From positions 310,001 to 374,000 of the IMG/VR virus record IMGVR_UViG_3300035661_000001: a stretch of DNA of 64,000 bases; one strand, written 5' to 3'. Both the position numbers and the translations under genes were made by a program. Each line of letters begins with the position of its first letter. The first letter of the stretch is position 1. This document shows positions 1 through 64,000 of this stretch, one piece after another. The notes below the pieces were generated by a model. That model ran no database searches and had not been told where the DNA came from. It worked only from the letters and a program-made list of their open reading frames with translations.

Positions 1-2
1 TA

Positions 3-239
3 GTTAATAGAGTAATTTTTCCTAGTCTTACTTTAGCTTCTGCTTATCCACAACCAATGACTCAATTAGATATTGGTTTATATTATTACCAATTCATTTT
101 ACCTACAGGAGCTATTTCGATAGGAAATTATTTAGTAGATGTAGTCTTTACTAATCCTGCAAATAATACAATTACTACCACTGGTTATCAAATTGTTGTT
201 TCCGCACCTTTTGGTAATTTTTCTACAACAATAGGATAA
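3..239 (+). CDS. 5'-truncated virion protein, Ig-like beta-sandwich domain
   Basis: Frame is open from base 3 (VNRVIFPSLTLASAYPQPMTQLDIGLYYYQFILP...), so the listed ATG at 57 is internal. The pattern resembles the N-terminal domain of the next ORF (VSIVQPSG...GKYSFIYTIP). Confidence 0.6.
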   Translation, partial: VNRVIFPSLTLASAYPQPMTQLDIGLYYYQFILPTGAISIGNYLVDVVFTNPANNTITTTGYQIVVSAPFGNFSTTIG

Positions 240-243
240 ACCA

Positions 244-1143
244 ATGTCAATTAAAGCTCGTGGGGAAGTTATTGATGTTACAGATCAAGTTAATTTAACT
301 GTTCAATTCAAAGACACAGTAGGTAATCCTATAGATACTGATTCATTTCCTCAAGTGTCCATAGTCCAGCCTAGCGGTTTACTTGCGCTTGCACCTACCT
401 CAGCCGGGGTCGCTAAAGTTGGCGCAGGTAAATACTCATTTATTTATACAATCCCTATTAATGGACCCTATGGAGTGTTTAACGATATTTGGAGTGGTTT
501 TATAAATGGTTTCCATATAGAAACTACTTTTTCTTTTATCGTAATACATACTCAGACTCCTGCTATAAACACTGACGGATATATGCATTTAGGAGATGAT
601 GTACCTTTTAATTATTCTCAATGTGCGACTTTAAATATTAATAAATTAATCAAGTCTCTTAAAGCTAGATTAAATAGTTCTGGCAAAGCTAAATCAACAG
701 ATTCATATGGAAACGTTGTCTATGTAGATTGTGATATTTTTTCTATTGATATGTTGACTACATTTTTAGCTACTGCATTGTGGGATTTTAATCAAGTTCC
801 ATATTTTACAGGGTTCACATTTGATGATGATGGTTTCGTTGATCAGTTTGGGGAAATTTTAGTTGAATATGCTACACTACAAGCTTTAGCATCTAAAGCT
901 TTAATAGAAAGAGGTCGTGAATTTCAATTCACAGATAATGGATTGAATTTTAATCCACCTACAGTAAGCGAATTAATGACTACACAGTATAGTACGTTAC
1001 TGAGTCACTACTTCGAAAAACTCAAGATGATCAAAGCGTCACTTCGTCCTAGCCCGAAAGGATTAGGTATATGGGGTATGACAAATGGAGCTAATCCGGC
1101 ATTCAGAAGATTACGTCACTTGAGACAAAGACAGATAATTTAA
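244..1143 (+). CDS. putative head-tail adaptor/neck protein with N-terminal Ig-like domain
   Basis: 299 aa; beta-rich N-terminus and helical C-terminal half (LATALWDFNQVP...LVEYATLQAL...FQFTDNG); lies upstream of the tail module. Function inferred from position. Confidence 0.5.
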   Translation: MSIKARGEVIDVTDQVNLTVQFKDTVGNPIDTDSFPQVSIVQPSGLLALAPTSAGVAKVGAGKYSFIYTIPINGPYGVFNDIWSGFINGFHIETTFSFIVIHTQTPAINTDGYMHLGDDVPFNYSQCATLNINKLIKSLKARLNSSGKAKSTDSYGNVVYVDCDIFSIDMLTTFLATALWDFNQVPYFTGFTFDDDGFVDQFGEILVEYATLQALASKALIERGREFQFTDNGLNFNPPTVSELMTTQYSTLLSHYFEKLKMIKASLRPSPKGLGIWGMTNGANPAFRRLRHLRQRQII

Positions 1144-1940
1144 TGTCGAACTCTAGTTACGCCATCCAAGAAATTTTGTTTAGAGGAATAAGGTCTCAAA
1201 TTATCTAAAGCCCAACATTTCTTAAAATTATCATCTTCCATAGAGATATATTTAAATGTTGATTTTGGAATGATATGATCTATCTGCCATGTCCATGTAG
1301 ATTGATCATCATCATTCCATTTTTTTGCATTATATGCTCCATGATTTTTCCATGTCATCCACGGCTCAAATAATGATTCTAAATGTAATTTTAATATTAA
1401 TATTGAATACTGCAGATAATCTAAACAAGAATTTCCGCCTTTAGATGATCCATTAGATTTCAAATGGAAATTTATATTAGCTGATACTGTAGTTCTAATT
1501 TTGAAATTTGTATTTGTTAATCTTTTATTTTTATTGTAGAAATTACTATATATTCTAATACTGTTTTTATTTTGTATATAATATTTTTTTGCGCCACATA
1601 TAAGTGTTTCTTTATTATTTTGATAATATAGTTTATTATAATCCTGTTTTTCTTCTTTATGTTCTTGATAGTATTCTTTTCTATCTTCGATTATCTCTTT
1701 TTTGTTTTCCTGATAGTATTCTTTTTTATCTTGTAATATTTTTTCTTTATTTTCTTTATAATAGGACGCATCATAGTCTGACTGATATTGTTTCATTTTT
1801 TCTAAATTTTTACTTTTAAATTCACGCATGTAGTTAGTGTTGCATTCTCTGCACCAACCGCCGCTCTTTTTGTAGTGAGATTCTGAAAAATCTTTTTTGT
1901 TTTTGAAATCTTTGCATTTGCCGCATTTTTTATTATTCAT
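1140..1940 (-). CDS. HNH-family homing endonuclease (copy 1)
   Basis: N-terminal CxxC...CxxC, Lys/Tyr-rich helical repeats, C-terminal HLESLFEPWMTW...WQIDHIIP...CWALDNLRPYSSKQN; antisense insertion among structural genes. Confidence 0.85.
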   Translation of the reverse strand: MNNKKCGKCKDFKNKKDFSESHYKKSGGWCRECNTNYMREFKSKNLEKMKQYQSDYDASYYKENKEKILQDKKEYYQENKKEIIEDRKEYYQEHKEEKQDYNKLYYQNNKETLICGAKKYYIQNKNSIRIYSNFYNKNKRLTNTNFKIRTTVSANINFHLKSNGSSKGGNSCLDYLQYSILILKLHLESLFEPWMTWKNHGAYNAKKWNDDDQSTWTWQIDHIIPKSTFKYISMEDDNFKKCWALDNLRPYSSKQNFLDGVTRVRH

Positions 1941-2012
1941 ACAATGAATATAACATTATTGGTAGAAGTTGAAAATTAATCTTATTATATGCGATTATTT
2001 TATCATTAGGTA

Positions 2013-2525
2013 ATGACTTCAAAAAAAAATAAGTTATCATTAAAAGAAGTGAAAAATTTACCAATTGTTTCTTTAAATAGATTGATAAACAAAGCTAAAA
2101 AATATTTGAAAAATGATGAAGTCTGGCATCGTATCTGTAAAGAAAATGAAATGGAGCCGAACATTATAGATTATATTCCAACTAAATTTGGAAACTTAGA
2201 TGTTAGTGCAAAAACTGATCATGGTATTGTAATTTTGAATTACAAACTTTTATGTGAAGGTGATTTTGAGCAAAATTATTCTTATTTGATTCATGAATAT
2301 AGTCATTGGTTTCAGCAATGTTTCGGAAAAAAAGCTACTCAAGGCGCCGACGACGGAAATTATTTAGATAATCCTGCCGAAGAAGAAGGGTTTACAAATC
2401 AAGTAGAATATATTGCTAATAATGAGGGCGAAGGTGAAGCTGAAGAATATGTAGACGATCTTTTAGAATATCATGACGTCGATGACAAAGAAGATAAAAA
2501 AGAAACCTTAATGGCTAAAGTTTAA
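2013..2525 (+). CDS. putative zincin-like metallopeptidase (HExxH)
   Basis: LIHEYSHWFQQ motif, downstream YLDNPAEEEG supplying a possible third ligand, acidic C-terminus. Confidence 0.6.
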   Translation: MTSKKNKLSLKEVKNLPIVSLNRLINKAKKYLKNDEVWHRICKENEMEPNIIDYIPTKFGNLDVSAKTDHGIVILNYKLLCEGDFEQNYSYLIHEYSHWFQQCFGKKATQGADDGNYLDNPAEEEGFTNQVEYIANNEGEGEAEEYVDDLLEYHDVDDKEDKKETLMAKV

Positions 2526-2763
2526 ATTACCAACCATGGTAAGATGAGTCTTACCCCGCAACTTCAATGTAAGTTATTTTATAAATAGTTCTATCAATTT
2601 TATGAGCGTATTTAAAGGTAGTGACGAGTGACCTTATTCATAGACATAGTGTTAGATTATTTTTGTAATACGATCTCTATGTAAGATCTACTTCCCCTAT
2701 AATATGTCCCCAAGTTTTTGTCGAGAGAAGTTTAATTTACCGTAATAAATATGAATATATATT

Positions 2764-4338
2764 ATGCCATACTATACAAATCCAGTTAGAGCGGGATTGG
2801 ACCATGTTCAATCCTTAGGTGATGGAACCACTATTAATATGAAATGGTTTCAAGCCTATCCTGTAATTAAAACAAATAAAATAGCGTACAATATTTATTA
2901 TTCTACAATTAAAGAAAATGTTTTTACGGAAGGTGTAAAATATATTTCCATTGATAGTTCGCTTGAAGCTAATATTATTGATTTGACCCCAGGGCAAGAA
3001 TATTTTTTTAGTGTTAGACCAATAGAATATAATTTAAATAATATTGATTTAAATCAATTACCAGATGCTTATGATACTTTAAAAGTATATCCATTTACTA
3101 TTTTAAAACAAGACATATCTGATACAGATATGTTAATTTCAGTTGTGGACACAACTGGATTTCCTGCAAATGGTATTATAAAAATTGGAATAGAATTAAT
3201 ATCTTATTCATCTATTGATCAAATCAATTTAGATTTTATTGTTTCTGAAAGAGGTTATGGTAATACATTTGCTCGGATGCACTCTACTACTGGGTTTGAT
3301 GGATATTTTACATGGGATCCTATTATAAATTTTTATGTTGAAGGAGAATCAAATCAATTTGATAGAATTTTTGTTTGTCAATCTAGATTTGAGTATCCCA
3401 ATTTTCCAGTAACTTTAATTGATGGTTACCATCAAGTTACAAAAGATTTGTTAACATCTGATTTAGAAGCATCAGATGCTGATAATGTAAAATTTCCTAT
3501 GTATGATTATGCGGGGTATCACCGCACCGATCCGGTACAACTATTAAATGGAACTTGTGTTGGTAGTTATATTGGTGGCGAAATGGGGTGTATAGACGGT
3601 TATGGTAATTACAATATTTTTAGAGGTTTGAATTTACAAGATCAAAATGATCAAAGACAAGAAGTTGAATTATCAGTTACAGGTAGGGTAGCAGTTTTAA
3701 TACAAAGGATGCGAACTGGTATTACATGTTCTTGTTATTTGGCTTCATCAGAATATCCAGATGACCGTTGTCCATTTTGTTTGGGAACTAAATTTGTACA
3801 CGGATATCAACAATATTTTAATCCAAGAAGATCTGATGGTCGAATCTTAATAAGATTAAGTCCAACGGATGAGCAAGTAAAAATGTATGAAGCAGGATTA
3901 GAATCAGAATTTCCAATAACATTTTGGACCTTAACTGTTCCGACAATTAAACCAAGAGATGTACTTGTATTATTTGATATCGCTGGAAATGAAGAATTTA
4001 GATATGAAGTTTTATCAATTACAAGAAATAATACTTTACTTGGTCAACAGGGAGGTCAAATTGGTAAGGCAGCTAGAATTAGAAAATTTGATCCAGCGTA
4101 CCAAATAAGAATTTTCAGAGATACATCTATGTTTCCAAGTAAATTAAATACCACGATTAGTTTTGTTCCAGGTATTCCTCCACATATCCATACTATTACT
4201 AGAAATGAGTCGGATCCTTCCAATTGGTCTCAAACCACATCGGTATCACAAGGTCACAATCACCCCGTTATAATCCAAAACGGATTACCTGTATTAATAG
4301 AGGAGTTGGGTCACACGCATGATGTTATAATAACTTGA
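2764..4338 (+). CDS. multidomain neck/head-closure-like virion protein (FN3 domain, Zn-binding Cys motif, HxH-rich tail)
   Basis: FN3-like N-terminus (AYNIYYS...LTPGQEYFFSVRP), CSC...CPFC motif, head-closure-like segment (PTIKPRDVLV...RYEVLSI), C-terminal HIH/HNH/HTH motifs. Confidence 0.5.
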   Translation: MPYYTNPVRAGLDHVQSLGDGTTINMKWFQAYPVIKTNKIAYNIYYSTIKENVFTEGVKYISIDSSLEANIIDLTPGQEYFFSVRPIEYNLNNIDLNQLPDAYDTLKVYPFTILKQDISDTDMLISVVDTTGFPANGIIKIGIELISYSSIDQINLDFIVSERGYGNTFARMHSTTGFDGYFTWDPIINFYVEGESNQFDRIFVCQSRFEYPNFPVTLIDGYHQVTKDLLTSDLEASDADNVKFPMYDYAGYHRTDPVQLLNGTCVGSYIGGEMGCIDGYGNYNIFRGLNLQDQNDQRQEVELSVTGRVAVLIQRMRTGITCSCYLASSEYPDDRCPFCLGTKFVHGYQQYFNPRRSDGRILIRLSPTDEQVKMYEAGLESEFPITFWTLTVPTIKPRDVLVLFDIAGNEEFRYEVLSITRNNTLLGQQGGQIGKAARIRKFDPAYQIRIFRDTSMFPSKLNTTISFVPGIPPHIHTITRNESDPSNWSQTTSVSQGHNHPVIIQNGLPVLIEELGHTHDVIIT

Positions 4339-4383
4339 CCTATGGTTTTTTGAGCATATATTTTGAACAAATAGAGAGTAATA

Positions 4384-5712
4384 ATGTCAAATACCCCACT
4401 TTCCCCAAATTACAAAAAAGATGTCGGTAGACTAGTAACGGATCGATATGATTTTCAAGAACATATCGAAGGTATTGCTTTTCGGCACAAAGCTAATCAA
4501 ATAGATTTAGAACCTATTTTAACAATTGGATCTATAGTTTGTGAAAATGTTCAAGATGCTATTGATCAATTAACTATAATTGTAACTCCTCCTGTAATAG
4601 CCGACGCTACTACTAGTAGTAAAGGTATAATTCAGTTAACTGGAGATATTGCTGGCACTGCAACTCATATAGTAGTTACTAAAATACAGGGTAGATCTAT
4701 TAGCACACTGCCACCCAATAGTGGTGACGTATTAACATGGGATGGTGGTACTTCATCTTGGATGGCATCAGCTGCCGTAAATGCATTTAGTGCTGGTGGT
4801 GATTTGTCTGGAACTAATTCTTTACAGCAAGTAATAGGTTTAACTGGAACAGCTGGTTCAACAAGAATATCTTCAAATGCTTTGACTTGGACATCTGGCT
4901 CCACCCCCGTGGTTACTCAAACCACGACTGCTTTAACTGATGGCGCAGATTTGACTATCAGGGCTCAAAATAGTACGGGTGCATCTAAAAATGGTGGTGA
5001 TGTAATTGTTACTGGTGGTAGTCCTGGCGCTAGCGGATTAAAAGGAGGCGTTTCATTAAAATTAGACGCCGGTAATTCTACTATGTTGGAAGTGACAGAA
5101 ATAGCTTCTAGTAGAAGAGTGCTCTCATTATTACATAATGGACCATTAACTACTATAGATATGCCCGCTAATACTGGTGATCTTGTAATGTATGTTAGAG
5201 ATGCTTCTACTCCACCAACAATTGGAAATCCTTCCAATGGAACAATAGTATATTCTTCTGGTGGAGAATTATGGATTAAACAACAGGATGGAAATAATTT
5301 TCCTGTTGGCTCTATCCCTAATCCTAGTATTTGGGGATCTACAGGGCAACAATCATATACTTATCGTTCATATGTGACATCTAGTGTTGGTGCCGCTGCA
5401 TTGGCTTTTTCTTTACCATTACCTAGTAATACCTCAATTAAAATTGATGCTACATTTACAGCTAAAGCCACAAGCGCTACAGATGGCGCTGGATTTAATT
5501 TAAGTATGGGTTATTTGAGAGGCGTTGGTTCGCCTGTAGCTATAGGTACTGTTACTAATGCTGATCCTAGAACTACAACGGGTGCCGCGGCAACATGGAC
5601 AATTCCAAATATAATCACATCGGGAGATACTCTCCAAGTTCTTACAGGGTACTCATCAACTAATACTATTAATTGGTTAGTAATAATACAATTAACAATA
5701 TCTCAAGGATAA
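4384..5712 (+). CDS. tail-fibre-like structural protein
   Basis: DATTSSKGIIQL fibre repeat, NVQDAIDQL coil motif, GDVLTWDG motif, Gly/Ser/Thr-rich. Confidence 0.6.
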   Translation: MSNTPLSPNYKKDVGRLVTDRYDFQEHIEGIAFRHKANQIDLEPILTIGSIVCENVQDAIDQLTIIVTPPVIADATTSSKGIIQLTGDIAGTATHIVVTKIQGRSISTLPPNSGDVLTWDGGTSSWMASAAVNAFSAGGDLSGTNSLQQVIGLTGTAGSTRISSNALTWTSGSTPVVTQTTTALTDGADLTIRAQNSTGASKNGGDVIVTGGSPGASGLKGGVSLKLDAGNSTMLEVTEIASSRRVLSLLHNGPLTTIDMPANTGDLVMYVRDASTPPTIGNPSNGTIVYSSGGELWIKQQDGNNFPVGSIPNPSIWGSTGQQSYTYRSYVTSSVGAAALAFSLPLPSNTSIKIDATFTAKATSATDGAGFNLSMGYLRGVGSPVAIGTVTNADPRTTTGAAATWTIPNIITSGDTLQVLTGYSSTNTINWLVIIQLTISQG

Positions 5713-5713
5713 C

Positions 5714-6718
5714 ATGCCACTAGGTAGAGGTTTAATGAATGTCGGTAGATTTACTATCTATCAAACTAACACTACAATTAATAGTATCTCTCCCGGATCA
5801 GCTATTTGCGGCGATACAGTTACTTTTAATATAACTGTTGGAAATAATACTTTGGATGGTCCTATTCCTACAGGAACGGTATCAATTGTAAATATTAATA
5901 GTGGTACAGTATTAGCAACAAATTCTTTGATTTCTGGAATTGTTGCGATAGCGGTATCACCGACCATATCTATGGGAAAATACGTCGCCATTTATAATGG
6001 AGTACATAATTCTTTTGAAGATAGCATTAGTAGTGTGGTAAATTACAACGTCAGCGCAAATAATACTATTACTACTGTTTTAACACCAGATGATCTTTAT
6101 TTTTGTTATAGTGATTTAGTTAATATATCAGCTAATGTTTCGCCGACGACAGGACCATTCCCATTAGGTTCAGTGAGATTTAGATTATATAGTGATAATA
6201 TTTATTTTATAGAATTGTCACCTGGAGCATTAGATGGTTATGGAAATGCTACGAGTATAATTCCATCTAATACAACTACAGATGGATACGATTATTGGTT
6301 GCAGGCATTATATGATGGTTATCACTGCTGGAATTCAAGTGAAAGTCCGTTTGGTATGTTTGGAACAACTTTACATTCTACCACATTTAATACTACTACT
6401 ACGATAAGTGGTGCGAATAGTTTTTGTATAAATTCTGATGCAATATTTAATGTTGTAGTCGCATCAACAAGTATAGGCACAATTACTGGAAGTATAATAT
6501 TTAAAGTTTTGAATTTTGATGAAACAGGACCTACATTGGGACCTTTTGATGTAGATGGTCCAAATACAGGTGTTACAATTCCAGTGACAATTCCACATAA
6601 TAGTTTAGGAGTTCGTATAGGAGAAGATCATTTAATAAGTACCTTTACTCCTAAAGATGGATCTTGTTATAATGGTAGTGTGTCAAATAAATTTGATGTT
6701 ACCGTATTAGAATGTTAA
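5714..6718 (+). CDS. tandem Ig-like (Big_3-like) domain virion protein
   Basis: About three repeats of the TxTTI...PTG(T/S)V.F...A.Y.G...S.S pattern typical of bacterial Ig-like group 3 domains. Confidence 0.65.
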   Translation: MPLGRGLMNVGRFTIYQTNTTINSISPGSAICGDTVTFNITVGNNTLDGPIPTGTVSIVNINSGTVLATNSLISGIVAIAVSPTISMGKYVAIYNGVHNSFEDSISSVVNYNVSANNTITTVLTPDDLYFCYSDLVNISANVSPTTGPFPLGSVRFRLYSDNIYFIELSPGALDGYGNATSIIPSNTTTDGYDYWLQALYDGYHCWNSSESPFGMFGTTLHSTTFNTTTTISGANSFCINSDAIFNVVVASTSIGTITGSIIFKVLNFDETGPTLGPFDVDGPNTGVTIPVTIPHNSLGVRIGEDHLISTFTPKDGSCYNGSVSNKFDVTVLEC

Positions 6719-6774
6719 ATTTATTTAATAAAGCTATACATATTAATTACTTTGCATATCCATAAGGAGTTTTT

Positions 6775-7209
6775 ATGGATAATATACTGCAAGTATTGTT
6801 AAGTTGGCAATTTATCATTTTTAGTTTAAGTATCGTCGCGGTCACCACAGTATTTAAAACCATTATTGAATATTTATTGAAAAATGTTCAAATCATGGCA
6901 AAAGAATCTAAACTATGGGAAGAATTAATACTACCTATCTCTCCAGTTATAGTAGGACTTGTTGGAGCTATACTAATTAAAGAGTATCCTTATCCTGAAG
7001 GTATTTCAACTACTGGTGCTAAAGTTGCGTTTGGATTAGTTGCCGGTTTGTTGTCCGGACTATTGTATCGAATTGTTAAAGCACTTTTTAATCAAAAATT
7101 AGTTTCGGCATTGCCCGCGGGAACTGTTGTTCCACCTGAAGATGCAGATCCAACTGCTGATGCACTGATTAAAAAAGTATCAGAGACCATCAATAAAGAA
7201 CAAGTTTAA
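6775..7209 (+). CDS. small membrane protein, holin-like
   Basis: 144 aa with three hydrophobic segments and a charged C-terminus; AGGAG RBS upstream. Confidence 0.45.
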   Translation: MDNILQVLLSWQFIIFSLSIVAVTTVFKTIIEYLLKNVQIMAKESKLWEELILPISPVIVGLVGAILIKEYPYPEGISTTGAKVAFGLVAGLLSGLLYRIVKALFNQKLVSALPAGTVVPPEDADPTADALIKKVSETINKEQV

Positions 7210-7235
7210 TAACAAAAATGATATGGTGATCTAAA

Positions 7236-10200
7236 ATGAGTGATTTTCCAATTAAATTAGATGATGATGCTACATTACCGCCAGTAAATGATAATATTCA
7301 AGATATTGGAGCAGAAGCTATAAATGCTTTAAGAGATGCTGTTTTTAATATTGAACAATATCTAGGTTTAGATGGACCAGGAACTACAGATTCTTTGGCG
7401 GCTAGAATAGGCGTATCATTAGATCTAAGCGGCAGTATTAAGCCTTCAGCTATTACTAGTTTAGGGTTAGTTACTTTACCTATCACTAATGATCAAATTG
7501 CTGATTCTGCAGAAATTCCAGAATACAAATTAAAACTAGATCACAGAACACAAGATTTATTTAATTATATTTTAGATTTATCTAAAAATGTTAATACTGC
7601 TTTAGGATGGATCTCTTTAACAGGGGTTAAACTAGAGCCTCATTTAAATGGTTTTATTTATAGGCACACATTAAATCAAATAGACGTTAGCATATCTTCT
7701 ACAGATTTTTTGAAAAACAGATTTAACAATTTAAGAAATAATCATGATTCATACACTGTGATTGATGATTTGAATGATGAAGTTTTAAATCATCAATTTG
7801 CAGATGGTACAGGTAATTCTACCCAATTAATTTCTACTATTGGTGGTTCAAATTATCCATCAAATTATGCTCATACTTCTAGTGGCATCTGGTTAAACAC
7901 TAGTCGTTTTTCTGTTATCCCACAAACTGCTACCGATCTACAGCAGTTTGCAGATTTTATTGATAGCTCTAGTATTTTTCTATATGGAACTAGAATTCAA
8001 AATTTATATACAAATGGAATTTCTCGTTCATCTAGATCTTCAAGTTTAACTGCTGATGGATATGGAATAGCTGTTATTCCAAGCACTATAGCTATTGCTT
8101 ATTTATTGAATACTGGCTCTAGTAGTTTTCCAATAGATGATATCGATATAGGCGATGATATCATTGAATTGAAACCTACTGCAAGTGAAATGTCATCAAA
8201 TTCATTTGATGAAAAATTCTCACTCGTTAAAATTGGTGATGTAATAAAAATAAATTATGGTACCGTAGAAGTAAGTTTTATTATAAAAGAAAAAAAATAT
8301 ATACAAAATGGCGGAAATAAAAAATACGTTGTTAGAATTAATGGAAAGAATTTATTTTACACTACAAACGCTTTAATAAGAATAGATAGACCACTATTTA
8401 ATAATAACAAGCATGGTGTTCTAGCTATTTCTCCAGTTAACAATGTTTTTTCAGAGATTCCAAGTTTAATTATTGGTAGCCCATACGGTGCTCAAGTTCT
8501 AGGTATTGGTTTTAATCCAGATCAATTAAATACTACTCATTATTTGATGTATCTTGCACTATATACAACTGGTAATCCACAAGATGGTTTCACCATTTTA
8601 CCAGCAATTGATGTTACCGGAAATCGCGGAGTCACGCCCGGATCATATACTTTGGATTCTGTTGTAGAAGCTACAAATAATGCTTTTAGACAAGCTGGAT
8701 TCAATTATAGATTTATAGCATTTTCTCATCAAGGTGAATTTGGAATAATGCTGGCTGATTCTTACGGAAATGCTGGGTTTTCTATATTGAGTGCAGTTGT
8801 TGCAGACGATGGTACATATGATTCATCGGCTACAGGAGTTAGTTTTCCAAATAATGTTATTGATGTTTTTCCTACGGCTGGCATGGGAACTATTGATCCA
8901 CTAGGATTTGGAATCAATGGTGCTAATTTTGCAAGTCCAGAATATAAAACGTCATATGGATCTGCAGAAGCCGCATTAATTCCAACCAAGATATTTTTAC
9001 CTCTTAAAAGAAATAATTTTTATGTTAACGGTATTGAGAAAGATAAATTAGCTTTAGACATAGATCAATTAATAGATGGTTATGGTGATGGATATTGGAA
9101 TGCTGCAGTTCAAGCTATTAATATATTTCCTGGTCCAAATGGTAGAGTACAAGTTACTTATCGTATACATTTAGATTTGTCAACTTCTGGATTAAAAGTT
9201 GGAAAAACCCTTGTCGTTCAGCCTACCAATCAAACGGGATTGGTAGATTTTGGCAGATATATAATTCAAGATATTACATTTAATATCCCGGACTGTGCAG
9301 ATTGTTCTCCAGTAATTCCAAACAATATTTACACAGATATTACCGTTTACGATGCGGTACATGCTACTGGAGTTTCTCCAACGGCTACATTGGCAATTGA
9401 TAGTTTAGTAAGAATTTATTTTAATGCAGGTTCAGTTTCTTTTAATAGAGAAAGTGCTACAGATTTTAATAGCGTACAACCATTTAAAAGACATTTTGAA
9501 GTTTACGTTGATCAAAACGGAAATACTTTCACTCATGAAAGAGCAAGAATAAATGCTGGTGGATCAACATTTAATGTCAATGGTATACCACTACGTACAT
9601 TCTCAGAATTATCAAAATTAAACATCATAAAAGTAAGTTCAAAATTAAGAGGATATCAATTTGGTTCAGTAAATAAAATTACTTTACATGTTACAGATTT
9701 TAATGATATAACTGGTACATTTATAGCCAATTTAGTGTCTTATGATGGTTCAACATCTACACACAATGGACCAACTACTTTAGGTAAAGTTGGACAAACT
9801 ACTAGATTTTATGATGAAACAAATATAGATTATATTGATATTATATTTGATAATAATGTCGCTATTGCTGGATTTTCGGATCAATATATTGATTTTCAAT
9901 TGTTTCCAACATTATCTTTAGATGAAGAAATAATGTTATTGGGAACTTGTCAAGTTAATGATGTAACGAATGTTGTTAATCTTATAAAAGATGAAAGACA
10001 ATTTGGAAATACTAGTGAAAAAGATTTTAGTACATCTGCACTTGGATTTATTTCTCTTCCAGAAAAATTATTACATTCCAATGGTGTAATTAGAGGATTT
10101 GATTTACAAGATCCAGATATTTTAACAAATCCAAATAGTAATCAAATATATTTGAATGGTGGATTGGTATTAGTTAATGGGAAATTCATATCTGTTAATA

Positions 10201-13133
10201 GTGAAACAGTAATAATTCCAATTGTTAAAGAAAATTTCGGAACACTTAATGATATTAATTGGTTAGTTTGTATTAACGATAAGGGCGAATATCAGCCAAT
10301 ACCATTATTAGATTTTGATCAGTGGTTAAGTACACCTACTGATTCTAATAGGCGTTTTCAGGCAATCAATGTAGTTAATGGATTGAATTATTATATTGAT
10401 GCATCAACTTTTTCTGATGTAGTAAACAAAAGAAAAGATTTAACACCTCTTTATATTGTCGCTTCAACTGTTACAGTTTCTGTTACTCCTGTTGTTAGTA
10501 TGACAATAACAGATGCTAGAAAATATGTAAATGATGCGGATAGTAGTTTGCCGTTAACATTAACATCTGCAGAAGCACAAGGTAATTTTAAAAAGCCGGA
10601 GTCTATTTTAAATTGGATCAAATACAATAACCAATTTAACGGAACTGCTTTTATAAAAGGCGCGAACGCCGGCAATGCTACTATTGACGCAACTATGTAT
10701 TTAGATTTTGCAAACAGTGTAGTAATTGATGGTAAAAATGATGCGTTATTAACAATGAATGGTACGGTTATTTTAGGATCAAATCTTACATTTAAAAATT
10801 TAGATATTGTTTTTAATGGCTCTACTGTTATTCTAGATGGTGTTAAGAATTTAATATTTGATAATTGTAATATCACTGTTAATGTACCATCAACATCTCC
10901 TCCTAATAATATAATTTTCAGTATAATTAATGGAGATAACGTTGTAATTAAAGATAGTTCATTAATTGTGCAATATGCTTCATTATATGATTCATCGCAA
11001 ACTTTTAGAGGTTCAGTATTTTATTTAAACAATACTATTAATTTTAAACTTACCAATACTATAGTTACAGCTAATTACGTTATTTCAGCAGGAGTTGTTA
11101 CTCCTGGAGATGTATTTACTTTGGTAAATTCACCAATCTGTTATATTACAGATTCTATAATAAGTGGAAATTTTAACAAATTAGTAGATATTACTAATTC
11201 CAATTTTTTCAAATTAACAAATGCTATTGTAACTTCAATTTACAATCCTAACGCTGGAGGTACAGCTGACTCGTATAATGGTGTATCATATGATCCCCTT
11301 GATTTAGTTAATAGTGGACAAGGATATATTCATGGAAATGTTACTACAGTATTAGATAGCATTATAATTGATAATGTAGTATTTAATTATACGCCATCGA
11401 TCAATTCAAATGATAGATATAGTTTTATCAATTTTGAATTATCTACAATATTTTCAGTATTAAGTGAATTGCAAGTTACAAATTGTAAATTCAACAACTT
11501 AAATGTTAGTGGTGTTAAAGATGATACTAGGGCAGCAATTTCAATTATAAATAACGCTTCCCCTGTAGCTGCGCCTGCGATACAACCTACATTATTAAAT
11601 GCAGTTATTAGTGGAAATTATTGTAACAAAAATCAAGCAATAGTTGTAACTTCTGTATCTAGATTTGGAGTTATGTTATTCCCAGGAATAACAACACAAA
11701 ACTGTTTAATTTCTAACAATGTTTGTGGAACCATTGGGTATTTAGTTGGATCTGAAACAAAGATTATATCTCTGTCACCGGTCGTTAATGCATTCAATGA
11801 TAAAATAACAGGCTTAACTATTAGCAATAATAGCTGTCACTATATTGCTAATTTAGATAGTACTGGTAAATATTTCTTGATGTCTAAAGTTTCTACAACT
11901 TCTCCATTTACTGGAACTACTGTTAATCAAGTTAATTATTCTACAGGTAATGTAGATATTGTAAATAACAAATGTAGTTGGATTCATACTGGTTTAGCAT
12001 ACGAAGAAAATTCTACGTTAAGAATTTTGAATAACACGCTGAGCGCTTATGATGGAGTTTATTTGGTAAATTATAACGATGCCTTACCAAATGCCATTTA
12101 TAATCCATCGGCATCAGGGGTTAATGTCTCATCTAATTATGCAATCTTTGTAAGTACTAATAAACATGTACTTACAAATTCTCAGGCTCCTGGAGAAGGT
12201 CTTGATTCTTGTTGTATAATTTCAGGAAACATAACTAATACTGGATATTGGAATGCTATTAATTTTGCCCCTGTTCCAATTAAATATGGTTTAGGATATA
12301 TTTATTGCCAATCATCTTGTACTGTAACTAATAATACTTTGAAAGGTGTAGGAGAGACTTTTGGTTTTGGATCTTTGATTTTAGTTGGTGGTAAAAATTC
12401 AATAATAGAAAATAATAAAATCTATAGAAGTTCTCATTCAATTTTTGCTTATGTTGCGTTTGTTAATTTTGAAACTCCTACAGCTTGGAATGGCGCAGAA
12501 TCAACTGGAATTGTAGTTAATAACTTTTTTGATTCGCCATATATTAATGATGTTATACCACAAACTGTGGATACTATTAAAACAATAAGGCTAGACGCAA
12601 CAAGTGCAAATGCTACTAATTGGATTTTAGAAAGAAATATTAATCAAACAGTTACTATGGCTTTTAACTCTTCATCGGGTCAACATACTGGTGGTTCAGT
12701 ACATAGAATTTTCCCAGGAACTTTACCATCTGGTATTGATGCTTGGTCACAAGATGACCCTGCATCAACTGTTAAGATAATTTACATAAGCGGTAGCGGT
12801 CTTTTAGATAATTATCAATGGACGATACCTGCTTACGCACTAATTCCAAAAAGAACTAAAATAGTAAGAGCTTATGTAACAGTTACAAATACTTCTTTAA
12901 CTACTATAAGTAGCCCTTATTCTTTAACAATCATAGATCCGATCGCCGCGACGTCAGATTCAGATTCAGGAAATTTACAATTTTCTTTATCTGATAGCGC
13001 AATTGTTACGCCAACTAGTGTCTATCAAAATACTGAAGATGGTGTAGTAATGGTAAGATTTAATTTAAGTATGCAAAGTGGAAATAGCTTAACAGTCAAT
13101 ATAAGTAATATCCATATTCAGTATCGTTGGTAA
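7236..13133 (+). CDS. very large virion protein with C-terminal parallel beta-helix (tailspike-like)
   Basis: 1965 aa; N-terminal AINALRDAVFNIEQYLG anchor motif; C-terminal third has repeated ISGN/ISNN/IVNN/IENN beta-helix turns. Confidence 0.6.
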   Translation: MSDFPIKLDDDATLPPVNDNIQDIGAEAINALRDAVFNIEQYLGLDGPGTTDSLAARIGVSLDLSGSIKPSAITSLGLVTLPITNDQIADSAEIPEYKLKLDHRTQDLFNYILDLSKNVNTALGWISLTGVKLEPHLNGFIYRHTLNQIDVSISSTDFLKNRFNNLRNNHDSYTVIDDLNDEVLNHQFADGTGNSTQLISTIGGSNYPSNYAHTSSGIWLNTSRFSVIPQTATDLQQFADFIDSSSIFLYGTRIQNLYTNGISRSSRSSSLTADGYGIAVIPSTIAIAYLLNTGSSSFPIDDIDIGDDIIELKPTASEMSSNSFDEKFSLVKIGDVIKINYGTVEVSFIIKEKKYIQNGGNKKYVVRINGKNLFYTTNALIRIDRPLFNNNKHGVLAISPVNNVFSEIPSLIIGSPYGAQVLGIGFNPDQLNTTHYLMYLALYTTGNPQDGFTILPAIDVTGNRGVTPGSYTLDSVVEATNNAFRQAGFNYRFIAFSHQGEFGIMLADSYGNAGFSILSAVVADDGTYDSSATGVSFPNNVIDVFPTAGMGTIDPLGFGINGANFASPEYKTSYGSAEAALIPTKIFLPLKRNNFYVNGIEKDKLALDIDQLIDGYGDGYWNAAVQAINIFPGPNGRVQVTYRIHLDLSTSGLKVGKTLVVQPTNQTGLVDFGRYIIQDITFNIPDCADCSPVIPNNIYTDITVYDAVHATGVSPTATLAIDSLVRIYFNAGSVSFNRESATDFNSVQPFKRHFEVYVDQNGNTFTHERARINAGGSTFNVNGIPLRTFSELSKLNIIKVSSKLRGYQFGSVNKITLHVTDFNDITGTFIANLVSYDGSTSTHNGPTTLGKVGQTTRFYDETNIDYIDIIFDNNVAIAGFSDQYIDFQLFPTLSLDEEIMLLGTCQVNDVTNVVNLIKDERQFGNTSEKDFSTSALGFISLPEKLLHSNGVIRGFDLQDPDILTNPNSNQIYLNGGLVLVNGKFISVNSETVIIPIVKENFGTLNDINWLVCINDKGEYQPIPLLDFDQWLSTPTDSNRRFQAINVVNGLNYYIDASTFSDVVNKRKDLTPLYIVASTVTVSVTPVVSMTITDARKYVNDADSSLPLTLTSAEAQGNFKKPESILNWIKYNNQFNGTAFIKGANAGNATIDATMYLDFANSVVIDGKNDALLTMNGTVILGSNLTFKNLDIVFNGSTVILDGVKNLIFDNCNITVNVPSTSPPNNIIFSIINGDNVVIKDSSLIVQYASLYDSSQTFRGSVFYLNNTINFKLTNTIVTANYVISAGVVTPGDVFTLVNSPICYITDSIISGNFNKLVDITNSNFFKLTNAIVTSIYNPNAGGTADSYNGVSYDPLDLVNSGQGYIHGNVTTVLDSIIIDNVVFNYTPSINSNDRYSFINFELSTIFSVLSELQVTNCKFNNLNVSGVKDDTRAAISIINNASPVAAPAIQPTLLNAVISGNYCNKNQAIVVTSVSRFGVMLFPGITTQNCLISNNVCGTIGYLVGSETKIISLSPVVNAFNDKITGLTISNNSCHYIANLDSTGKYFLMSKVSTTSPFTGTTVNQVNYSTGNVDIVNNKCSWIHTGLAYEENSTLRILNNTLSAYDGVYLVNYNDALPNAIYNPSASGVNVSSNYAIFVSTNKHVLTNSQAPGEGLDSCCIISGNITNTGYWNAINFAPVPIKYGLGYIYCQSSCTVTNNTLKGVGETFGFGSLILVGGKNSIIENNKIYRSSHSIFAYVAFVNFETPTAWNGAESTGIVVNNFFDSPYINDVIPQTVDTIKTIRLDATSANATNWILERNINQTVTMAFNSSSGQHTGGSVHRIFPGTLPSGIDAWSQDDPASTVKIIYISGSGLLDNYQWTIPAYALIPKRTKIVRAYVTVTNTSLTTISSPYSLTIIDPIAATSDSDSGNLQFSLSDSAIVTPTSVYQNTEDGVVMVRFNLSMQSGNSLTVNISNIHIQYRW

Positions 13134-13142
13134 AGGATTTTT

Positions 13143-13970
13143 ATGAGTTTAGGAAATTTTTTCAAAAGTGATCTATTTCCGGTTCATAACATTGTGCAAG
13201 CCTCAATGTTAGTGTATCCAAAAGAAATAATTATTTCTACGTTAAAAGATTTCTTTTCTAAGGATAGTTATTATCATTACTCCAAAGATCAATGGGGTTT
13301 TGCTAATACTGTTGATCATACAGATTTGCCTGCAGGGGCAGATATGCCTAGAGGCACGGGCTCTCATCCAGAATTAAATCCATTTTTAAATTTGAGTACT
13401 AGGGTTTTTATTGGAGAAAATTATAGATATGATGGAATTCATTATCCAGCTATTTTAGTTAAAAATGGTGGGAGTAGATATGTCCCGATCTCTATTAATA
13501 GAGACCAGGGAGGTATTCAATATGAAAATATTATATATGAAGATGGTTATGGTACTCAAAGTATAATTCATTCTCCTAAAGCTTTTATTACAGCAGGTGC
13601 CTGGGAAGGATCTATAATTGTAGATGTTTTTTCCAGAAGTTTAAGAGCTAGAGATGATTTAGCAGAATTAATAGCTATGTGTTTTACTGAAGTTCATTTT
13701 GATACTTTGGTAGATGTTGGTGTAGTGGTCAAACCGCCAGTCATTGGGGCACCCTCAGAATCAGATGATAGAAACGACAAGTTATTCAGATTAAGTATAA
13801 CTTTAGATATTAGAACTGAATGGAGAAGAGAAATTCCAGTCAATAATTTAATAAATACTATTCTTTTCACTGTTAATTTTGCAAATATTTCTAATCCAGA
13901 GGCGATACCTGCGCCAAATTTGACCATTAATACGGAAGTAAGTATCACTGATCTACTACTAAATCTGTAA
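13143..13970 (+). CDS. putative tail terminator/tail completion protein
   Basis: Immediately upstream of sheath; YPAILV...IIVDVFSRSLRARDDLAELI...FRLSITLDIRTEW pattern. Confidence 0.55.
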   Translation: MSLGNFFKSDLFPVHNIVQASMLVYPKEIIISTLKDFFSKDSYYHYSKDQWGFANTVDHTDLPAGADMPRGTGSHPELNPFLNLSTRVFIGENYRYDGIHYPAILVKNGGSRYVPISINRDQGGIQYENIIYEDGYGTQSIIHSPKAFITAGAWEGSIIVDVFSRSLRARDDLAELIAMCFTEVHFDTLVDVGVVVKPPVIGAPSESDDRNDKLFRLSITLDIRTEWRREIPVNNLINTILFTVNFANISNPEAIPAPNLTINTEVSITDLLLNL

Positions 13971-14136
13971 GTACTTGATATTGAGAAAAACAAAATGAAT
14001 CAATATATCAACCCCAATAGTAATATTAATACATTTTAATGATACAACCTATCCAAAAATTAAACATAATTTAAGGACCGATTATGTTAACAAGTTTTAT
14101 AAAAGTGATATTTCAAATCTTTAGAGGAGAACAATA

Positions 14137-16908
14137 ATGGCAAATCAACCTGGAGGCGCTGGTATTTTACCAGGAGTTACGACTGATCTTATCACACAAT
14201 CACGTGGAACATCCATTCCAGGCGGATCGCGTGTTGCAGCCATGATCGGAGAAGGGTCAACAACTGAGACTGTTGTCATACAAGCCGTTGGTAGTGGTGC
14301 TGATGGTCTTAATCCATCTTATAGCTCTACTTCTGGAGCTGATGGTAGACATTTTCAGTTATCAAATGCAAATGTTATTTCTAACAGAACAACTGTTTTT
14401 AAAAATGGTATACCATTAGTAGGATTAGAATCACTTATTGATTCTAATGCATTCAATAATAAATATGATTATAGAGTTGATATCACAACTGGTCGCCTTG
14501 AATTGCAGAGAGCTCATTTAGTTGATCAGGGTGGTGCTTTTTACATTCCTCTTACTACTAACGTTGGATTAGGTACAGTAAATACTTTAACTCTACAAGA
14601 TGCTAATGCTCCGCCAGAAACATGGACTATTAGATGTGTTGGCGTTCAAAGAAATGCATTGAATCAACCTATTGCTGGAACAGCTAAATTTTTAGCTTAC
14701 GGTTCTATTTCTGGTTCTAAATTAGATGCAAATGGAAATCCAATTGTTTGGGTAGCCAACAATAATTTAGTCACTAACGGTATTTTGAGTTTTTCTCTTC
14801 AAGAAACTCAAGTAATGTCAGTTGTTGTTTCTGCATTTAGAGAAGGCGATGCTTTTACAATTAAAATTGCTAGTGGCGTTCTTGTTAGAGACGATTCATT
14901 AACAGCAAATTATATTCCAACCAGTTTCTTGAATGATCCAATTTTAACTCAAGGAATGGGTGATGTAGTTAGAAGACATGGTTTTCCTAGTTTAGATAAT
15001 AATTTATCTTTGGGCGCTCAGTTGGCTTATGCTAATATTGCTCCAAGTTTAATTACTTGTCAGGCTGCACCTCCAATGCCCAGAAGAAGATCATTCATTT
15101 TAGAAGATGCTGTTAATTCTATTTCTGAAAATGTTGATGATTTTATCTTCCCACTTCCATTAGGAGTAACACCTGATTTTAATACTGAAATTCATTTCTT
15201 TGTTAATAACAATTCAACAAATGTAGAGTCACAAATTCTACCTAACAAATTAGAATTCTATTCTTTAGATACTTCTGGATTCCCAACCACTGATCAATTT
15301 GTATTTGATGATACTTCTGCACCAGCTGGATTCTCATACTTCTATACTGTTACTCAAAGTTTAGCTACCATAGCAACTGGAGAAGATGGTTATATTGGTA
15401 GAAATCCATCATTTTTTAATAAAGGTGTTTTTGCTTCTTCAATATCTTTTGATTCTTCTTATGTTGGAAAAACTCTTAAAATTATAGATGCGAATAACGT
15501 TGCTAATATTGGAACGTATGTTGTTGATGCTGTTAGTGGTGGTAAATTGTATGTTACGCATGATGTATTTCCAGATTTCGTTACTGAAAATCCAGTAACA
15601 TTTGAAGTAATTAACGTGGCTACAGGATTACCAATTGCTGGTGGTTCGGGTACAGATGGTGCATTGATTGCGTTAGTGTCAACAACTACAGCAACATTTA
15701 GTAGCGATGTATCTACTGGCGTTGACTTCAGTTTAATTTCTAATATATTGACACGTAGATTACAAATCAATGGTTCAATTGATAACAATGGACTGTATGA
15801 TATCATAGGATATGACAGTTTTACAAACTCTATTACAATACAAAAAGCTCTTGTCAATGAAAATGATATGAGATATGAAATATTGGATTCTTCTGATGTT
15901 AGTAATTATGTTGTTATTAATAAAAACGTTGTTCCAGTTGGTTACGGTTTAAGAGTAACAATAGTTGACACTAAAGAAGCTTCTTTTTATGATGCCGGAT
16001 GGATCAATGCATTAGAATCATTAGAAAAAGTTGAGTGTGATATCTTAGTTCCTCTTCCAAAACAAACTATTTCTGTTATTTTTCAAACATCACTTGCTCA
16101 CTGTAAATCTATGAGTAATATTAGAAACAAAAAAGAAAGAGTTTTGTTTATAGGAGCTATCAATGGTTTGACTCCTGAAAATGTAATTGGAACTCAACCT
16201 GCTGCCGTCGAAAATATTGGTATACTAGAAGGTATTCAAGGCGAAACTATTACTGATGTTTTGGCTGGAAACGTAGAAGATTTGGCAGATTATTCTGTAC
16301 CAAGTGCTTTTGGAAATACTTATAGATGTGTATATTTCTATCCTGATCAAATTGTAGTACAAGCGGGTGCAGACAATGTATTAATTGATGGATTTTATCA
16401 AGCTGCTGCTGCCGCTGGATATGAGTCAGCGGATATCAGAATTGAAAATCCATTAACAAATAAAGTATTAAGTGGTTTTACAATTAACAGAAATAAAACC
16501 TATTCTACTTCTACCTTAGAAAGATTAGCTGCAGCTGGTATTACTACTTTACAGCCAGTTCAAGGTGGAGGCGTAGTTAAATGGGGATTGACAACATCAC
16601 AAAGTGGATTCGTAGAAGAACAAGAAATATCTATCATATTTATTAGAGATAGAGTTGCTAAGACTTTAAGAGCCGGATTTGCTGGATATGTTGGTCAACC
16701 ACAAGATAAAAATACGGGAGCAATCTTAAATACCCGCGCCGTTATTTTGTTAAATTCCCTTGTGTCTCAAGGATTAATAACAAATTATGCAAACTTAAGT
16801 GTTGTTCAAGATGGTGTAGATCCAACACAATGGAATATTTCCGTTAGTGTTCAGCCTGCATACCCACTTAACTTTATCTATATAAAAGTTAGTGTTGGTC
16901 AAATATAA
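14137..16908 (+). CDS. contractile tail sheath protein (with inserted domains)
   Basis: N-terminal PGVTTD motif; C-terminal sheath domain (LAAAGITTL...WGLTT...EISIIFIRDRV...ISVSVQPAYPLNFIYIKVSV); GAGGAG RBS. Confidence 0.9.
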   Translation: MANQPGGAGILPGVTTDLITQSRGTSIPGGSRVAAMIGEGSTTETVVIQAVGSGADGLNPSYSSTSGADGRHFQLSNANVISNRTTVFKNGIPLVGLESLIDSNAFNNKYDYRVDITTGRLELQRAHLVDQGGAFYIPLTTNVGLGTVNTLTLQDANAPPETWTIRCVGVQRNALNQPIAGTAKFLAYGSISGSKLDANGNPIVWVANNNLVTNGILSFSLQETQVMSVVVSAFREGDAFTIKIASGVLVRDDSLTANYIPTSFLNDPILTQGMGDVVRRHGFPSLDNNLSLGAQLAYANIAPSLITCQAAPPMPRRRSFILEDAVNSISENVDDFIFPLPLGVTPDFNTEIHFFVNNNSTNVESQILPNKLEFYSLDTSGFPTTDQFVFDDTSAPAGFSYFYTVTQSLATIATGEDGYIGRNPSFFNKGVFASSISFDSSYVGKTLKIIDANNVANIGTYVVDAVSGGKLYVTHDVFPDFVTENPVTFEVINVATGLPIAGGSGTDGALIALVSTTTATFSSDVSTGVDFSLISNILTRRLQINGSIDNNGLYDIIGYDSFTNSITIQKALVNENDMRYEILDSSDVSNYVVINKNVVPVGYGLRVTIVDTKEASFYDAGWINALESLEKVECDILVPLPKQTISVIFQTSLAHCKSMSNIRNKKERVLFIGAINGLTPENVIGTQPAAVENIGILEGIQGETITDVLAGNVEDLADYSVPSAFGNTYRCVYFYPDQIVVQAGADNVLIDGFYQAAAAAGYESADIRIENPLTNKVLSGFTINRNKTYSTSTLERLAAAGITTLQPVQGGGVVKWGLTTSQSGFVEEQEISIIFIRDRVAKTLRAGFAGYVGQPQDKNTGAILNTRAVILLNSLVSQGLITNYANLSVVQDGVDPTQWNISVSVQPAYPLNFIYIKVSVGQI

Positions 16909-16916
16909 TTGATCAG

Positions 16917-16948
16917 GTATAACCTCTTATATAATTAAGAGGTTATAC
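16917..16948. repeat. 13-bp perfect inverted repeat with TATAAT loop (terminator and/or promoter hairpin)
   Basis: gtataacctctta-tataat-taagaggttatac between sheath and tube genes. Confidence 0.75.
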
Positions 16949-17000
16949 TTAAATTATGCATAAATAAGAATATCAATATCAAATAACTTTTGGAGTATAA

Positions 17001-17699
17001 ATGGCTACCGCACCTAATACCAATTCCACATTAACATTACCTAATGGTGTTAATAAAACCAGTACATCGTTGTCGACCAATATGATTATATTGGTTAATA
17101 ATACAGCTGTGGGCGCTATACAACAAATGGTAATTTCTGAAAAAAGACAGATAAAAATGATAGATGAAGTGGGAAATGATGGTCATATTGATTCTGTTCC
17201 CGTATCATCTACTAATATTACTGGTTCTTGTCAAAGAATTAGATTTGATAGATTAAGAATCACAGAAGCTTTTAGTAGAGGATTTTTACACGCCGCTTCA
17301 CAGGTTTACCCATTTGATATTGTTATTCTTGATAAACAAAAAAGAGATCAAGGCAGTCAAATTTCCACAGTAATTAAAAATGTTTGGATTTCTGGTTTAG
17401 ACTATACTTATGCCGCTAATGATTGGATCATTACTGATACTATGCAGTGGGAAGCAGAAACAATTTTCAGTATTTTAAATGGTGGTTCTTCACCAATTCC
17501 TGGTGGTATGCCTGCTGCTGTTGGTGGTGAAAGAGGAATTCAACACATGGGTGGTGGTCCAAATGGTGTTCTTAATATTGTTAGCGGTGACGGTATTGTT
17601 AATATCGAACAACTTACAGATACTGGTTCTAATGGCAGAAGAGGCTCGCTCGACGCTGCTGGATTGATAGATATTGGATCATCTGGTCTATTATTTTAA
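17001..17699 (+). CDS. tail tube protein
   Basis: Directly follows sheath; AVGAIQQMVISEKR...EVG...PFDIVI...IKNVWISGLDYTY pattern; Gly-rich C-terminal extension. Confidence 0.8.
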   Translation: MATAPNTNSTLTLPNGVNKTSTSLSTNMIILVNNTAVGAIQQMVISEKRQIKMIDEVGNDGHIDSVPVSSTNITGSCQRIRFDRLRITEAFSRGFLHAASQVYPFDIVILDKQKRDQGSQISTVIKNVWISGLDYTYAANDWIITDTMQWEAETIFSILNGGSSPIPGGMPAAVGGERGIQHMGGGPNGVLNIVSGDGIVNIEQLTDTGSNGRRGSLDAAGLIDIGSSGLLF

Positions 17700-17733
17700 T
17701 TAGTCTAATTATAACAGTTTGTGTAATTAACTA

Positions 17734-17774
17734 AAATTATCCTGTAATTGATATATTCAGTTACAGGATAATTT
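17734..17774. repeat. 14-bp inverted repeat enclosing TGATATAT (terminator and/or promoter hairpin)
   Basis: aaattatcctgtaa-ttgatatattcag-ttacaggataattt between the tube and chaperone genes. Confidence 0.7.
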
Positions 17775-17791
17775 AATTTTGTGGAGTATAA

Positions 17792-18478
17792 ATGCCTAGT
17801 TTTGACAGTCCCTTAGGAAGTAAGAAGCTCGCCGCGCAGTCTTTAAAAGAATTTGATATTCCAGATGAAAGTGGATTAACACAAGAACAAGTTGTTAATC
17901 CAGTTTTTAGAAGAAAAGCTGCGATGCCATCATTGGATGAAGCTGCTCTTCAAAATTTTCAACATAGAATAGATCATGAATTTGATCATAGTCCAGATCC
18001 TATAGAAATTGAAAGAGAATTTAAGGGTGCGAGAGAGGCGAAAAGGGCTAAAATTTCTGGTAGAGAAAGATTAAATGATGGCGCGAAAAAAAGATTAGAA
18101 ATGCTATTAGATATGACTCGTACTACTCACGAAGTTAATATCGACGGCACTATTTTTATTTTACAAACTTTGGCAGGCAAATCAATGAGAGAAGCTATTA
18201 TGGAAGCTTCAGAATTTGATGGAACTGTTCAGTCACCTTTTGAAGTTAGAAAACAATTTTTAGCTCGTTCTTTAATAAGTATTGGTGGAGCTACTTTTTC
18301 ACAATTTGTAGGTTCAGATAGTTTAGAAGTAAAATTGGCATTCATAGATGAGTTACATGAGCCTTTATTAAATAAACTTTATGACACATATTTGAAAATG
18401 ACAGAAATTGCTAAAGACAAATATTCAATAAAAAATGAAAATGATGCTAGGGAGATAATTGAAGACCTAAAAAAATAA
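17792..18478 (+). CDS. tail assembly chaperone (gpG equivalent)
   Basis: Lies between tube and tape measure; ends CTA AAA AAA TAA (slippery A7). Confidence 0.8.
   Translation: MPSFDSPLGSKKLAAQSLKEFDIPDESGLTQEQVVNPVFRRKAAMPSLDEAALQNFQHRIDHEFDHSPDPIEIEREFKGAREAKRAKISGRERLNDGAKKRLEMLLDMTRTTHEVNIDGTIFILQTLAGKSMREAIMEASEFDGTVQSPFEVRKQFLARSLISIGGATFSQFVGSDSLEVKLAFIDELHEPLLNKLYDTYLKMTEIAKDKYSIKNENDAREIIEDLKK
18469..18475 (+). other. -1 programmed ribosomal frameshift site (A AAA AAA)
   Basis: The -1 frame from 18475 reads IIYESDHRFAWFLCKEIYKTTPDDVRITD-MDPIQK..., open and in frame with the ORF at 18562-18828. Confidence 0.85.
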
Positions 18479-18828
18479 TATATGAATCGGATCATCGTTT
18501 TGCCTGGTTTTTATGTAAAGAGATTTACAAAACCACGCCAGACGATGTTAGAATAACGGATATGGATCCGATTCAAAAAATGTGGATGTACGAAAATTGG
18601 ATAGCTGATCAAAATGAACAGGCTGAATTAGCTAAAAATCACGCATATCTATTAGCATCATTCTCAAATCCTGAAGCTGTTAAGCAAATTTTGGGAGAAG
18701 GAAATACTCATACTTCTACTGATGAAGAATTTGAAGAATCAACAAGAATGATTAAAACAATTAATGATACGGTAGAGCGTCAAAAAGTTATTCCTAAGAA
18801 AAAACGTCGTCGTATAGCGCAAGGATAA
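18475..18828 (+). CDS. frameshift extension of tail assembly chaperone (gpT portion of gpGT)
   Basis: Open -1 frame reached from the slippery site; includes the listed 88-aa ORF at 18562. Confidence 0.8.
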   Translation: MIYESDHRFAWFLCKEIYKTTPDDVRITDMDPIQKMWMYENWIADQNEQAELAKNHAYLLASFSNPEAVKQILGEGNTHTSTDEEFEESTRMIKTINDTVERQKVIPKKKRRRIAQG

Positions 18829-18831
18829 TAA

Positions 18832-20937
18832 ATGGAAATCTCTTCAAATACTACTGATACACAGATTTTAGAACAATCTTATGAACGATCGTCAGCAGAA
18901 TTAGAAAAATATTCTAATTTAACATCTGCAGCAAAAGATCTTTCAGAAGGATTTTCAAATGTGTTACATGGTGTTAAAGATTCTTTAATATCAATAGGCG
19001 ATGCTTCTAAAAAAAGTACTGCTGAAATAGCTTTATATAATACAGCTATATTGGGAACAAGAAAAATGTTCGAAGGATTAAGTAATATTGATTCGAAAGG
19101 GTTAAATCTATTTCGTAATCAATATGAAGATTTAATTAATTTTATTAAAGAAAGTCCTATCGGTAGTGTTGCTGCAGAAAAAGCCAGATCTGCGATGGCG
19201 CTTTTATTGACACAATCAGGAGCATCAAAAGATATTGTTGCTAAAACAATATCAGCTCCAATAGAGATTTTATCTAAATTAGGAAAATCTTTTATAGATA
19301 GTGCTGATAATGGTTTAAAATTTACCAATGTAATGGTCCAATTAGCTGGTAAAAGTGGTGATTTGGGTAAAATATATGGGGCTGCCGGACCCAATCTTGA
19401 AAATTTTAATTTATTACTAAAACAACAAAGTTTACTTTTAAGTGATGTTGCTGAAGCAAATCATTTACCAATACAAACAATACATGAATATTATGCTCAA
19501 TTAGGCACTATACCTGGAGCTATGAATGCTGTTGTAAAAAGTAGTGAGGCGGCTTCTGATAGTTTTAATATGCTCACTGGAGCTGTTAAATTAGCTAGAG
19601 GATCTGGTAGAACAGTAGAAGAAATAACAGAAGATATGAGGATGGCTTTTAAGAATTATAATATGACAACGGGAGATGATTTTCTTCAATTTTCCGCAAG
19701 AATGACGGAATTAAATACCAAATTTGGAGCTAGTTTTGATGTTGTTAGAGATTCATTAAGAAGTATTTCTTCAGATTTTGTTATGTTTGGAAATAATGCT
19801 GAAAGCGCAACTAAAATATTAAATAATTATATTGGCGGGTTAAAAGCTACAGGGCTAAGTGGTGATGCCGCAACTCAAGTTGTAACTGGCATGGCTAAAG
19901 CTATATCAGGATTAAATTTGGCTCAAAGATCATTTTTATCTGTACAAAGTGGCATGAGCGGCGGATTAATGGGCGGATATAAAATTGAAGATATGATGAG
20001 AAAAGGTCAAACATCAGAAGTAATGGATTTGTATATTAAGCAAATCCAAAAATTATCTGGTGGTGGCAAAATGGTAACTGTTGAGGAAGCATCTAAAAGC
20101 CAAAAGGACGCAGCGATATTAACGAAACAAACACTGTTGTTACAGTCATTTGGTCTTGGTAAAGGTAGCGAGGGTGAAGCTCATAGAATAATAGAAGGTT
20201 TAAGACAAAAGCAAGACGGCAACGGAGTAGAAGAATTAAAAAAGAATATTACACAAGAATTAATGGGCAAAGGAACGCAATTACAACAAATGTCTGCGAC
20301 TGATTTTAGTCAATTAAGATCAGAATTAGAGGGAGTTAGAGTACTAGCGGATATTACTAATTTTGACACTATGAAAAGTATGTTAAGTGCACATGTGGGC
20401 AGACAGGGTGAAATTACAACTGCCGCTCAAGTATCTCATAGGCAATCATTAAAATCAGCTCAAGAATCTGCAGCTGTAAGTAGTGGGGCTAGAAAAAATT
20501 ATTTAGATAAACCATTATCAGGTGTAACTGGCGATGAAAATTTCATATCTGGTCAATTAACAAAAGCAAAAGATCATGTTATGGGAATTGATATTAAATC
20601 TTATACAGATAGTTTACCGTCATCACGTCCAAAACAATCTAATTTAAATCAAGAAAGATTTTTAAAATCTGATATTGATTATAGATTATCTATGGAAAAA
20701 ACAAATGTTGTAAAATCAGCTGCCGTTAGATCAGTTGATGTAAATTCATCTGCACGTAAGCAAGAAGCATTGAATACTAGAGGAGCAGGTGCTCATGGAG
20801 TAGTTAATATGGGTTCGGCAACACCTAAATTAGGGGAGTTAACTGTTAATATTACTGGTTATTGTATAAAGTGTAAAAGAGAAATTGAGGGTGGGCAACA
20901 AGCTGCTGCAGTTAATCCTGCAAGCATGGGAACATAA
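18832..20937 (+). CDS. tape measure protein
   Basis: 701 aa, helical and Ala/Ser/Gly/Leu-rich, directly after the G/GT chaperone; CxxC near the C-terminus. Confidence 0.75.
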   Translation: MEISSNTTDTQILEQSYERSSAELEKYSNLTSAAKDLSEGFSNVLHGVKDSLISIGDASKKSTAEIALYNTAILGTRKMFEGLSNIDSKGLNLFRNQYEDLINFIKESPIGSVAAEKARSAMALLLTQSGASKDIVAKTISAPIEILSKLGKSFIDSADNGLKFTNVMVQLAGKSGDLGKIYGAAGPNLENFNLLLKQQSLLLSDVAEANHLPIQTIHEYYAQLGTIPGAMNAVVKSSEAASDSFNMLTGAVKLARGSGRTVEEITEDMRMAFKNYNMTTGDDFLQFSARMTELNTKFGASFDVVRDSLRSISSDFVMFGNNAESATKILNNYIGGLKATGLSGDAATQVVTGMAKAISGLNLAQRSFLSVQSGMSGGLMGGYKIEDMMRKGQTSEVMDLYIKQIQKLSGGGKMVTVEEASKSQKDAAILTKQTLLLQSFGLGKGSEGEAHRIIEGLRQKQDGNGVEELKKNITQELMGKGTQLQQMSATDFSQLRSELEGVRVLADITNFDTMKSMLSAHVGRQGEITTAAQVSHRQSLKSAQESAAVSSGARKNYLDKPLSGVTGDENFISGQLTKAKDHVMGIDIKSYTDSLPSSRPKQSNLNQERFLKSDIDYRLSMEKTNVVKSAAVRSVDVNSSARKQEALNTRGAGAHGVVNMGSATPKLGELTVNITGYCIKCKREIEGGQQAAAVNPASMGT

Positions 20938-20946
20938 GGATTTATT

Positions 20947-21792
20947 ATGACGCTTAGTGATGTAATCAATGGTATAAATTCTGTTCAAAATGCTTTGAAT
21001 GGCAATTCTCTCTCAGGAAATACTAATCAATTTAAATCTGACGGTTTTCTTTTACCTGCTACTTATTCGTCAGATGGTAATGGTTTGCCTTCTAATAAGG
21101 TTGGCACATACCGTGACGCTCAGTCAAAAAGAAATATTATAACTTGGTTTGTTCCACAAATTGGAATAGTTAGAATGTACGTGAACCCTTCTGCAATATC
21201 TTACTCACATAGAAAATTGATTTCTAAAGATAGGACAAAGGGCGGATATACTTTACAATACTGGGGCGAAGAATTAGACAGTATCAACATTTCAGGAACC
21301 ACTGGCAGCGCAGGCATCGAAGGAATTAATGTTTTGTATGAGATTTATAGATCAGAACAATATTCGTTTGATGGCACCGCTTTAACCATGGCGTCTAATA
21401 ATACACAAACTGCCCTTGGCAGCGCTTTCTCTGGTATTGGTGGGGCATTGGGCGGAGAAGTCGGAAGTGCCGTTGGAGGCGCTATTGGAGGAATATTAGG
21501 AACAAGCGCGCCCAATGGTAATTTAGCTGCACAAAACATACCTTCTTTAGCTCAATTAGCATTCACTGTCGAAATGTATTATAATGGTTGGGCGTATCGT
21601 GGATTTTTTGAAAACATGACAGTTAATGAAAGGGCAGATAATTTTTTAATGGAATATCAAATGACTTTTATAGCAACGCAACGTCGTGGTTATAGACTTA
21701 ATTACTTTCCATGGGCAAAATCAGCTACCAATGGACCAAGTCAATATACTTCTCCACAATCTTTTTCTGGTAATGTTAAGACAGGATTTTAA
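20947..21792 (+). CDS. baseplate tail-tube initiator-like protein
   Basis: MYVNPSAISYSHRK...RTKGG...YWGEELDSINISGTTG...YRGFFENMTVNE pattern; follows the tape measure. Confidence 0.6.
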   Translation: MTLSDVINGINSVQNALNGNSLSGNTNQFKSDGFLLPATYSSDGNGLPSNKVGTYRDAQSKRNIITWFVPQIGIVRMYVNPSAISYSHRKLISKDRTKGGYTLQYWGEELDSINISGTTGSAGIEGINVLYEIYRSEQYSFDGTALTMASNNTQTALGSAFSGIGGALGGEVGSAVGGAIGGILGTSAPNGNLAAQNIPSLAQLAFTVEMYYNGWAYRGFFENMTVNERADNFLMEYQMTFIATQRRGYRLNYFPWAKSATNGPSQYTSPQSFSGNVKTGF

Positions 21793-21794
21793 AT

Positions 21795-24700
21795 ATGAGT
21801 TTTTTGGGCGATCTTGCAGGTCAAATAGATAGTCAATTTTCCACAGGAGAAAATAATAATCGTAACTTGGATGCCGTTGTTGATGGTCAAAATGTCAAAT
21901 ACGGTACGCTTGGTGATTTTTCATCTCAATTTGATCAATCAGCTCAAAGAAAATATGTTGAAGAAGGATATTTAAGAAGAGATCCTTTTAATTTAGATCC
22001 TAAACAATTAGAAGTTCTTTTTCAAGAACCCAATGCAACGGTCCTTGTTAAGAAACGTATGTTTTCTTCAATAGCAGAAAATTTTCGTTCGGACTTCATG
22101 GACCAAGATGAAAAGCTTTATTACAGGGCTATGAAGTTTTTATTTCAAAACAAATGCAGAATTATTTCTGCATATGAAAAGTTATCTAAAATTCAAAGAA
22201 TAACATCTGCTGCAGGAACTATAAGCGATCAATTAGTTCCTATCATTTCAACTCTATCAGATATTATCAACACTGGTGGTAGTGGTGGATTATTTAGTGC
22301 TATTAGCGGTGGTGGTTTCGGAGGAACTTCTGATAATGGTGGGAAAACTCCTACTGATGCTAGTCATCTATCTCAAGTGATGGATAAAGTTAGAAGAATC
22401 TACGGATTCAATACTACTAATTCTACTACTAATTGGATTACTGATAGTACTAATTTATTTCAATCACAATTTGGACAAGGCACAGGCGTAATTGAAATAA
22501 CTAATTTTACAAACCTAAGTACAAATACAACTGTAGAGCTTAAGAATCCTGGAAATTTTAATTTAACTATTTCCGATCCTTATCAAGCAATGTTAGTAAC
22601 TGATTGGGATATTGAAAAAGCTATTAGTGATGCTACTAATATGTTTTTCAATCATGGTATTTTTGGATTTGGTAGGCAAGAAGCTGATCAAAATATTGCT
22701 GATGCTCAAAATCGTTTAAATAAATTACGATCCGCTAGGGGCGTCAGTCCAATTACATTACAAGTTAATCCTGATACTTTATTTGGTAGAAGAGTAATTG
22801 CGGTTTTTGATAGATTAGGTGTAGAATTAGTTTTTACATATAATTCGGGATTTGGTGGAATTGGTGGTAGTGTTGATGTCTCACCTGAATATTTGCAAAA
22901 TGGAACTATTGCAGGAGTAGATGGATTAGCAACCAAACGTGGAATAGGTATTGGGACGAATGGAAATATTAGACAATTAGTTCCAGACAATGAGTTGTCA
23001 ATTTTTCAGAACTTAGTTAAATCTGTTTATAATAAAATACAATTAGATGCAAATTCAAAAAACTCTTCGCAAGTTGGGAATAAGCAAACTAATTATGCTC
23101 GTAGAAAATTAAGATTTAATTTTGGTGGGCAACTTATTATTCAAAACATGGATGTTGTCCATATTTACATGAATAGTAAAAGCCGTTTTGATAATAAATT
23201 ATTATCAGGTCTTCAGCAGATGTTTACCGGAGTAGGCTTGTTACAAAATGTTGATAATTCTGTTAATGCGTTATTTAATCCTGGCAGCAGTATTACTTTG
23301 CAAGCCGAAAAAGCAGCTTTTGTGGGGGCAGATTTTCCTAATTATTTATGGAGTAGTTTACGTGGTCAATTTATTAATGAAAAAGAAGGGGCTCATGTTT
23401 TTGCAGGAGTCGTAGATAATGTAAATGATAGTTGGTCAGATGGTAAATTTAGCGTAAACGTTTCTGGTAGAGATAATACAGCTTATTTTGATCAAGGTAA
23501 AGTTAATTTTAAACCTGGAGTTGATTCTTTCAATGGAGCTATTTTTGACACATTAACTCCTTTCAAATCTAATTTTGATACTATCACTAGTAACGCTAAA
23601 GACGAATCTCCACAGTTATTAGATGAGAATGTAATTATTTTAGGAACATCACAAGATAAAAAGGGGTTATTAAAAGCAAAAGCTGGACCCAAAGCTGGGC
23701 AAAAAATAACTAGTGATACTTTGTTTCAACATGTTAATATCGATCCTACGACAGGAAAAACAAGTAGAGAAATATTTGCACCAGATGGATTAGTATATAG
23801 ATGGAAAGAGGGTATTGGAGTTTTTGTACAATTTGGAAATTCATTAGAACTCAATGATCCAAATAAGGTAGGAAATCCTAGTATTTCAAAAGAGCCATTC
23901 GCTGGTCAAGATGTAATGAATGTGGTATCATTGTTGGTAACAGGTCAGCCATATAATTATGCTAATTTTTGGAAAGCCTCTGCAAACATAGACGGTTTTG
24001 GAAGAGATCCTCAAAGTCAACAAGATGCTGCATATTCTTATGTTGCATCATTAAAAAATGATTTGATTAAAAATAATATGTTATGGGGTAATTTTATTCC
24101 ATTCAAAAATTTAACTATAGATGAGCAATCTTTTGCTCAAGCTATGCAGGCGCAATTTAGATGCATTCAAAAAAATCAAGATCTTGACGCAAAAATACAA
24201 AAATTAGCTGATTTGAATAGAACTGCCAATTTGTTTGGAGCAGCCACTGTATTAGGGGATGTTGCTAGTAATTTTAAACCTCAATTTTTAGAGGTTAAAG
24301 CGCAATTGACTAATTTACAAGAATCAATACAAAATGATATTGATGCAATTCAGGAACAAGATTATGATTTTAATAAACTAGTAGTAGCCTCCGGACCAGA
24401 TGCTTCTTTTGATTATTCGCCAACTAATACTTCTAATAAGTTAACGCCATCTAATCCAAATGTCAGAAGAGAATTAAGAAGGAAATTAAATTTCTTAACT
24501 CGTCGTATGTCATATAATGTTCGGGCAAATGAAGATAAAAATTTATTCATTGTTGATGATTTTTATGATAAAGATTATGACATCTTAGCGTATGAAAAAT
24601 CATTGACAGATGGTATTAAGTTATACAATAATGAATTTACCTCTACAAGAGAAAAGATTATCAATACTGCCGAACTTCTTAATTTAGAAGTATTTGCAGA

Positions 24701-26693
24701 TACGCAAGGTCATATTAGAGTTAGACCGCCACAGTATAATAGAATGCCAAGTTCTGTTTTTTATAGAATGATGTATTTAAAAAAAGCTTATGGTATTCAA
24801 ATATTTCCACAATTTTTATCAGATATTTTTGGAAATCAACTTGATACTTTAAGAAAAAGAATAGAAATTGTAGAAGATATGATTAGGTTAGATTGTGCTG
24901 TATTAAATTATACATCTGATGATGCTGCTACTAAATTTTTAATCTCTAGTAGTGCGACAAATGGTACAGGCGATCCATTTAATTTTATTTCTGACACCAC
25001 AGGGGCTATTTCAGATATCAGTCAATTAATAGCCTCTTCGAGCGGGAAACTTCTTGATGATTCAATACAAAATTTATCTTCTTTATTAAATAAACAAGCT
25101 AAATCAACTAAAAGTGTATTTTCTAATTCTCAAAGATACTCTGAAATTGTTAAACAATTATTAGCTCAAAATCTGGGTTTACAAGGATATTCAGTACAAG
25201 ATGTTTTCTCTCCAAGTAACAATACATATATTCAAACTCTTATCAATAGAATTCAAACTAAATCAGGACAAAGAATAGATAAAAAAGATTATATTGCTAA
25301 CAATGATGATGGTCAAAAAGATGTTGTATTACCTTTAGCACAATCTATTGACGTATTTAAAGTAACTAAAGAGTTACAAGAAAAATTGCAAGAAAGACAA
25401 CAGGTAACAAAAGTATTTTACTTAGCAATAAAAAATGCTACAGAATTTAAATCTCTAGATGATCAAAGTAATTCAACTAGTAGCGAATTATTAGCTCCAG
25501 GTATATTTAATAATTCTAATGTTCCAGAAGTTTATGAACATATGATTGAAGATGAGACCTTTGATGATTATGGACCTGGTTCCGGTTCTAGATTCATCAT
25601 TAAAAGAGCACAGATTAGAAGTATACAAACATCTTTTAATCCTCCAGATTTTACTATGGTAGAAGTTCAAGGAGTATTAAATCCATTTGCGCCTAATGCT
25701 TTACCTGAAGGATTAAATTCATTTCCTAATAATGGTAATGGTTTAGTCACAGCTATTGCAGTTGATTATGATGCGTGGAGAGATTATGGTTTCAAAAACG
25801 TTGCAACAGTTAAGGTACCATTTTTAAGTGATCCCAATTCGCAATGTGCGCCATATGCCAGTATGATTTTAAGTAGAAATCGTAAAAATATTAAACGTGC
25901 AACTGTTACTATTTCTGGAAATGAATTTATGCAACCAGGAGAAGTAGTATTCTTGGAAGATAGACAAATGTTATACTATGTAAATTCTGTTAGACACAAT
26001 TTTAATTTTGGTAGCAGTTTTACTACAACATTAGATTTATCATACGGTCATACTCCTGGAGAATATATTCCAACCACTCTAGATATGATTGGTAAAATGA
26101 TTTATAATAATCGTGATATTGCCGGATATACTGTTCAAAGACAAGCTAATTCTGGAAATGAAACTAATCTAGGAGTTGTTATAAAAGATGCCACTAACGT
26201 GGCTAACACTCCAGCCTTATCTTCTCAAAAAACTCCGCCTAATTCATATAGTGCATTTAATAGTAAAACATTAAATAATATTTTATACACGGCTGCCTAT
26301 ACAATTAATGCTAATAATACAAAAGGTAACAACATTACAGCAGAGGTAGAATTAAGATTATACTATGATAATGATCACCCAATAGATGTTAATTTAATTG
26401 CGTTTGCAAATAGTGCACAGGATATTTTAACAGGTAAAAATAATGCTCCAAATGATCCAGTAAATAATCAAGCTTTTCAAGGACAAAATGTTAGAGTTGT
26501 TGCCATAAATATGGATGATGAATCAGATAGAAGATCTCCATCACAAAAAGCAATTGATTCTGCTAGGAATCAAATAAATAGCGGCAACACTTCAGTTGGT
26601 AGTCCACCAGCACCAGTAGATAAAATTAGGCTAGCATTGTTTAGTTATATAGTTGACTGTTGGTTAATCTTTAAACAAAATGGCAATATATAA
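21795..26693 (+). CDS. baseplate hub protein (gp27/GpD-like) with large insertions
   Basis: VFAGVV...VSGRD, LEVFADTQGHIRVRPP and ATVTISGNEFMQPGEVV...YYVNSVRHNF...FTTTLDLSYG motifs. Confidence 0.7.
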   Translation: MSFLGDLAGQIDSQFSTGENNNRNLDAVVDGQNVKYGTLGDFSSQFDQSAQRKYVEEGYLRRDPFNLDPKQLEVLFQEPNATVLVKKRMFSSIAENFRSDFMDQDEKLYYRAMKFLFQNKCRIISAYEKLSKIQRITSAAGTISDQLVPIISTLSDIINTGGSGGLFSAISGGGFGGTSDNGGKTPTDASHLSQVMDKVRRIYGFNTTNSTTNWITDSTNLFQSQFGQGTGVIEITNFTNLSTNTTVELKNPGNFNLTISDPYQAMLVTDWDIEKAISDATNMFFNHGIFGFGRQEADQNIADAQNRLNKLRSARGVSPITLQVNPDTLFGRRVIAVFDRLGVELVFTYNSGFGGIGGSVDVSPEYLQNGTIAGVDGLATKRGIGIGTNGNIRQLVPDNELSIFQNLVKSVYNKIQLDANSKNSSQVGNKQTNYARRKLRFNFGGQLIIQNMDVVHIYMNSKSRFDNKLLSGLQQMFTGVGLLQNVDNSVNALFNPGSSITLQAEKAAFVGADFPNYLWSSLRGQFINEKEGAHVFAGVVDNVNDSWSDGKFSVNVSGRDNTAYFDQGKVNFKPGVDSFNGAIFDTLTPFKSNFDTITSNAKDESPQLLDENVIILGTSQDKKGLLKAKAGPKAGQKITSDTLFQHVNIDPTTGKTSREIFAPDGLVYRWKEGIGVFVQFGNSLELNDPNKVGNPSISKEPFAGQDVMNVVSLLVTGQPYNYANFWKASANIDGFGRDPQSQQDAAYSYVASLKNDLIKNNMLWGNFIPFKNLTIDEQSFAQAMQAQFRCIQKNQDLDAKIQKLADLNRTANLFGAATVLGDVASNFKPQFLEVKAQLTNLQESIQNDIDAIQEQDYDFNKLVVASGPDASFDYSPTNTSNKLTPSNPNVRRELRRKLNFLTRRMSYNVRANEDKNLFIVDDFYDKDYDILAYEKSLTDGIKLYNNEFTSTREKIINTAELLNLEVFADTQGHIRVRPPQYNRMPSSVFYRMMYLKKAYGIQIFPQFLSDIFGNQLDTLRKRIEIVEDMIRLDCAVLNYTSDDAATKFLISSSATNGTGDPFNFISDTTGAISDISQLIASSSGKLLDDSIQNLSSLLNKQAKSTKSVFSNSQRYSEIVKQLLAQNLGLQGYSVQDVFSPSNNTYIQTLINRIQTKSGQRIDKKDYIANNDDGQKDVVLPLAQSIDVFKVTKELQEKLQERQQVTKVFYLAIKNATEFKSLDDQSNSTSSELLAPGIFNNSNVPEVYEHMIEDETFDDYGPGSGSRFIIKRAQIRSIQTSFNPPDFTMVEVQGVLNPFAPNALPEGLNSFPNNGNGLVTAIAVDYDAWRDYGFKNVATVKVPFLSDPNSQCAPYASMILSRNRKNIKRATVTISGNEFMQPGEVVFLEDRQMLYYVNSVRHNFNFGSSFTTTLDLSYGHTPGEYIPTTLDMIGKMIYNNRDIAGYTVQRQANSGNETNLGVVIKDATNVANTPALSSQKTPPNSYSAFNSKTLNNILYTAAYTINANNTKGNNITAEVELRLYYDNDHPIDVNLIAFANSAQDILTGKNNAPNDPVNNQAFQGQNVRVVAINMDDESDRRSPSQKAIDSARNQINSGNTSVGSPPAPVDKIRLALFSYIVDCWLIFKQNGNI

Positions 26694-28705
26694 TGACAAA
26701 CAATCATGTTTTTGATGAACAAGTAGGTCTTTTAAGTACTGGAGCCATTACAGGTTATGATTCTGAAAAAGGAATACTTAAAGTAAAATTGAATGATTCA
26801 TCGTCGATTCGTGGTCAAGCACAATCAATAGATGTTCCCGCGCCGCATGCTCTGTTTTATAACAATGGTTTATTCATTGGTACGCGCCCGGTGCCCGGAA
26901 CTCCTGTAGTAATAAGTCGAGGCAGTGGCGGTCAATATTATTTCGTTTCTTTTTTAGCAGAAAATTTACCAATGGTTCCAGAATTAACTACTGGAGAATT
27001 ATTGATCAGTTCTGCTGAAGAATCAAAAATATCATTAAATATTAATAATGATATTAATATAGGTGGTTCCAATAATAAAATTCATATTAATAGTAAATCT
27101 AATTTGATTACTACTAATTTTTTCAATGAAAATCATTTTACTCAAGCCTCTCGTAGAATAGAAGGTTTAGTAAAAAGAGATTTAAAAATCAATACTAATT
27201 TTGATCAGGATTCAAAATTAGAAAATGATGCCTATGATAATAAATATTATGTAATTGGATTAGACCCAACTGTTAGTCCAAATTCAATTATTGCAGATTC
27301 AAATAAAAACCCACCACTTGTTGAGCAAAGAGAGTTGGTTTATGAATTTCAATATTCTTCAGAGGTGAATGATGATTTATACGAATCATCATTATATGGA
27401 ACTACCGAAACTCCAGCTACTGCATTTACTTTTCCAAATCGTAGAAAAAGCAGAGCGGATACACTAAGTTTGACTTTGGCAGCTCCTAATTATTTAATGG
27501 AAACTGTTAAAGGCACAGTAGTTGATATTTTTGGAAATCTATTAGATTTAAATAGAGTTCCTATATCTATTGGAAAAGATCAAAACACTATAAAAACAAC
27601 TATTAGTACAGATAAAGTAAAATCCTTTCAATTAATTAAAGAATTAGAAAGAAAAACTCTTGCTTATCATTTTGAATTAAATGCTCGTAAAGATTTAGCC
27701 GGAGAAAATGGACAAATAGTATTACCTGATGTAACATCAAATGATGATTATGCTAGAAATAGAAGTAGATTTTTTGTAGATATTGATAAAGAAGGAATGT
27801 TTAAAATAAACATTCCAGCCTCAAGTGAAAAGGGCAACGTGCCTCTTTTGACTAGGTATGAAAATTATTCTACTTTTGGACCAGAGGATAATAGTAATCC
27901 TAATAAATTAATTTATCGAGATGATAATTTGGATATTTTTCAAGACTCTTTTGCGGCACCTCAATTCAATATTAATGATGGTTCATTTAGTAGCGACCGC
28001 GGTTCAATTAGTTTGAATAATGATGGAACGGATGGAGCACCACTAGATAGAATTACAGAGTCTCATATCAGACATGGTACTGCTTACCATGACATTTTGT
28101 CGACTTGTTATGTACATCAAAAATCAGATTTTATACAGTATGTAGCAGATGATGAGAATCCAGTTTTTAGTAAAGCTGCTGTTGCAAATATACCCAAAAT
28201 AGATTCTATTGCAAGTAATTCTATTACTACAGGCGGGAAAAATGCTAATGCCGGCGGTAGAAGTGGTTCTGTTAATTTTGATGGTTCGTTAGATTTAAAT
28301 ATAGGCGCTAATACTTCGGATAGACAATCTCTTTGGGCAGATCTAGCCGGAGCTATGGTTTTAAATGTAGGTCGCGACTTAAATAATATGAGTGGAGCTC
28401 TTTCTATGAATGGAGATGTATTTATACAGATTGGTGGTATGGGAGTATCTACTGATAGCCGATTCATTAAACAAAATAATGGTCATATAGGTGCAGCATT
28501 GGATATTAGAGTATTTAATTCGGGATTGCGTGCCACGATGATTAGAATTGATGATGAAGGAGTAAAAATATTAACTCCAAGCAATTTGTCTATTCATGCA
28601 GGTCAAAATATGAGAATATCAGCTGACGCTGATATTGAAATAGAATGCGAAACTTTAACATTACAAGGTCGTATGGTTATGAAGGAATTTGGTGGTTCAA
28701 TATGA
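26693..28705 (+). CDS. baseplate central spike protein (gp5/gpV-like)
   Basis: N-terminal OB-fold-like segment (GAITGYD...LKVKL...RPVPGTPVVI), C-terminal beta-strand repeats; follows the hub. Confidence 0.6.
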   Translation: MTNNHVFDEQVGLLSTGAITGYDSEKGILKVKLNDSSSIRGQAQSIDVPAPHALFYNNGLFIGTRPVPGTPVVISRGSGGQYYFVSFLAENLPMVPELTTGELLISSAEESKISLNINNDINIGGSNNKIHINSKSNLITTNFFNENHFTQASRRIEGLVKRDLKINTNFDQDSKLENDAYDNKYYVIGLDPTVSPNSIIADSNKNPPLVEQRELVYEFQYSSEVNDDLYESSLYGTTETPATAFTFPNRRKSRADTLSLTLAAPNYLMETVKGTVVDIFGNLLDLNRVPISIGKDQNTIKTTISTDKVKSFQLIKELERKTLAYHFELNARKDLAGENGQIVLPDVTSNDDYARNRSRFFVDIDKEGMFKINIPASSEKGNVPLLTRYENYSTFGPEDNSNPNKLIYRDDNLDIFQDSFAAPQFNINDGSFSSDRGSISLNNDGTDGAPLDRITESHIRHGTAYHDILSTCYVHQKSDFIQYVADDENPVFSKAAVANIPKIDSIASNSITTGGKNANAGGRSGSVNFDGSLDLNIGANTSDRQSLWADLAGAMVLNVGRDLNNMSGALSMNGDVFIQIGGMGVSTDSRFIKQNNGHIGAALDIRVFNSGLRATMIRIDDEGVKILTPSNLSIHAGQNMRISADADIEIECETLTLQGRMVMKEFGGSI

Positions 28706-29043
28706 AATCAATTAAAGATAAATTATCTATTCAGGCTCAAGAGGCTAAATTTCAAGGGATGACTAAATTAGCTGCTGCACTTGAAAATATGATTGAAGAT
28801 CAAGAACTGGTTGAAAGAGGGAAAATATATACTCAAACACAATTAGATGAAGATATTTATCATGATTTATGGCGTGTTGCCACAAGATTATTAGTATATT
28901 ATGGTGTTAATACTAGCGCAGAAAAATTAGATAAATCCATAATAACATTAGCGTCTTTCGTTACTGAAGATTTAGAAAAAACCTTAGAAGTTACTAATGT
29001 TATTAAAGGACCTTTAGAGCCCAAATTGCTTGGCGAAAAATAA
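28702..29043 (+). CDS. hypothetical protein (113 aa; likely start at 28702)
   Basis: ATGA overlap with the upstream stop suggests a start at 28702 (MKSIKDKL...) rather than 28645. Confidence 0.55.
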   Translation: MKSIKDKLSIQAQEAKFQGMTKLAAALENMIEDQELVERGKIYTQTQLDEDIYHDLWRVATRLLVYYGVNTSAEKLDKSIITLASFVTEDLEKTLEVTNVIKGPLEPKLLGEK

Positions 29044-29062
29044 CTGATATATATAAAATCAA

Positions 29063-31240
29063 ATGCCTTGTAGTCCTAATGATGTTAGTATAGCTATTCC
29101 TGATGGTCCAAGTGGTCCTTCCATTCCTGGATTTGGAGTCCCCTTTGCTTTAAATATTCCAAATATCAATCCTTTTCCTACAGGATTTCCGGAAGATCTT
29201 TTAAATATTCTCAATACGTTGCAGCTATTAATACCTCCAGGTGCACTAAAACCATCATTAAATTTGAATTTCGGAAAAGATATTTTTGACGGAATAATGA
29301 AATTGTTGGATCAATTTCTTCCATTCTTAATGATATATAAATTTTTCTTGCCCATTCTTAATATAATAGTTTGTATTATTGAAGTTATTTGTGCAATTGC
29401 AAATCCCTTTAAATTAATACCAGCAATAGTAAAATTATTTACTGAATGTATTCCAGCATTTTTATTATTGTTTCCTATTTTCGCAATCATAATTATGATA
29501 ATTTCTTTGTTATTATTATTGATAGCTCTAATAGAATACATTATAAATCAAATTTTGAAATTCATTCAAGCTATTTTACGTAACGTTTCGATGTTAGTAA
29601 GTGCATTTCAGGAAGCGAATGTTAATTCTGTTTTGTCAATTGCTAAAAAATTGGGAGCACTACTATGTGTATTCCAAAATTTGTTTGTGCTATTAGCTAT
29701 TTTTAATATCATTATTCAAATAATAAAAGATATTTTAGGCATGGCATTTGCTATTCCGCCTTGTGATGATAGCGATTGTTGTACATCAGATGTTTGTCCT
29801 TCATTTATTAAAAATGCTCCATATACAAATACTACAGGTAAATTACAGTATCTTCGTGGATTTGGTGTTAAAACAAATGTAGAGGTTCCTTTACCTCCAC
29901 CAGCAGATCCTATTTTCTTAAGTTATCAGATAAGAAATGAAGCCTGGCAGATCTATGATCCTAGTCAAACTGTTATCCAACAGTTTATGAACATTGTAAA
30001 TGCTTATGACATAGTTCCTTCCAGTGATAATCCAGAACCATTTTTTAAACCTATTTTCTTCCCTACTGATGCGTTTTATTCTGAGAAGACGTCCCCTAAG
30101 CACGCCGCGTATACGATCGATTTAAGAATTCTTTACAATCCCGCAAATTGGGGACGAGTCGGGCTGACTAGATACATTTTATTTAAAGATTGTGTTGTTA
30201 CGGCTATACCGCAACAAATTGTCACAGCTTATAATGGTTTACCTCAAGTAGTGCCTAGTGGAGTATTAAATATTACTGGTGGAAAAGGTTATGAAGATGA
30301 TGGCAAAACCAAGATTACAGGTTTTGCTGCCAATGGTATAACTCCAATAGCAGCTCAGGCAACTTTAAATAATTTCTTACATTTAGAAGATAATATTTCA
30401 ACCACGCCTTCATATTCATTAAGCGACGGATATCTTTATCAAGATATGGAGTATACTTTTAAACCTAACATGGCAACATTACTATCCAAAGAAATGGTAA
30501 CAGCTGGATGTATGCCAGAATTATCTTTAGCAAAAGGATTTGTTAATAATGCATTGGCTGGAGATGTAGCTCTCAAAACACAAATGTTGAAAGATATTTT
30601 TAACGGATCTAATTTCCCAAATCCCGACGCTGCTCAACAATGTTTATCAACAGCACTTTCGGCTCTGCGATCCAATTTAACTCCTCAAGGAGTAGCTGAA
30701 TTTCAAACGACATCAATTTTATGTTTGCAAAAATTAAGAAATGATACTGTTGGTGGATTATCATCAATTATTGGTATAGGATTTGATCCGTGTAAATCAA
30801 CGTTTACGGTAGAGCCACAAACACAATTTACCACTAAGCCAATAATTGTAAAAGTAGATATTAATGAGAATAATGGTCTTCCATTGACAACTGGTATTCC
30901 TGCTGATATTGCAGGTAACTTGGCATCAAGAATCAAAGGTCACACTACATTTGGTGAATTAGGTAATTTCACATATGATGGTTATCAATCTTTTACTGCC
31001 CAGTTAACTAGTAAAGAATCGGGATCAGGACAAATAATGATATCGTTTGATAATAATACCTATTGTAAAAATGATGTGCCAAATTTATCACACACTTTAC
31101 AGGCTTTAGATTATCAATTCGTTTATGTTCCTGGTCAAATTTCTACTCCAATTGGTGACAAGTCTGATGGTACACAACCTTTCCGAGATGCCGGTGATTT
31201 ATCTAACATGGGTGATGTGGGCGGCAAGGATGGTTCTTAA
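29063..31240 (+). CDS. baseplate-region protein with extended hydrophobic/membrane segment and Cys cluster
   Basis: Residues ~80-230 are almost continuously hydrophobic; PPCDDSDCCTSDVC motif; beta-rich C-terminus. Confidence 0.6.
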   Translation: MPCSPNDVSIAIPDGPSGPSIPGFGVPFALNIPNINPFPTGFPEDLLNILNTLQLLIPPGALKPSLNLNFGKDIFDGIMKLLDQFLPFLMIYKFFLPILNIIVCIIEVICAIANPFKLIPAIVKLFTECIPAFLLLFPIFAIIIMIISLLLLLIALIEYIINQILKFIQAILRNVSMLVSAFQEANVNSVLSIAKKLGALLCVFQNLFVLLAIFNIIIQIIKDILGMAFAIPPCDDSDCCTSDVCPSFIKNAPYTNTTGKLQYLRGFGVKTNVEVPLPPPADPIFLSYQIRNEAWQIYDPSQTVIQQFMNIVNAYDIVPSSDNPEPFFKPIFFPTDAFYSEKTSPKHAAYTIDLRILYNPANWGRVGLTRYILFKDCVVTAIPQQIVTAYNGLPQVVPSGVLNITGGKGYEDDGKTKITGFAANGITPIAAQATLNNFLHLEDNISTTPSYSLSDGYLYQDMEYTFKPNMATLLSKEMVTAGCMPELSLAKGFVNNALAGDVALKTQMLKDIFNGSNFPNPDAAQQCLSTALSALRSNLTPQGVAEFQTTSILCLQKLRNDTVGGLSSIIGIGFDPCKSTFTVEPQTQFTTKPIIVKVDINENNGLPLTTGIPADIAGNLASRIKGHTTFGELGNFTYDGYQSFTAQLTSKESGSGQIMISFDNNTYCKNDVPNLSHTLQALDYQFVYVPGQISTPIGDKSDGTQPFRDAGDLSNMGDVGGKDGS

Positions 31241-32907
31241 TGGTTGATAAAATACCTAATCAAGCTAATTATCAAGATGCTCAAAAATTTGAGATTGATA
31301 TTAATAAAGTATATTCTGATTTTATTGTTGTTATCGATAAAGTCAGAAGTAATACTAATTGTGCAGTGATAAGTGCGCAGGCATCTTCATCAATTTTTCA
31401 AAGTGGAGATACTACTTTGGCTAAATTAAAATCACAAACAAGTATTAGCTCTACTCCTCAAGAAAGTAGATGTCATGCATTTTTTAGAATTATTGGGTTT
31501 CCAGTAATATCAAGTGCATATAAAATATACAATCCAGGACATGATATTGTTTATGATAGTTCTAGAACTATTGGTGCTGCTGTTAGTTCGGCAAAATTAG
31601 CTATCGCCGCTAGTCCTATTTCTAAGTTTAGAGAACTATCTTTACAAAGAGAAAATTATGTAACTGGAATAATTGATATTTTTAGCATTCCTAATTCTAT
31701 CGATGCATCGACATTAGCTTTGTCCTCTGGTGCGAAAATAAGACAGTTCGCTGCACCAGTGATTAATAGCTCCGATCCATTCGATATGGATTTTAAAAAT
31801 CAACAATATAAAATAGATTTTAATAGTAATGTGGGTGGTAAGAAAAAAAAACTTACAGAATATGTAGATATTAACGGAAACACTCCTACTAAATTACAAT
31901 CACAAAGAGTTCATATTATAAAATCTTTTATGGTAGATCCTGTTATTGATTTTACTGTTAATGATGTTTCTAAATTAATAGCCGTGCCTTTCGTTCCTGC
32001 GAAAACTTATCTAATGGTTAAAGAAAATGTTTTCGCAAGTCGTCCAATTATAGAACAAGTTATTAGAAATAGGTTTACGATTATAGATCAAACAAATTCA
32101 GTTGGAACTGCTGATCAATCAGTTATTGATTACATGGAAAGTATTCCATCTATTCAAGACGAAGCAATCATTGCTAGTATTAATAAAGGTGATGTTTATA
32201 AATTATCAAAACAAGCGCAATTTGTTAAGTATATAAATATAATTCGAGCAATGATTAATAAATTGGTAGAATCTCAATTGATAATATCAAGAGTTTGTTC
32301 TCAATATTATTGGCTACCAGTTCCATCTACTATTGGTCCAGAAGGAGGGTCATCGGTACAAGGGGTATTTGTTTCAACTAATGTTCCTAGTGATTTTACT
32401 CCTGCCAAGGATAAATCAATAATAAATATTAAAATAAAAACAACAATCAATCAAATAAATTCCCAAACTGCCAACGTTCAAGGTATTCCTGATGTTGGAG
32501 GATTTGCTTTTGATAATTTTAAAAATACATTTGGACCAGATACTAGCGAGTCTTTAGGCGATGCAAGTTCTTCTTCTTTACAAGAATTAACAAGTCAAAG
32601 AAATACTAATTTAAAAAAAGCAAATAACGCATTAAGAACTATTGAAATTATTATGGGTGAATTTAGTGGTTTAGGATTGTGTGATATTATCGCCGTCATG
32701 GGAGCACTTTATATTATGCCTAAAAATGATCTGTTGGGATTTTTAGATGATGACGCGCTTAAGAGAATGAATACTATTTTGAATTTAAACGAGTCAAGTC
32801 CTGGTATTCAGTCAGCAATGAAATCTTTTGTATCTTCCGTAAAAGATTTTTACAATTTGATGGATAAAATCTATCAAGATCAATCTCAAAATAATGGATT
32901 AACTTAA
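31240..32907 (+). CDS. hypothetical virion-associated protein
   Basis: 555-aa ORF translationally coupled to the previous gene within the baseplate cluster. Confidence 0.5.
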   Translation: MVDKIPNQANYQDAQKFEIDINKVYSDFIVVIDKVRSNTNCAVISAQASSSIFQSGDTTLAKLKSQTSISSTPQESRCHAFFRIIGFPVISSAYKIYNPGHDIVYDSSRTIGAAVSSAKLAIAASPISKFRELSLQRENYVTGIIDIFSIPNSIDASTLALSSGAKIRQFAAPVINSSDPFDMDFKNQQYKIDFNSNVGGKKKKLTEYVDINGNTPTKLQSQRVHIIKSFMVDPVIDFTVNDVSKLIAVPFVPAKTYLMVKENVFASRPIIEQVIRNRFTIIDQTNSVGTADQSVIDYMESIPSIQDEAIIASINKGDVYKLSKQAQFVKYINIIRAMINKLVESQLIISRVCSQYYWLPVPSTIGPEGGSSVQGVFVSTNVPSDFTPAKDKSIINIKIKTTINQINSQTANVQGIPDVGGFAFDNFKNTFGPDTSESLGDASSSSLQELTSQRNTNLKKANNALRTIEIIMGEFSGLGLCDIIAVMGALYIMPKNDLLGFLDDDALKRMNTILNLNESSPGIQSAMKSFVSSVKDFYNLMDKIYQDQSQNNGLT

Positions 32908-32974
32908 AATTTGATGTTTTTCAATTTGTCTATAATTGAGCATTACTCTGTATAGGTAATGTGGAGAATTATAG

Positions 32975-33406
32975 ATGTCGTTTGATCTAAAAATACAAAA
33001 TAGAAATTTAATATTAGTTAATGGGCAATTAAAAACTGTTGTAGATAGTGAAAAGCTTATTCAAGATGTATTAAAAATTTGTTTAACTACCGCTGGATCT
33101 AATCCATATCAGCCATGGTATGGATCATATTTATCCAGAACTATCATTGGAAATCCAATTTATACTTCCGTTTTGGTTCAGGTTGCCAAATCACAATTAA
33201 ATACAGCGTTAGAAAATCTCAAGAATTTACAAAATGCTCAGACTCAATCTTTTCAAAGGGTTAGTGCAGATGAGCAAATTAATTCTATTTTGGATATATC
33301 TGTAGTAAGAAATCAAATTGATCCAAGACTTTTTGATGTAAGAATTGGTATTTCTAGTAAAGGGTTAAAACCAATAACCACAGAATTTAGTGTATCCACA
33401 ATATAA
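32975..33406 (+). CDS. baseplate wedge protein, gp25/GpW-like
   Basis: DLKI...KLIQDVLKICLTTAGSNPYQPWYGS...EQINSILDISV pattern; precedes the baseplate J-like gene. Confidence 0.8.
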   Translation: MSFDLKIQNRNLILVNGQLKTVVDSEKLIQDVLKICLTTAGSNPYQPWYGSYLSRTIIGNPIYTSVLVQVAKSQLNTALENLKNLQNAQTQSFQRVSADEQINSILDISVVRNQIDPRLFDVRIGISSKGLKPITTEFSVSTI

Positions 33407-33424
33407 TCTACTAAAGGATAAACC

Positions 33425-36400
33425 ATGGTAACCGTTCGTAGTGCTAATGAAATTATACAAAGTTTAGTAGATTTTTTCAGACTTGCCCAGCCTGATTTAG
33501 ATACAAAGCCAGGTACAGTTGCTAGAGATTTGTTTATAGAAGGACCCTCTAGTCAAATATCTCTTTTGTATGACCAAATTGGAAGTATTTCTAATTTACA
33601 ATCCATTCGTTTAGTTGTAGGGTCTGATTTAGATAAATTATCTAAAAATTTTGGTATTGTTAGAAAACAAACGACCCCAGCAACTGGTACTGCTCTTTTA
33701 ACTTTTTCAGCGATTGTAGCACCGATCAATATCAATAAAGGAGATACGGTAATTGCGAATAATGGAATTTCTTATTCAGTAGCCGCCGGAGTAGCTGTAA
33801 TTCCATCTAATTCAAATTTTTATAAATCAGTTGCTAGTAAATTTAGAGACCAATTAGACACTGCGGGCATATCGGATCAATATGCTGTTCAAGTAACATT
33901 AATAGCTTCATCTGCGGGATCTGCTGGTAATATCGGAGCTTATTCTCTTTCTAGAACTACCATACCTGGCGTGTCTAATGTCACAAATGTTAATTCTTTT
34001 AATGGAGGAACTGATCAAGAGGATGATGCTTCATTCAGAAACCGTGTATTAGCGGCTTTTAGTGGATCTAGTGTGGGCACTGCGTTAGGATACCTTAACG
34101 TAGCTATGAGTACAACAGGAGTCTCTGACGCTTATGTTGTAGAGCCTGGTGACCCTCTTATGATTAGAGATGGCACGATAGTTAAAATAAATAGTGATGG
34201 ATCTAGAACTATTGTTTCTGAAGGTTCGGGTGGAAAAGTAGATATTATAGTTTTGGGTAGTAATTTAATTGAAAATAAAAACACTTTTATTTTCAATGAT
34301 AAAAGCAATACTAATGATCCTACTAGCCCTAAAAACGATGTAGTATTAGGTCAAATTATAGGCGATGAAAATAAAACTATCAATAGAAAAAGAATTGATG
34401 ATATCGCAAATGGAACTGTTCCGTCACAGCCAGTATCTGATATTTTAGAAGTGACTGGATCAGAGAGTGGATCAAATTTCTTACCTAAAACTGTTGATGA
34501 ATTTGGTAGAGTATCCGGTAATTATGAATTGATCAAAGATACTGGTGTATACGGTGGAAGTCCATGGGGATTTGATACTTTTCATATTATATCTAATAAA
34601 ATATCATTATTTAATGAAGATGTAATTAAGGGTCAATTTAACGGGCAAGATGCTGTTACGTTTACTGATGTATTAGAAGTGCCGCAGATACAACAGAATA
34701 TTTCAATTACTAATGAAAATAGTATCGTAACTAGTGATCGATCTATTATTCAATTATTACACACTCCTGCAACAAATGTTACGAGAGTATTTAATGTTCA
34801 TACAGGAGAAAGATATATTGTAGTTAATCAAAACTTTGATGTCACTGGTACTTTTAATTCTACTGGTAGAATAAAAATATCTGGAAACACTTTACCTTCC
34901 CCTAGTGATCAATTACAAGTTGATTATAGTTGGATTGTTAATTATGATCAATATTCTGATTATGATGGTTTAGTAAAAACATCTAATATTAGACCTGTTA
35001 CTGATAGCATTGATTGGGGATATGCATCTATTGTTAATAACGAAAAAATAATTTTCGTTAAAGATGTTTCTAATGGATTTTTTACGGGCACTGCTAATCA
35101 TCCTGTTAGTACAGTTTTATCAGCAAAATCTTTTTCTGAAATTACAGGAACAGTAGTTAAAGTTACTTCTGGAATTTTTGTAGATAGATTATCTATTACT
35201 ATTGGTAATTTACCAATTCAAACACAAACAGTTGATAGTATTACGTTTAAAAATAGCAATACTGAATTGTACAATACTCCGCAAGGAAACGGTATTTTTT
35301 CTAATGTCGCTACGATAGTAGGAATTAATGTAGTTTATAACACTGTTATTATATTACCAATAGATACGCCTGCTAAAAATGGAGACATAGTATCTACATT
35401 TATAAATAATATAGAAGTATTTAATGGAACAAATATAAATGGTAGTGCTACAGGAACACAAATTACTATTCCAGCAGAATTATTAACTACATCAGCGAAT
35501 AGTATTGTTTTGAAAGTTAATTATATTTCTAGTATTTCAGATTTATTTTCTGTTGGTACAACAGCATTACCTATCAGTAGAGTAAGTAATGGATTTTTAA
35601 CTAATGCAAGTAATGGTTTTAATAATTTTAGTATAGTTAATCTTTCTAGAAGAGAAAATCAAACTGTTCAAAAAAATACTAGCAATCAATTTTATGTAAA
35701 CTTAAATGCATTCGCAATTGATTTTTCAATATCTCCGTCGCAGGTTTTATCTATAATTAGACTTTCTGACAATTTAGAATTATGGAATTCTGATAATTTA
35801 GGTAGCATTATTGTGGGTAATACTGGTAATTATCAATTAATTTTGAACGGAGTAAATGCTCCTGCAGTAGGAGATAAAATTTTAGTTATCTATTATGTGG
35901 GAGATTTGAGAAAATTTCAACCATTTAGTTTTGCAAACCAAAATATTTCAAATAGAATAGAAATATTACAAACGGATGCTAGTACCGGGAAATTATATAT
36001 TCCTATAAGTGGATTGACAAATCAAACGAACGTACAGTTCTCCATTATAGAACCAAATACTGATATTGTAATATTTTCTGGAACAGATGGAGTTTTAATT
36101 TCAAATTCTTTATCTGCAACATTGAATAGCGTTGCAGTTGATTTCAGTTCTTCAATTGATTTAACAAACAAAAAAATTAAGATTGTTGGAAGTATCAACA
36201 ATGGTACATACGATATTTCATCATATGATGTTAATACAAATACATTAACATTTATCAATAACATTAACAAATTAACAAACGACCAAATATGTGTTATTAG
36301 AATAGCAGACGGCAAAGAAATATGGAATTACAATGGAATAATAGATATTGCTAATAATAAATTATTATTTGCAAACAATAATTTTACTCATGTTAACGAT

Positions 36401-37510
36401 AAAGTATATGTTATTTTGTTCAATTTTCAAAATTTAAGAAAATCTCCTACTAAAATTACAGGCACTATAGTCGATCAAGTAATTAACGCCGGTGTAATTA
36501 CAATTTCTGGAATGACATTATTTAAAATTCAGGATGTAATTTTCACAGCTACTAGTACAGGATTAAAATTGGATATATCTGAAGCTATTAGAAAAGGATT
36601 AGGTTTATCTAGCTCTGTCAGTATACCAAGTAATATAAAATTAGTTAAAGTAATTAAATTAGAAAAAGTAATTACTGTTAGTGCGGGCAGCGATGAAGTA
36701 GCGCAAGTATCAGCATCATATGATACAGAAAATTCAACTATAAAAAATAATCTTTTATATAGTGACGAAATGTTAAGTGATACAGGATTGAATAATTTGG
36801 AATTAATATTACCAAATACTAACAATAACACATTGAATACTAGTATAAAAAATTTACCAACTTTAGGTGATAAATTAAGAATAACCTTTTATTATACGGT
36901 AGATAATGATTCAGAAAATCTTTCTTATTCTAGAAATGGGATATTGTATACTAACAAAAAATTTGCACTTGTAGATAAAGTGTTTATCTCTAGTGGTTTT
37001 AAAACTTCACAGTCTACTAAATTAACAGGAACTTCTTTTACTCAACCAGGATTAGGATCCAGATATAAAGTTTATTACGATTATCTAGCTCCTAAAGCTA
37101 ATGAAAGAATTGTAGTAAGATATAATTATAATAGATTAATTTCAGATGTTACTTTCAGTGTTGAAAATACCAGACCGATAAATGCAGATGTTTTGGTTCG
37201 TGGTGCAAAACAAGTGTTTTTAGATTTGATTTTAAATGTAGTAATAGCAGACGGATTTGCGTCATCACAAAATACTGTTTTACAAAATTTAAGAGATCAA
37301 ATCAATGCCGCAATGACAACTACTAAATTAGGAGATATAGTAGATACTATTGATCTTATCAATGTTGCGCAAGCAGTTGAAGGAATTGCAAGGGCTAGAA
37401 TTGTTTATTTTAACAAAACTGGAAGCCAAGGACAAGTGTTAAAAGTTCAAGCACAACAGGATGAATATTTGACACCAAACGATGTACAGATAAACAAAGA
37501 AACAAGATAA
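33425..37510 (+). CDS. baseplate J-like (gp6/gp47) wedge protein, greatly enlarged
   Basis: DLDKLSKNFGIVRK..PATG, GSAGNIGA...VTN...GGTDQEDDASFRNR, GVSDAYV...GKVDI motifs. Confidence 0.85.
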   Translation: MVTVRSANEIIQSLVDFFRLAQPDLDTKPGTVARDLFIEGPSSQISLLYDQIGSISNLQSIRLVVGSDLDKLSKNFGIVRKQTTPATGTALLTFSAIVAPININKGDTVIANNGISYSVAAGVAVIPSNSNFYKSVASKFRDQLDTAGISDQYAVQVTLIASSAGSAGNIGAYSLSRTTIPGVSNVTNVNSFNGGTDQEDDASFRNRVLAAFSGSSVGTALGYLNVAMSTTGVSDAYVVEPGDPLMIRDGTIVKINSDGSRTIVSEGSGGKVDIIVLGSNLIENKNTFIFNDKSNTNDPTSPKNDVVLGQIIGDENKTINRKRIDDIANGTVPSQPVSDILEVTGSESGSNFLPKTVDEFGRVSGNYELIKDTGVYGGSPWGFDTFHIISNKISLFNEDVIKGQFNGQDAVTFTDVLEVPQIQQNISITNENSIVTSDRSIIQLLHTPATNVTRVFNVHTGERYIVVNQNFDVTGTFNSTGRIKISGNTLPSPSDQLQVDYSWIVNYDQYSDYDGLVKTSNIRPVTDSIDWGYASIVNNEKIIFVKDVSNGFFTGTANHPVSTVLSAKSFSEITGTVVKVTSGIFVDRLSITIGNLPIQTQTVDSITFKNSNTELYNTPQGNGIFSNVATIVGINVVYNTVIILPIDTPAKNGDIVSTFINNIEVFNGTNINGSATGTQITIPAELLTTSANSIVLKVNYISSISDLFSVGTTALPISRVSNGFLTNASNGFNNFSIVNLSRRENQTVQKNTSNQFYVNLNAFAIDFSISPSQVLSIIRLSDNLELWNSDNLGSIIVGNTGNYQLILNGVNAPAVGDKILVIYYVGDLRKFQPFSFANQNISNRIEILQTDASTGKLYIPISGLTNQTNVQFSIIEPNTDIVIFSGTDGVLISNSLSATLNSVAVDFSSSIDLTNKKIKIVGSINNGTYDISSYDVNTNTLTFINNINKLTNDQICVIRIADGKEIWNYNGIIDIANNKLLFANNNFTHVNDKVYVILFNFQNLRKSPTKITGTIVDQVINAGVITISGMTLFKIQDVIFTATSTGLKLDISEAIRKGLGLSSSVSIPSNIKLVKVIKLEKVITVSAGSDEVAQVSASYDTENSTIKNNLLYSDEMLSDTGLNNLELILPNTNNNTLNTSIKNLPTLGDKLRITFYYTVDNDSENLSYSRNGILYTNKKFALVDKVFISSGFKTSQSTKLTGTSFTQPGLGSRYKVYYDYLAPKANERIVVRYNYNRLISDVTFSVENTRPINADVLVRGAKQVFLDLILNVVIADGFASSQNTVLQNLRDQINAAMTTTKLGDIVDTIDLINVAQAVEGIARARIVYFNKTGSQGQVLKVQAQQDEYLTPNDVQINKETR

Positions 37511-37511
37511 T

Positions 37512-40500
37512 ATGCAAATTCTTAGAATACTCAGTGTAACTATAAATAATAATTCAAGCATTGATGTTTCATTTACTGAAAATTTAACATCAAATCTTGT
37601 ACCGTCAAATATTTCTATTATTTCTGATACACCTAATGTACCTTCATCTGAAGTATTGTTTATAAGAATAACTGGTAATGTATTAAGTTTTGTATGTCAA
37701 CCTTTAACACCTTTAGCTTCCTATTTTATTAAACTGTCAAATACACCTACTAATCCATTTATTTCATTAAATGGAGATGCTAAAATATCAGAAGATGGCG
37801 TATCAAATATGTATTTGATAACAGGACCATTGTCTTCTGATAATCCAGTTAAAAATTTCTTTTTATCTTATTTTAAAGATAATATTTATGATTTAGAAGA
37901 TTCTAATGGTCTTGTCGCCAAATATATTGATTCTCTTAGTGTATCATTAGCAAGAGCCTTATATGATATAGGTCAAACTAAAAATGAAAATTATCTTAGT
38001 TTTACTGTTACAGATGAGCAAAAAACTAGAGGTCCTGGACCTTTTGATAGATTAAATGAAGAGAGTGCTTATGAAATTTTCAGAGTAGGAAGAGGGGCTA
38101 CTACAGCAAATGCTAGTACGGCATTTGTTATTTCTGATTTTCCAGCATACCCAATTACATTACAGAAACAAGATAATATTGAGGTTGTAAAGCCTAATAC
38201 AATAAATCAATCGGGATATTTTAACATCAATAGTTTGATTTTTAATTTATCAACATTACCTATTACCAAAGTAAATAGCATTGTATTTACACAGTTGACC
38301 GCAAATCCAATCTATGTTTACGATATAGAAAATTTTGGATATCAAATTAAAAATTCTAGATATGATCAAGATTTTGCTTTTGATTATTTAGTATTAGAAG
38401 AAAATCAAATTAAAATAAGCGATAAAATTTTAGAAGACTCCTTATTTTCTTTAGATAATATCTTAAGCGTTGAAGTTAAATATGAATCTAAAGATTTAGG
38501 TAGAGTCGTTGATTCTAATACGGTAATTGTCACTACCGTAAAAAAATCTATAAGAGAAGTTTTACCACCTATTATAAATATTTTTAATTTAAAACATGCG
38601 CCTATTACTGATACATCAGGTATAATTATTAATTTGGGCGGGGTAATATTTACTGATCCAAATACTACGACCGGGCTACAACACCCTGCTTTTATTACTG
38701 AATTGCCTTTCAGATTAAATGGTTTGCCATTTTTGCCAGGGCAATACAGCATAGATTATACAACAGGAAATGTATATGTATATGGTGCGGACTTAACTAA
38801 TGATGGTACGGGGGCATTTCCTCCATTAGCTACTTATAATTATTTATTGACTTACAAGCATAATCAAGATTATACTTATGATCCCGATCTATTGGATGTA
38901 GTTTCTTTGCCTCATGGAAATTTGCGAAATTCTAGTGGTACTGTAAAATTTAATTATGAACAAGTATTGATACCAGGAATAGATTACGTAGCTAACTTAC
39001 ATCAAGAAGTTTTGACAGAAAGAATAAATAATAATTTATTGGCTGCTAATTTGATTAAAACTCAATCATCTCCAATTACAAATGTATATAGAATATACAA
39101 TGAAACTTCTGGAGAAATTTATACTTTAGATAGATGGTCAGATAATAAAATTTATTTTAGATACAATACTCCGCCACGCATAGATCAAAAACTAAATGAA
39201 AGAGTTTCATTCAATACTGTGACAAATGAATTATTATTTGTGAATAGTTCACAGTTGAATAATTCTTTTTTAAATATTGTTAAGATTTTTTTAAATAACA
39301 ACACTATTATTTCTGGAACAGAAGACAGTGTTGCTACTTCTTTTAATACTAGTTTAACATTTTCTGATAATAATATCTTTATCAAAGAAAAATGGTTCAA
39401 TAGACAATTAGATGAATCAATTAATATAGATCGATTGGAATCGATCGGTGAATATATGATTGATTATTTTAATGGTGTTGTATATTGCGTTGTTGTTGAT
39501 CCACAGAATTTTAATATAGGTACAGTATCTTATAAGAATAATACGATTTCTCCACAATTTCCACATTTGATAAGTGTAGATGATTTGTATTATCAAATTA
39601 ATATTTTGGATTCTAAAACTAAAACATTCACATACACTTCTTTTGGTGATGGTTTTGTTATTCCAGAATCTTTAGATTATGCTGATGAATTAACTTTAAA
39701 CAATTCTGATGCGATATACCAAATTCATGATGATCAAATTGGTATATTTATGGATGGTATTTTTATTCCTGGAGTAACGAACCAGATTAAATATGTCAGA
39801 TCATTAATTGAGTATGAAGATTTATTAAACAGTACGAATCCTTTGAATTTCGCATCATTCGTTAATAGTGGGGATTTTGATGTTCAAATTGAGCCAATTA
39901 TCGGTCAGTCTTTTGAAAATGTTCAATTTGATGGAAATTATTATGTAGTTATTAATCAAAATATTCCATATTTATCAAATAATATTACATACGCTTTCAC
40001 TGTAACTCGTGTATCTGATTCTGCCACATTATGGAATGGTTCTGGTACTGTAATTCCTGGTGACGTAGTTAAATTAGTATTGCCAGGTATAAATGCGCCA
40101 AATGAAGGTGATCTAGTGAATGTAACTTTCACTTTCACCATTAATGATTTATCAAGAATAGTGATTGATTATAATAAAGGTGAATATTACATTGATTATG
40201 TTTATGTTGCTGATGAGATAATAGTTAGTTACGAACATGGTGATAATGTTTTGGATTTCAGAAAAAGTAAAAATTTACCTACGGGTTCCGTTTATTACGT
40301 AACTTATAAGGTTGGAGCATTGCGAGATGCTTTATTGAAAAATTTTGGTACGCTCGTAAATATTCCTGAATTAGCAAATTTTGATATTAATTTTGATAGA
40401 GAAAGATACCGAGATGCATTGATTGCTGCTCTTAGTTCTTTTATTCAAGGACCTACAATTACAGCTATTAAAAATATTGGTCAAACCATTTCTCATATTG

Positions 40501-43500
40501 AACCGGAAGTAATTGAATCAGTATTTCAAGAATGGTCATTAGGAAGTAGTTTGTTAAATCCAACATCTATTAAAACAAAAGGTGATTTTCAATTATTACC
40601 AGCCAAATTCGATAATGGTGTATTAATAGATTCCACAAATCAAACAATTAATTTCCCTTTTAACTCAAATATAAGATTAGAAGAAGGGACATTTGAAACA
40701 TGGATTTCATCACAATGGAATGGTTTAGATAATGACGCCCTGTTAACGTTTAATATTTTAAAAGACGGCTATGCTATTGATCCATCAAATGTATTTATAG
40801 GTACGGCTGAGGCTCATCCAGAAATAATTAATGGTTCATTTTCTATTTCTAAATTAACAAATATGATTGGTTCTCCAAATAAAAATAAAGATGGAGTATT
40901 CATTTATTATGATACTGATTTATCAGGAACATATTTAAGATGGTATGTTGAAATAATAGATGGATATGTTAGCCCAATTAGTTCTAATTATAAATTCAAA
41001 ATCACAGCCACTGGCTCATTTTATGATACGAAAAGTATTGTAATTCCTAAACCATCTAATTTAACTATTTTTACTGGAACTAGTACTGTTAATTTCAATA
41101 TCATTGGCGGTGGACAAATAGATGAAGGTATTACATTTGTATCAGATGTTGATCATTACATTTTAGATGTTGGAGAAGATAAAACAAAAAATCGTATTTC
41201 TTTATTCAAAGACATTAGTGGATATTTGAATTTTAGGGTATACGATAAAAATAAAACACCATATACAATTAGTTCTGACGTTTCTAATTGGAAATCTGGC
41301 GATCTACATCATATTGCAGTTTCTTGGAAATTAAATACTAGAAATGGACGTGATGAAATGCATTTATTTGTGGATGGTTTTGAAATACCTAACATTATTA
41401 AATATGGTCAAAAGTTAAGACCATATTTACATGAAAAATTCAGAACAATAAATCCAGAAGAAATTATAGGATCGACTAATATAGATATAGTTTCATCAAC
41501 AGATTTATTAATTACAGCTGGTAATGATACGGTTTCTTCTAGTGTTAATTTTAGTGCTTACAATATTTTCGCCGGAGATACTATTTACATTGATGAATTG
41601 GGTTTTTCGGATTCTGGGTATACTATCATTTCAATAAATGGTCAGAATTTAGTTTTATCTCAATTAATGCCAGTAACATTATCAAATGGAAGATTTTCTG
41701 TAAATAGAACGAAATACGAAGTAGTTTCAGATATTGATGTTTCTCCCAATATTACAGTTTCTACAATTCATGCAATGTTATCTGGTACAGATTTGATTGG
41801 TAATTCTGGAAATGATACTGTCATGTCTCCTAGCATCAATTTTACTAATGATAATATTGTGCAAGGATATCTGTTAAAAATAGATGATACGCTTATTACA
41901 AATATATATACTATTGTCGCAGTAAACGGCAATACATTGACTATCAATGATAATTTACCAACTAGTATCTCTAGTACTACATTTAGAATTTATTCAAATG
42001 TTGAAAATGAATTGCCTGGAGTAAGAGCATTAGAACCAGCATACAGTATATCTAAAGATAATAATTTTAATAATGTCTTAACATTATCTAGCCAGGTGTT
42101 TGCCGGAGATTTAATTCTAATTAAAACGTTAGGTTTAAATCACAGAAAAATAAAACAAAACTATTATGTATGGAGTGATGGTGTAGAAAATATTTTAATG
42201 ACAAATTTGCCACCACCTATTTCATTGGATGAGGCAAATATTACTAGAATAATTACACCAACAACTGTTATCAATTCTTCTAATTCGACTTTATCTGGTG
42301 GAGTATTGCATTCCAATAATTTAGATACCGCTAAGCCATCAAATTCTCAAAATGGCAGAACCATAAGCGTTACTATAAGTGGAACAAATATAGATTTTAC
42401 AATACCAGTCCAAGTAACCATAAATGGAGTAAGTGGAATTAATACTATTAGTGAAACTATCATTTTTAATGATTATGGCACTTTAGATTTCACTAATCTT
42501 TATTTGTCTTTAAATTATGTGAATATAAATGTAAAACCAACAAACACTTCAAAATCAGCATGTACAATAACAGTTAAAGAAAAATATTCTATCACACATG
42601 CGGAAAGCAGTGGATACGCTCCAGTAGTAAAATTCAGCTATCAAATAGGTTATGGATATACTTTATACAATAGCGGTATTAACTCTGTTACTGATGATAG
42701 TAAATTATTTAGCGCACTTGATGTTAATAATTATTTAGTAATTAGTTCGCCAGTACAAGCAGCAGGCTTCTATAAAATTACTAGTGTCTCACAAGATCGT
42801 AAAACATTGTTCATTGATCCGACTAGTGCGGCTCCAGTGTTACCTATACCTTCATTTGATAATGGAGTATATCAAATTTTACAGGTTAATTCATATCGAA
42901 GTGGATTGCAAAATGGCTTCTTCACATTTGAAGTTAATGTATTGCCAAGCCAAGCGTATTATCTTGATAAAGGTTTTTACGAATTAGAGTATTTTACCTA
43001 TACTAGAATTGGATTAGACCCAATTAATAATCAAGTATTTTTGGGCAGTGATTATACTGGGCACTTACAATTACATGGATTAATCGATCAAGTTAAAATT
43101 TACTCGACTATGTTGACAGACACTAGAATTGGCGAAAGTATTCCTGAAAATCAGCGTTCAATCACTAAGGATTTCAATTCATTAAAATCCTTATCATCAG
43201 ATGCAACGACATTAATGTTAATAGATTTTAATACTTTTCCTTTTAAGAATGTTGCGGATTTTTATGTTTCACCAAGTCCCATAAAAAAACATTTCTATTC
43301 TTCATTAGTTGTAAATGAAAATTTTGGAAATAGTCTGGTAATGTTGGAAGAACCATTAATTATTTCAAATGATGGTGTTTTGAATACTAGAAAAGAAGGT
43401 ACATTAGAATTTTGGGTTAATCCATTGTTTGATACTTGTAATGATCCTCATAAAAGATTTTATTTTGATGCTTACGGCGCAATAACAGAAGAAATAGTTA

Positions 43501-44642
43501 GCGTTAATAATGTGTCATTGAAATTATCTAGTCCTGCATCACAAATATTAAGTGTAAAGATCAAGAATGGTGATTCAAAATTAGATTATTTTGCTGGTGG
43601 TAAAATAGAAATAGATACTCAAAATGCTATTCAAGAACAAAAAAATAGTATAGGTAATAGTGCCGTGTTAGTTTCCAAACCAATATTACAAGTCATAACT
43701 ATAAAAATTATTGGGGATCTTACTGATACTGATTATTTTGCAAATGGTGCTATTAGTTCTGATATGCAAATTATTTATCTTGGAAAGATTTTACCAAGTA
43801 GTAATTTGCCATTATTAATAACATATCAAACTGCAGAGAATGAAAACAAAATTATTAATACTCAAATAATAAGATTGAATAAAAAACTTCCTTACCAAAA
43901 ATCTCATGTTGTAGTTAATTATATTCCTAAAGGTTTACAAGGAGATCGTATTGCAATTTTTAAAGATGAAATAGGTTATTTAAATTTTGCAATTACTGCT
44001 TCTGGAAAAGATTACGTTATAGGCGCACCAACCTATTGGGCTAGAGATACATGGCATAAAGTGAAAGCTAGTTTCATTATCAACAGTGGTATTAATAAAG
44101 ATGAAATGAGATTGTTTATTGATGGCTATATATATAATAATGTTGTTTTTGGTTCTGATTTGATTGCTGGAACTTTGCCCGCTATAACAGGATCGGTAAC
44201 CATTGGTGATGGCTATGGTAGTTTGGGAAGCATAAAATTTAAAGACTCAATTAATGAAGTGTTCATTGGAGCACAATACGATAAACAATATCCAATATTT
44301 AGTTTGTTAGATAATTTCAGAATTAGCAGTGTCTCAAGACCTATTTATGCACCATACGGTGAGCCTTTAGATGTAGGATACAGTTCCAATTTAGACATGG
44401 TCTTTCCAGTAACAGAAGATTTGTACACCACCTATCTATTAAATTCTGATGCAATTTCATTTATAAATGATGATTTTGCCACCATCAGGAATAGACGATC
44501 TGGTTTATTTGATTTTTCTGTTAATATAATAGATAGTCTCGGTATAGTAAATAGTAGCATAAAATCCAAAGAAGCCTTAGAAAAATTGATTAAAGTCCTT
44601 AAGCCGGCTAATTCCAGGGCATTTATTCAATATATTAAATGA
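37512..44642 (+). CDS. giant baseplate wedge protein with LamG/concanavalin-like domains
   Basis: 2376 aa; LKNFG...RERYRDAL...GPT wedge motif, LamG-like EGTFETW/HHIAVSW/LFVDG and EGTLEFW/WHKVKASF/LFIDG, C-terminal LKPANSR as in GpI-like proteins. Confidence 0.65.
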   Translation: MQILRILSVTINNNSSIDVSFTENLTSNLVPSNISIISDTPNVPSSEVLFIRITGNVLSFVCQPLTPLASYFIKLSNTPTNPFISLNGDAKISEDGVSNMYLITGPLSSDNPVKNFFLSYFKDNIYDLEDSNGLVAKYIDSLSVSLARALYDIGQTKNENYLSFTVTDEQKTRGPGPFDRLNEESAYEIFRVGRGATTANASTAFVISDFPAYPITLQKQDNIEVVKPNTINQSGYFNINSLIFNLSTLPITKVNSIVFTQLTANPIYVYDIENFGYQIKNSRYDQDFAFDYLVLEENQIKISDKILEDSLFSLDNILSVEVKYESKDLGRVVDSNTVIVTTVKKSIREVLPPIINIFNLKHAPITDTSGIIINLGGVIFTDPNTTTGLQHPAFITELPFRLNGLPFLPGQYSIDYTTGNVYVYGADLTNDGTGAFPPLATYNYLLTYKHNQDYTYDPDLLDVVSLPHGNLRNSSGTVKFNYEQVLIPGIDYVANLHQEVLTERINNNLLAANLIKTQSSPITNVYRIYNETSGEIYTLDRWSDNKIYFRYNTPPRIDQKLNERVSFNTVTNELLFVNSSQLNNSFLNIVKIFLNNNTIISGTEDSVATSFNTSLTFSDNNIFIKEKWFNRQLDESINIDRLESIGEYMIDYFNGVVYCVVVDPQNFNIGTVSYKNNTISPQFPHLISVDDLYYQINILDSKTKTFTYTSFGDGFVIPESLDYADELTLNNSDAIYQIHDDQIGIFMDGIFIPGVTNQIKYVRSLIEYEDLLNSTNPLNFASFVNSGDFDVQIEPIIGQSFENVQFDGNYYVVINQNIPYLSNNITYAFTVTRVSDSATLWNGSGTVIPGDVVKLVLPGINAPNEGDLVNVTFTFTINDLSRIVIDYNKGEYYIDYVYVADEIIVSYEHGDNVLDFRKSKNLPTGSVYYVTYKVGALRDALLKNFGTLVNIPELANFDINFDRERYRDALIAALSSFIQGPTITAIKNIGQTISHIEPEVIESVFQEWSLGSSLLNPTSIKTKGDFQLLPAKFDNGVLIDSTNQTINFPFNSNIRLEEGTFETWISSQWNGLDNDALLTFNILKDGYAIDPSNVFIGTAEAHPEIINGSFSISKLTNMIGSPNKNKDGVFIYYDTDLSGTYLRWYVEIIDGYVSPISSNYKFKITATGSFYDTKSIVIPKPSNLTIFTGTSTVNFNIIGGGQIDEGITFVSDVDHYILDVGEDKTKNRISLFKDISGYLNFRVYDKNKTPYTISSDVSNWKSGDLHHIAVSWKLNTRNGRDEMHLFVDGFEIPNIIKYGQKLRPYLHEKFRTINPEEIIGSTNIDIVSSTDLLITAGNDTVSSSVNFSAYNIFAGDTIYIDELGFSDSGYTIISINGQNLVLSQLMPVTLSNGRFSVNRTKYEVVSDIDVSPNITVSTIHAMLSGTDLIGNSGNDTVMSPSINFTNDNIVQGYLLKIDDTLITNIYTIVAVNGNTLTINDNLPTSISSTTFRIYSNVENELPGVRALEPAYSISKDNNFNNVLTLSSQVFAGDLILIKTLGLNHRKIKQNYYVWSDGVENILMTNLPPPISLDEANITRIITPTTVINSSNSTLSGGVLHSNNLDTAKPSNSQNGRTISVTISGTNIDFTIPVQVTINGVSGINTISETIIFNDYGTLDFTNLYLSLNYVNINVKPTNTSKSACTITVKEKYSITHAESSGYAPVVKFSYQIGYGYTLYNSGINSVTDDSKLFSALDVNNYLVISSPVQAAGFYKITSVSQDRKTLFIDPTSAAPVLPIPSFDNGVYQILQVNSYRSGLQNGFFTFEVNVLPSQAYYLDKGFYELEYFTYTRIGLDPINNQVFLGSDYTGHLQLHGLIDQVKIYSTMLTDTRIGESIPENQRSITKDFNSLKSLSSDATTLMLIDFNTFPFKNVADFYVSPSPIKKHFYSSLVVNENFGNSLVMLEEPLIISNDGVLNTRKEGTLEFWVNPLFDTCNDPHKRFYFDAYGAITEEIVSVNNVSLKLSSPASQILSVKIKNGDSKLDYFAGGKIEIDTQNAIQEQKNSIGNSAVLVSKPILQVITIKIIGDLTDTDYFANGAISSDMQIIYLGKILPSSNLPLLITYQTAENENKIINTQIIRLNKKLPYQKSHVVVNYIPKGLQGDRIAIFKDEIGYLNFAITASGKDYVIGAPTYWARDTWHKVKASFIINSGINKDEMRLFIDGYIYNNVVFGSDLIAGTLPAITGSVTIGDGYGSLGSIKFKDSINEVFIGAQYDKQYPIFSLLDNFRISSVSRPIYAPYGEPLDVGYSSNLDMVFPVTEDLYTTYLLNSDAISFINDDFATIRNRRSGLFDFSVNIIDSLGIVNSSIKSKEALEKLIKVLKPANSRAFIQYIK

Positions 44643-44649
44643 GAACAAA

Positions 44650-47600
44650 ATGACAAAAAGAAGCCCTATTTCTGCTCAACAAAATATATGGTTTGATGCT
44701 CAACAAGTAGATAATACTGACTTGACATTGGAACAAGATTTTAACAATACTATAAATTCTGCAGTAATTGGTAATCATATAGGTTCAGGAACCTTGCCTG
44801 AAGTACTAGAACAGATTGTTCTATTTGACTCTTCTCTAGCCTCTGGTTTTTTGGATGGCACAATTGTACAAATCCAAAATCAACCTTCAGATAATAATTT
44901 AGGTAATCAATTAGAAATAGAATTAACCGGTTCTAATGTCGCAGGAAAAAAAGCAATTAAATTTTGCGTAATTGGGTTAGACTTTCAAAGTAATTTAATT
45001 TATGAAACTTTCTATTTCAGAACAAATGAAATACAAGTTACTCGTCAACATTTTGCTCAAATTTTATTATTGTTATTCAATGATTTTATTGGAGATTCTA
45101 CTCTTTCTCTTAATTTGGTAGGCAAATTAATAGTTAGAGAGGCTAGACCTTTAACTATTTCTAGAGATCCAATTATGGTCTCTCAGGCGGTAGAGCCTAA
45201 TTTATTTTTCAGAGATTTTTATGTTGCTGGATTTAGTTCATTATTAAGTTTATTACAAACAGCTTTACCATTATACAATATCGATACTCTTAATATTTAT
45301 ACTGCTCCACTAGATAATAAAATTTTAGGAGTTGGAGACGTTACTACTCAAATTGGACAAAAATTTGTTACAAAAACTAGTAATATTCAAAAGGTCACAT
45401 TATTATTATCAGTACAAAATACAGAAGTAGGTAATGAAGATGATTTAGCCTGGAATGGTGATATCGTTGTTAGTTTGTATCCATTACAATCAACTATAGA
45501 ATGTATTTCTGATATCGCTCCTAATTCTCCTATAGACTTTTCTCCTTCAAACATACCTTTAGCGCAATTAAGTTTTAATTACAACACTTTACAAGCTTCA
45601 GGAACAGTTTTAGATACGGTCCCTCAACCAGTTGATTTTATTTTTAGCAATGGTTCAGTTGCTAATGGAAACCAATTAGTTATTGGTAATTATTATACAG
45701 TTACTATTAAGAGATCGGGCTCAGCTGATAAATGTGATATTTTAATAGCAGCAGGTTCAAATCATACTTTCAATTCAAGAATAACTACATTCACCGGAAC
45801 GTTGTGGATAGATATTCCTGAACAAGATTTGTGGTTTAAAATATGGACAGATGCCGCAAAAGTTTCAGATGGTCAAGTATACGAAAATGGTTATGGAAGC
45901 ATTCTTCCAAAAATCATCGAAGATTCTGACACGCTTGCCACAGTTGATTATTCATTTGGTAATATTCAATTTAAAGGTAACGATATATACAGGGCGGTTG
46001 TCGCAGCAATCACGGAAGAAACTACACCAATTCCTGATCAAAGAACTGGTAATCCAGTTCTTTCTAGACAACAATTTATTCCAAAAATAAATTTATTAAA
46101 TACGATTGACTTAACGAATTTAGAAAAAGCTTCTGATCCATTAATTATTGGTGCTATCTCTGATAAAAATATCAAGTTTTTTGATTCATTATCAGCAGTA
46201 ATTAATTCAAAATTGTATAGCGCCACTATAGTACACGATGAATTAATTGTTAAAATAGTAGATGATTCTACTGATACTGTTAGATTTGATAGCTCTGTCT
46301 CTGGTTTGATCTCTAGTCTTTTGAATGGAGATTTTGTTGGAGCTAAAATTTTTCCAAATGCTGGCGCTATTAATATCTATTATAGAATAGCTTCCTCAAA
46401 ATTAATATCTTGTATACTTGGAGATGTAAATGGAGATGGAATTATAGATGAAAAGGATTTGGAATTATTAAATAGTTATATTGATTATGATTTAAATGTT
46501 GGCTTACCAGTTGATACTGTAGTTGTTACTGATGGTACTACCACCACATTTACCAATAGTTATAATACATATACAAACAATTTTAGTAATTTATTCGGAA
46601 TCACTTTTCAAGTTGTAAATTCAATTACTAATGCGGTAATTGCTTCAGGTACTGATGGCGTATTGGTCGCTCATCCCACAAATAATAGATTAGCTCAATT
46701 TACAAGTTCTAGTATAATATTTGGAGATATTGTTGGATTAGGAAGTCATAAATTAGTATTGATAACACCTAGTAATCAAGAAAATTACGGTGGGTTTGAT
46801 ATCGTATCAATTGATACGTTGACAGATGTATTGACTATTAGAAAAGTGATTTTAACAGGCGATGTAATTATGCAAATGTTAAGATCTGATATTGATGGTG
46901 ATTTTCATGTTACTAATAATGATGGATATTTGTTATCAAATTATATTGAAAAAGCAGTATTATCATCATCTCTTACTAGCACATATCCTGGACCAACAAC
47001 TAATCCATTTACCAAAATCGGAACCAAATTTAATACTATCAGATTTAAATTAGAACAATTTACAGATCGAGCAGATGATTATGCGACAGATCCAAATGAT
47101 AGAGTAAATGTAGTACATCCTTCTCCTGATATCTTTCTGTCGGATGGATATTTTGAAAATCATGATTTTTATACAAGTCCATCTGTTTTATCTTTCCAAA
47201 AACAACTGACATGGGATGAATCTTTAATTGTAACTAATAGTCGCCCACGATTTGTGCCATGTGTGTTCCCAACTCTTTCGGGATTCATGGAAAATAAATG
47301 TTCTATTGAAGGAGTAAATGTTAATATTTACGAATCTAAACCGGATTTTGATTCGGGTAGAGTAGATGTATTTGTTCCTGATAATTTGATTATTGGCAGA
47401 GGTGGGGAAATACATAGACCAGATGGTAATTTTTATAAAGTAGATTTTGAAGTTGGTACTATTGTATTAGAGATTCCTGACGGAATATTTGGAGCAGAAC
47501 GTACCATAAATGTTTTAGATGATTTTATTGCAGATTATACCGGAGATGGTAGAACTCGTTTAGGATTCCCTTCAATGAAATTTGCTGACTGTTCACTAGT

Positions 47601-48189
47601 TAATGCTGACGCTTTAATTAACGATCAAGTGAGATTCTCAGTTGCAGTTCAATCTTTTTCACCTAACACAAATGGACTGAGCACTGATGGTTATGAAGGT
47701 GCTATAGTAGATGGTAAAATTGGAGTAGCAATAGATTATCAGACCGGATTATTAACACTGAATTTTACCAATTTGTATCAAGATACAATTTTACAAACAT
47801 TAAGTACTAAAATTCAAGTAAGCATTTTCTTGAAAAAAGGCGGGTTTAATAACCAACCACTGTTTGTAGATTCAGTAAAAATGCAAAATATGTTAAAACT
47901 AGTTAGCGTATTTAGTGGAGCTGTAGACGGAGGACCATCTGCATTAGTAGATTTACAATCAGACATTACTGGAATACTACCAATTATACATGGTGGTACA
48001 GGATTGAATGATGTTGGTGCTTTCGGAACCGTATTGATTAGTAACGGTAGCGGACTAAGTTATCAATTCATAGTCAGTGATTCTATAGTCTATATTCCTG
48101 CTAATATTACTGATTGGTCTGGTGTTGCACCGGCATCGGTGCAAGAGGCTCTAGACAGAATTGCAGCGGCGATAGGTCCGATCCCATAA
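44650..48189 (+). CDS. baseplate/fibre-attachment structural protein with dockerin/EF-hand-like motifs
   Basis: N-terminal WFDAQQV...DLTLEQ; GDVNGDGIIDEKD and SDIDGDFHVTNND Ca-binding motifs; C-terminal LPIIHGGTG and SVQEALDRI fibre motifs. Confidence 0.6.
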   Translation: MTKRSPISAQQNIWFDAQQVDNTDLTLEQDFNNTINSAVIGNHIGSGTLPEVLEQIVLFDSSLASGFLDGTIVQIQNQPSDNNLGNQLEIELTGSNVAGKKAIKFCVIGLDFQSNLIYETFYFRTNEIQVTRQHFAQILLLLFNDFIGDSTLSLNLVGKLIVREARPLTISRDPIMVSQAVEPNLFFRDFYVAGFSSLLSLLQTALPLYNIDTLNIYTAPLDNKILGVGDVTTQIGQKFVTKTSNIQKVTLLLSVQNTEVGNEDDLAWNGDIVVSLYPLQSTIECISDIAPNSPIDFSPSNIPLAQLSFNYNTLQASGTVLDTVPQPVDFIFSNGSVANGNQLVIGNYYTVTIKRSGSADKCDILIAAGSNHTFNSRITTFTGTLWIDIPEQDLWFKIWTDAAKVSDGQVYENGYGSILPKIIEDSDTLATVDYSFGNIQFKGNDIYRAVVAAITEETTPIPDQRTGNPVLSRQQFIPKINLLNTIDLTNLEKASDPLIIGAISDKNIKFFDSLSAVINSKLYSATIVHDELIVKIVDDSTDTVRFDSSVSGLISSLLNGDFVGAKIFPNAGAINIYYRIASSKLISCILGDVNGDGIIDEKDLELLNSYIDYDLNVGLPVDTVVVTDGTTTTFTNSYNTYTNNFSNLFGITFQVVNSITNAVIASGTDGVLVAHPTNNRLAQFTSSSIIFGDIVGLGSHKLVLITPSNQENYGGFDIVSIDTLTDVLTIRKVILTGDVIMQMLRSDIDGDFHVTNNDGYLLSNYIEKAVLSSSLTSTYPGPTTNPFTKIGTKFNTIRFKLEQFTDRADDYATDPNDRVNVVHPSPDIFLSDGYFENHDFYTSPSVLSFQKQLTWDESLIVTNSRPRFVPCVFPTLSGFMENKCSIEGVNVNIYESKPDFDSGRVDVFVPDNLIIGRGGEIHRPDGNFYKVDFEVGTIVLEIPDGIFGAERTINVLDDFIADYTGDGRTRLGFPSMKFADCSLVNADALINDQVRFSVAVQSFSPNTNGLSTDGYEGAIVDGKIGVAIDYQTGLLTLNFTNLYQDTILQTLSTKIQVSIFLKKGGFNNQPLFVDSVKMQNMLKLVSVFSGAVDGGPSALVDLQSDITGILPIIHGGTGLNDVGAFGTVLISNGSGLSYQFIVSDSIVYIPANITDWSGVAPASVQEALDRIAAAIGPIP

Positions 48190-48213
48190 AAATAATAATA
48201 CATTCGTAAACTG

Positions 48214-48258
48214 TAACCCTTGACATATAGTTTTTTAAACTTACCTTGTCAAGGGTTA
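48214..48258. repeat. 12-bp inverted repeat at the end of the structural operon; overlaps a sigma70-like promoter
   Basis: taacccttgaca...tgtcaagggtta; TTGACA (48220-48225)-N16-TACCTT on the plus strand. Confidence 0.65.
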
Positions 48259-48261
48259 TTT

Positions 48262-48534
48262 ATGAGAAAAAAGAGCGAGAGAAGAATTCCTATTCCTGAT
48301 ATAGTGTAGAATAAAGTAGAAGAAAAATTTGGCACAAATTTAAGATATACAGAGCCAAATACTGGTTATCCAGTACCAGTGATCAAATCTACAGAGTGGT
48401 CAGTGGGATTGAATATTAATTTTGCCCCATGGCTTTTTGTTTTTGATCAAAATGATAATACATATTTATTTCGCAGATTTAAATATTCAGAAAAAGAATT
48501 TCTTAGAGTGCTAGATTTGTTAATTTTTGTATAG
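48262..48534 (+). pseudogene. short ORF with in-frame TAG at codon 16; C-terminal LxxF-family member
   Basis: MRKKSERRIPIPDIV*NKVEEKFG...KYSEKEFLRVLDLLIFV*; the frame is otherwise open for 90 codons. Confidence 0.55.
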
Positions 48535-48573
48535 GAAAAAATCATTCCTGGTAATATTTGATCATATCTTAAT

Positions 48574-49317
48574 ATGGACAATTTAAAATGTATTAAGTGT
48601 GAAATAGAAAAAGAGCAAACTGAAGATAATTTTTATTATCGAAAAGACACTAATAAATGGAAGCCAGTTTGCAAAACTTGTTTGAGTGATAAAAACAAAA
48701 AAATATATGCAAACAATTCTGAAGATATAAAAACCAGATGTAATGTATATAGAGATAAAAATCGGAAAGTAATCAATACTAAAGCAAAAATTTACAATTC
48801 AAAACCCGATGTAAAATTAAGAAATAAAACTTATAGACAAGATAATAAAGTGGCTTTAAGAAAAAAAGAAAAAGCGTGGCGCCTCAAAAATCCAGAAAAA
48901 CACAAAGAAATTGCAAGAAAAAAATCTCAGAAACAAAACAAAAAGCCAATGTCAAAAATAAAACATCACATTTCTTGGTGTGTCAGTAAGGCTCTGATAA
49001 AGCAAAATACTTCAAAAGCAAACAAGTCAATAATTAATTATTTAGGTTATTCAATTCAAGAATTGAAAGAACATCTTGAAAAACAATTTGAATCATGGAT
49101 GACTTGGGATAATTATGGTGTTTATAAATTATCTTCTTGGAAAGATGATGATAAGTCTACATGGACTTGGCAAATAGATCACGTCATACCTCATTCGACG
49201 TTTAAGTATATTTCTATGAAAGATGGAGAATTTAAGAAGTGTTGGGCATTAGAAAACTTGAGACCATATTCCGCCAAACAGAATGTTTTGGATGGTGCAA
49301 ATAAAACGAGACATTAA
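48574..49317 (+). CDS. HNH-family homing endonuclease (copy 2)
   Basis: CxxC...CxxC, HLEKQFESWMTW...WQIDHVIP...CWALENLRPYSAKQN. Confidence 0.85.
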   Translation: MDNLKCIKCEIEKEQTEDNFYYRKDTNKWKPVCKTCLSDKNKKIYANNSEDIKTRCNVYRDKNRKVINTKAKIYNSKPDVKLRNKTYRQDNKVALRKKEKAWRLKNPEKHKEIARKKSQKQNKKPMSKIKHHISWCVSKALIKQNTSKANKSIINYLGYSIQELKEHLEKQFESWMTWDNYGVYKLSSWKDDDKSTWTWQIDHVIPHSTFKYISMKDGEFKKCWALENLRPYSAKQNVLDGANKTRH

Positions 49318-50442
49318 ATGAAAATTCTTATAAGACAATTCCTTGGAAAATCTCATAGCTGGAGCATCGTTGGTTGGGGTATCGCTAATGCTTTAATAAA
49401 AAACCATGATGTTCATTTGTTTTCTACGGATGGTATTAAACATACTCCTCAAAATTTAAAACCCTATGTAATAGGTTATACTGAAGAAAATGATCCCAAA
49501 GTTGTGGGAAGAATTCCTGATGCAGAATATGATTGCCAAATCAGCTATACTTGCATGAAAAATTTTCAATGGACATTGAGTAATGGGAACAAAAATAGAT
49601 TTGGCATTTGGTGCTATGAGTGGGCTGGTAAAAATGTATTACCAAATGGATTTGCAAAATCCTATCAATCTTGTGATCAAATCCTAGCTCCTAGCCAATT
49701 TGCAAAACAAGTTTTTATGGACTCAGGGGTTCCCGAATTTTCAATTAAAGTTATTTCTCATGGAATAAATTCTGAACAATATGTACAGAATACTACTATT
49801 AAACTTCCAACAAATAAAAAATACAAACTATTTGCAAACATAGCTCAACCTCATATTCGTAAAAATATTCCAGGGTTATTAAAAGCTTATGGTAAAGCTT
49901 TTAATAAACATGATGATGTTTGTTTAATTTTGAAATGTGGTAAAACACCCAAGAAAAGATTTGATTTCGAAGTAGCGTTTGATAAATGTTTACATGATTT
50001 TTACACGCAATTTCCAAATCATGCAGAAGTTAAAATTTTTGCCGATTTTGTTGAAGACATCTCGGCTCTTTATAGAAGTGTAGATACGGTAATCACATTG
50101 GCTCATTGTGAAGGATTTTATTTTCCGGGACTTGAAGCTCTTGCTTCTGGCAAATCAGTTATTGCTCCCAGGTGGGGAGGTCAATTAGATTTTCTGAATG
50201 ATAATAATGCTTTGCTCATTAATGGTAAAGAGTCTAGAGCTAATCCACAAAGCATGTATTGGGATAGTAAAAATAATGCAATTTGGTTTGAACCAGACAT
50301 TAATGATGCTGTTGATAAAATGAAATTTGCGTACCAAAATTACGAATCTTTGAATTCTAAATCAGAAGAGAATCGCCCCGCTATTTTAGAAAAATTTGAT
50401 TGGTCTATAATAACAAATCAAATTTTAGATTTATGTAAATAA
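49318..50442 (+). CDS. GT-B (GT4-like) glycosyltransferase
   Basis: PSQF...VISHGI, RKNIPGLLKAY, EGFYFPGLEALASGKSVI (E-x7-E signature). Confidence 0.9.
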   Translation: MKILIRQFLGKSHSWSIVGWGIANALIKNHDVHLFSTDGIKHTPQNLKPYVIGYTEENDPKVVGRIPDAEYDCQISYTCMKNFQWTLSNGNKNRFGIWCYEWAGKNVLPNGFAKSYQSCDQILAPSQFAKQVFMDSGVPEFSIKVISHGINSEQYVQNTTIKLPTNKKYKLFANIAQPHIRKNIPGLLKAYGKAFNKHDDVCLILKCGKTPKKRFDFEVAFDKCLHDFYTQFPNHAEVKIFADFVEDISALYRSVDTVITLAHCEGFYFPGLEALASGKSVIAPRWGGQLDFLNDNNALLINGKESRANPQSMYWDSKNNAIWFEPDINDAVDKMKFAYQNYESLNSKSEENRPAILEKFDWSIITNQILDLCK

Positions 50443-50458
50443 ATAATATTAAGGGTGC

Positions 50459-50487
50459 TTGACACCACTCGGGCTCGTACCTATAAT
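50459..50487 (+). promoter_or_regulatory. perfect-consensus sigma70 promoter
   Basis: TTGACA (50459-50464)-17 nt-TATAAT (50482-50487). Confidence 0.85.
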
Positions 50488-50497
50488 TGATAGACTA

Positions 50498-50728
50498 ATG
50501 AAAATGTTAACAAAAGAGCAGCATTTATTATTGAAAAAATTAAATGCTCGAAAAAATAACTGTCAAAAATCGTCCATTTGGTTTAATTGTGAGTTGAAAA
50601 TTATGATTGGTGATCACTGGGAATGTTTCATTTGCGGAGAAAAACCAGCTTTTAAATCAAGTTTACTTGAAATTGATGAACATGGACTTAATCATTTGAA
50701 AGAAAGTAATTTATTATCATTTATTTAA
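50498..50728 (+). CDS. small C2H2-like zinc-finger protein; C-terminal LxxF-family member
   Basis: Start moved to the ATG at 50498, downstream of the promoter; CFIC-x15-HGLNH; ends ESNLLSFI*. Confidence 0.6.
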   Translation: MKMLTKEQHLLLKKLNARKNNCQKSSIWFNCELKIMIGDHWECFICGEKPAFKSSLLEIDEHGLNHLKESNLLSFI

Positions 50729-51442
50729 TTATACATCGTATTTAACTTTCATTTGATACCCGTATTTGGAAAAACGATCGTCAAGATAGCGTGGCACATG
50801 AGTTAACTTATATGTTTGATATAAATTATATTTTCTATCTAAATAAATAGTTGCATTTTCATAAATCCATTCACAAAATTTTGATACTTGTCGACTACCT
50901 CCAAAATCTAACCGGCAAGTGTTACCTGTATATCTTTCCGGACAATATATTTGTGAATTAATATTTATTGTTTTAAATATATTTTGTAGATATATGTTGA
51001 ATTCTTTTGTTGACACAATACTTATATTAAGTTGATCTTGATGTATATTAATACAGCCATCACCATCAAAATATCCTCTTATAAAATGTTTAACTAATTG
51101 ATCATCTAGCCAACTTGGAAAAACTATATTAAAACTTTTTGCGCCGTGGCAGCCTTTTTCTTTTAAACTATTTGATAGTTTCCTACCATTTAGTTCTAAT
51201 CTATAAGCTTTATATTTTCCCTTGTTTTTTAATTGTAAAAATGGTTCACGTGGTTTACCAAAAAAATTGGCGCACTTGAAAAGATGCTCTTTATCACGTT
51301 CTTGTAATTCGATGATGATTTGTCCGGTTTTTTCTTTGTTGTATGCATCGGCATAAAAGAAACCTAGCCAATATGCTTTTTCTTCAGTATCGATATTATC
51401 CATCAAAATTTGATTTGTACAATATTTTGTTTTAAATGTCAT
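50729..51442 (-). CDS. free-standing LAGLIDADG homing endonuclease
   Basis: Two motifs, AYWLGFFYADAY and HFIRGYFDGDGCI; ends ...IYLDRKY. Confidence 0.85.
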   Translation of the reverse strand: MTFKTKYCTNQILMDNIDTEEKAYWLGFFYADAYNKEKTGQIIIELQERDKEHLFKCANFFGKPREPFLQLKNKGKYKAYRLELNGRKLSNSLKEKGCHGAKSFNIVFPSWLDDQLVKHFIRGYFDGDGCINIHQDQLNISIVSTKEFNIYLQNIFKTININSQIYCPERYTGNTCRLDFGGSRQVSKFCEWIYENATIYLDRKYNLYQTYKLTHVPRYLDDRFSKYGYQMKVKYDV

Positions 51443-51507
51443 GAAAGAATATTAAACTATGCCTAAGATTACCGAAGTAAAATTTATTTTTAATTGTGAG
51501 GTGTACA

Positions 51508-52374
51508 GTGCCGGAAGGGGTTGAGGTGCGAATAAGCAGTGAATTAATTAAACCATTAGTGCAAAGCAAATATATAAGCAAAATTCGTTTTGATGATGAT
51601 AGTAGATATGGTGGACCATATAAATCATCACCTGAAGGTTATGAAAAATTCGTGTCAACTTTTAGGAAATTGGAAAATATTGGATATGTCGTTGAGCCTT
51701 TAAAAATAATAGATGTAAAATGTAAAGGTAAATTCATGTACTGGCAATTTGATAATGGCTGGTATATGTACTGCACATTTGGTATGACAGGGCAATGGTC
51801 TCCAACAGCAGGCAAACATGTTTGTTTACATATGAAATTATACGACGATGAAGATAATTTTAGTAATGTGTATTTTAATGATCCTCGACATTTTGGAACA
51901 ATCAAATTTATAGAAACTGAGGCTGAATTAAAAGCCAAATTAAATGAATTAGGTTGGGACCCTTTATCTGGTTCTGTAGATAAATGGGTGCCTTGGTTAA
52001 AATCAGAATTAACAAAATCTAAAAAACCCATTGGTCAAGTATTATTAGACCAAGCAATATTTGCTGGTGTTGGTAATTATATTAGAGCAGAAGCTCTTTA
52101 TGCATCCCAGATCTCCCCGTGGAGAATCTCTAATACTCTCTCAGGGCAGGATACAGAGGTTTTGTGTAAAGCTATCGTCGATGTTATGGAAGAGTCTTAT
52201 AAATGGCAAGGAGCTACCTTGCTGACTTACAAAGACGCTTATGGTAATGAAGGGAAATACGCTTCTTGTTTTAAAGTGTATGGTAAAAAAATCGATCCTT
52301 TTGGTAATCTGATAAAATCAGAGCCAACACCAGATGGCAGAACTATTCATTGGTGCCCTACAATTCAAAAATAA
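51508..52374 (+). CDS. Fpg/Nei family DNA glycosylase/AP lyase, zincless-finger type
   Basis: GTG at 51508 after GAGGTG gives M-P-E-G (catalytic Pro2/Glu3); KGKFM, FGMTG, FNDPRHFG, H2TH LLDQAIFAGVGNYIRAE; C-terminal GRTIHWCPTIQK without a 4-Cys finger. Confidence 0.92.
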   Translation: MPEGVEVRISSELIKPLVQSKYISKIRFDDDSRYGGPYKSSPEGYEKFVSTFRKLENIGYVVEPLKIIDVKCKGKFMYWQFDNGWYMYCTFGMTGQWSPTAGKHVCLHMKLYDDEDNFSNVYFNDPRHFGTIKFIETEAELKAKLNELGWDPLSGSVDKWVPWLKSELTKSKKPIGQVLLDQAIFAGVGNYIRAEALYASQISPWRISNTLSGQDTEVLCKAIVDVMEESYKWQGATLLTYKDAYGNEGKYASCFKVYGKKIDPFGNLIKSEPTPDGRTIHWCPTIQK

Positions 52375-52450
52375 TTTATAAATTGTTTTGTTTTTTAAAT
52401 TCTGTAACGTGTAGATATAGAGGTAGCAAATCTTTTTATAAGAGAAAAAT

Positions 52451-53443
52451 ATGTCGTTATTAAATAAGATATTGATATTTTTAGGCGTTGCGGTTGTAAT
52501 CTTTGGATTAGGCTTTATTATATACAAGCAAAACGAAATTTCTAACCGTCAGTTAGCAATTGAAGCTCAAATGGTTGGTCAAAAAGAATTGGCTGACAAT
52601 ATTATGAGGTCCCAAAACGGATATGCCACTAAAGATGATATTGAAAAGTTTATTAAAAACAATAATGTAAATTTACAAGCTATTCAAGATGATTTAGACA
52701 AGCTACATGCTAGTTTAATTGCTGCCAATACTATTACTGTCAATAGCCGTGAACAAACGATTACTAATCTACCTAGTAGTGGAACTGGTAGTGTTAATGT
52801 ATCTCCAGTTACGACAGATGTATATGGATATTTGAAAAAAACCCAGCTATTAAATATACATGAAGATTTTAATGGAACCTCAGTACCAATTGGGCAAATT
52901 GGTTTTAGTGCTTGGCAACCTAAGCCTTGGGATATAAAAATTTCTCCCAGAGAATACAAAGTTACAAATATTATAGGAACAGACGATAATCAGCGCGTCT
53001 ATGTTTATAATAAATTCAGCGTTAAAGTTGAAGGTAAAGATTATGATGTAAAAATATCTGCAGCGGAAACTAAACAAGAATTTCCAGAAGCCAAGTGGAG
53101 CTGGTGGAACCCTCGTTTATTTGTTGGTGTAGATGGCGGTGTGAATATTGGTACTACAGCACTGCCAACTAATGGCAGTCGTGTAAAAGGAGAATTTACT
53201 CCCAATCTTAGTCTTGGTATAATGAGCTATGGTAAATTCAAGAATCAACCAGATTTCTCGGTATTACAAATAGGTGTTGGTGTAGGAACAGTCTCCCAAA
53301 AACCACAACTTATAGTCACTCCGGTAGCGTATAATATTGGTAAACATATTCCATTTGTAAATAATACTTATCTAGCACCCTCATTAGCAGTAGGGGTAGA
53401 TGGTTCTGTTTCCCTTATGGGCGGTGTAAGAGTAGGATTATAA
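52451..53443 (+). CDS. N-terminally membrane-anchored protein with coiled coil and C-terminal amphipathic beta-strands
   Basis: Hydrophobic residues 7-25, heptad region, alternating strands ending SLMGGVRVGL. Confidence 0.55.
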   Translation: MSLLNKILIFLGVAVVIFGLGFIIYKQNEISNRQLAIEAQMVGQKELADNIMRSQNGYATKDDIEKFIKNNNVNLQAIQDDLDKLHASLIAANTITVNSREQTITNLPSSGTGSVNVSPVTTDVYGYLKKTQLLNIHEDFNGTSVPIGQIGFSAWQPKPWDIKISPREYKVTNIIGTDDNQRVYVYNKFSVKVEGKDYDVKISAAETKQEFPEAKWSWWNPRLFVGVDGGVNIGTTALPTNGSRVKGEFTPNLSLGIMSYGKFKNQPDFSVLQIGVGVGTVSQKPQLIVTPVAYNIGKHIPFVNNTYLAPSLAVGVDGSVSLMGGVRVGL

Positions 53444-54396
53444 TGAGTAAAAAGAAAGTTTTAATTACAGGTTCGTGTGGTTTTGTAATTGGCAATTTAA
53501 TTAGAAAAGCTATTTATGAAAAACAGCCATATCAATTTGTTAGTGTAGATAAAGTAAGCGTAAATGCTTTAAATTCTATGTACTGGAATAAAAATCATAC
53601 TTTTCATATTGCTGACATAAGAGATCAACATGTAATTGATGTTATTTTTCAATTTGAAAAGCCGGATATTGTTATTCATGGTGCGGCGGCAACTTCTTTT
53701 GATGAAGACCCTAATAGCTTAGTAAGCTCCAATGTATTAGGCACACAAGTTATGATTAATGCGTGTATAAAACATAAAGTGGATAAATTAATTTACATTA
53801 GTACTGATGAGGTGTACGGTCAATTATCTAATGAATCAGATGATTCTTGGACCGAAGATTCTCCAATGAATCCTAGAAATTTTTATGCGGCTACAAAAGC
53901 GTCTGGAGAACTATTGATAAGGGCAGCTCATCAGTCACATGGATTAAAATACAATATTACTCGTAGCTCAAATAATTATGGTCCTCGTCAAACTCCAGAC
54001 AAACTGGTGCCAAAAATAATTAAATGCGTATTACAAGATAGTAAAATTCCGGTATATGGTCAAGGCTTACAAATTAGAGATTGGACCCACGTTTTTGATA
54101 ATTGTGGGGCTATATTGACTATTTTAAATAAAGGTGAAGATAATCAAATATATAATATCTCTTCAAATCAGGAGTTTACAAATATTGAAGTCGTACAACA
54201 CGTTTGTAATGTTTTAAGTAAAGGTCATAATTTGATTGAACATATTGTTGATCCACGCGGAAATGGACATGATTTCAGATACGGTGTAAATTCTACTAAA
54301 ATTCGTTCACTAGGCTGGGAGCCAAAATTTAAATTCAAAGATGGTATAGTAAGTACCACAGAATGGTTCCAGGTAAACCAGTGGTTTATTAAATAA
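53443..54396 (+). CDS. dTDP-glucose 4,6-dehydratase-like NAD-dependent epimerase/dehydratase (RmlB-like)
   Basis: VLITGSCGFVIG, STDEVYG, YAATK, SNNYGPRQ, YGQGLQIRDW, GHDFRY. Confidence 0.88.
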   Translation: MSKKKVLITGSCGFVIGNLIRKAIYEKQPYQFVSVDKVSVNALNSMYWNKNHTFHIADIRDQHVIDVIFQFEKPDIVIHGAAATSFDEDPNSLVSSNVLGTQVMINACIKHKVDKLIYISTDEVYGQLSNESDDSWTEDSPMNPRNFYAATKASGELLIRAAHQSHGLKYNITRSSNNYGPRQTPDKLVPKIIKCVLQDSKIPVYGQGLQIRDWTHVFDNCGAILTILNKGEDNQIYNISSNQEFTNIEVVQHVCNVLSKGHNLIEHIVDPRGNGHDFRYGVNSTKIRSLGWEPKFKFKDGIVSTTEWFQVNQWFIK

Positions 54397-54408
54397 AGAA
54401 CAATAAAT

Positions 54409-54663
54409 ATGTCATTAAAAATTACTCTTGAACTGCTAAAATTAGCACATGATCATATAGAGATCAAGACTGGTCCTTACAGTAAAGGTAAGCACGCTTT
54501 AACGTTAGAAAAAAATGAATTAATGTTAGTAATCAATACTGGACATGAATTCAAAAATTTCTTATTAGATGAGGCGGACTTATTAAAAAATCCATACGAT
54601 TTGATTATGGAAATTAAAAGGATAGTCGAAAAACCCTCCATTAACCTAAGTGAGTTAAATTAA
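54409..54663 (+). CDS. hypothetical protein
   Basis: 84-aa ORF tightly packed between neighbouring genes. Confidence 0.55.
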   Translation: MSLKITLELLKLAHDHIEIKTGPYSKGKHALTLEKNELMLVINTGHEFKNFLLDEADLLKNPYDLIMEIKRIVEKPSINLSELN

Positions 54664-54664
54664 T

Positions 54665-56020
54665 ATGCCAGTAGTGCATTCTATACAACACGATAACCCA
54701 GAAGAATTGGTTGACGATATGACAAACGAAAACGAAGAGAAAGAACAGCAAGATAAATTAGCCGCCCTAAAAGCGAAAAGCCAGGCAAAACAACAAGAAA
54801 AAGAAGGTAAGATGGCTTCAAAAATAGTAGCGAAGAAAGAAAGAAGTTTGAATTTAGGTATTCTTGGTTCAGGTCAAGCCGGATCAAGAATCGCAGAATC
54901 TTTCTATAAACTTGGATACGATTCAGTTGTAGTTAATACTGCTATGCAAGATCTTAAGTTTATTGACATTCCAGATTCTAATAAATTACTGCTTGAATAT
55001 GGTTTAGGTGGAGCTGCAAAAGAAATAGAGATTGGTCGGGCGGCGGCAGAAGCACACCGTGGCTCCATATTAGATCTTGTTAATGACAAATTAGCAAATT
55101 CGCAGGTCAATTTACTATGTCTTAGTTTAGGCGGCGGATCCGGAGCAGGATCATGTGAAACATTAGTAGATCTACTATCTGAATTAGGCAAGCCATTAGT
55201 TGTTATTACTGTGCTTCCAATGGATACGGAAGATTCTCAAACCAAAAGCAATGCCCTAGAGACTTTATCAAAATTAGCTAAATTAACACAATCTAAAAAG
55301 GTTAACAATTTGATTGTAGTAGACAATGCAAAGATAGAAGCAATTTTGCATGATGTTAGTCAGGTAGATTTTTATGGTACGGCGAATAAAGCTATTGTTG
55401 ATCCAATAGATGTTTTCAACACCTTATCTTCAATGGCTTCTTCTACTAAAGCATTAGATCCAATGGAATGGTCAAAACTTTTCATTGACGGAGAAGGTAT
55501 AAGCGTCTATGGCGAATTCTCTGTAGATAATTATCAAGAAGATACTGCTATCGCAGAAGCTGTTATTAACAATTTGTCCGGCAATCTTCTTGCTGAAGGT
55601 TTTGATCTTAAGCAATCAAAATATGTAGGATTCATTATTGCTGCAAATAAGACGGTTTGGTCTAAAATCCCAGCATCAAGCGTCAATTATGCAAGTAGCA
55701 TGATTAACGATCTTTGTGGAAATCCAAAAGGCGTGTTCAAGGGAATGTATATTGTTGATTCTCTTGAAGATACCGTAAAAGTATTCTCTATGTTTTCTGG
55801 TCTTGGACTTCCCGCAGGAAGAATTGAACAGTTAAAAAGCGAAACTAAAGAGCTACAATCAAAAGCTAAGAATAAAGATGATTCTAGAAATTTGACTTTA
55901 CAGCTTGATACTGGAACTAGTGAGACTGTGTCAGCGGCTCAAAAAATCAAAGAGAAGATTGCTCAGAAATCTTCAGCTTTTGGCAAATTAATGGGCGGAG
56001 TTGTTGATCGTCGTAAATAA
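54665..56020 (+). CDS. tubulin/FtsZ-family GTPase (PhuZ/TubZ-like)
   Basis: GSGQAGSRIA, VVVNT, GLGGAAKE, tubulin signature LGGGSGAG, VLP, VVDN; the start could be 54665 or an internal ATG. Confidence 0.88.
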   Translation: MPVVHSIQHDNPEELVDDMTNENEEKEQQDKLAALKAKSQAKQQEKEGKMASKIVAKKERSLNLGILGSGQAGSRIAESFYKLGYDSVVVNTAMQDLKFIDIPDSNKLLLEYGLGGAAKEIEIGRAAAEAHRGSILDLVNDKLANSQVNLLCLSLGGGSGAGSCETLVDLLSELGKPLVVITVLPMDTEDSQTKSNALETLSKLAKLTQSKKVNNLIVVDNAKIEAILHDVSQVDFYGTANKAIVDPIDVFNTLSSMASSTKALDPMEWSKLFIDGEGISVYGEFSVDNYQEDTAIAEAVINNLSGNLLAEGFDLKQSKYVGFIIAANKTVWSKIPASSVNYASSMINDLCGNPKGVFKGMYIVDSLEDTVKVFSMFSGLGLPAGRIEQLKSETKELQSKAKNKDDSRNLTLQLDTGTSETVSAAQKIKEKIAQKSSAFGKLMGGVVDRRK

Positions 56021-56039
56021 AACTGTAATTTAAATGAAA

Positions 56040-56078
56040 ATCTCGGTCTTCTGATATATTTTGTCAGAAGACCGAGAT
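56040..56078. repeat. 15-bp inverted repeat with TGATATAT at the stem/loop junction (terminator and/or promoter hairpin)
   Basis: atctcggtcttctga-tatattttg-tcagaagaccgagat, followed by a T-run. Confidence 0.75.
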
Positions 56079-56084
56079 ATTTTT

Positions 56085-57542
56085 ATGAATGAAATTGTCG
56101 TTTTAAATAACAAAAAATGCGTCATCAAATCAGAGGACACAGAACTATTAAAAAAAGTAAAGAATTTTCTGTCGTTTAAAATGGCAGGAGCAGAGTATTC
56201 ACCGGCTTATCAAAATGGCTGGAATGGTATAACATATTTATTAACTAAAACTAATAAATTTGATTTGGGATTGTTATCCAAAGTAGAGAATTTTCTCACA
56301 GAAAAAGGTTTTGAATATCAAGTCACGGATACTCGTGCCCCCGTGCAATTTAATGAGCCTTTGGCTATTTCTGATAACTTAAAAAAACACGGATTCATAC
56401 CACGTGACTATCAGTTAAAAATGCTAGACGTAGCAATGAAGAACAATAAAGGAATTGTTCGAGCTTGTACGGGTGCGGGCAAAACACTTACTATTGCAAT
56501 GATTACGGCTCAACTAAATAAGCCGACTATGATTTATGTTATTGGATTGGATTTATTAGATCAATTTCACAAGTTATTCAGCAAACTATTTAATGAAAAA
56601 ATAGGTTACATTGGAAACGGCACTGTAGATATTGCACGAATAAATATCGCATCTATATGGACCGTTGGTAAGGCTTTAAAAATAGACAATCCAATTACTG
56701 ATGCTGAAGAATTAAATGATGGAGAAGTTTTTGTAGAAAGCAATAGAGATAAAATTGTAAATGCTCTCAAAGAATCTAAAGTTAGTTTTTTTGATGAGTC
56801 ACACGTTTGTACAACCAATACTATTTCTACAATTTATAAAAACATTAACCCTGAACATATCTACGGATTTAGCGGAACGCCATTTAGAGATGACGGCTCT
56901 GATCTTTTAATAAACGGTATTCTTGGAGAGCAAATTATTAATGTATCAGCCTCTGAATTAATAGACAAAGGTGTTCTAGCTAGACCGCTGATTAAATTCG
57001 TATCTGTGCCTAAAATGAGTTGTTCGGGACAATATCTTTCTGTGTATAAAGATTACATAGTGGAAAATGAAATAAGAAATAATCTTATTGTAGAGAACAC
57101 TAAATCTTTAATAGATAAAAAATATACTCCGCTAGTATTGTTTAAACAAATCAAACATGGAGAAATTATCTATCAAAAATTATTGGATGCAGGAATATTA
57201 TGCGCCATTTTGCATGGCAATGACGATTTGGAAAGACGACAAGAAGTAAAAGATCAATTGGTTAATGGTGAAATTCAAGCTATTGTAGCAAGTACTATTT
57301 TTGATATTGGTTTAGATTTACCACAACTAAGCGGATTAGTATTATGTGGTGGTGGTAAAAGTACCATCAGATGTTTACAGAGAGTTGGACGTGTACTTAG
57401 AATGGTGCCAGGTAAAAAATTTGCCGCTGTTATAGATTTTTATGACCAAGCAAAATTTTTAAAAAAACATGCACAGCTTCGGCACGCCACCTATGCATCT
57501 GAGCCTGGCTTTAAAGTAATAAAATCCAAGGAAATGAAGTAA
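56085..57542 (+). CDS. SF2 DNA helicase, UvsW-like
   Basis: PRDYQ, TGAGKT, DESH, SGTPFR, GLDLP, QRVGRVLR; likely start is the ATG at 56085, because the listed TTG lies inside the hairpin. Confidence 0.88.
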   Translation: MNEIVVLNNKKCVIKSEDTELLKKVKNFLSFKMAGAEYSPAYQNGWNGITYLLTKTNKFDLGLLSKVENFLTEKGFEYQVTDTRAPVQFNEPLAISDNLKKHGFIPRDYQLKMLDVAMKNNKGIVRACTGAGKTLTIAMITAQLNKPTMIYVIGLDLLDQFHKLFSKLFNEKIGYIGNGTVDIARINIASIWTVGKALKIDNPITDAEELNDGEVFVESNRDKIVNALKESKVSFFDESHVCTTNTISTIYKNINPEHIYGFSGTPFRDDGSDLLINGILGEQIINVSASELIDKGVLARPLIKFVSVPKMSCSGQYLSVYKDYIVENEIRNNLIVENTKSLIDKKYTPLVLFKQIKHGEIIYQKLLDAGILCAILHGNDDLERRQEVKDQLVNGEIQAIVASTIFDIGLDLPQLSGLVLCGGGKSTIRCLQRVGRVLRMVPGKKFAAVIDFYDQAKFLKKHAQLRHATYASEPGFKVIKSKEMK

Positions 57543-57544
57543 AT

Positions 57545-57572
57545 TTGACGAACTGCTATTCGGCGTTACATT
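57545..57572 (+). promoter_or_regulatory. sigma70-like promoter
   Basis: TTGACG-16 nt-TACATT, ending 21 nt upstream of the ATG at 57594. Confidence 0.55.
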
Positions 57573-57593
57573 GTAAGTACGTAAATACATACC

Positions 57594-57965
57594 ATGTCAA
57601 AACTTAATAATATTGGAATTATTCATAATGATTTTTATAAAGAACAATCAATTAATAATGTTATTAATGAAATAGAAATTTATATTATTCATCCTTTTCC
57701 AAAATTAGAAGTAATACAATTACCAAATATTTATATTAATCATAGCGCGTTAGCTGACGAGTTTTCAGAAAATGGCATTATGTATTTTTATGATCTTAAA
57801 ATTTGTAAAACAGATTTAGAAGAGTTGGTAACTCTGCGTCAATTCAAAAATGTCATGTTACTTAAAATGGAACATGATTTTTTGTTTGCTGACATGACCA
57901 TGTCTAAATTTTTAGAAGTAGCTAACAAAACTCGTCGGAAATCAAATCTGAAATTATTTTGGTGA
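57594..57965 (+). CDS. hypothetical protein; C-terminal LxxF-family member
   Basis: 123 aa ending RKSNLKLFW*. Confidence 0.6.
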   Translation: MSKLNNIGIIHNDFYKEQSINNVINEIEIYIIHPFPKLEVIQLPNIYINHSALADEFSENGIMYFYDLKICKTDLEELVTLRQFKNVMLLKMEHDFLFADMTMSKFLEVANKTRRKSNLKLFW

Positions 57966-57968
57966 TCA

Positions 57969-58145
57969 ATGCCTAAGAAAAAAGAAATAGATTTAACAGG
58001 AGGAATTTTAAATGAAGTTCCTAATGAATATTATAAGAAATTTTTCGATAAGTTCGAAGAGATAAAAATATTAGAAATTGAAAAATGGAAACCTGTACAT
58101 ATTTTTGTAATGATATATGGAAACAAAAATATGTACAATTTGTAA
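57969..58145 (+). pseudogene. orphan N-terminal fragment paralogous to the 58901 gene
   Basis: MPKKKEIDLTGGILNEVPNEYYKKFFDKFEEIKILEIEKWKPVHIF... aligns with ...GAPNEKYEKFFKKFEEVSILDPSSWSVTHLL of 58901; similarity stops at the HNH start. Confidence 0.75.
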
Positions 58146-58911
58146 TGACGAAAAAGATATTGAAGAATTTTTACTTAGAACTGATTCGGGAACTCGCCGA
58201 AAATCTTGCAAAAAATGCTACAATAGTAAAGTTACAAATTATAAGAAAATTAACAAAGATATTATTTCATTAAAAAATAAAAAATATCAAGAAATAAATA
58301 AAGACAGTAGAAGAACATACAGAAAAAAATATCACACAAATAATAAAGATCGTGAAAATACCCGTAGTATTAATTATGCAAATTCTAATCAAGAAAAAAT
58401 AGCAAGTTATCAAAAATCGTATAGGAATGATCATGTCGAAAAAATTAGCACTTATGGTATAGAGTATCGTAAAAAAAATAAAGATAAATTAAATAAAAAA
58501 CAAAGAATTTATTCAAAAACAAGAAAGAGCATTGACCCAGCATTCAAATTAAGATCTAGATTTTCAACTAGCATATGGATATCCTTAAATTCAAATAATA
58601 GTACTAAAAATGGAAATTCTATATTAAAATATCTTCCTTATTCTATACAAGAATTAAAAGAATATTTAGAAAAACAATTTGAGCACTGGATGAATTGGAA
58701 TAATTGGGGAAGATTTTCTAAATCATGGGATGATAATAATTTAAAAACATGGAAATGGCAAATAGATCATATTATTCCTCAAAGTATTTTACCATATACA
58801 TCTATGGAAGATAGTAATTTCAAGAAGTGTTGGGCATTAGAAAACTTAAGACCTTATTCTGCAAAATAAAATGTATTAGATGGAGTAACTAAAATAAGAC
58901 ATGAAAAATGA
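58117..58911 (+). pseudogene. HNH homing endonuclease (copy 3) with premature TAA at 58867-58869
   Basis: ...LRPYSAK*NVLDGVTKIRHEK*; the other two copies read YSAKQNVLDG / YSSKQNFLDG at this position. Confidence 0.8.
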
Positions 58912-59491
58912 TAATATCAATATAAAATTAGAAGGAGCGCCCAATGAAAAATACGAAAAATTTTTTAAAAAATTCGAAGAGGTATCTATCTTAGATCCAT
59001 CTTCTTGGAGTGTAACTCATCTTTTAGGATATTTTTGTAAAAAATATAAAGAGCAATATCAAACAGATTATAAATTCAAATTCAATAGTCCCACACCATC
59101 CAAATGTTTTGAGGTTTTTCAAATCAAAAAACTAGCAATGAATTTAACAGCCGATCCATTTTTGTTAAAAGAATATATTGATTGGGTGTATGATAATAAA
59201 GTTGTTAAAGCCAAAAGAAAATTAACTTCTATTTCTTTCATGACTAATGAAGGTGTCGTGAATGAATATAAAATAAATGTTCTTTTATCGAATGATAGGG
59301 AATCAAGTATAGATCGATCTGCATTTTTGCCTGAAAAATACAAAAATGTATTTGAAGAAATAGGTATGACCATTAATACTTATGGTGAATTAGCATTCAT
59401 TCATCAAATGGATGACGAAAAGGTAGCTGCGGCTTTTTCAAGAATAGAATTAATTGGTTTTGATAAGTCTAAATTAGAAAATATTGTATGA
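58901..59491 (+). CDS. hypothetical protein, possibly replication initiator-associated
   Basis: 196 aa, helical; located upstream of the DnaC-like and DnaB genes. Function inferred from position only. Confidence 0.5.
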   Translation: MKNDNINIKLEGAPNEKYEKFFKKFEEVSILDPSSWSVTHLLGYFCKKYKEQYQTDYKFKFNSPTPSKCFEVFQIKKLAMNLTADPFLLKEYIDWVYDNKVVKAKRKLTSISFMTNEGVVNEYKINVLLSNDRESSIDRSAFLPEKYKNVFEEIGMTINTYGELAFIHQMDDEKVAAAFSRIELIGFDKSKLENIV

Positions 59492-59880
59492 TATTGGTTA
59501 ATTGTAACTCTTCAGAATATTTAGATGAAGTGGGATATATTTTTCCAACTGATATTTTTGATATGATTCCATTATTGTATACTACAGAGTTTATTAAATG
59601 TAGTGATACTAATGTGAATTATTTACACACTGTTGTTAGAACCAAAATTGAAGAAAAATCGCAATGGGATTTAACTTGGGGCAGACCATTATCATGGTCT
59701 GGTCCATATGATAAATTGAAAAATTTGAATAAAGTAATTGTTTTCTATATGGAATCAGATGATTTGACAAAAAATGAAATGAAAGATATCGTTTTTTGTG
59801 TTGTATGTTCTGAACAATATACAAAAGAACAATTATTAACAATTATGAAGAGATATTCAAAATTGAAGGTGTTTTTATGA
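59488..59880 (+). CDS. hypothetical protein; C-terminal LxxF-family member
   Basis: 130 aa, ATGA-coupled at both ends, ending YTKEQLLTIMKRYSKLKVFL*. Confidence 0.6.
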   Translation: MILVNCNSSEYLDEVGYIFPTDIFDMIPLLYTTEFIKCSDTNVNYLHTVVRTKIEEKSQWDLTWGRPLSWSGPYDKLKNLNKVIVFYMESDDLTKNEMKDIVFCVVCSEQYTKEQLLTIMKRYSKLKVFL

Positions 59881-60278
59881 TTCCACAAAAAGGAAGTCAC
59901 GTTAAGTGTGTAATGCGTAATAATTTAGTTTTGGAGGGAGTTGTAGAGTCATGGTCAGATGATCAGTCTATATTACGATCTTTAGATGACTCATCTCTTT
60001 CTATTATACAGCACTCCTTGGAAGATATAGTGGTGATCAAGGTTATCCTTAAAAAGCCCCTTCAAACAAAAAAAGAATTAGAAATAAAATTTGAAGAAGA
60101 GGTTAAGAAGCCGAGCGATGATAATCTGAGATTGAAAAACATAGTAGAATTAAAAAATATGTTAAATAATCAAGAAAAGAAAATTATCGCAGAGAATTTG
60201 AAAAATCATCATATTGGAGAGATTAAGAAAATAAATTATGGACAACCTGGATTTTTCCCGAAGCCGAGCATTAAATAA
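59877..60278 (+). CDS. hypothetical protein with possible Sm/Hfq-like N-terminal fold and coiled-coil tail
   Basis: GSHVKCVMRNNLVLEGVVESWSDDQSILRS resembles the Sm1 motif. Confidence 0.45.
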   Translation: MIPQKGSHVKCVMRNNLVLEGVVESWSDDQSILRSLDDSSLSIIQHSLEDIVVIKVILKKPLQTKKELEIKFEEEVKKPSDDNLRLKNIVELKNMLNNQEKKIIAENLKNHHIGEIKKINYGQPGFFPKPSIK

Positions 60279-62016
60279 TATTCCAAAAAGAAAGCTGCAT
60301 GAAAAACTCGCAGAAATTTCTAGTACTGACGAAGATATTAAGATAAAAAATGTCAAATTAATTGCGATAAATAGATATGCAGAAAGCAATATTCCAATTG
60401 AATATTGGGGGTTGAAGATGGAAAAAGATTTCACCGGAGACCAAAGATTATTAACAAAATACAACGAGTATTGTGCGGATTTAAAACAATCTTATCGAGA
60501 TGGTGTTTCTATTTGTTTTGCTGGTGGACATGGAAGAGGCAAGCAATTATCATTAGATACAGAATTGCCTACCCCTAATGGTTTTATTAAACTTATGGAT
60601 TTAAAAGAAGGTGATAAATTATTTGATGAGCAAGGTAACATATGTAATGTATTGCAGCTTCATCCCATTAATTTATCGCCTGAATCATATCAAATAGAAT
60701 TTGATGATGGTACAAAAGTGGAGGCTTGCGCTGATCATTTATGGTTTACTTGGGATAGCGCTTCTCGCAAATCATATCAGCGTTCTAAAAATCCAACTAT
60801 TCATCCTCAAGTACGAAATACCAAAGAAATTTTGAAAACTTTAATTTCTAAAGGTAAACGCGGAAAAAATCATTCAATACCATGTATTAAACCTGTTAAT
60901 TATTCTGAAAAAAAACTATTAGTTGATCCCTATGTTTTAGGGTGTTGGTTAGGTGATGGAGAAACAAATTCTGGAGCTATCGAATGTGCTGATCAAGATA
61001 TTTTAACAGAAATTCAAAATGTCGGATATTCTGTTAATTTAACAGAATCTTCGCAACTTCATAATTCTAAATCTCGTCGGTATAGAATTGGTGATTTAAT
61101 AGATATTAAAATAAAAAATACGCCACATAAGATCGGCTTGCTATGTCAACAATTAAAACAGATTAATGTATTAAATAATAAACATGTTCCTGATGAATAT
61201 TTATATTCATCATATGAACAAAGACTATCTTTAATTCAAGGATTAATGGATACTGATGGTTGTTGTTTGAATACTGGAGTAATGGAATATTGTACAGTAC
61301 TACCAGAATTAGCAAAACAAATACAACAGCTAATTCATAGTATGGGAATAAAATGTTCTTTGCACAAAAATGAATCTTGGTTGTATGATAAACGATGCAA
61401 AGATCGATACAGAATAAAAATTATTACACAATTACCAATTTTTAGATTAAAAAGAAAGCTAAAAAACATTAGATTGAAAAAGAATCAATTAGCAAAAACT
61501 ACGCATAGATATATTGTTAATATAATTCCCATTGATCCTAAACCAATGAGATGTATTACAGTAGATAGTCCTAATCATTTATTTTTAATCACAAGATCTT
61601 TTATTCCAACACATAACACTATGGCAGTTAGTTGTATTCTCAAGAAGGCTTGTGGTAAAAACTTTTCATGTCTTTATACTACACTGACAGATATTGTGAA
61701 TACATTAACACAAGCATCAGGTGATGATAAATATCTGGCTCGCCGAGAATTATCTTTGATAGATTTTTTGGTCATTGATGAGTTTGATCCAAGATTTATG
61801 CCTTCTGAAAATGCAGCGGATTTATACGCTCGAAGTCTAGAAGGTATTTTCAGGGCTAGAAGCCAAAATAAACTTCCTACATTAATGTGTACTAATAGTC
61901 CTAACGTAGTTAAGTCATTTCATGGAGCATTGCAGGAAAGCATAGATTCTTTGATGAAAGGTTATTTAACAGTGTTTCCAGTATTCGGTGATGATTTTAG
62001 AAAGAAAGGCTTATGA
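60238..62016 (+). CDS. DnaC/IstB-like AAA+ helicase loader containing an intein
   Basis: Walker A GGHGRGK|T split by the intein; Walker B FLVIDE, R...LPTLMCTN; directly upstream of DnaB. Spliced extein is 234 aa. Confidence 0.85.
   Translation: MDNLDFSRSRALNNIPKRKLHEKLAEISSTDEDIKIKNVKLIAINRYAESNIPIEYWGLKMEKDFTGDQRLLTKYNEYCADLKQSYRDGVSICFAGGHGRGKQLSLDTELPTPNGFIKLMDLKEGDKLFDEQGNICNVLQLHPINLSPESYQIEFDDGTKVEACADHLWFTWDSASRKSYQRSKNPTIHPQVRNTKEILKTLISKGKRGKNHSIPCIKPVNYSEKKLLVDPYVLGCWLGDGETNSGAIECADQDILTEIQNVGYSVNLTESSQLHNSKSRRYRIGDLIDIKIKNTPHKIGLLCQQLKQINVLNNKHVPDEYLYSSYEQRLSLIQGLMDTDGCCLNTGVMEYCTVLPELAKQIQQLIHSMGIKCSLHKNESWLYDKRCKDRYRIKIITQLPIFRLKRKLKNIRLKKNQLAKTTHRYIVNIIPIDPKPMRCITVDSPNHLFLITRSFIPTHNTMAVSCILKKACGKNFSCLYTTLTDIVNTLTQASGDDKYLARRELSLIDFLVIDEFDPRFMPSENAADLYARSLEGIFRARSQNKLPTLMCTNSPNVVKSFHGALQESIDSLMKGYLTVFPVFGDDFRKKGL
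60544..61617 (+). mobile_element. class 3 intein (Gln1) with LAGLIDADG endonuclease, 358 aa
   Basis: Starts QLSLDTELPTPNG; block B ACADHLW; LGCWLGDG and LIQGLMDTDG; block F MRCITVD; ends IPTHN followed by Thr+1. Confidence 0.9.
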
Positions 62017-63422
62017 ACTACAATTTAGATTTGGTCATTTTAAAAATTCTGATTTCCAATAAAAAATACGCTTTAGATTTCGTAAGTGAAAATGATGCCA
62101 AATTATTTTCACCAGAAGTGTGGAATGCTGCAAACATATTTATTAATCATGTTAAAACTTATAAAGAATTGCCTACTCTACGCATTCTCACTGAGAAGCT
62201 AGAAAAAGGTAATAATGGTAAATTAATTGAGAATGTGACTAAAGTTTGGTCGCAGTTGGAATCTATTGATTACGATGATAAAGAATATAAACATGATCTA
62301 GAAAAGATTAAAAAGAGATTTGCTGAGAAGCAAATAGTTTTGATCAAAGAAAAATTAGAATCGATTGAGCCGGGCTCAATTGATGTTGCACGTTCAGTTG
62401 TTGAAATGCAAAAAACGGTTCAATCGATTAAAAACTTAAGCCAAACTAAAGCTTATGAAAGAAAAACCTTAAAAGAAGCTGTACCTATTTTTAGGGAAGA
62501 GTACAACGCCAAAATGGAAGACCCCCATTTTGATCGTGGTATAAAAACTGGATATTCATATTTCGATCATGTTACAGATGGTTTGCGACCTGGAGAATTA
62601 GTTCTTATCGGCGGTGAATCGGGTGGTGGTAAATCCATGTTACTTATGAACATGGCACTTCAGCTATGGATGCAGAACAATTCTATTTACTCTGAGGATA
62701 TTAATTCTACAGGTGGAAACAGTGTTTTGTATTTTTCTCTGGAAATGCCTTTTAAACCGTGTTTGAATCGCGTACTATCCAGATTGTCAAGTGCCCCTTC
62801 AAAATTGATTAGAAATGCCAAGCTGAACCCAGAAGAAGCTGTTAGGTTGAAACGCGCGTTGAAGTTCATCAATAAATATAATCATCAATTTGAAATAGTA
62901 GACATTCCTAGAGGTGCTACTATGGAAAATTTGGAATTAATATATGAGGAAGCGAAGGCTCATTATGATCCCAAAATAATTGTAATTGATTATTTGGGTT
63001 TAATGGATTATGAAGGTGGAGATATGGATGATTGGCTGAAATTAGGAAAGATTTCAGAAAAAATACATGAATTCGCCAGAGTTCATAATGTAATTGTTTT
63101 AAGTGCCGTGCAGTTAAACAGATCTAAAGGCGGAAAAGAAATAGAAGATAAAATTGGATTACATAGGATAGGTCGCTCGGCTTTGATTATGCAGAATGCT
63201 AACATTGCAGTACAAATTGAAACCAGACCAAATGAAAAGCAATATCCAGATATGAAATATCATGTAATTAAGAATAGAGATGGAAGCCTCGGACATGGTT
63301 CTCTAATTAAAGATTTGGCTTGTGGCACATTGTTGGATCAATCAACAAATGAAGACGATACTGAATTTTATGATAGAGATCCTGACGATATTTCTGGAAA
63401 ATTAGATTTACTTGATCTATGA
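62013..63422 (+). CDS. dnaB: replicative DNA helicase DnaB-like
   Basis: GIKTGY..FD..TDGLRPGELVLIGGESGGGKS, FSLEM, IVIDYLGLM, SAVQLNR, KNRDG. Confidence 0.92.
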   Translation: MNYNLDLVILKILISNKKYALDFVSENDAKLFSPEVWNAANIFINHVKTYKELPTLRILTEKLEKGNNGKLIENVTKVWSQLESIDYDDKEYKHDLEKIKKRFAEKQIVLIKEKLESIEPGSIDVARSVVEMQKTVQSIKNLSQTKAYERKTLKEAVPIFREEYNAKMEDPHFDRGIKTGYSYFDHVTDGLRPGELVLIGGESGGGKSMLLMNMALQLWMQNNSIYSEDINSTGGNSVLYFSLEMPFKPCLNRVLSRLSSAPSKLIRNAKLNPEEAVRLKRALKFINKYNHQFEIVDIPRGATMENLELIYEEAKAHYDPKIIVIDYLGLMDYEGGDMDDWLKLGKISEKIHEFARVHNVIVLSAVQLNRSKGGKEIEDKIGLHRIGRSALIMQNANIAVQIETRPNEKQYPDMKYHVIKNRDGSLGHGSLIKDLACGTLLDQSTNEDDTEFYDRDPDDISGKLDLLDL

Positions 63423-63440
63423 TTATTTAAGTATAAAGTA

Positions 63441-64000
63441 ATGGTGAGCCAGGAAAAAATATTCATACAAAAATGCAAAATTGTACATGACAACATCTAT
63501 GATTATAGTAAGACTGCATACAAAAATTCTACTTCAAAAATAATTATTACCTGTAACATTCATGGAGATTTTAGTCAACTTCCTCCCAAACATCTTTTTG
63601 GGCAAGGTTGTCCTAAATGTTCAAAATTTAGGAAGAAAACCCCATTGGAATTTGAAGAAAAAGCTAAAAAGATACATAGCAACAGATATGACTATTCCAA
63701 AACTGATTTTACACATATAAAAAACCGTTCTGTAATAATTTGCCCTATTCATGGCGAATTTTTACAGACAATAGATAAGCACATCAATTTTGGAAGAGGT
63801 TGCCAAATCTGTGGTGGATCCAAGAAGAAAACACAAGAAGAATGGTTGTCTGAAGCAAAATCTATTCATGGAGATCTATACGATTATTCATTATCCATCT
63901 ATACGAATTTTGAATCTAAATTAACTATTCTATGTAAAAGACACGGCGCATTTGATCAGACCCCACATAACCATATAAAAGGTAAGCAGGGTTGTCCTCA
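63441..64000 (+). CDS. 3'-truncated protein with tandem Zn-binding repeats (DUF723-like), probably a homing endonuclease
   Basis: Not in the ORF track because it runs off the window. MVSQEKIFIQKCKIVHDNIYDYS... with three ~60-aa repeats of H..YDYS...C..HG.F.Q....H..G.GC..C. Confidence 0.75.
   Translation, partial: MVSQEKIFIQKCKIVHDNIYDYSKTAYKNSTSKIIITCNIHGDFSQLPPKHLFGQGCPKCSKFRKKTPLEFEEKAKKIHSNRYDYSKTDFTHIKNRSVIICPIHGEFLQTIDKHINFGRGCQICGGSKKKTQEEWLSEAKSIHGDLYDYSLSIYTNFESKLTILCKRHGAFDQTPHNHIKGKQGCP

Follow-up and report, generated by a model that had tools for sequence, protein, structure and literature searches.

An HNH endonuclease gene of a 452-kb phage is located inside the start of a conserved gene of the replication module, brings its own substitute start for that gene, and leaves the old start behind as a relic. 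The same layout recurs in related phages and at a second gene, and looks like a splicing-free way for such selfish elements to live inside genes. The anatomy is established by sequence comparison, while cleavage, homing and any role of the retained target sequence are inferred.

Organization of the HNH region

The DNA analysed, hereafter the window, is a stretch of 64,000 nucleotides (bases 310001-374000) of a complete phage genome of 451,956 bp with terminal repeats (IMG/VR record IMGVR_UViG_3300035661_000001), recovered from microbial-mat and sediment metagenomes. Relevant features are listed in Table 1. In the region of interest all genes lie on the + strand. The 196-aa gene is followed by two small genes, a DnaC-like loader interrupted by an intein, and a DnaB-type helicase. 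Relatives match residues 1-106 and 461-590 only, and lack the insert. Much of the window upstream is filled by very long ORFs.

Table 1. Coordinates of the features within the window.
Positions	Strand	Feature	Remarks
1140-1940	-	HNH paralogue	
7236-13133, 21795-26693, 33425-48189		Very long ORFs	1179-2376 aa
48531..48554	+	Short relic of the first codons of the glycosyltransferase gene	20 nt before the paralogous HNH gene; 7-residue match to codons 9-15 of the downstream gene
48574..49317	+	Paralogous HNH gene	Glycosyltransferase-site clade; open 247-aa frame
49318..50442	+	GT4-family glycosyltransferase	Pfam Glycos_transf_1, Glyco_transf_4; target gene of the second HNH clade
56061..57542	+	UvsW-like DNA helicase	Pfam ResIII, Helicase_C, UvsW_N
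57594..57965	+	Small ORF	123 aa; no family hit
57969..58145	+	Relic of the original N-terminus of the target gene	58 codons, own ATG; codons 1-46 (57969-58106) homologous to the family; last 12 codons are read-on into the cassette and overlap the HNH start
58086..58111	+	Conserved end of the relic	Codons 40-46 plus a few bases; taken as the left half of the homing site
58117..58911	+	HNH homing endonuclease gene	In-frame TAA at 58867-58869; conserved frame ends at TGA 58909-58911
58901..59026	+	Replacement N-terminus of the working gene	Codons 1-42; start codon inside the original HNH reading frame
58901..59491	+	Target gene	196 aa, unknown function, replication module
60238-62016	+	DnaC-like helicase loader	Interrupted by an intein with a LAGLIDADG endonuclease domain

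The 58-codon ORF is a true N-terminal copy of the 196-aa gene. The two products share 16/33 identical residues in BLASTP comparisons (E 1e-9). The match is not fortuitous, because the short ORF also matches the N-termini of 18 relatives from IMG/VR at 42-64% identity, including its first 13 residues, which have no counterpart in the downstream gene of the window. The ORF keeps the invariant P, N, Y, K, F, F positions and the glycine pair typical of HNH-free alleles. An earlier note, made from the sequence alone, had placed the end of the similarity where the HNH gene begins. This is right to within 6-11 nt, since family-level similarity runs through codon 46 (58104-58106), and a nucleotide motif shared with other HNH cassettes runs to about 58111. 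A reading-frame shift seemingly extending the relic into the next conserved motif, and a 10-bp direct repeat near the junction, involve bases belonging to the conserved start of the HNH gene. The stretch is carried without a single difference across both junctions by contigs of four public sequencing runs from four studies, and is not an assembly artefact. No HNH-free joint was seen in these contigs.

Features of the HNH gene and of the target gene

Profile hits of the HNH product are weak. Pfam HNH_4 is below its cut-off (E 0.0095), and PHROG 2340 'endonuclease' is matched at E 7.5e-8. The alignment of 16 homologues shows nonetheless the conserved Asp-His, Asn and final Asn and Arg-His positions. 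The HNH ORF (58117-58869) is cut short by a fresh in-frame TAA. Most homologues, including the nearest relatives, have Gln at this position. The frame stays open and conserved for 13 more codons, and overlaps the start of the 196-aa gene by 11 nt. Identity to the HNH of locus L093 (L numbers denote the loci of relatives fetched from databases) is 61% over 264 residues with one TAA inside, and 75% to that of L095. The stop, present in all four runs, removes the last conserved Asn and Arg-His of the motif, so the enzyme is probably dead. A whole relic together with a single disabling mutation fits a recent invasion followed by the first step of decay.

About ten paralogues of this HNH family, which has more than 1500 proteins on record, are found in the genome. 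In-frame stops were flagged in four matches. The one in the gene at 58117 is real, but the copy at the glycosyltransferase gene reads as an open frame. An HNH homologue in a 336-kb phage (L038:2989-3492) aligns at 65% identity in its best segment, but its open frame stops after 167 aa, and it looks like another decayed copy.

The target gene has 64 relatives in IMG/VR and JGI metagenomes, none closer than 64%, and 34 invariant columns were counted in 16 sequences. Searches of the GenBank phage collection, with DNA or protein, found nothing. The product matches no Pfam or PHROG family. The AlphaFold2 model is predicted with confidence (pLDDT 85) to be all-helical, but Foldseek comparisons to PDB gave nothing at E <= 0.001. 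A wide VIA search peaked at Z 4.9 on AAA+ lid-like helical bundles, and hit a phage helicase-loader fragment at Z 3.4. This is below what helical models reach by chance, and the function of the protein stays unknown.

The upstream copy is the ancestral one

In nearly all relatives the 196-aa gene follows the helicase within about 20-130 bp, or follows a small ORF. About 50 HNH-free loci with the same gene order carry one copy only. Of 66 loci with a hit to N-terminal queries, only this genome has two hits. Two copies flanking the HNH could in principle stem from an old tandem duplication of the 5' part of the gene, into which the HNH landed later. This is contradicted by the lack of HNH-free relatives with two copies among the loci scanned. 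Moreover, the two copies in the window are only 40-48% identical in protein, less alike than the relic is to orthologues in other phages, yet the relic has no stop or frameshift. This fits a foreign origin of one copy and not slow divergence in place, and the tandem duplication is regarded as highly improbable.

The upstream copy is 44-60% identical to close HNH-free relatives, and its identity to each relative is what the rest of the gene predicts (residuals near zero). The working N-terminus is 33-53% identical to HNH-free relatives, below expectation for the closest ones (z about -1 to -2.3), and lacks the glycine pair seen in HNH-free alleles and in both long relics. Its nearest match (22/34, 65%) is the N-terminus behind the HNH of L093, followed by those of L004 and L095, all HNH-linked. 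These comparisons rest on 30-46 residues, and are suggestive rather than strong on their own. Linkage within the cassette is not strict. The HNH nearest to that of the window (L095) does not carry the nearest N-terminus (L093), which points to recombination within cassettes, and the working N-terminus of L004 looks like an ordinary HNH-free one.

It is of interest that the gap between helicase and target gene is a landing place for other elements. GIY-YIG genes are found there in L006 (4982-5896) and L009 (1747-2688), and on the far side of the helicase in L008 (1463-2107). The junction is therefore a hot spot for unrelated selfish nucleases. Neither GIY-YIG genes nor small ORFs inserted in the gap leave a relic. 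Small ORFs (68-123 aa with that of the window), standing before the target gene in L064 (1028-1348, no HNH) and before the HNH in L013 (4832-5173) and L095 (2107-2460), end with the same last codons as the small ORF of the window, but are otherwise barely alignable. Their homology, judged only from position and last codons, is weak. The small ORF of the window is taken as part of the pre-insertion arrangement. Ancestry is mosaic across the insertion point. The helicase is closest to L008/L010/L013 (59-62%) and only about 45% identical to L002-L006, whereas the genes to the right (58901-62016) are closest to L002-L004. This fits nuclease genes marking recombination boundaries. In L019 (3292-5961) the helicase is 889 aa long, and is matched by that of the window in two blocks separated by about 1.2 kb, suggesting an intein or other insert.

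A conserved relic end accompanies the HNH gene

HNH genes of the same clade stand directly before the 196-aa gene in five other lineages (L004/L005, L013, L093, L094 and L095). By gene order, this is also the case in the contigs of the two nearest database proteins for which DNA could not be compared. The four nearest database HNH proteins all lie between the helicase and the ~200-aa gene. The clade has support 96/93, with L013 joining at 87/85.

In all six lineages with DNA the conserved relic end lies 10-35 nt before the HNH start. At 5 or fewer mismatches it is found nowhere else in about 1 Mb (both strands of the fetched loci), and is unique on the + strand of the 452-kb genome, so it is not a general promoter. 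Sigma-70 promoter and terminator scans gave no more hits than shuffled sequence. The six copies differ by 3.3/21 bases on average, against 8.1/21 for the same codons in 44 working alleles, and 0 of 20000 random sextets are as alike, although the HNH proteins have diverged to 51-75% identity. The motif is therefore constrained as DNA and moves with the cassette. L094 keeps 30 relic codons with an in-frame loss of 13. L095 has a junction almost identical in DNA to that of the window, but only the last relic codons. The trimmed relics (L004/L093, L013/L095) and the internal deletion of L094 all resume at the same codon. This may reflect constraint on both sides, the stop of the upstream gene on the left and a needed DNA element on the right.

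Alternatively, the HNH might be an ordinary intergenic homing endonuclease gene sitting upstream of its target, with the full relics of this phage, L094 and L032 being separate accidents of one-sided, microhomology-mediated repair, and the short motif a promoter or operator merely resembling the target. The duplication would then play no part in the spread of the element. In four of six lineages only 7-10 relic codons remain, so the element looks intergenic, and the internal junction of L094 may lie at a short shared stretch. Both one-sided illegitimate repair and operators mimicking homing sites are known in T4 (PMC2988022). However, in the window and L094 the motif is in phase and contiguous with the rest of the relic, the relic end is kept in all nine lineages examined at two unrelated target genes, and independent accidents would not all end at the same codon. 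This alternative is considered unlikely.

The relic could also be retained as a working small protein, or as a leader ORF delivering ribosomes to the HNH start. The frame is open with all family-invariant residues present. The window and L095 lack the GAGG-type ribosome-binding stretch found before the HNH in L004, L013 and L094, and the relic frames of L094 and L032 stay open and stop 3 and 13 nt before the HNH ATG. In contrast, four lineages have lost the start and the first 39 codons of the relic, and the ORF is on record only from this phage, on 5 contigs, a search for other annotated relic ORFs having found only itself. An open frame of 58 codons is also expected for a recent event. This role seems quite improbable.

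A second target gene

The paralogous HNH gene preceding the GT4 glycosyltransferase gene is similarly preceded by a seven-codon relic of the start of that gene. A 17-codon relic of the same gene is found before the HNH in L032 (12/17 identical to the working start, z 16 against shuffles), and the short form in L026. The three HNH genes form their own clade with support 100/100. HNH clades track their target genes. The relics carry the residue found in the HNH-free alleles L105/L106, while the working copies differ there. The architecture is a habit of the family, not an accident of one locus. A protein-level search for flank duplications around the other HNH paralogues of the genome, which short relics would escape, revealed only these two sites.

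A model for the cassette

We favour with good, though not full, confidence the view that the HNH gene belongs to a mobile cassette inserted in the coding sequence of a conserved phage gene, about 46 codons from its start, which keeps that gene working without splicing. The cassette has three pieces: a short left end derived from the target, the HNH gene, and a substitute N-terminal coding segment with its own start codon. After insertion the host gene is read from the substitute start, and the original one is stranded. In agreement with the earlier note, which inferred that the endonuclease had invaded the 5' part of the gene carrying a replacement N-terminus, each part accessible to sequence comparison came out as proposed, and the target site predicted near 58085-58110 is supported indirectly by the conserved relic end.

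We infer that the enzyme cuts HNH-free alleles near codons 40-50, where the conserved motif meets the most conserved N-terminal stretch of the gene. The break would be repaired from an HNH-bearing genome, with the gene body as right-hand homology and the relic, or its conserved end, as left-hand homology. The first cassette probably arose by one-sided, microhomology-mediated repair. In the HNH-bearing genome neither copy would hold the whole site, as the relic would have the left half, and the working gene the right half with a diverged left half (9 of 21 bases differ in the window). However, substitute N-termini are not significantly more diverged at the presumed site than HNH-free alleles (means 7.8 vs 6.7 mismatches of 21, p 0.076), and the cleavage resistance proposed in the earlier note remains a hypothesis. 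The retained motif may be kept as a homing arm and/or as an operator.

Homing endonuclease genes are thought to survive in genes only with the help of introns or inteins, or else to stay between genes. It is possible, though tentative, that this large HNH family uses a third way to live inside essential coding sequences, each cassette carrying a substitute 5' gene segment with its own start and keeping about 24 nt of the displaced target. Invasion would swap gene starts between phages, and leave relics that decay in a recognisable series. If general, this would explain orphan short ORFs beside endonuclease genes in large phages, give a route by which gene ends are exchanged between distant phages, and pin the likely recognition site of an uncharacterised HNH clade to a few dozen bases. 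The series of full relic, relic with internal deletion, short relic and nonsense mutation in the enzyme would help in dating invasions in metagenomes.

Comparison with known systems

Short N-terminal exons next to endonuclease genes are often missed in phage annotation (PMC10448857), and the relic might be taken as exon 1 of a split gene. However, no Rfam intron family matches 57400-59700 at E <= 1, a sub-threshold microRNA hit being the only match. The HNH has its own start and stop and is out of frame with the relic, the downstream gene has a complete, conserved N-terminus with its own start, and four lineages have no usable first exon. An intron or intein is thus most improbable.

Free-standing seg and mob genes of T4-like phages are similarly HNH or GIY-YIG genes without intron or intein, sporadic among related phages, adjacent to conserved replication or nucleotide-metabolism genes, present as many paralogues per genome, and drag flanking sequence along (PMC2988022, PMC10448857). 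The T4 elements sit between genes, or split a gene into two working pieces, as in Aeh1 nrdA and T4 gene 60, and none is described in PMC2988022 as carrying a duplicate gene start and leaving a relic. No phage case of a replaced gene start emerged from our literature searches, which were incomplete and provide absence of evidence only. Illegitimate one-sided double-strand-break repair in T4 intron homing (Parker, Belisle and Belfort 1999, as summarised in PMC2988022) offers a tested route by which a cassette can enter a site with homology on one side only, with junctions at microhomology, but is a laboratory outcome, not a natural, propagating architecture. I-TevI is autorepressed through an operator that mimics its homing site and lies just upstream of the endonuclease ORF (PMC2988022). 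Binding and repression are proven for I-TevI, while for the phage motif this role is only a hypothesis.

The closest parallel is provided by mobile endonuclease ORFs of fungal mitochondria that carry a foreign gene end, found in Allomyces macrogynus atp6 and in Glomus sp. atp6, atp9, cox2 and nad3 (PMC3630166). There, too, an endonuclease gene moves together with a diverged copy of the end of its target gene, the inserted copy becomes the working one, and the native copy, which resembles close relatives, stays beside the endonuclease as a relic. In the fungal elements the C-terminus is replaced by LAGLIDADG or GIY-YIG ORFs, often with in-frame fusion, and the native piece lies downstream. The phage elements are the mirror image, as the N-terminus is replaced with a new start codon, the relic lies upstream, the enzyme is HNH, the host is a jumbo phage, and a short relic end is conserved next to the endonuclease across lineages.
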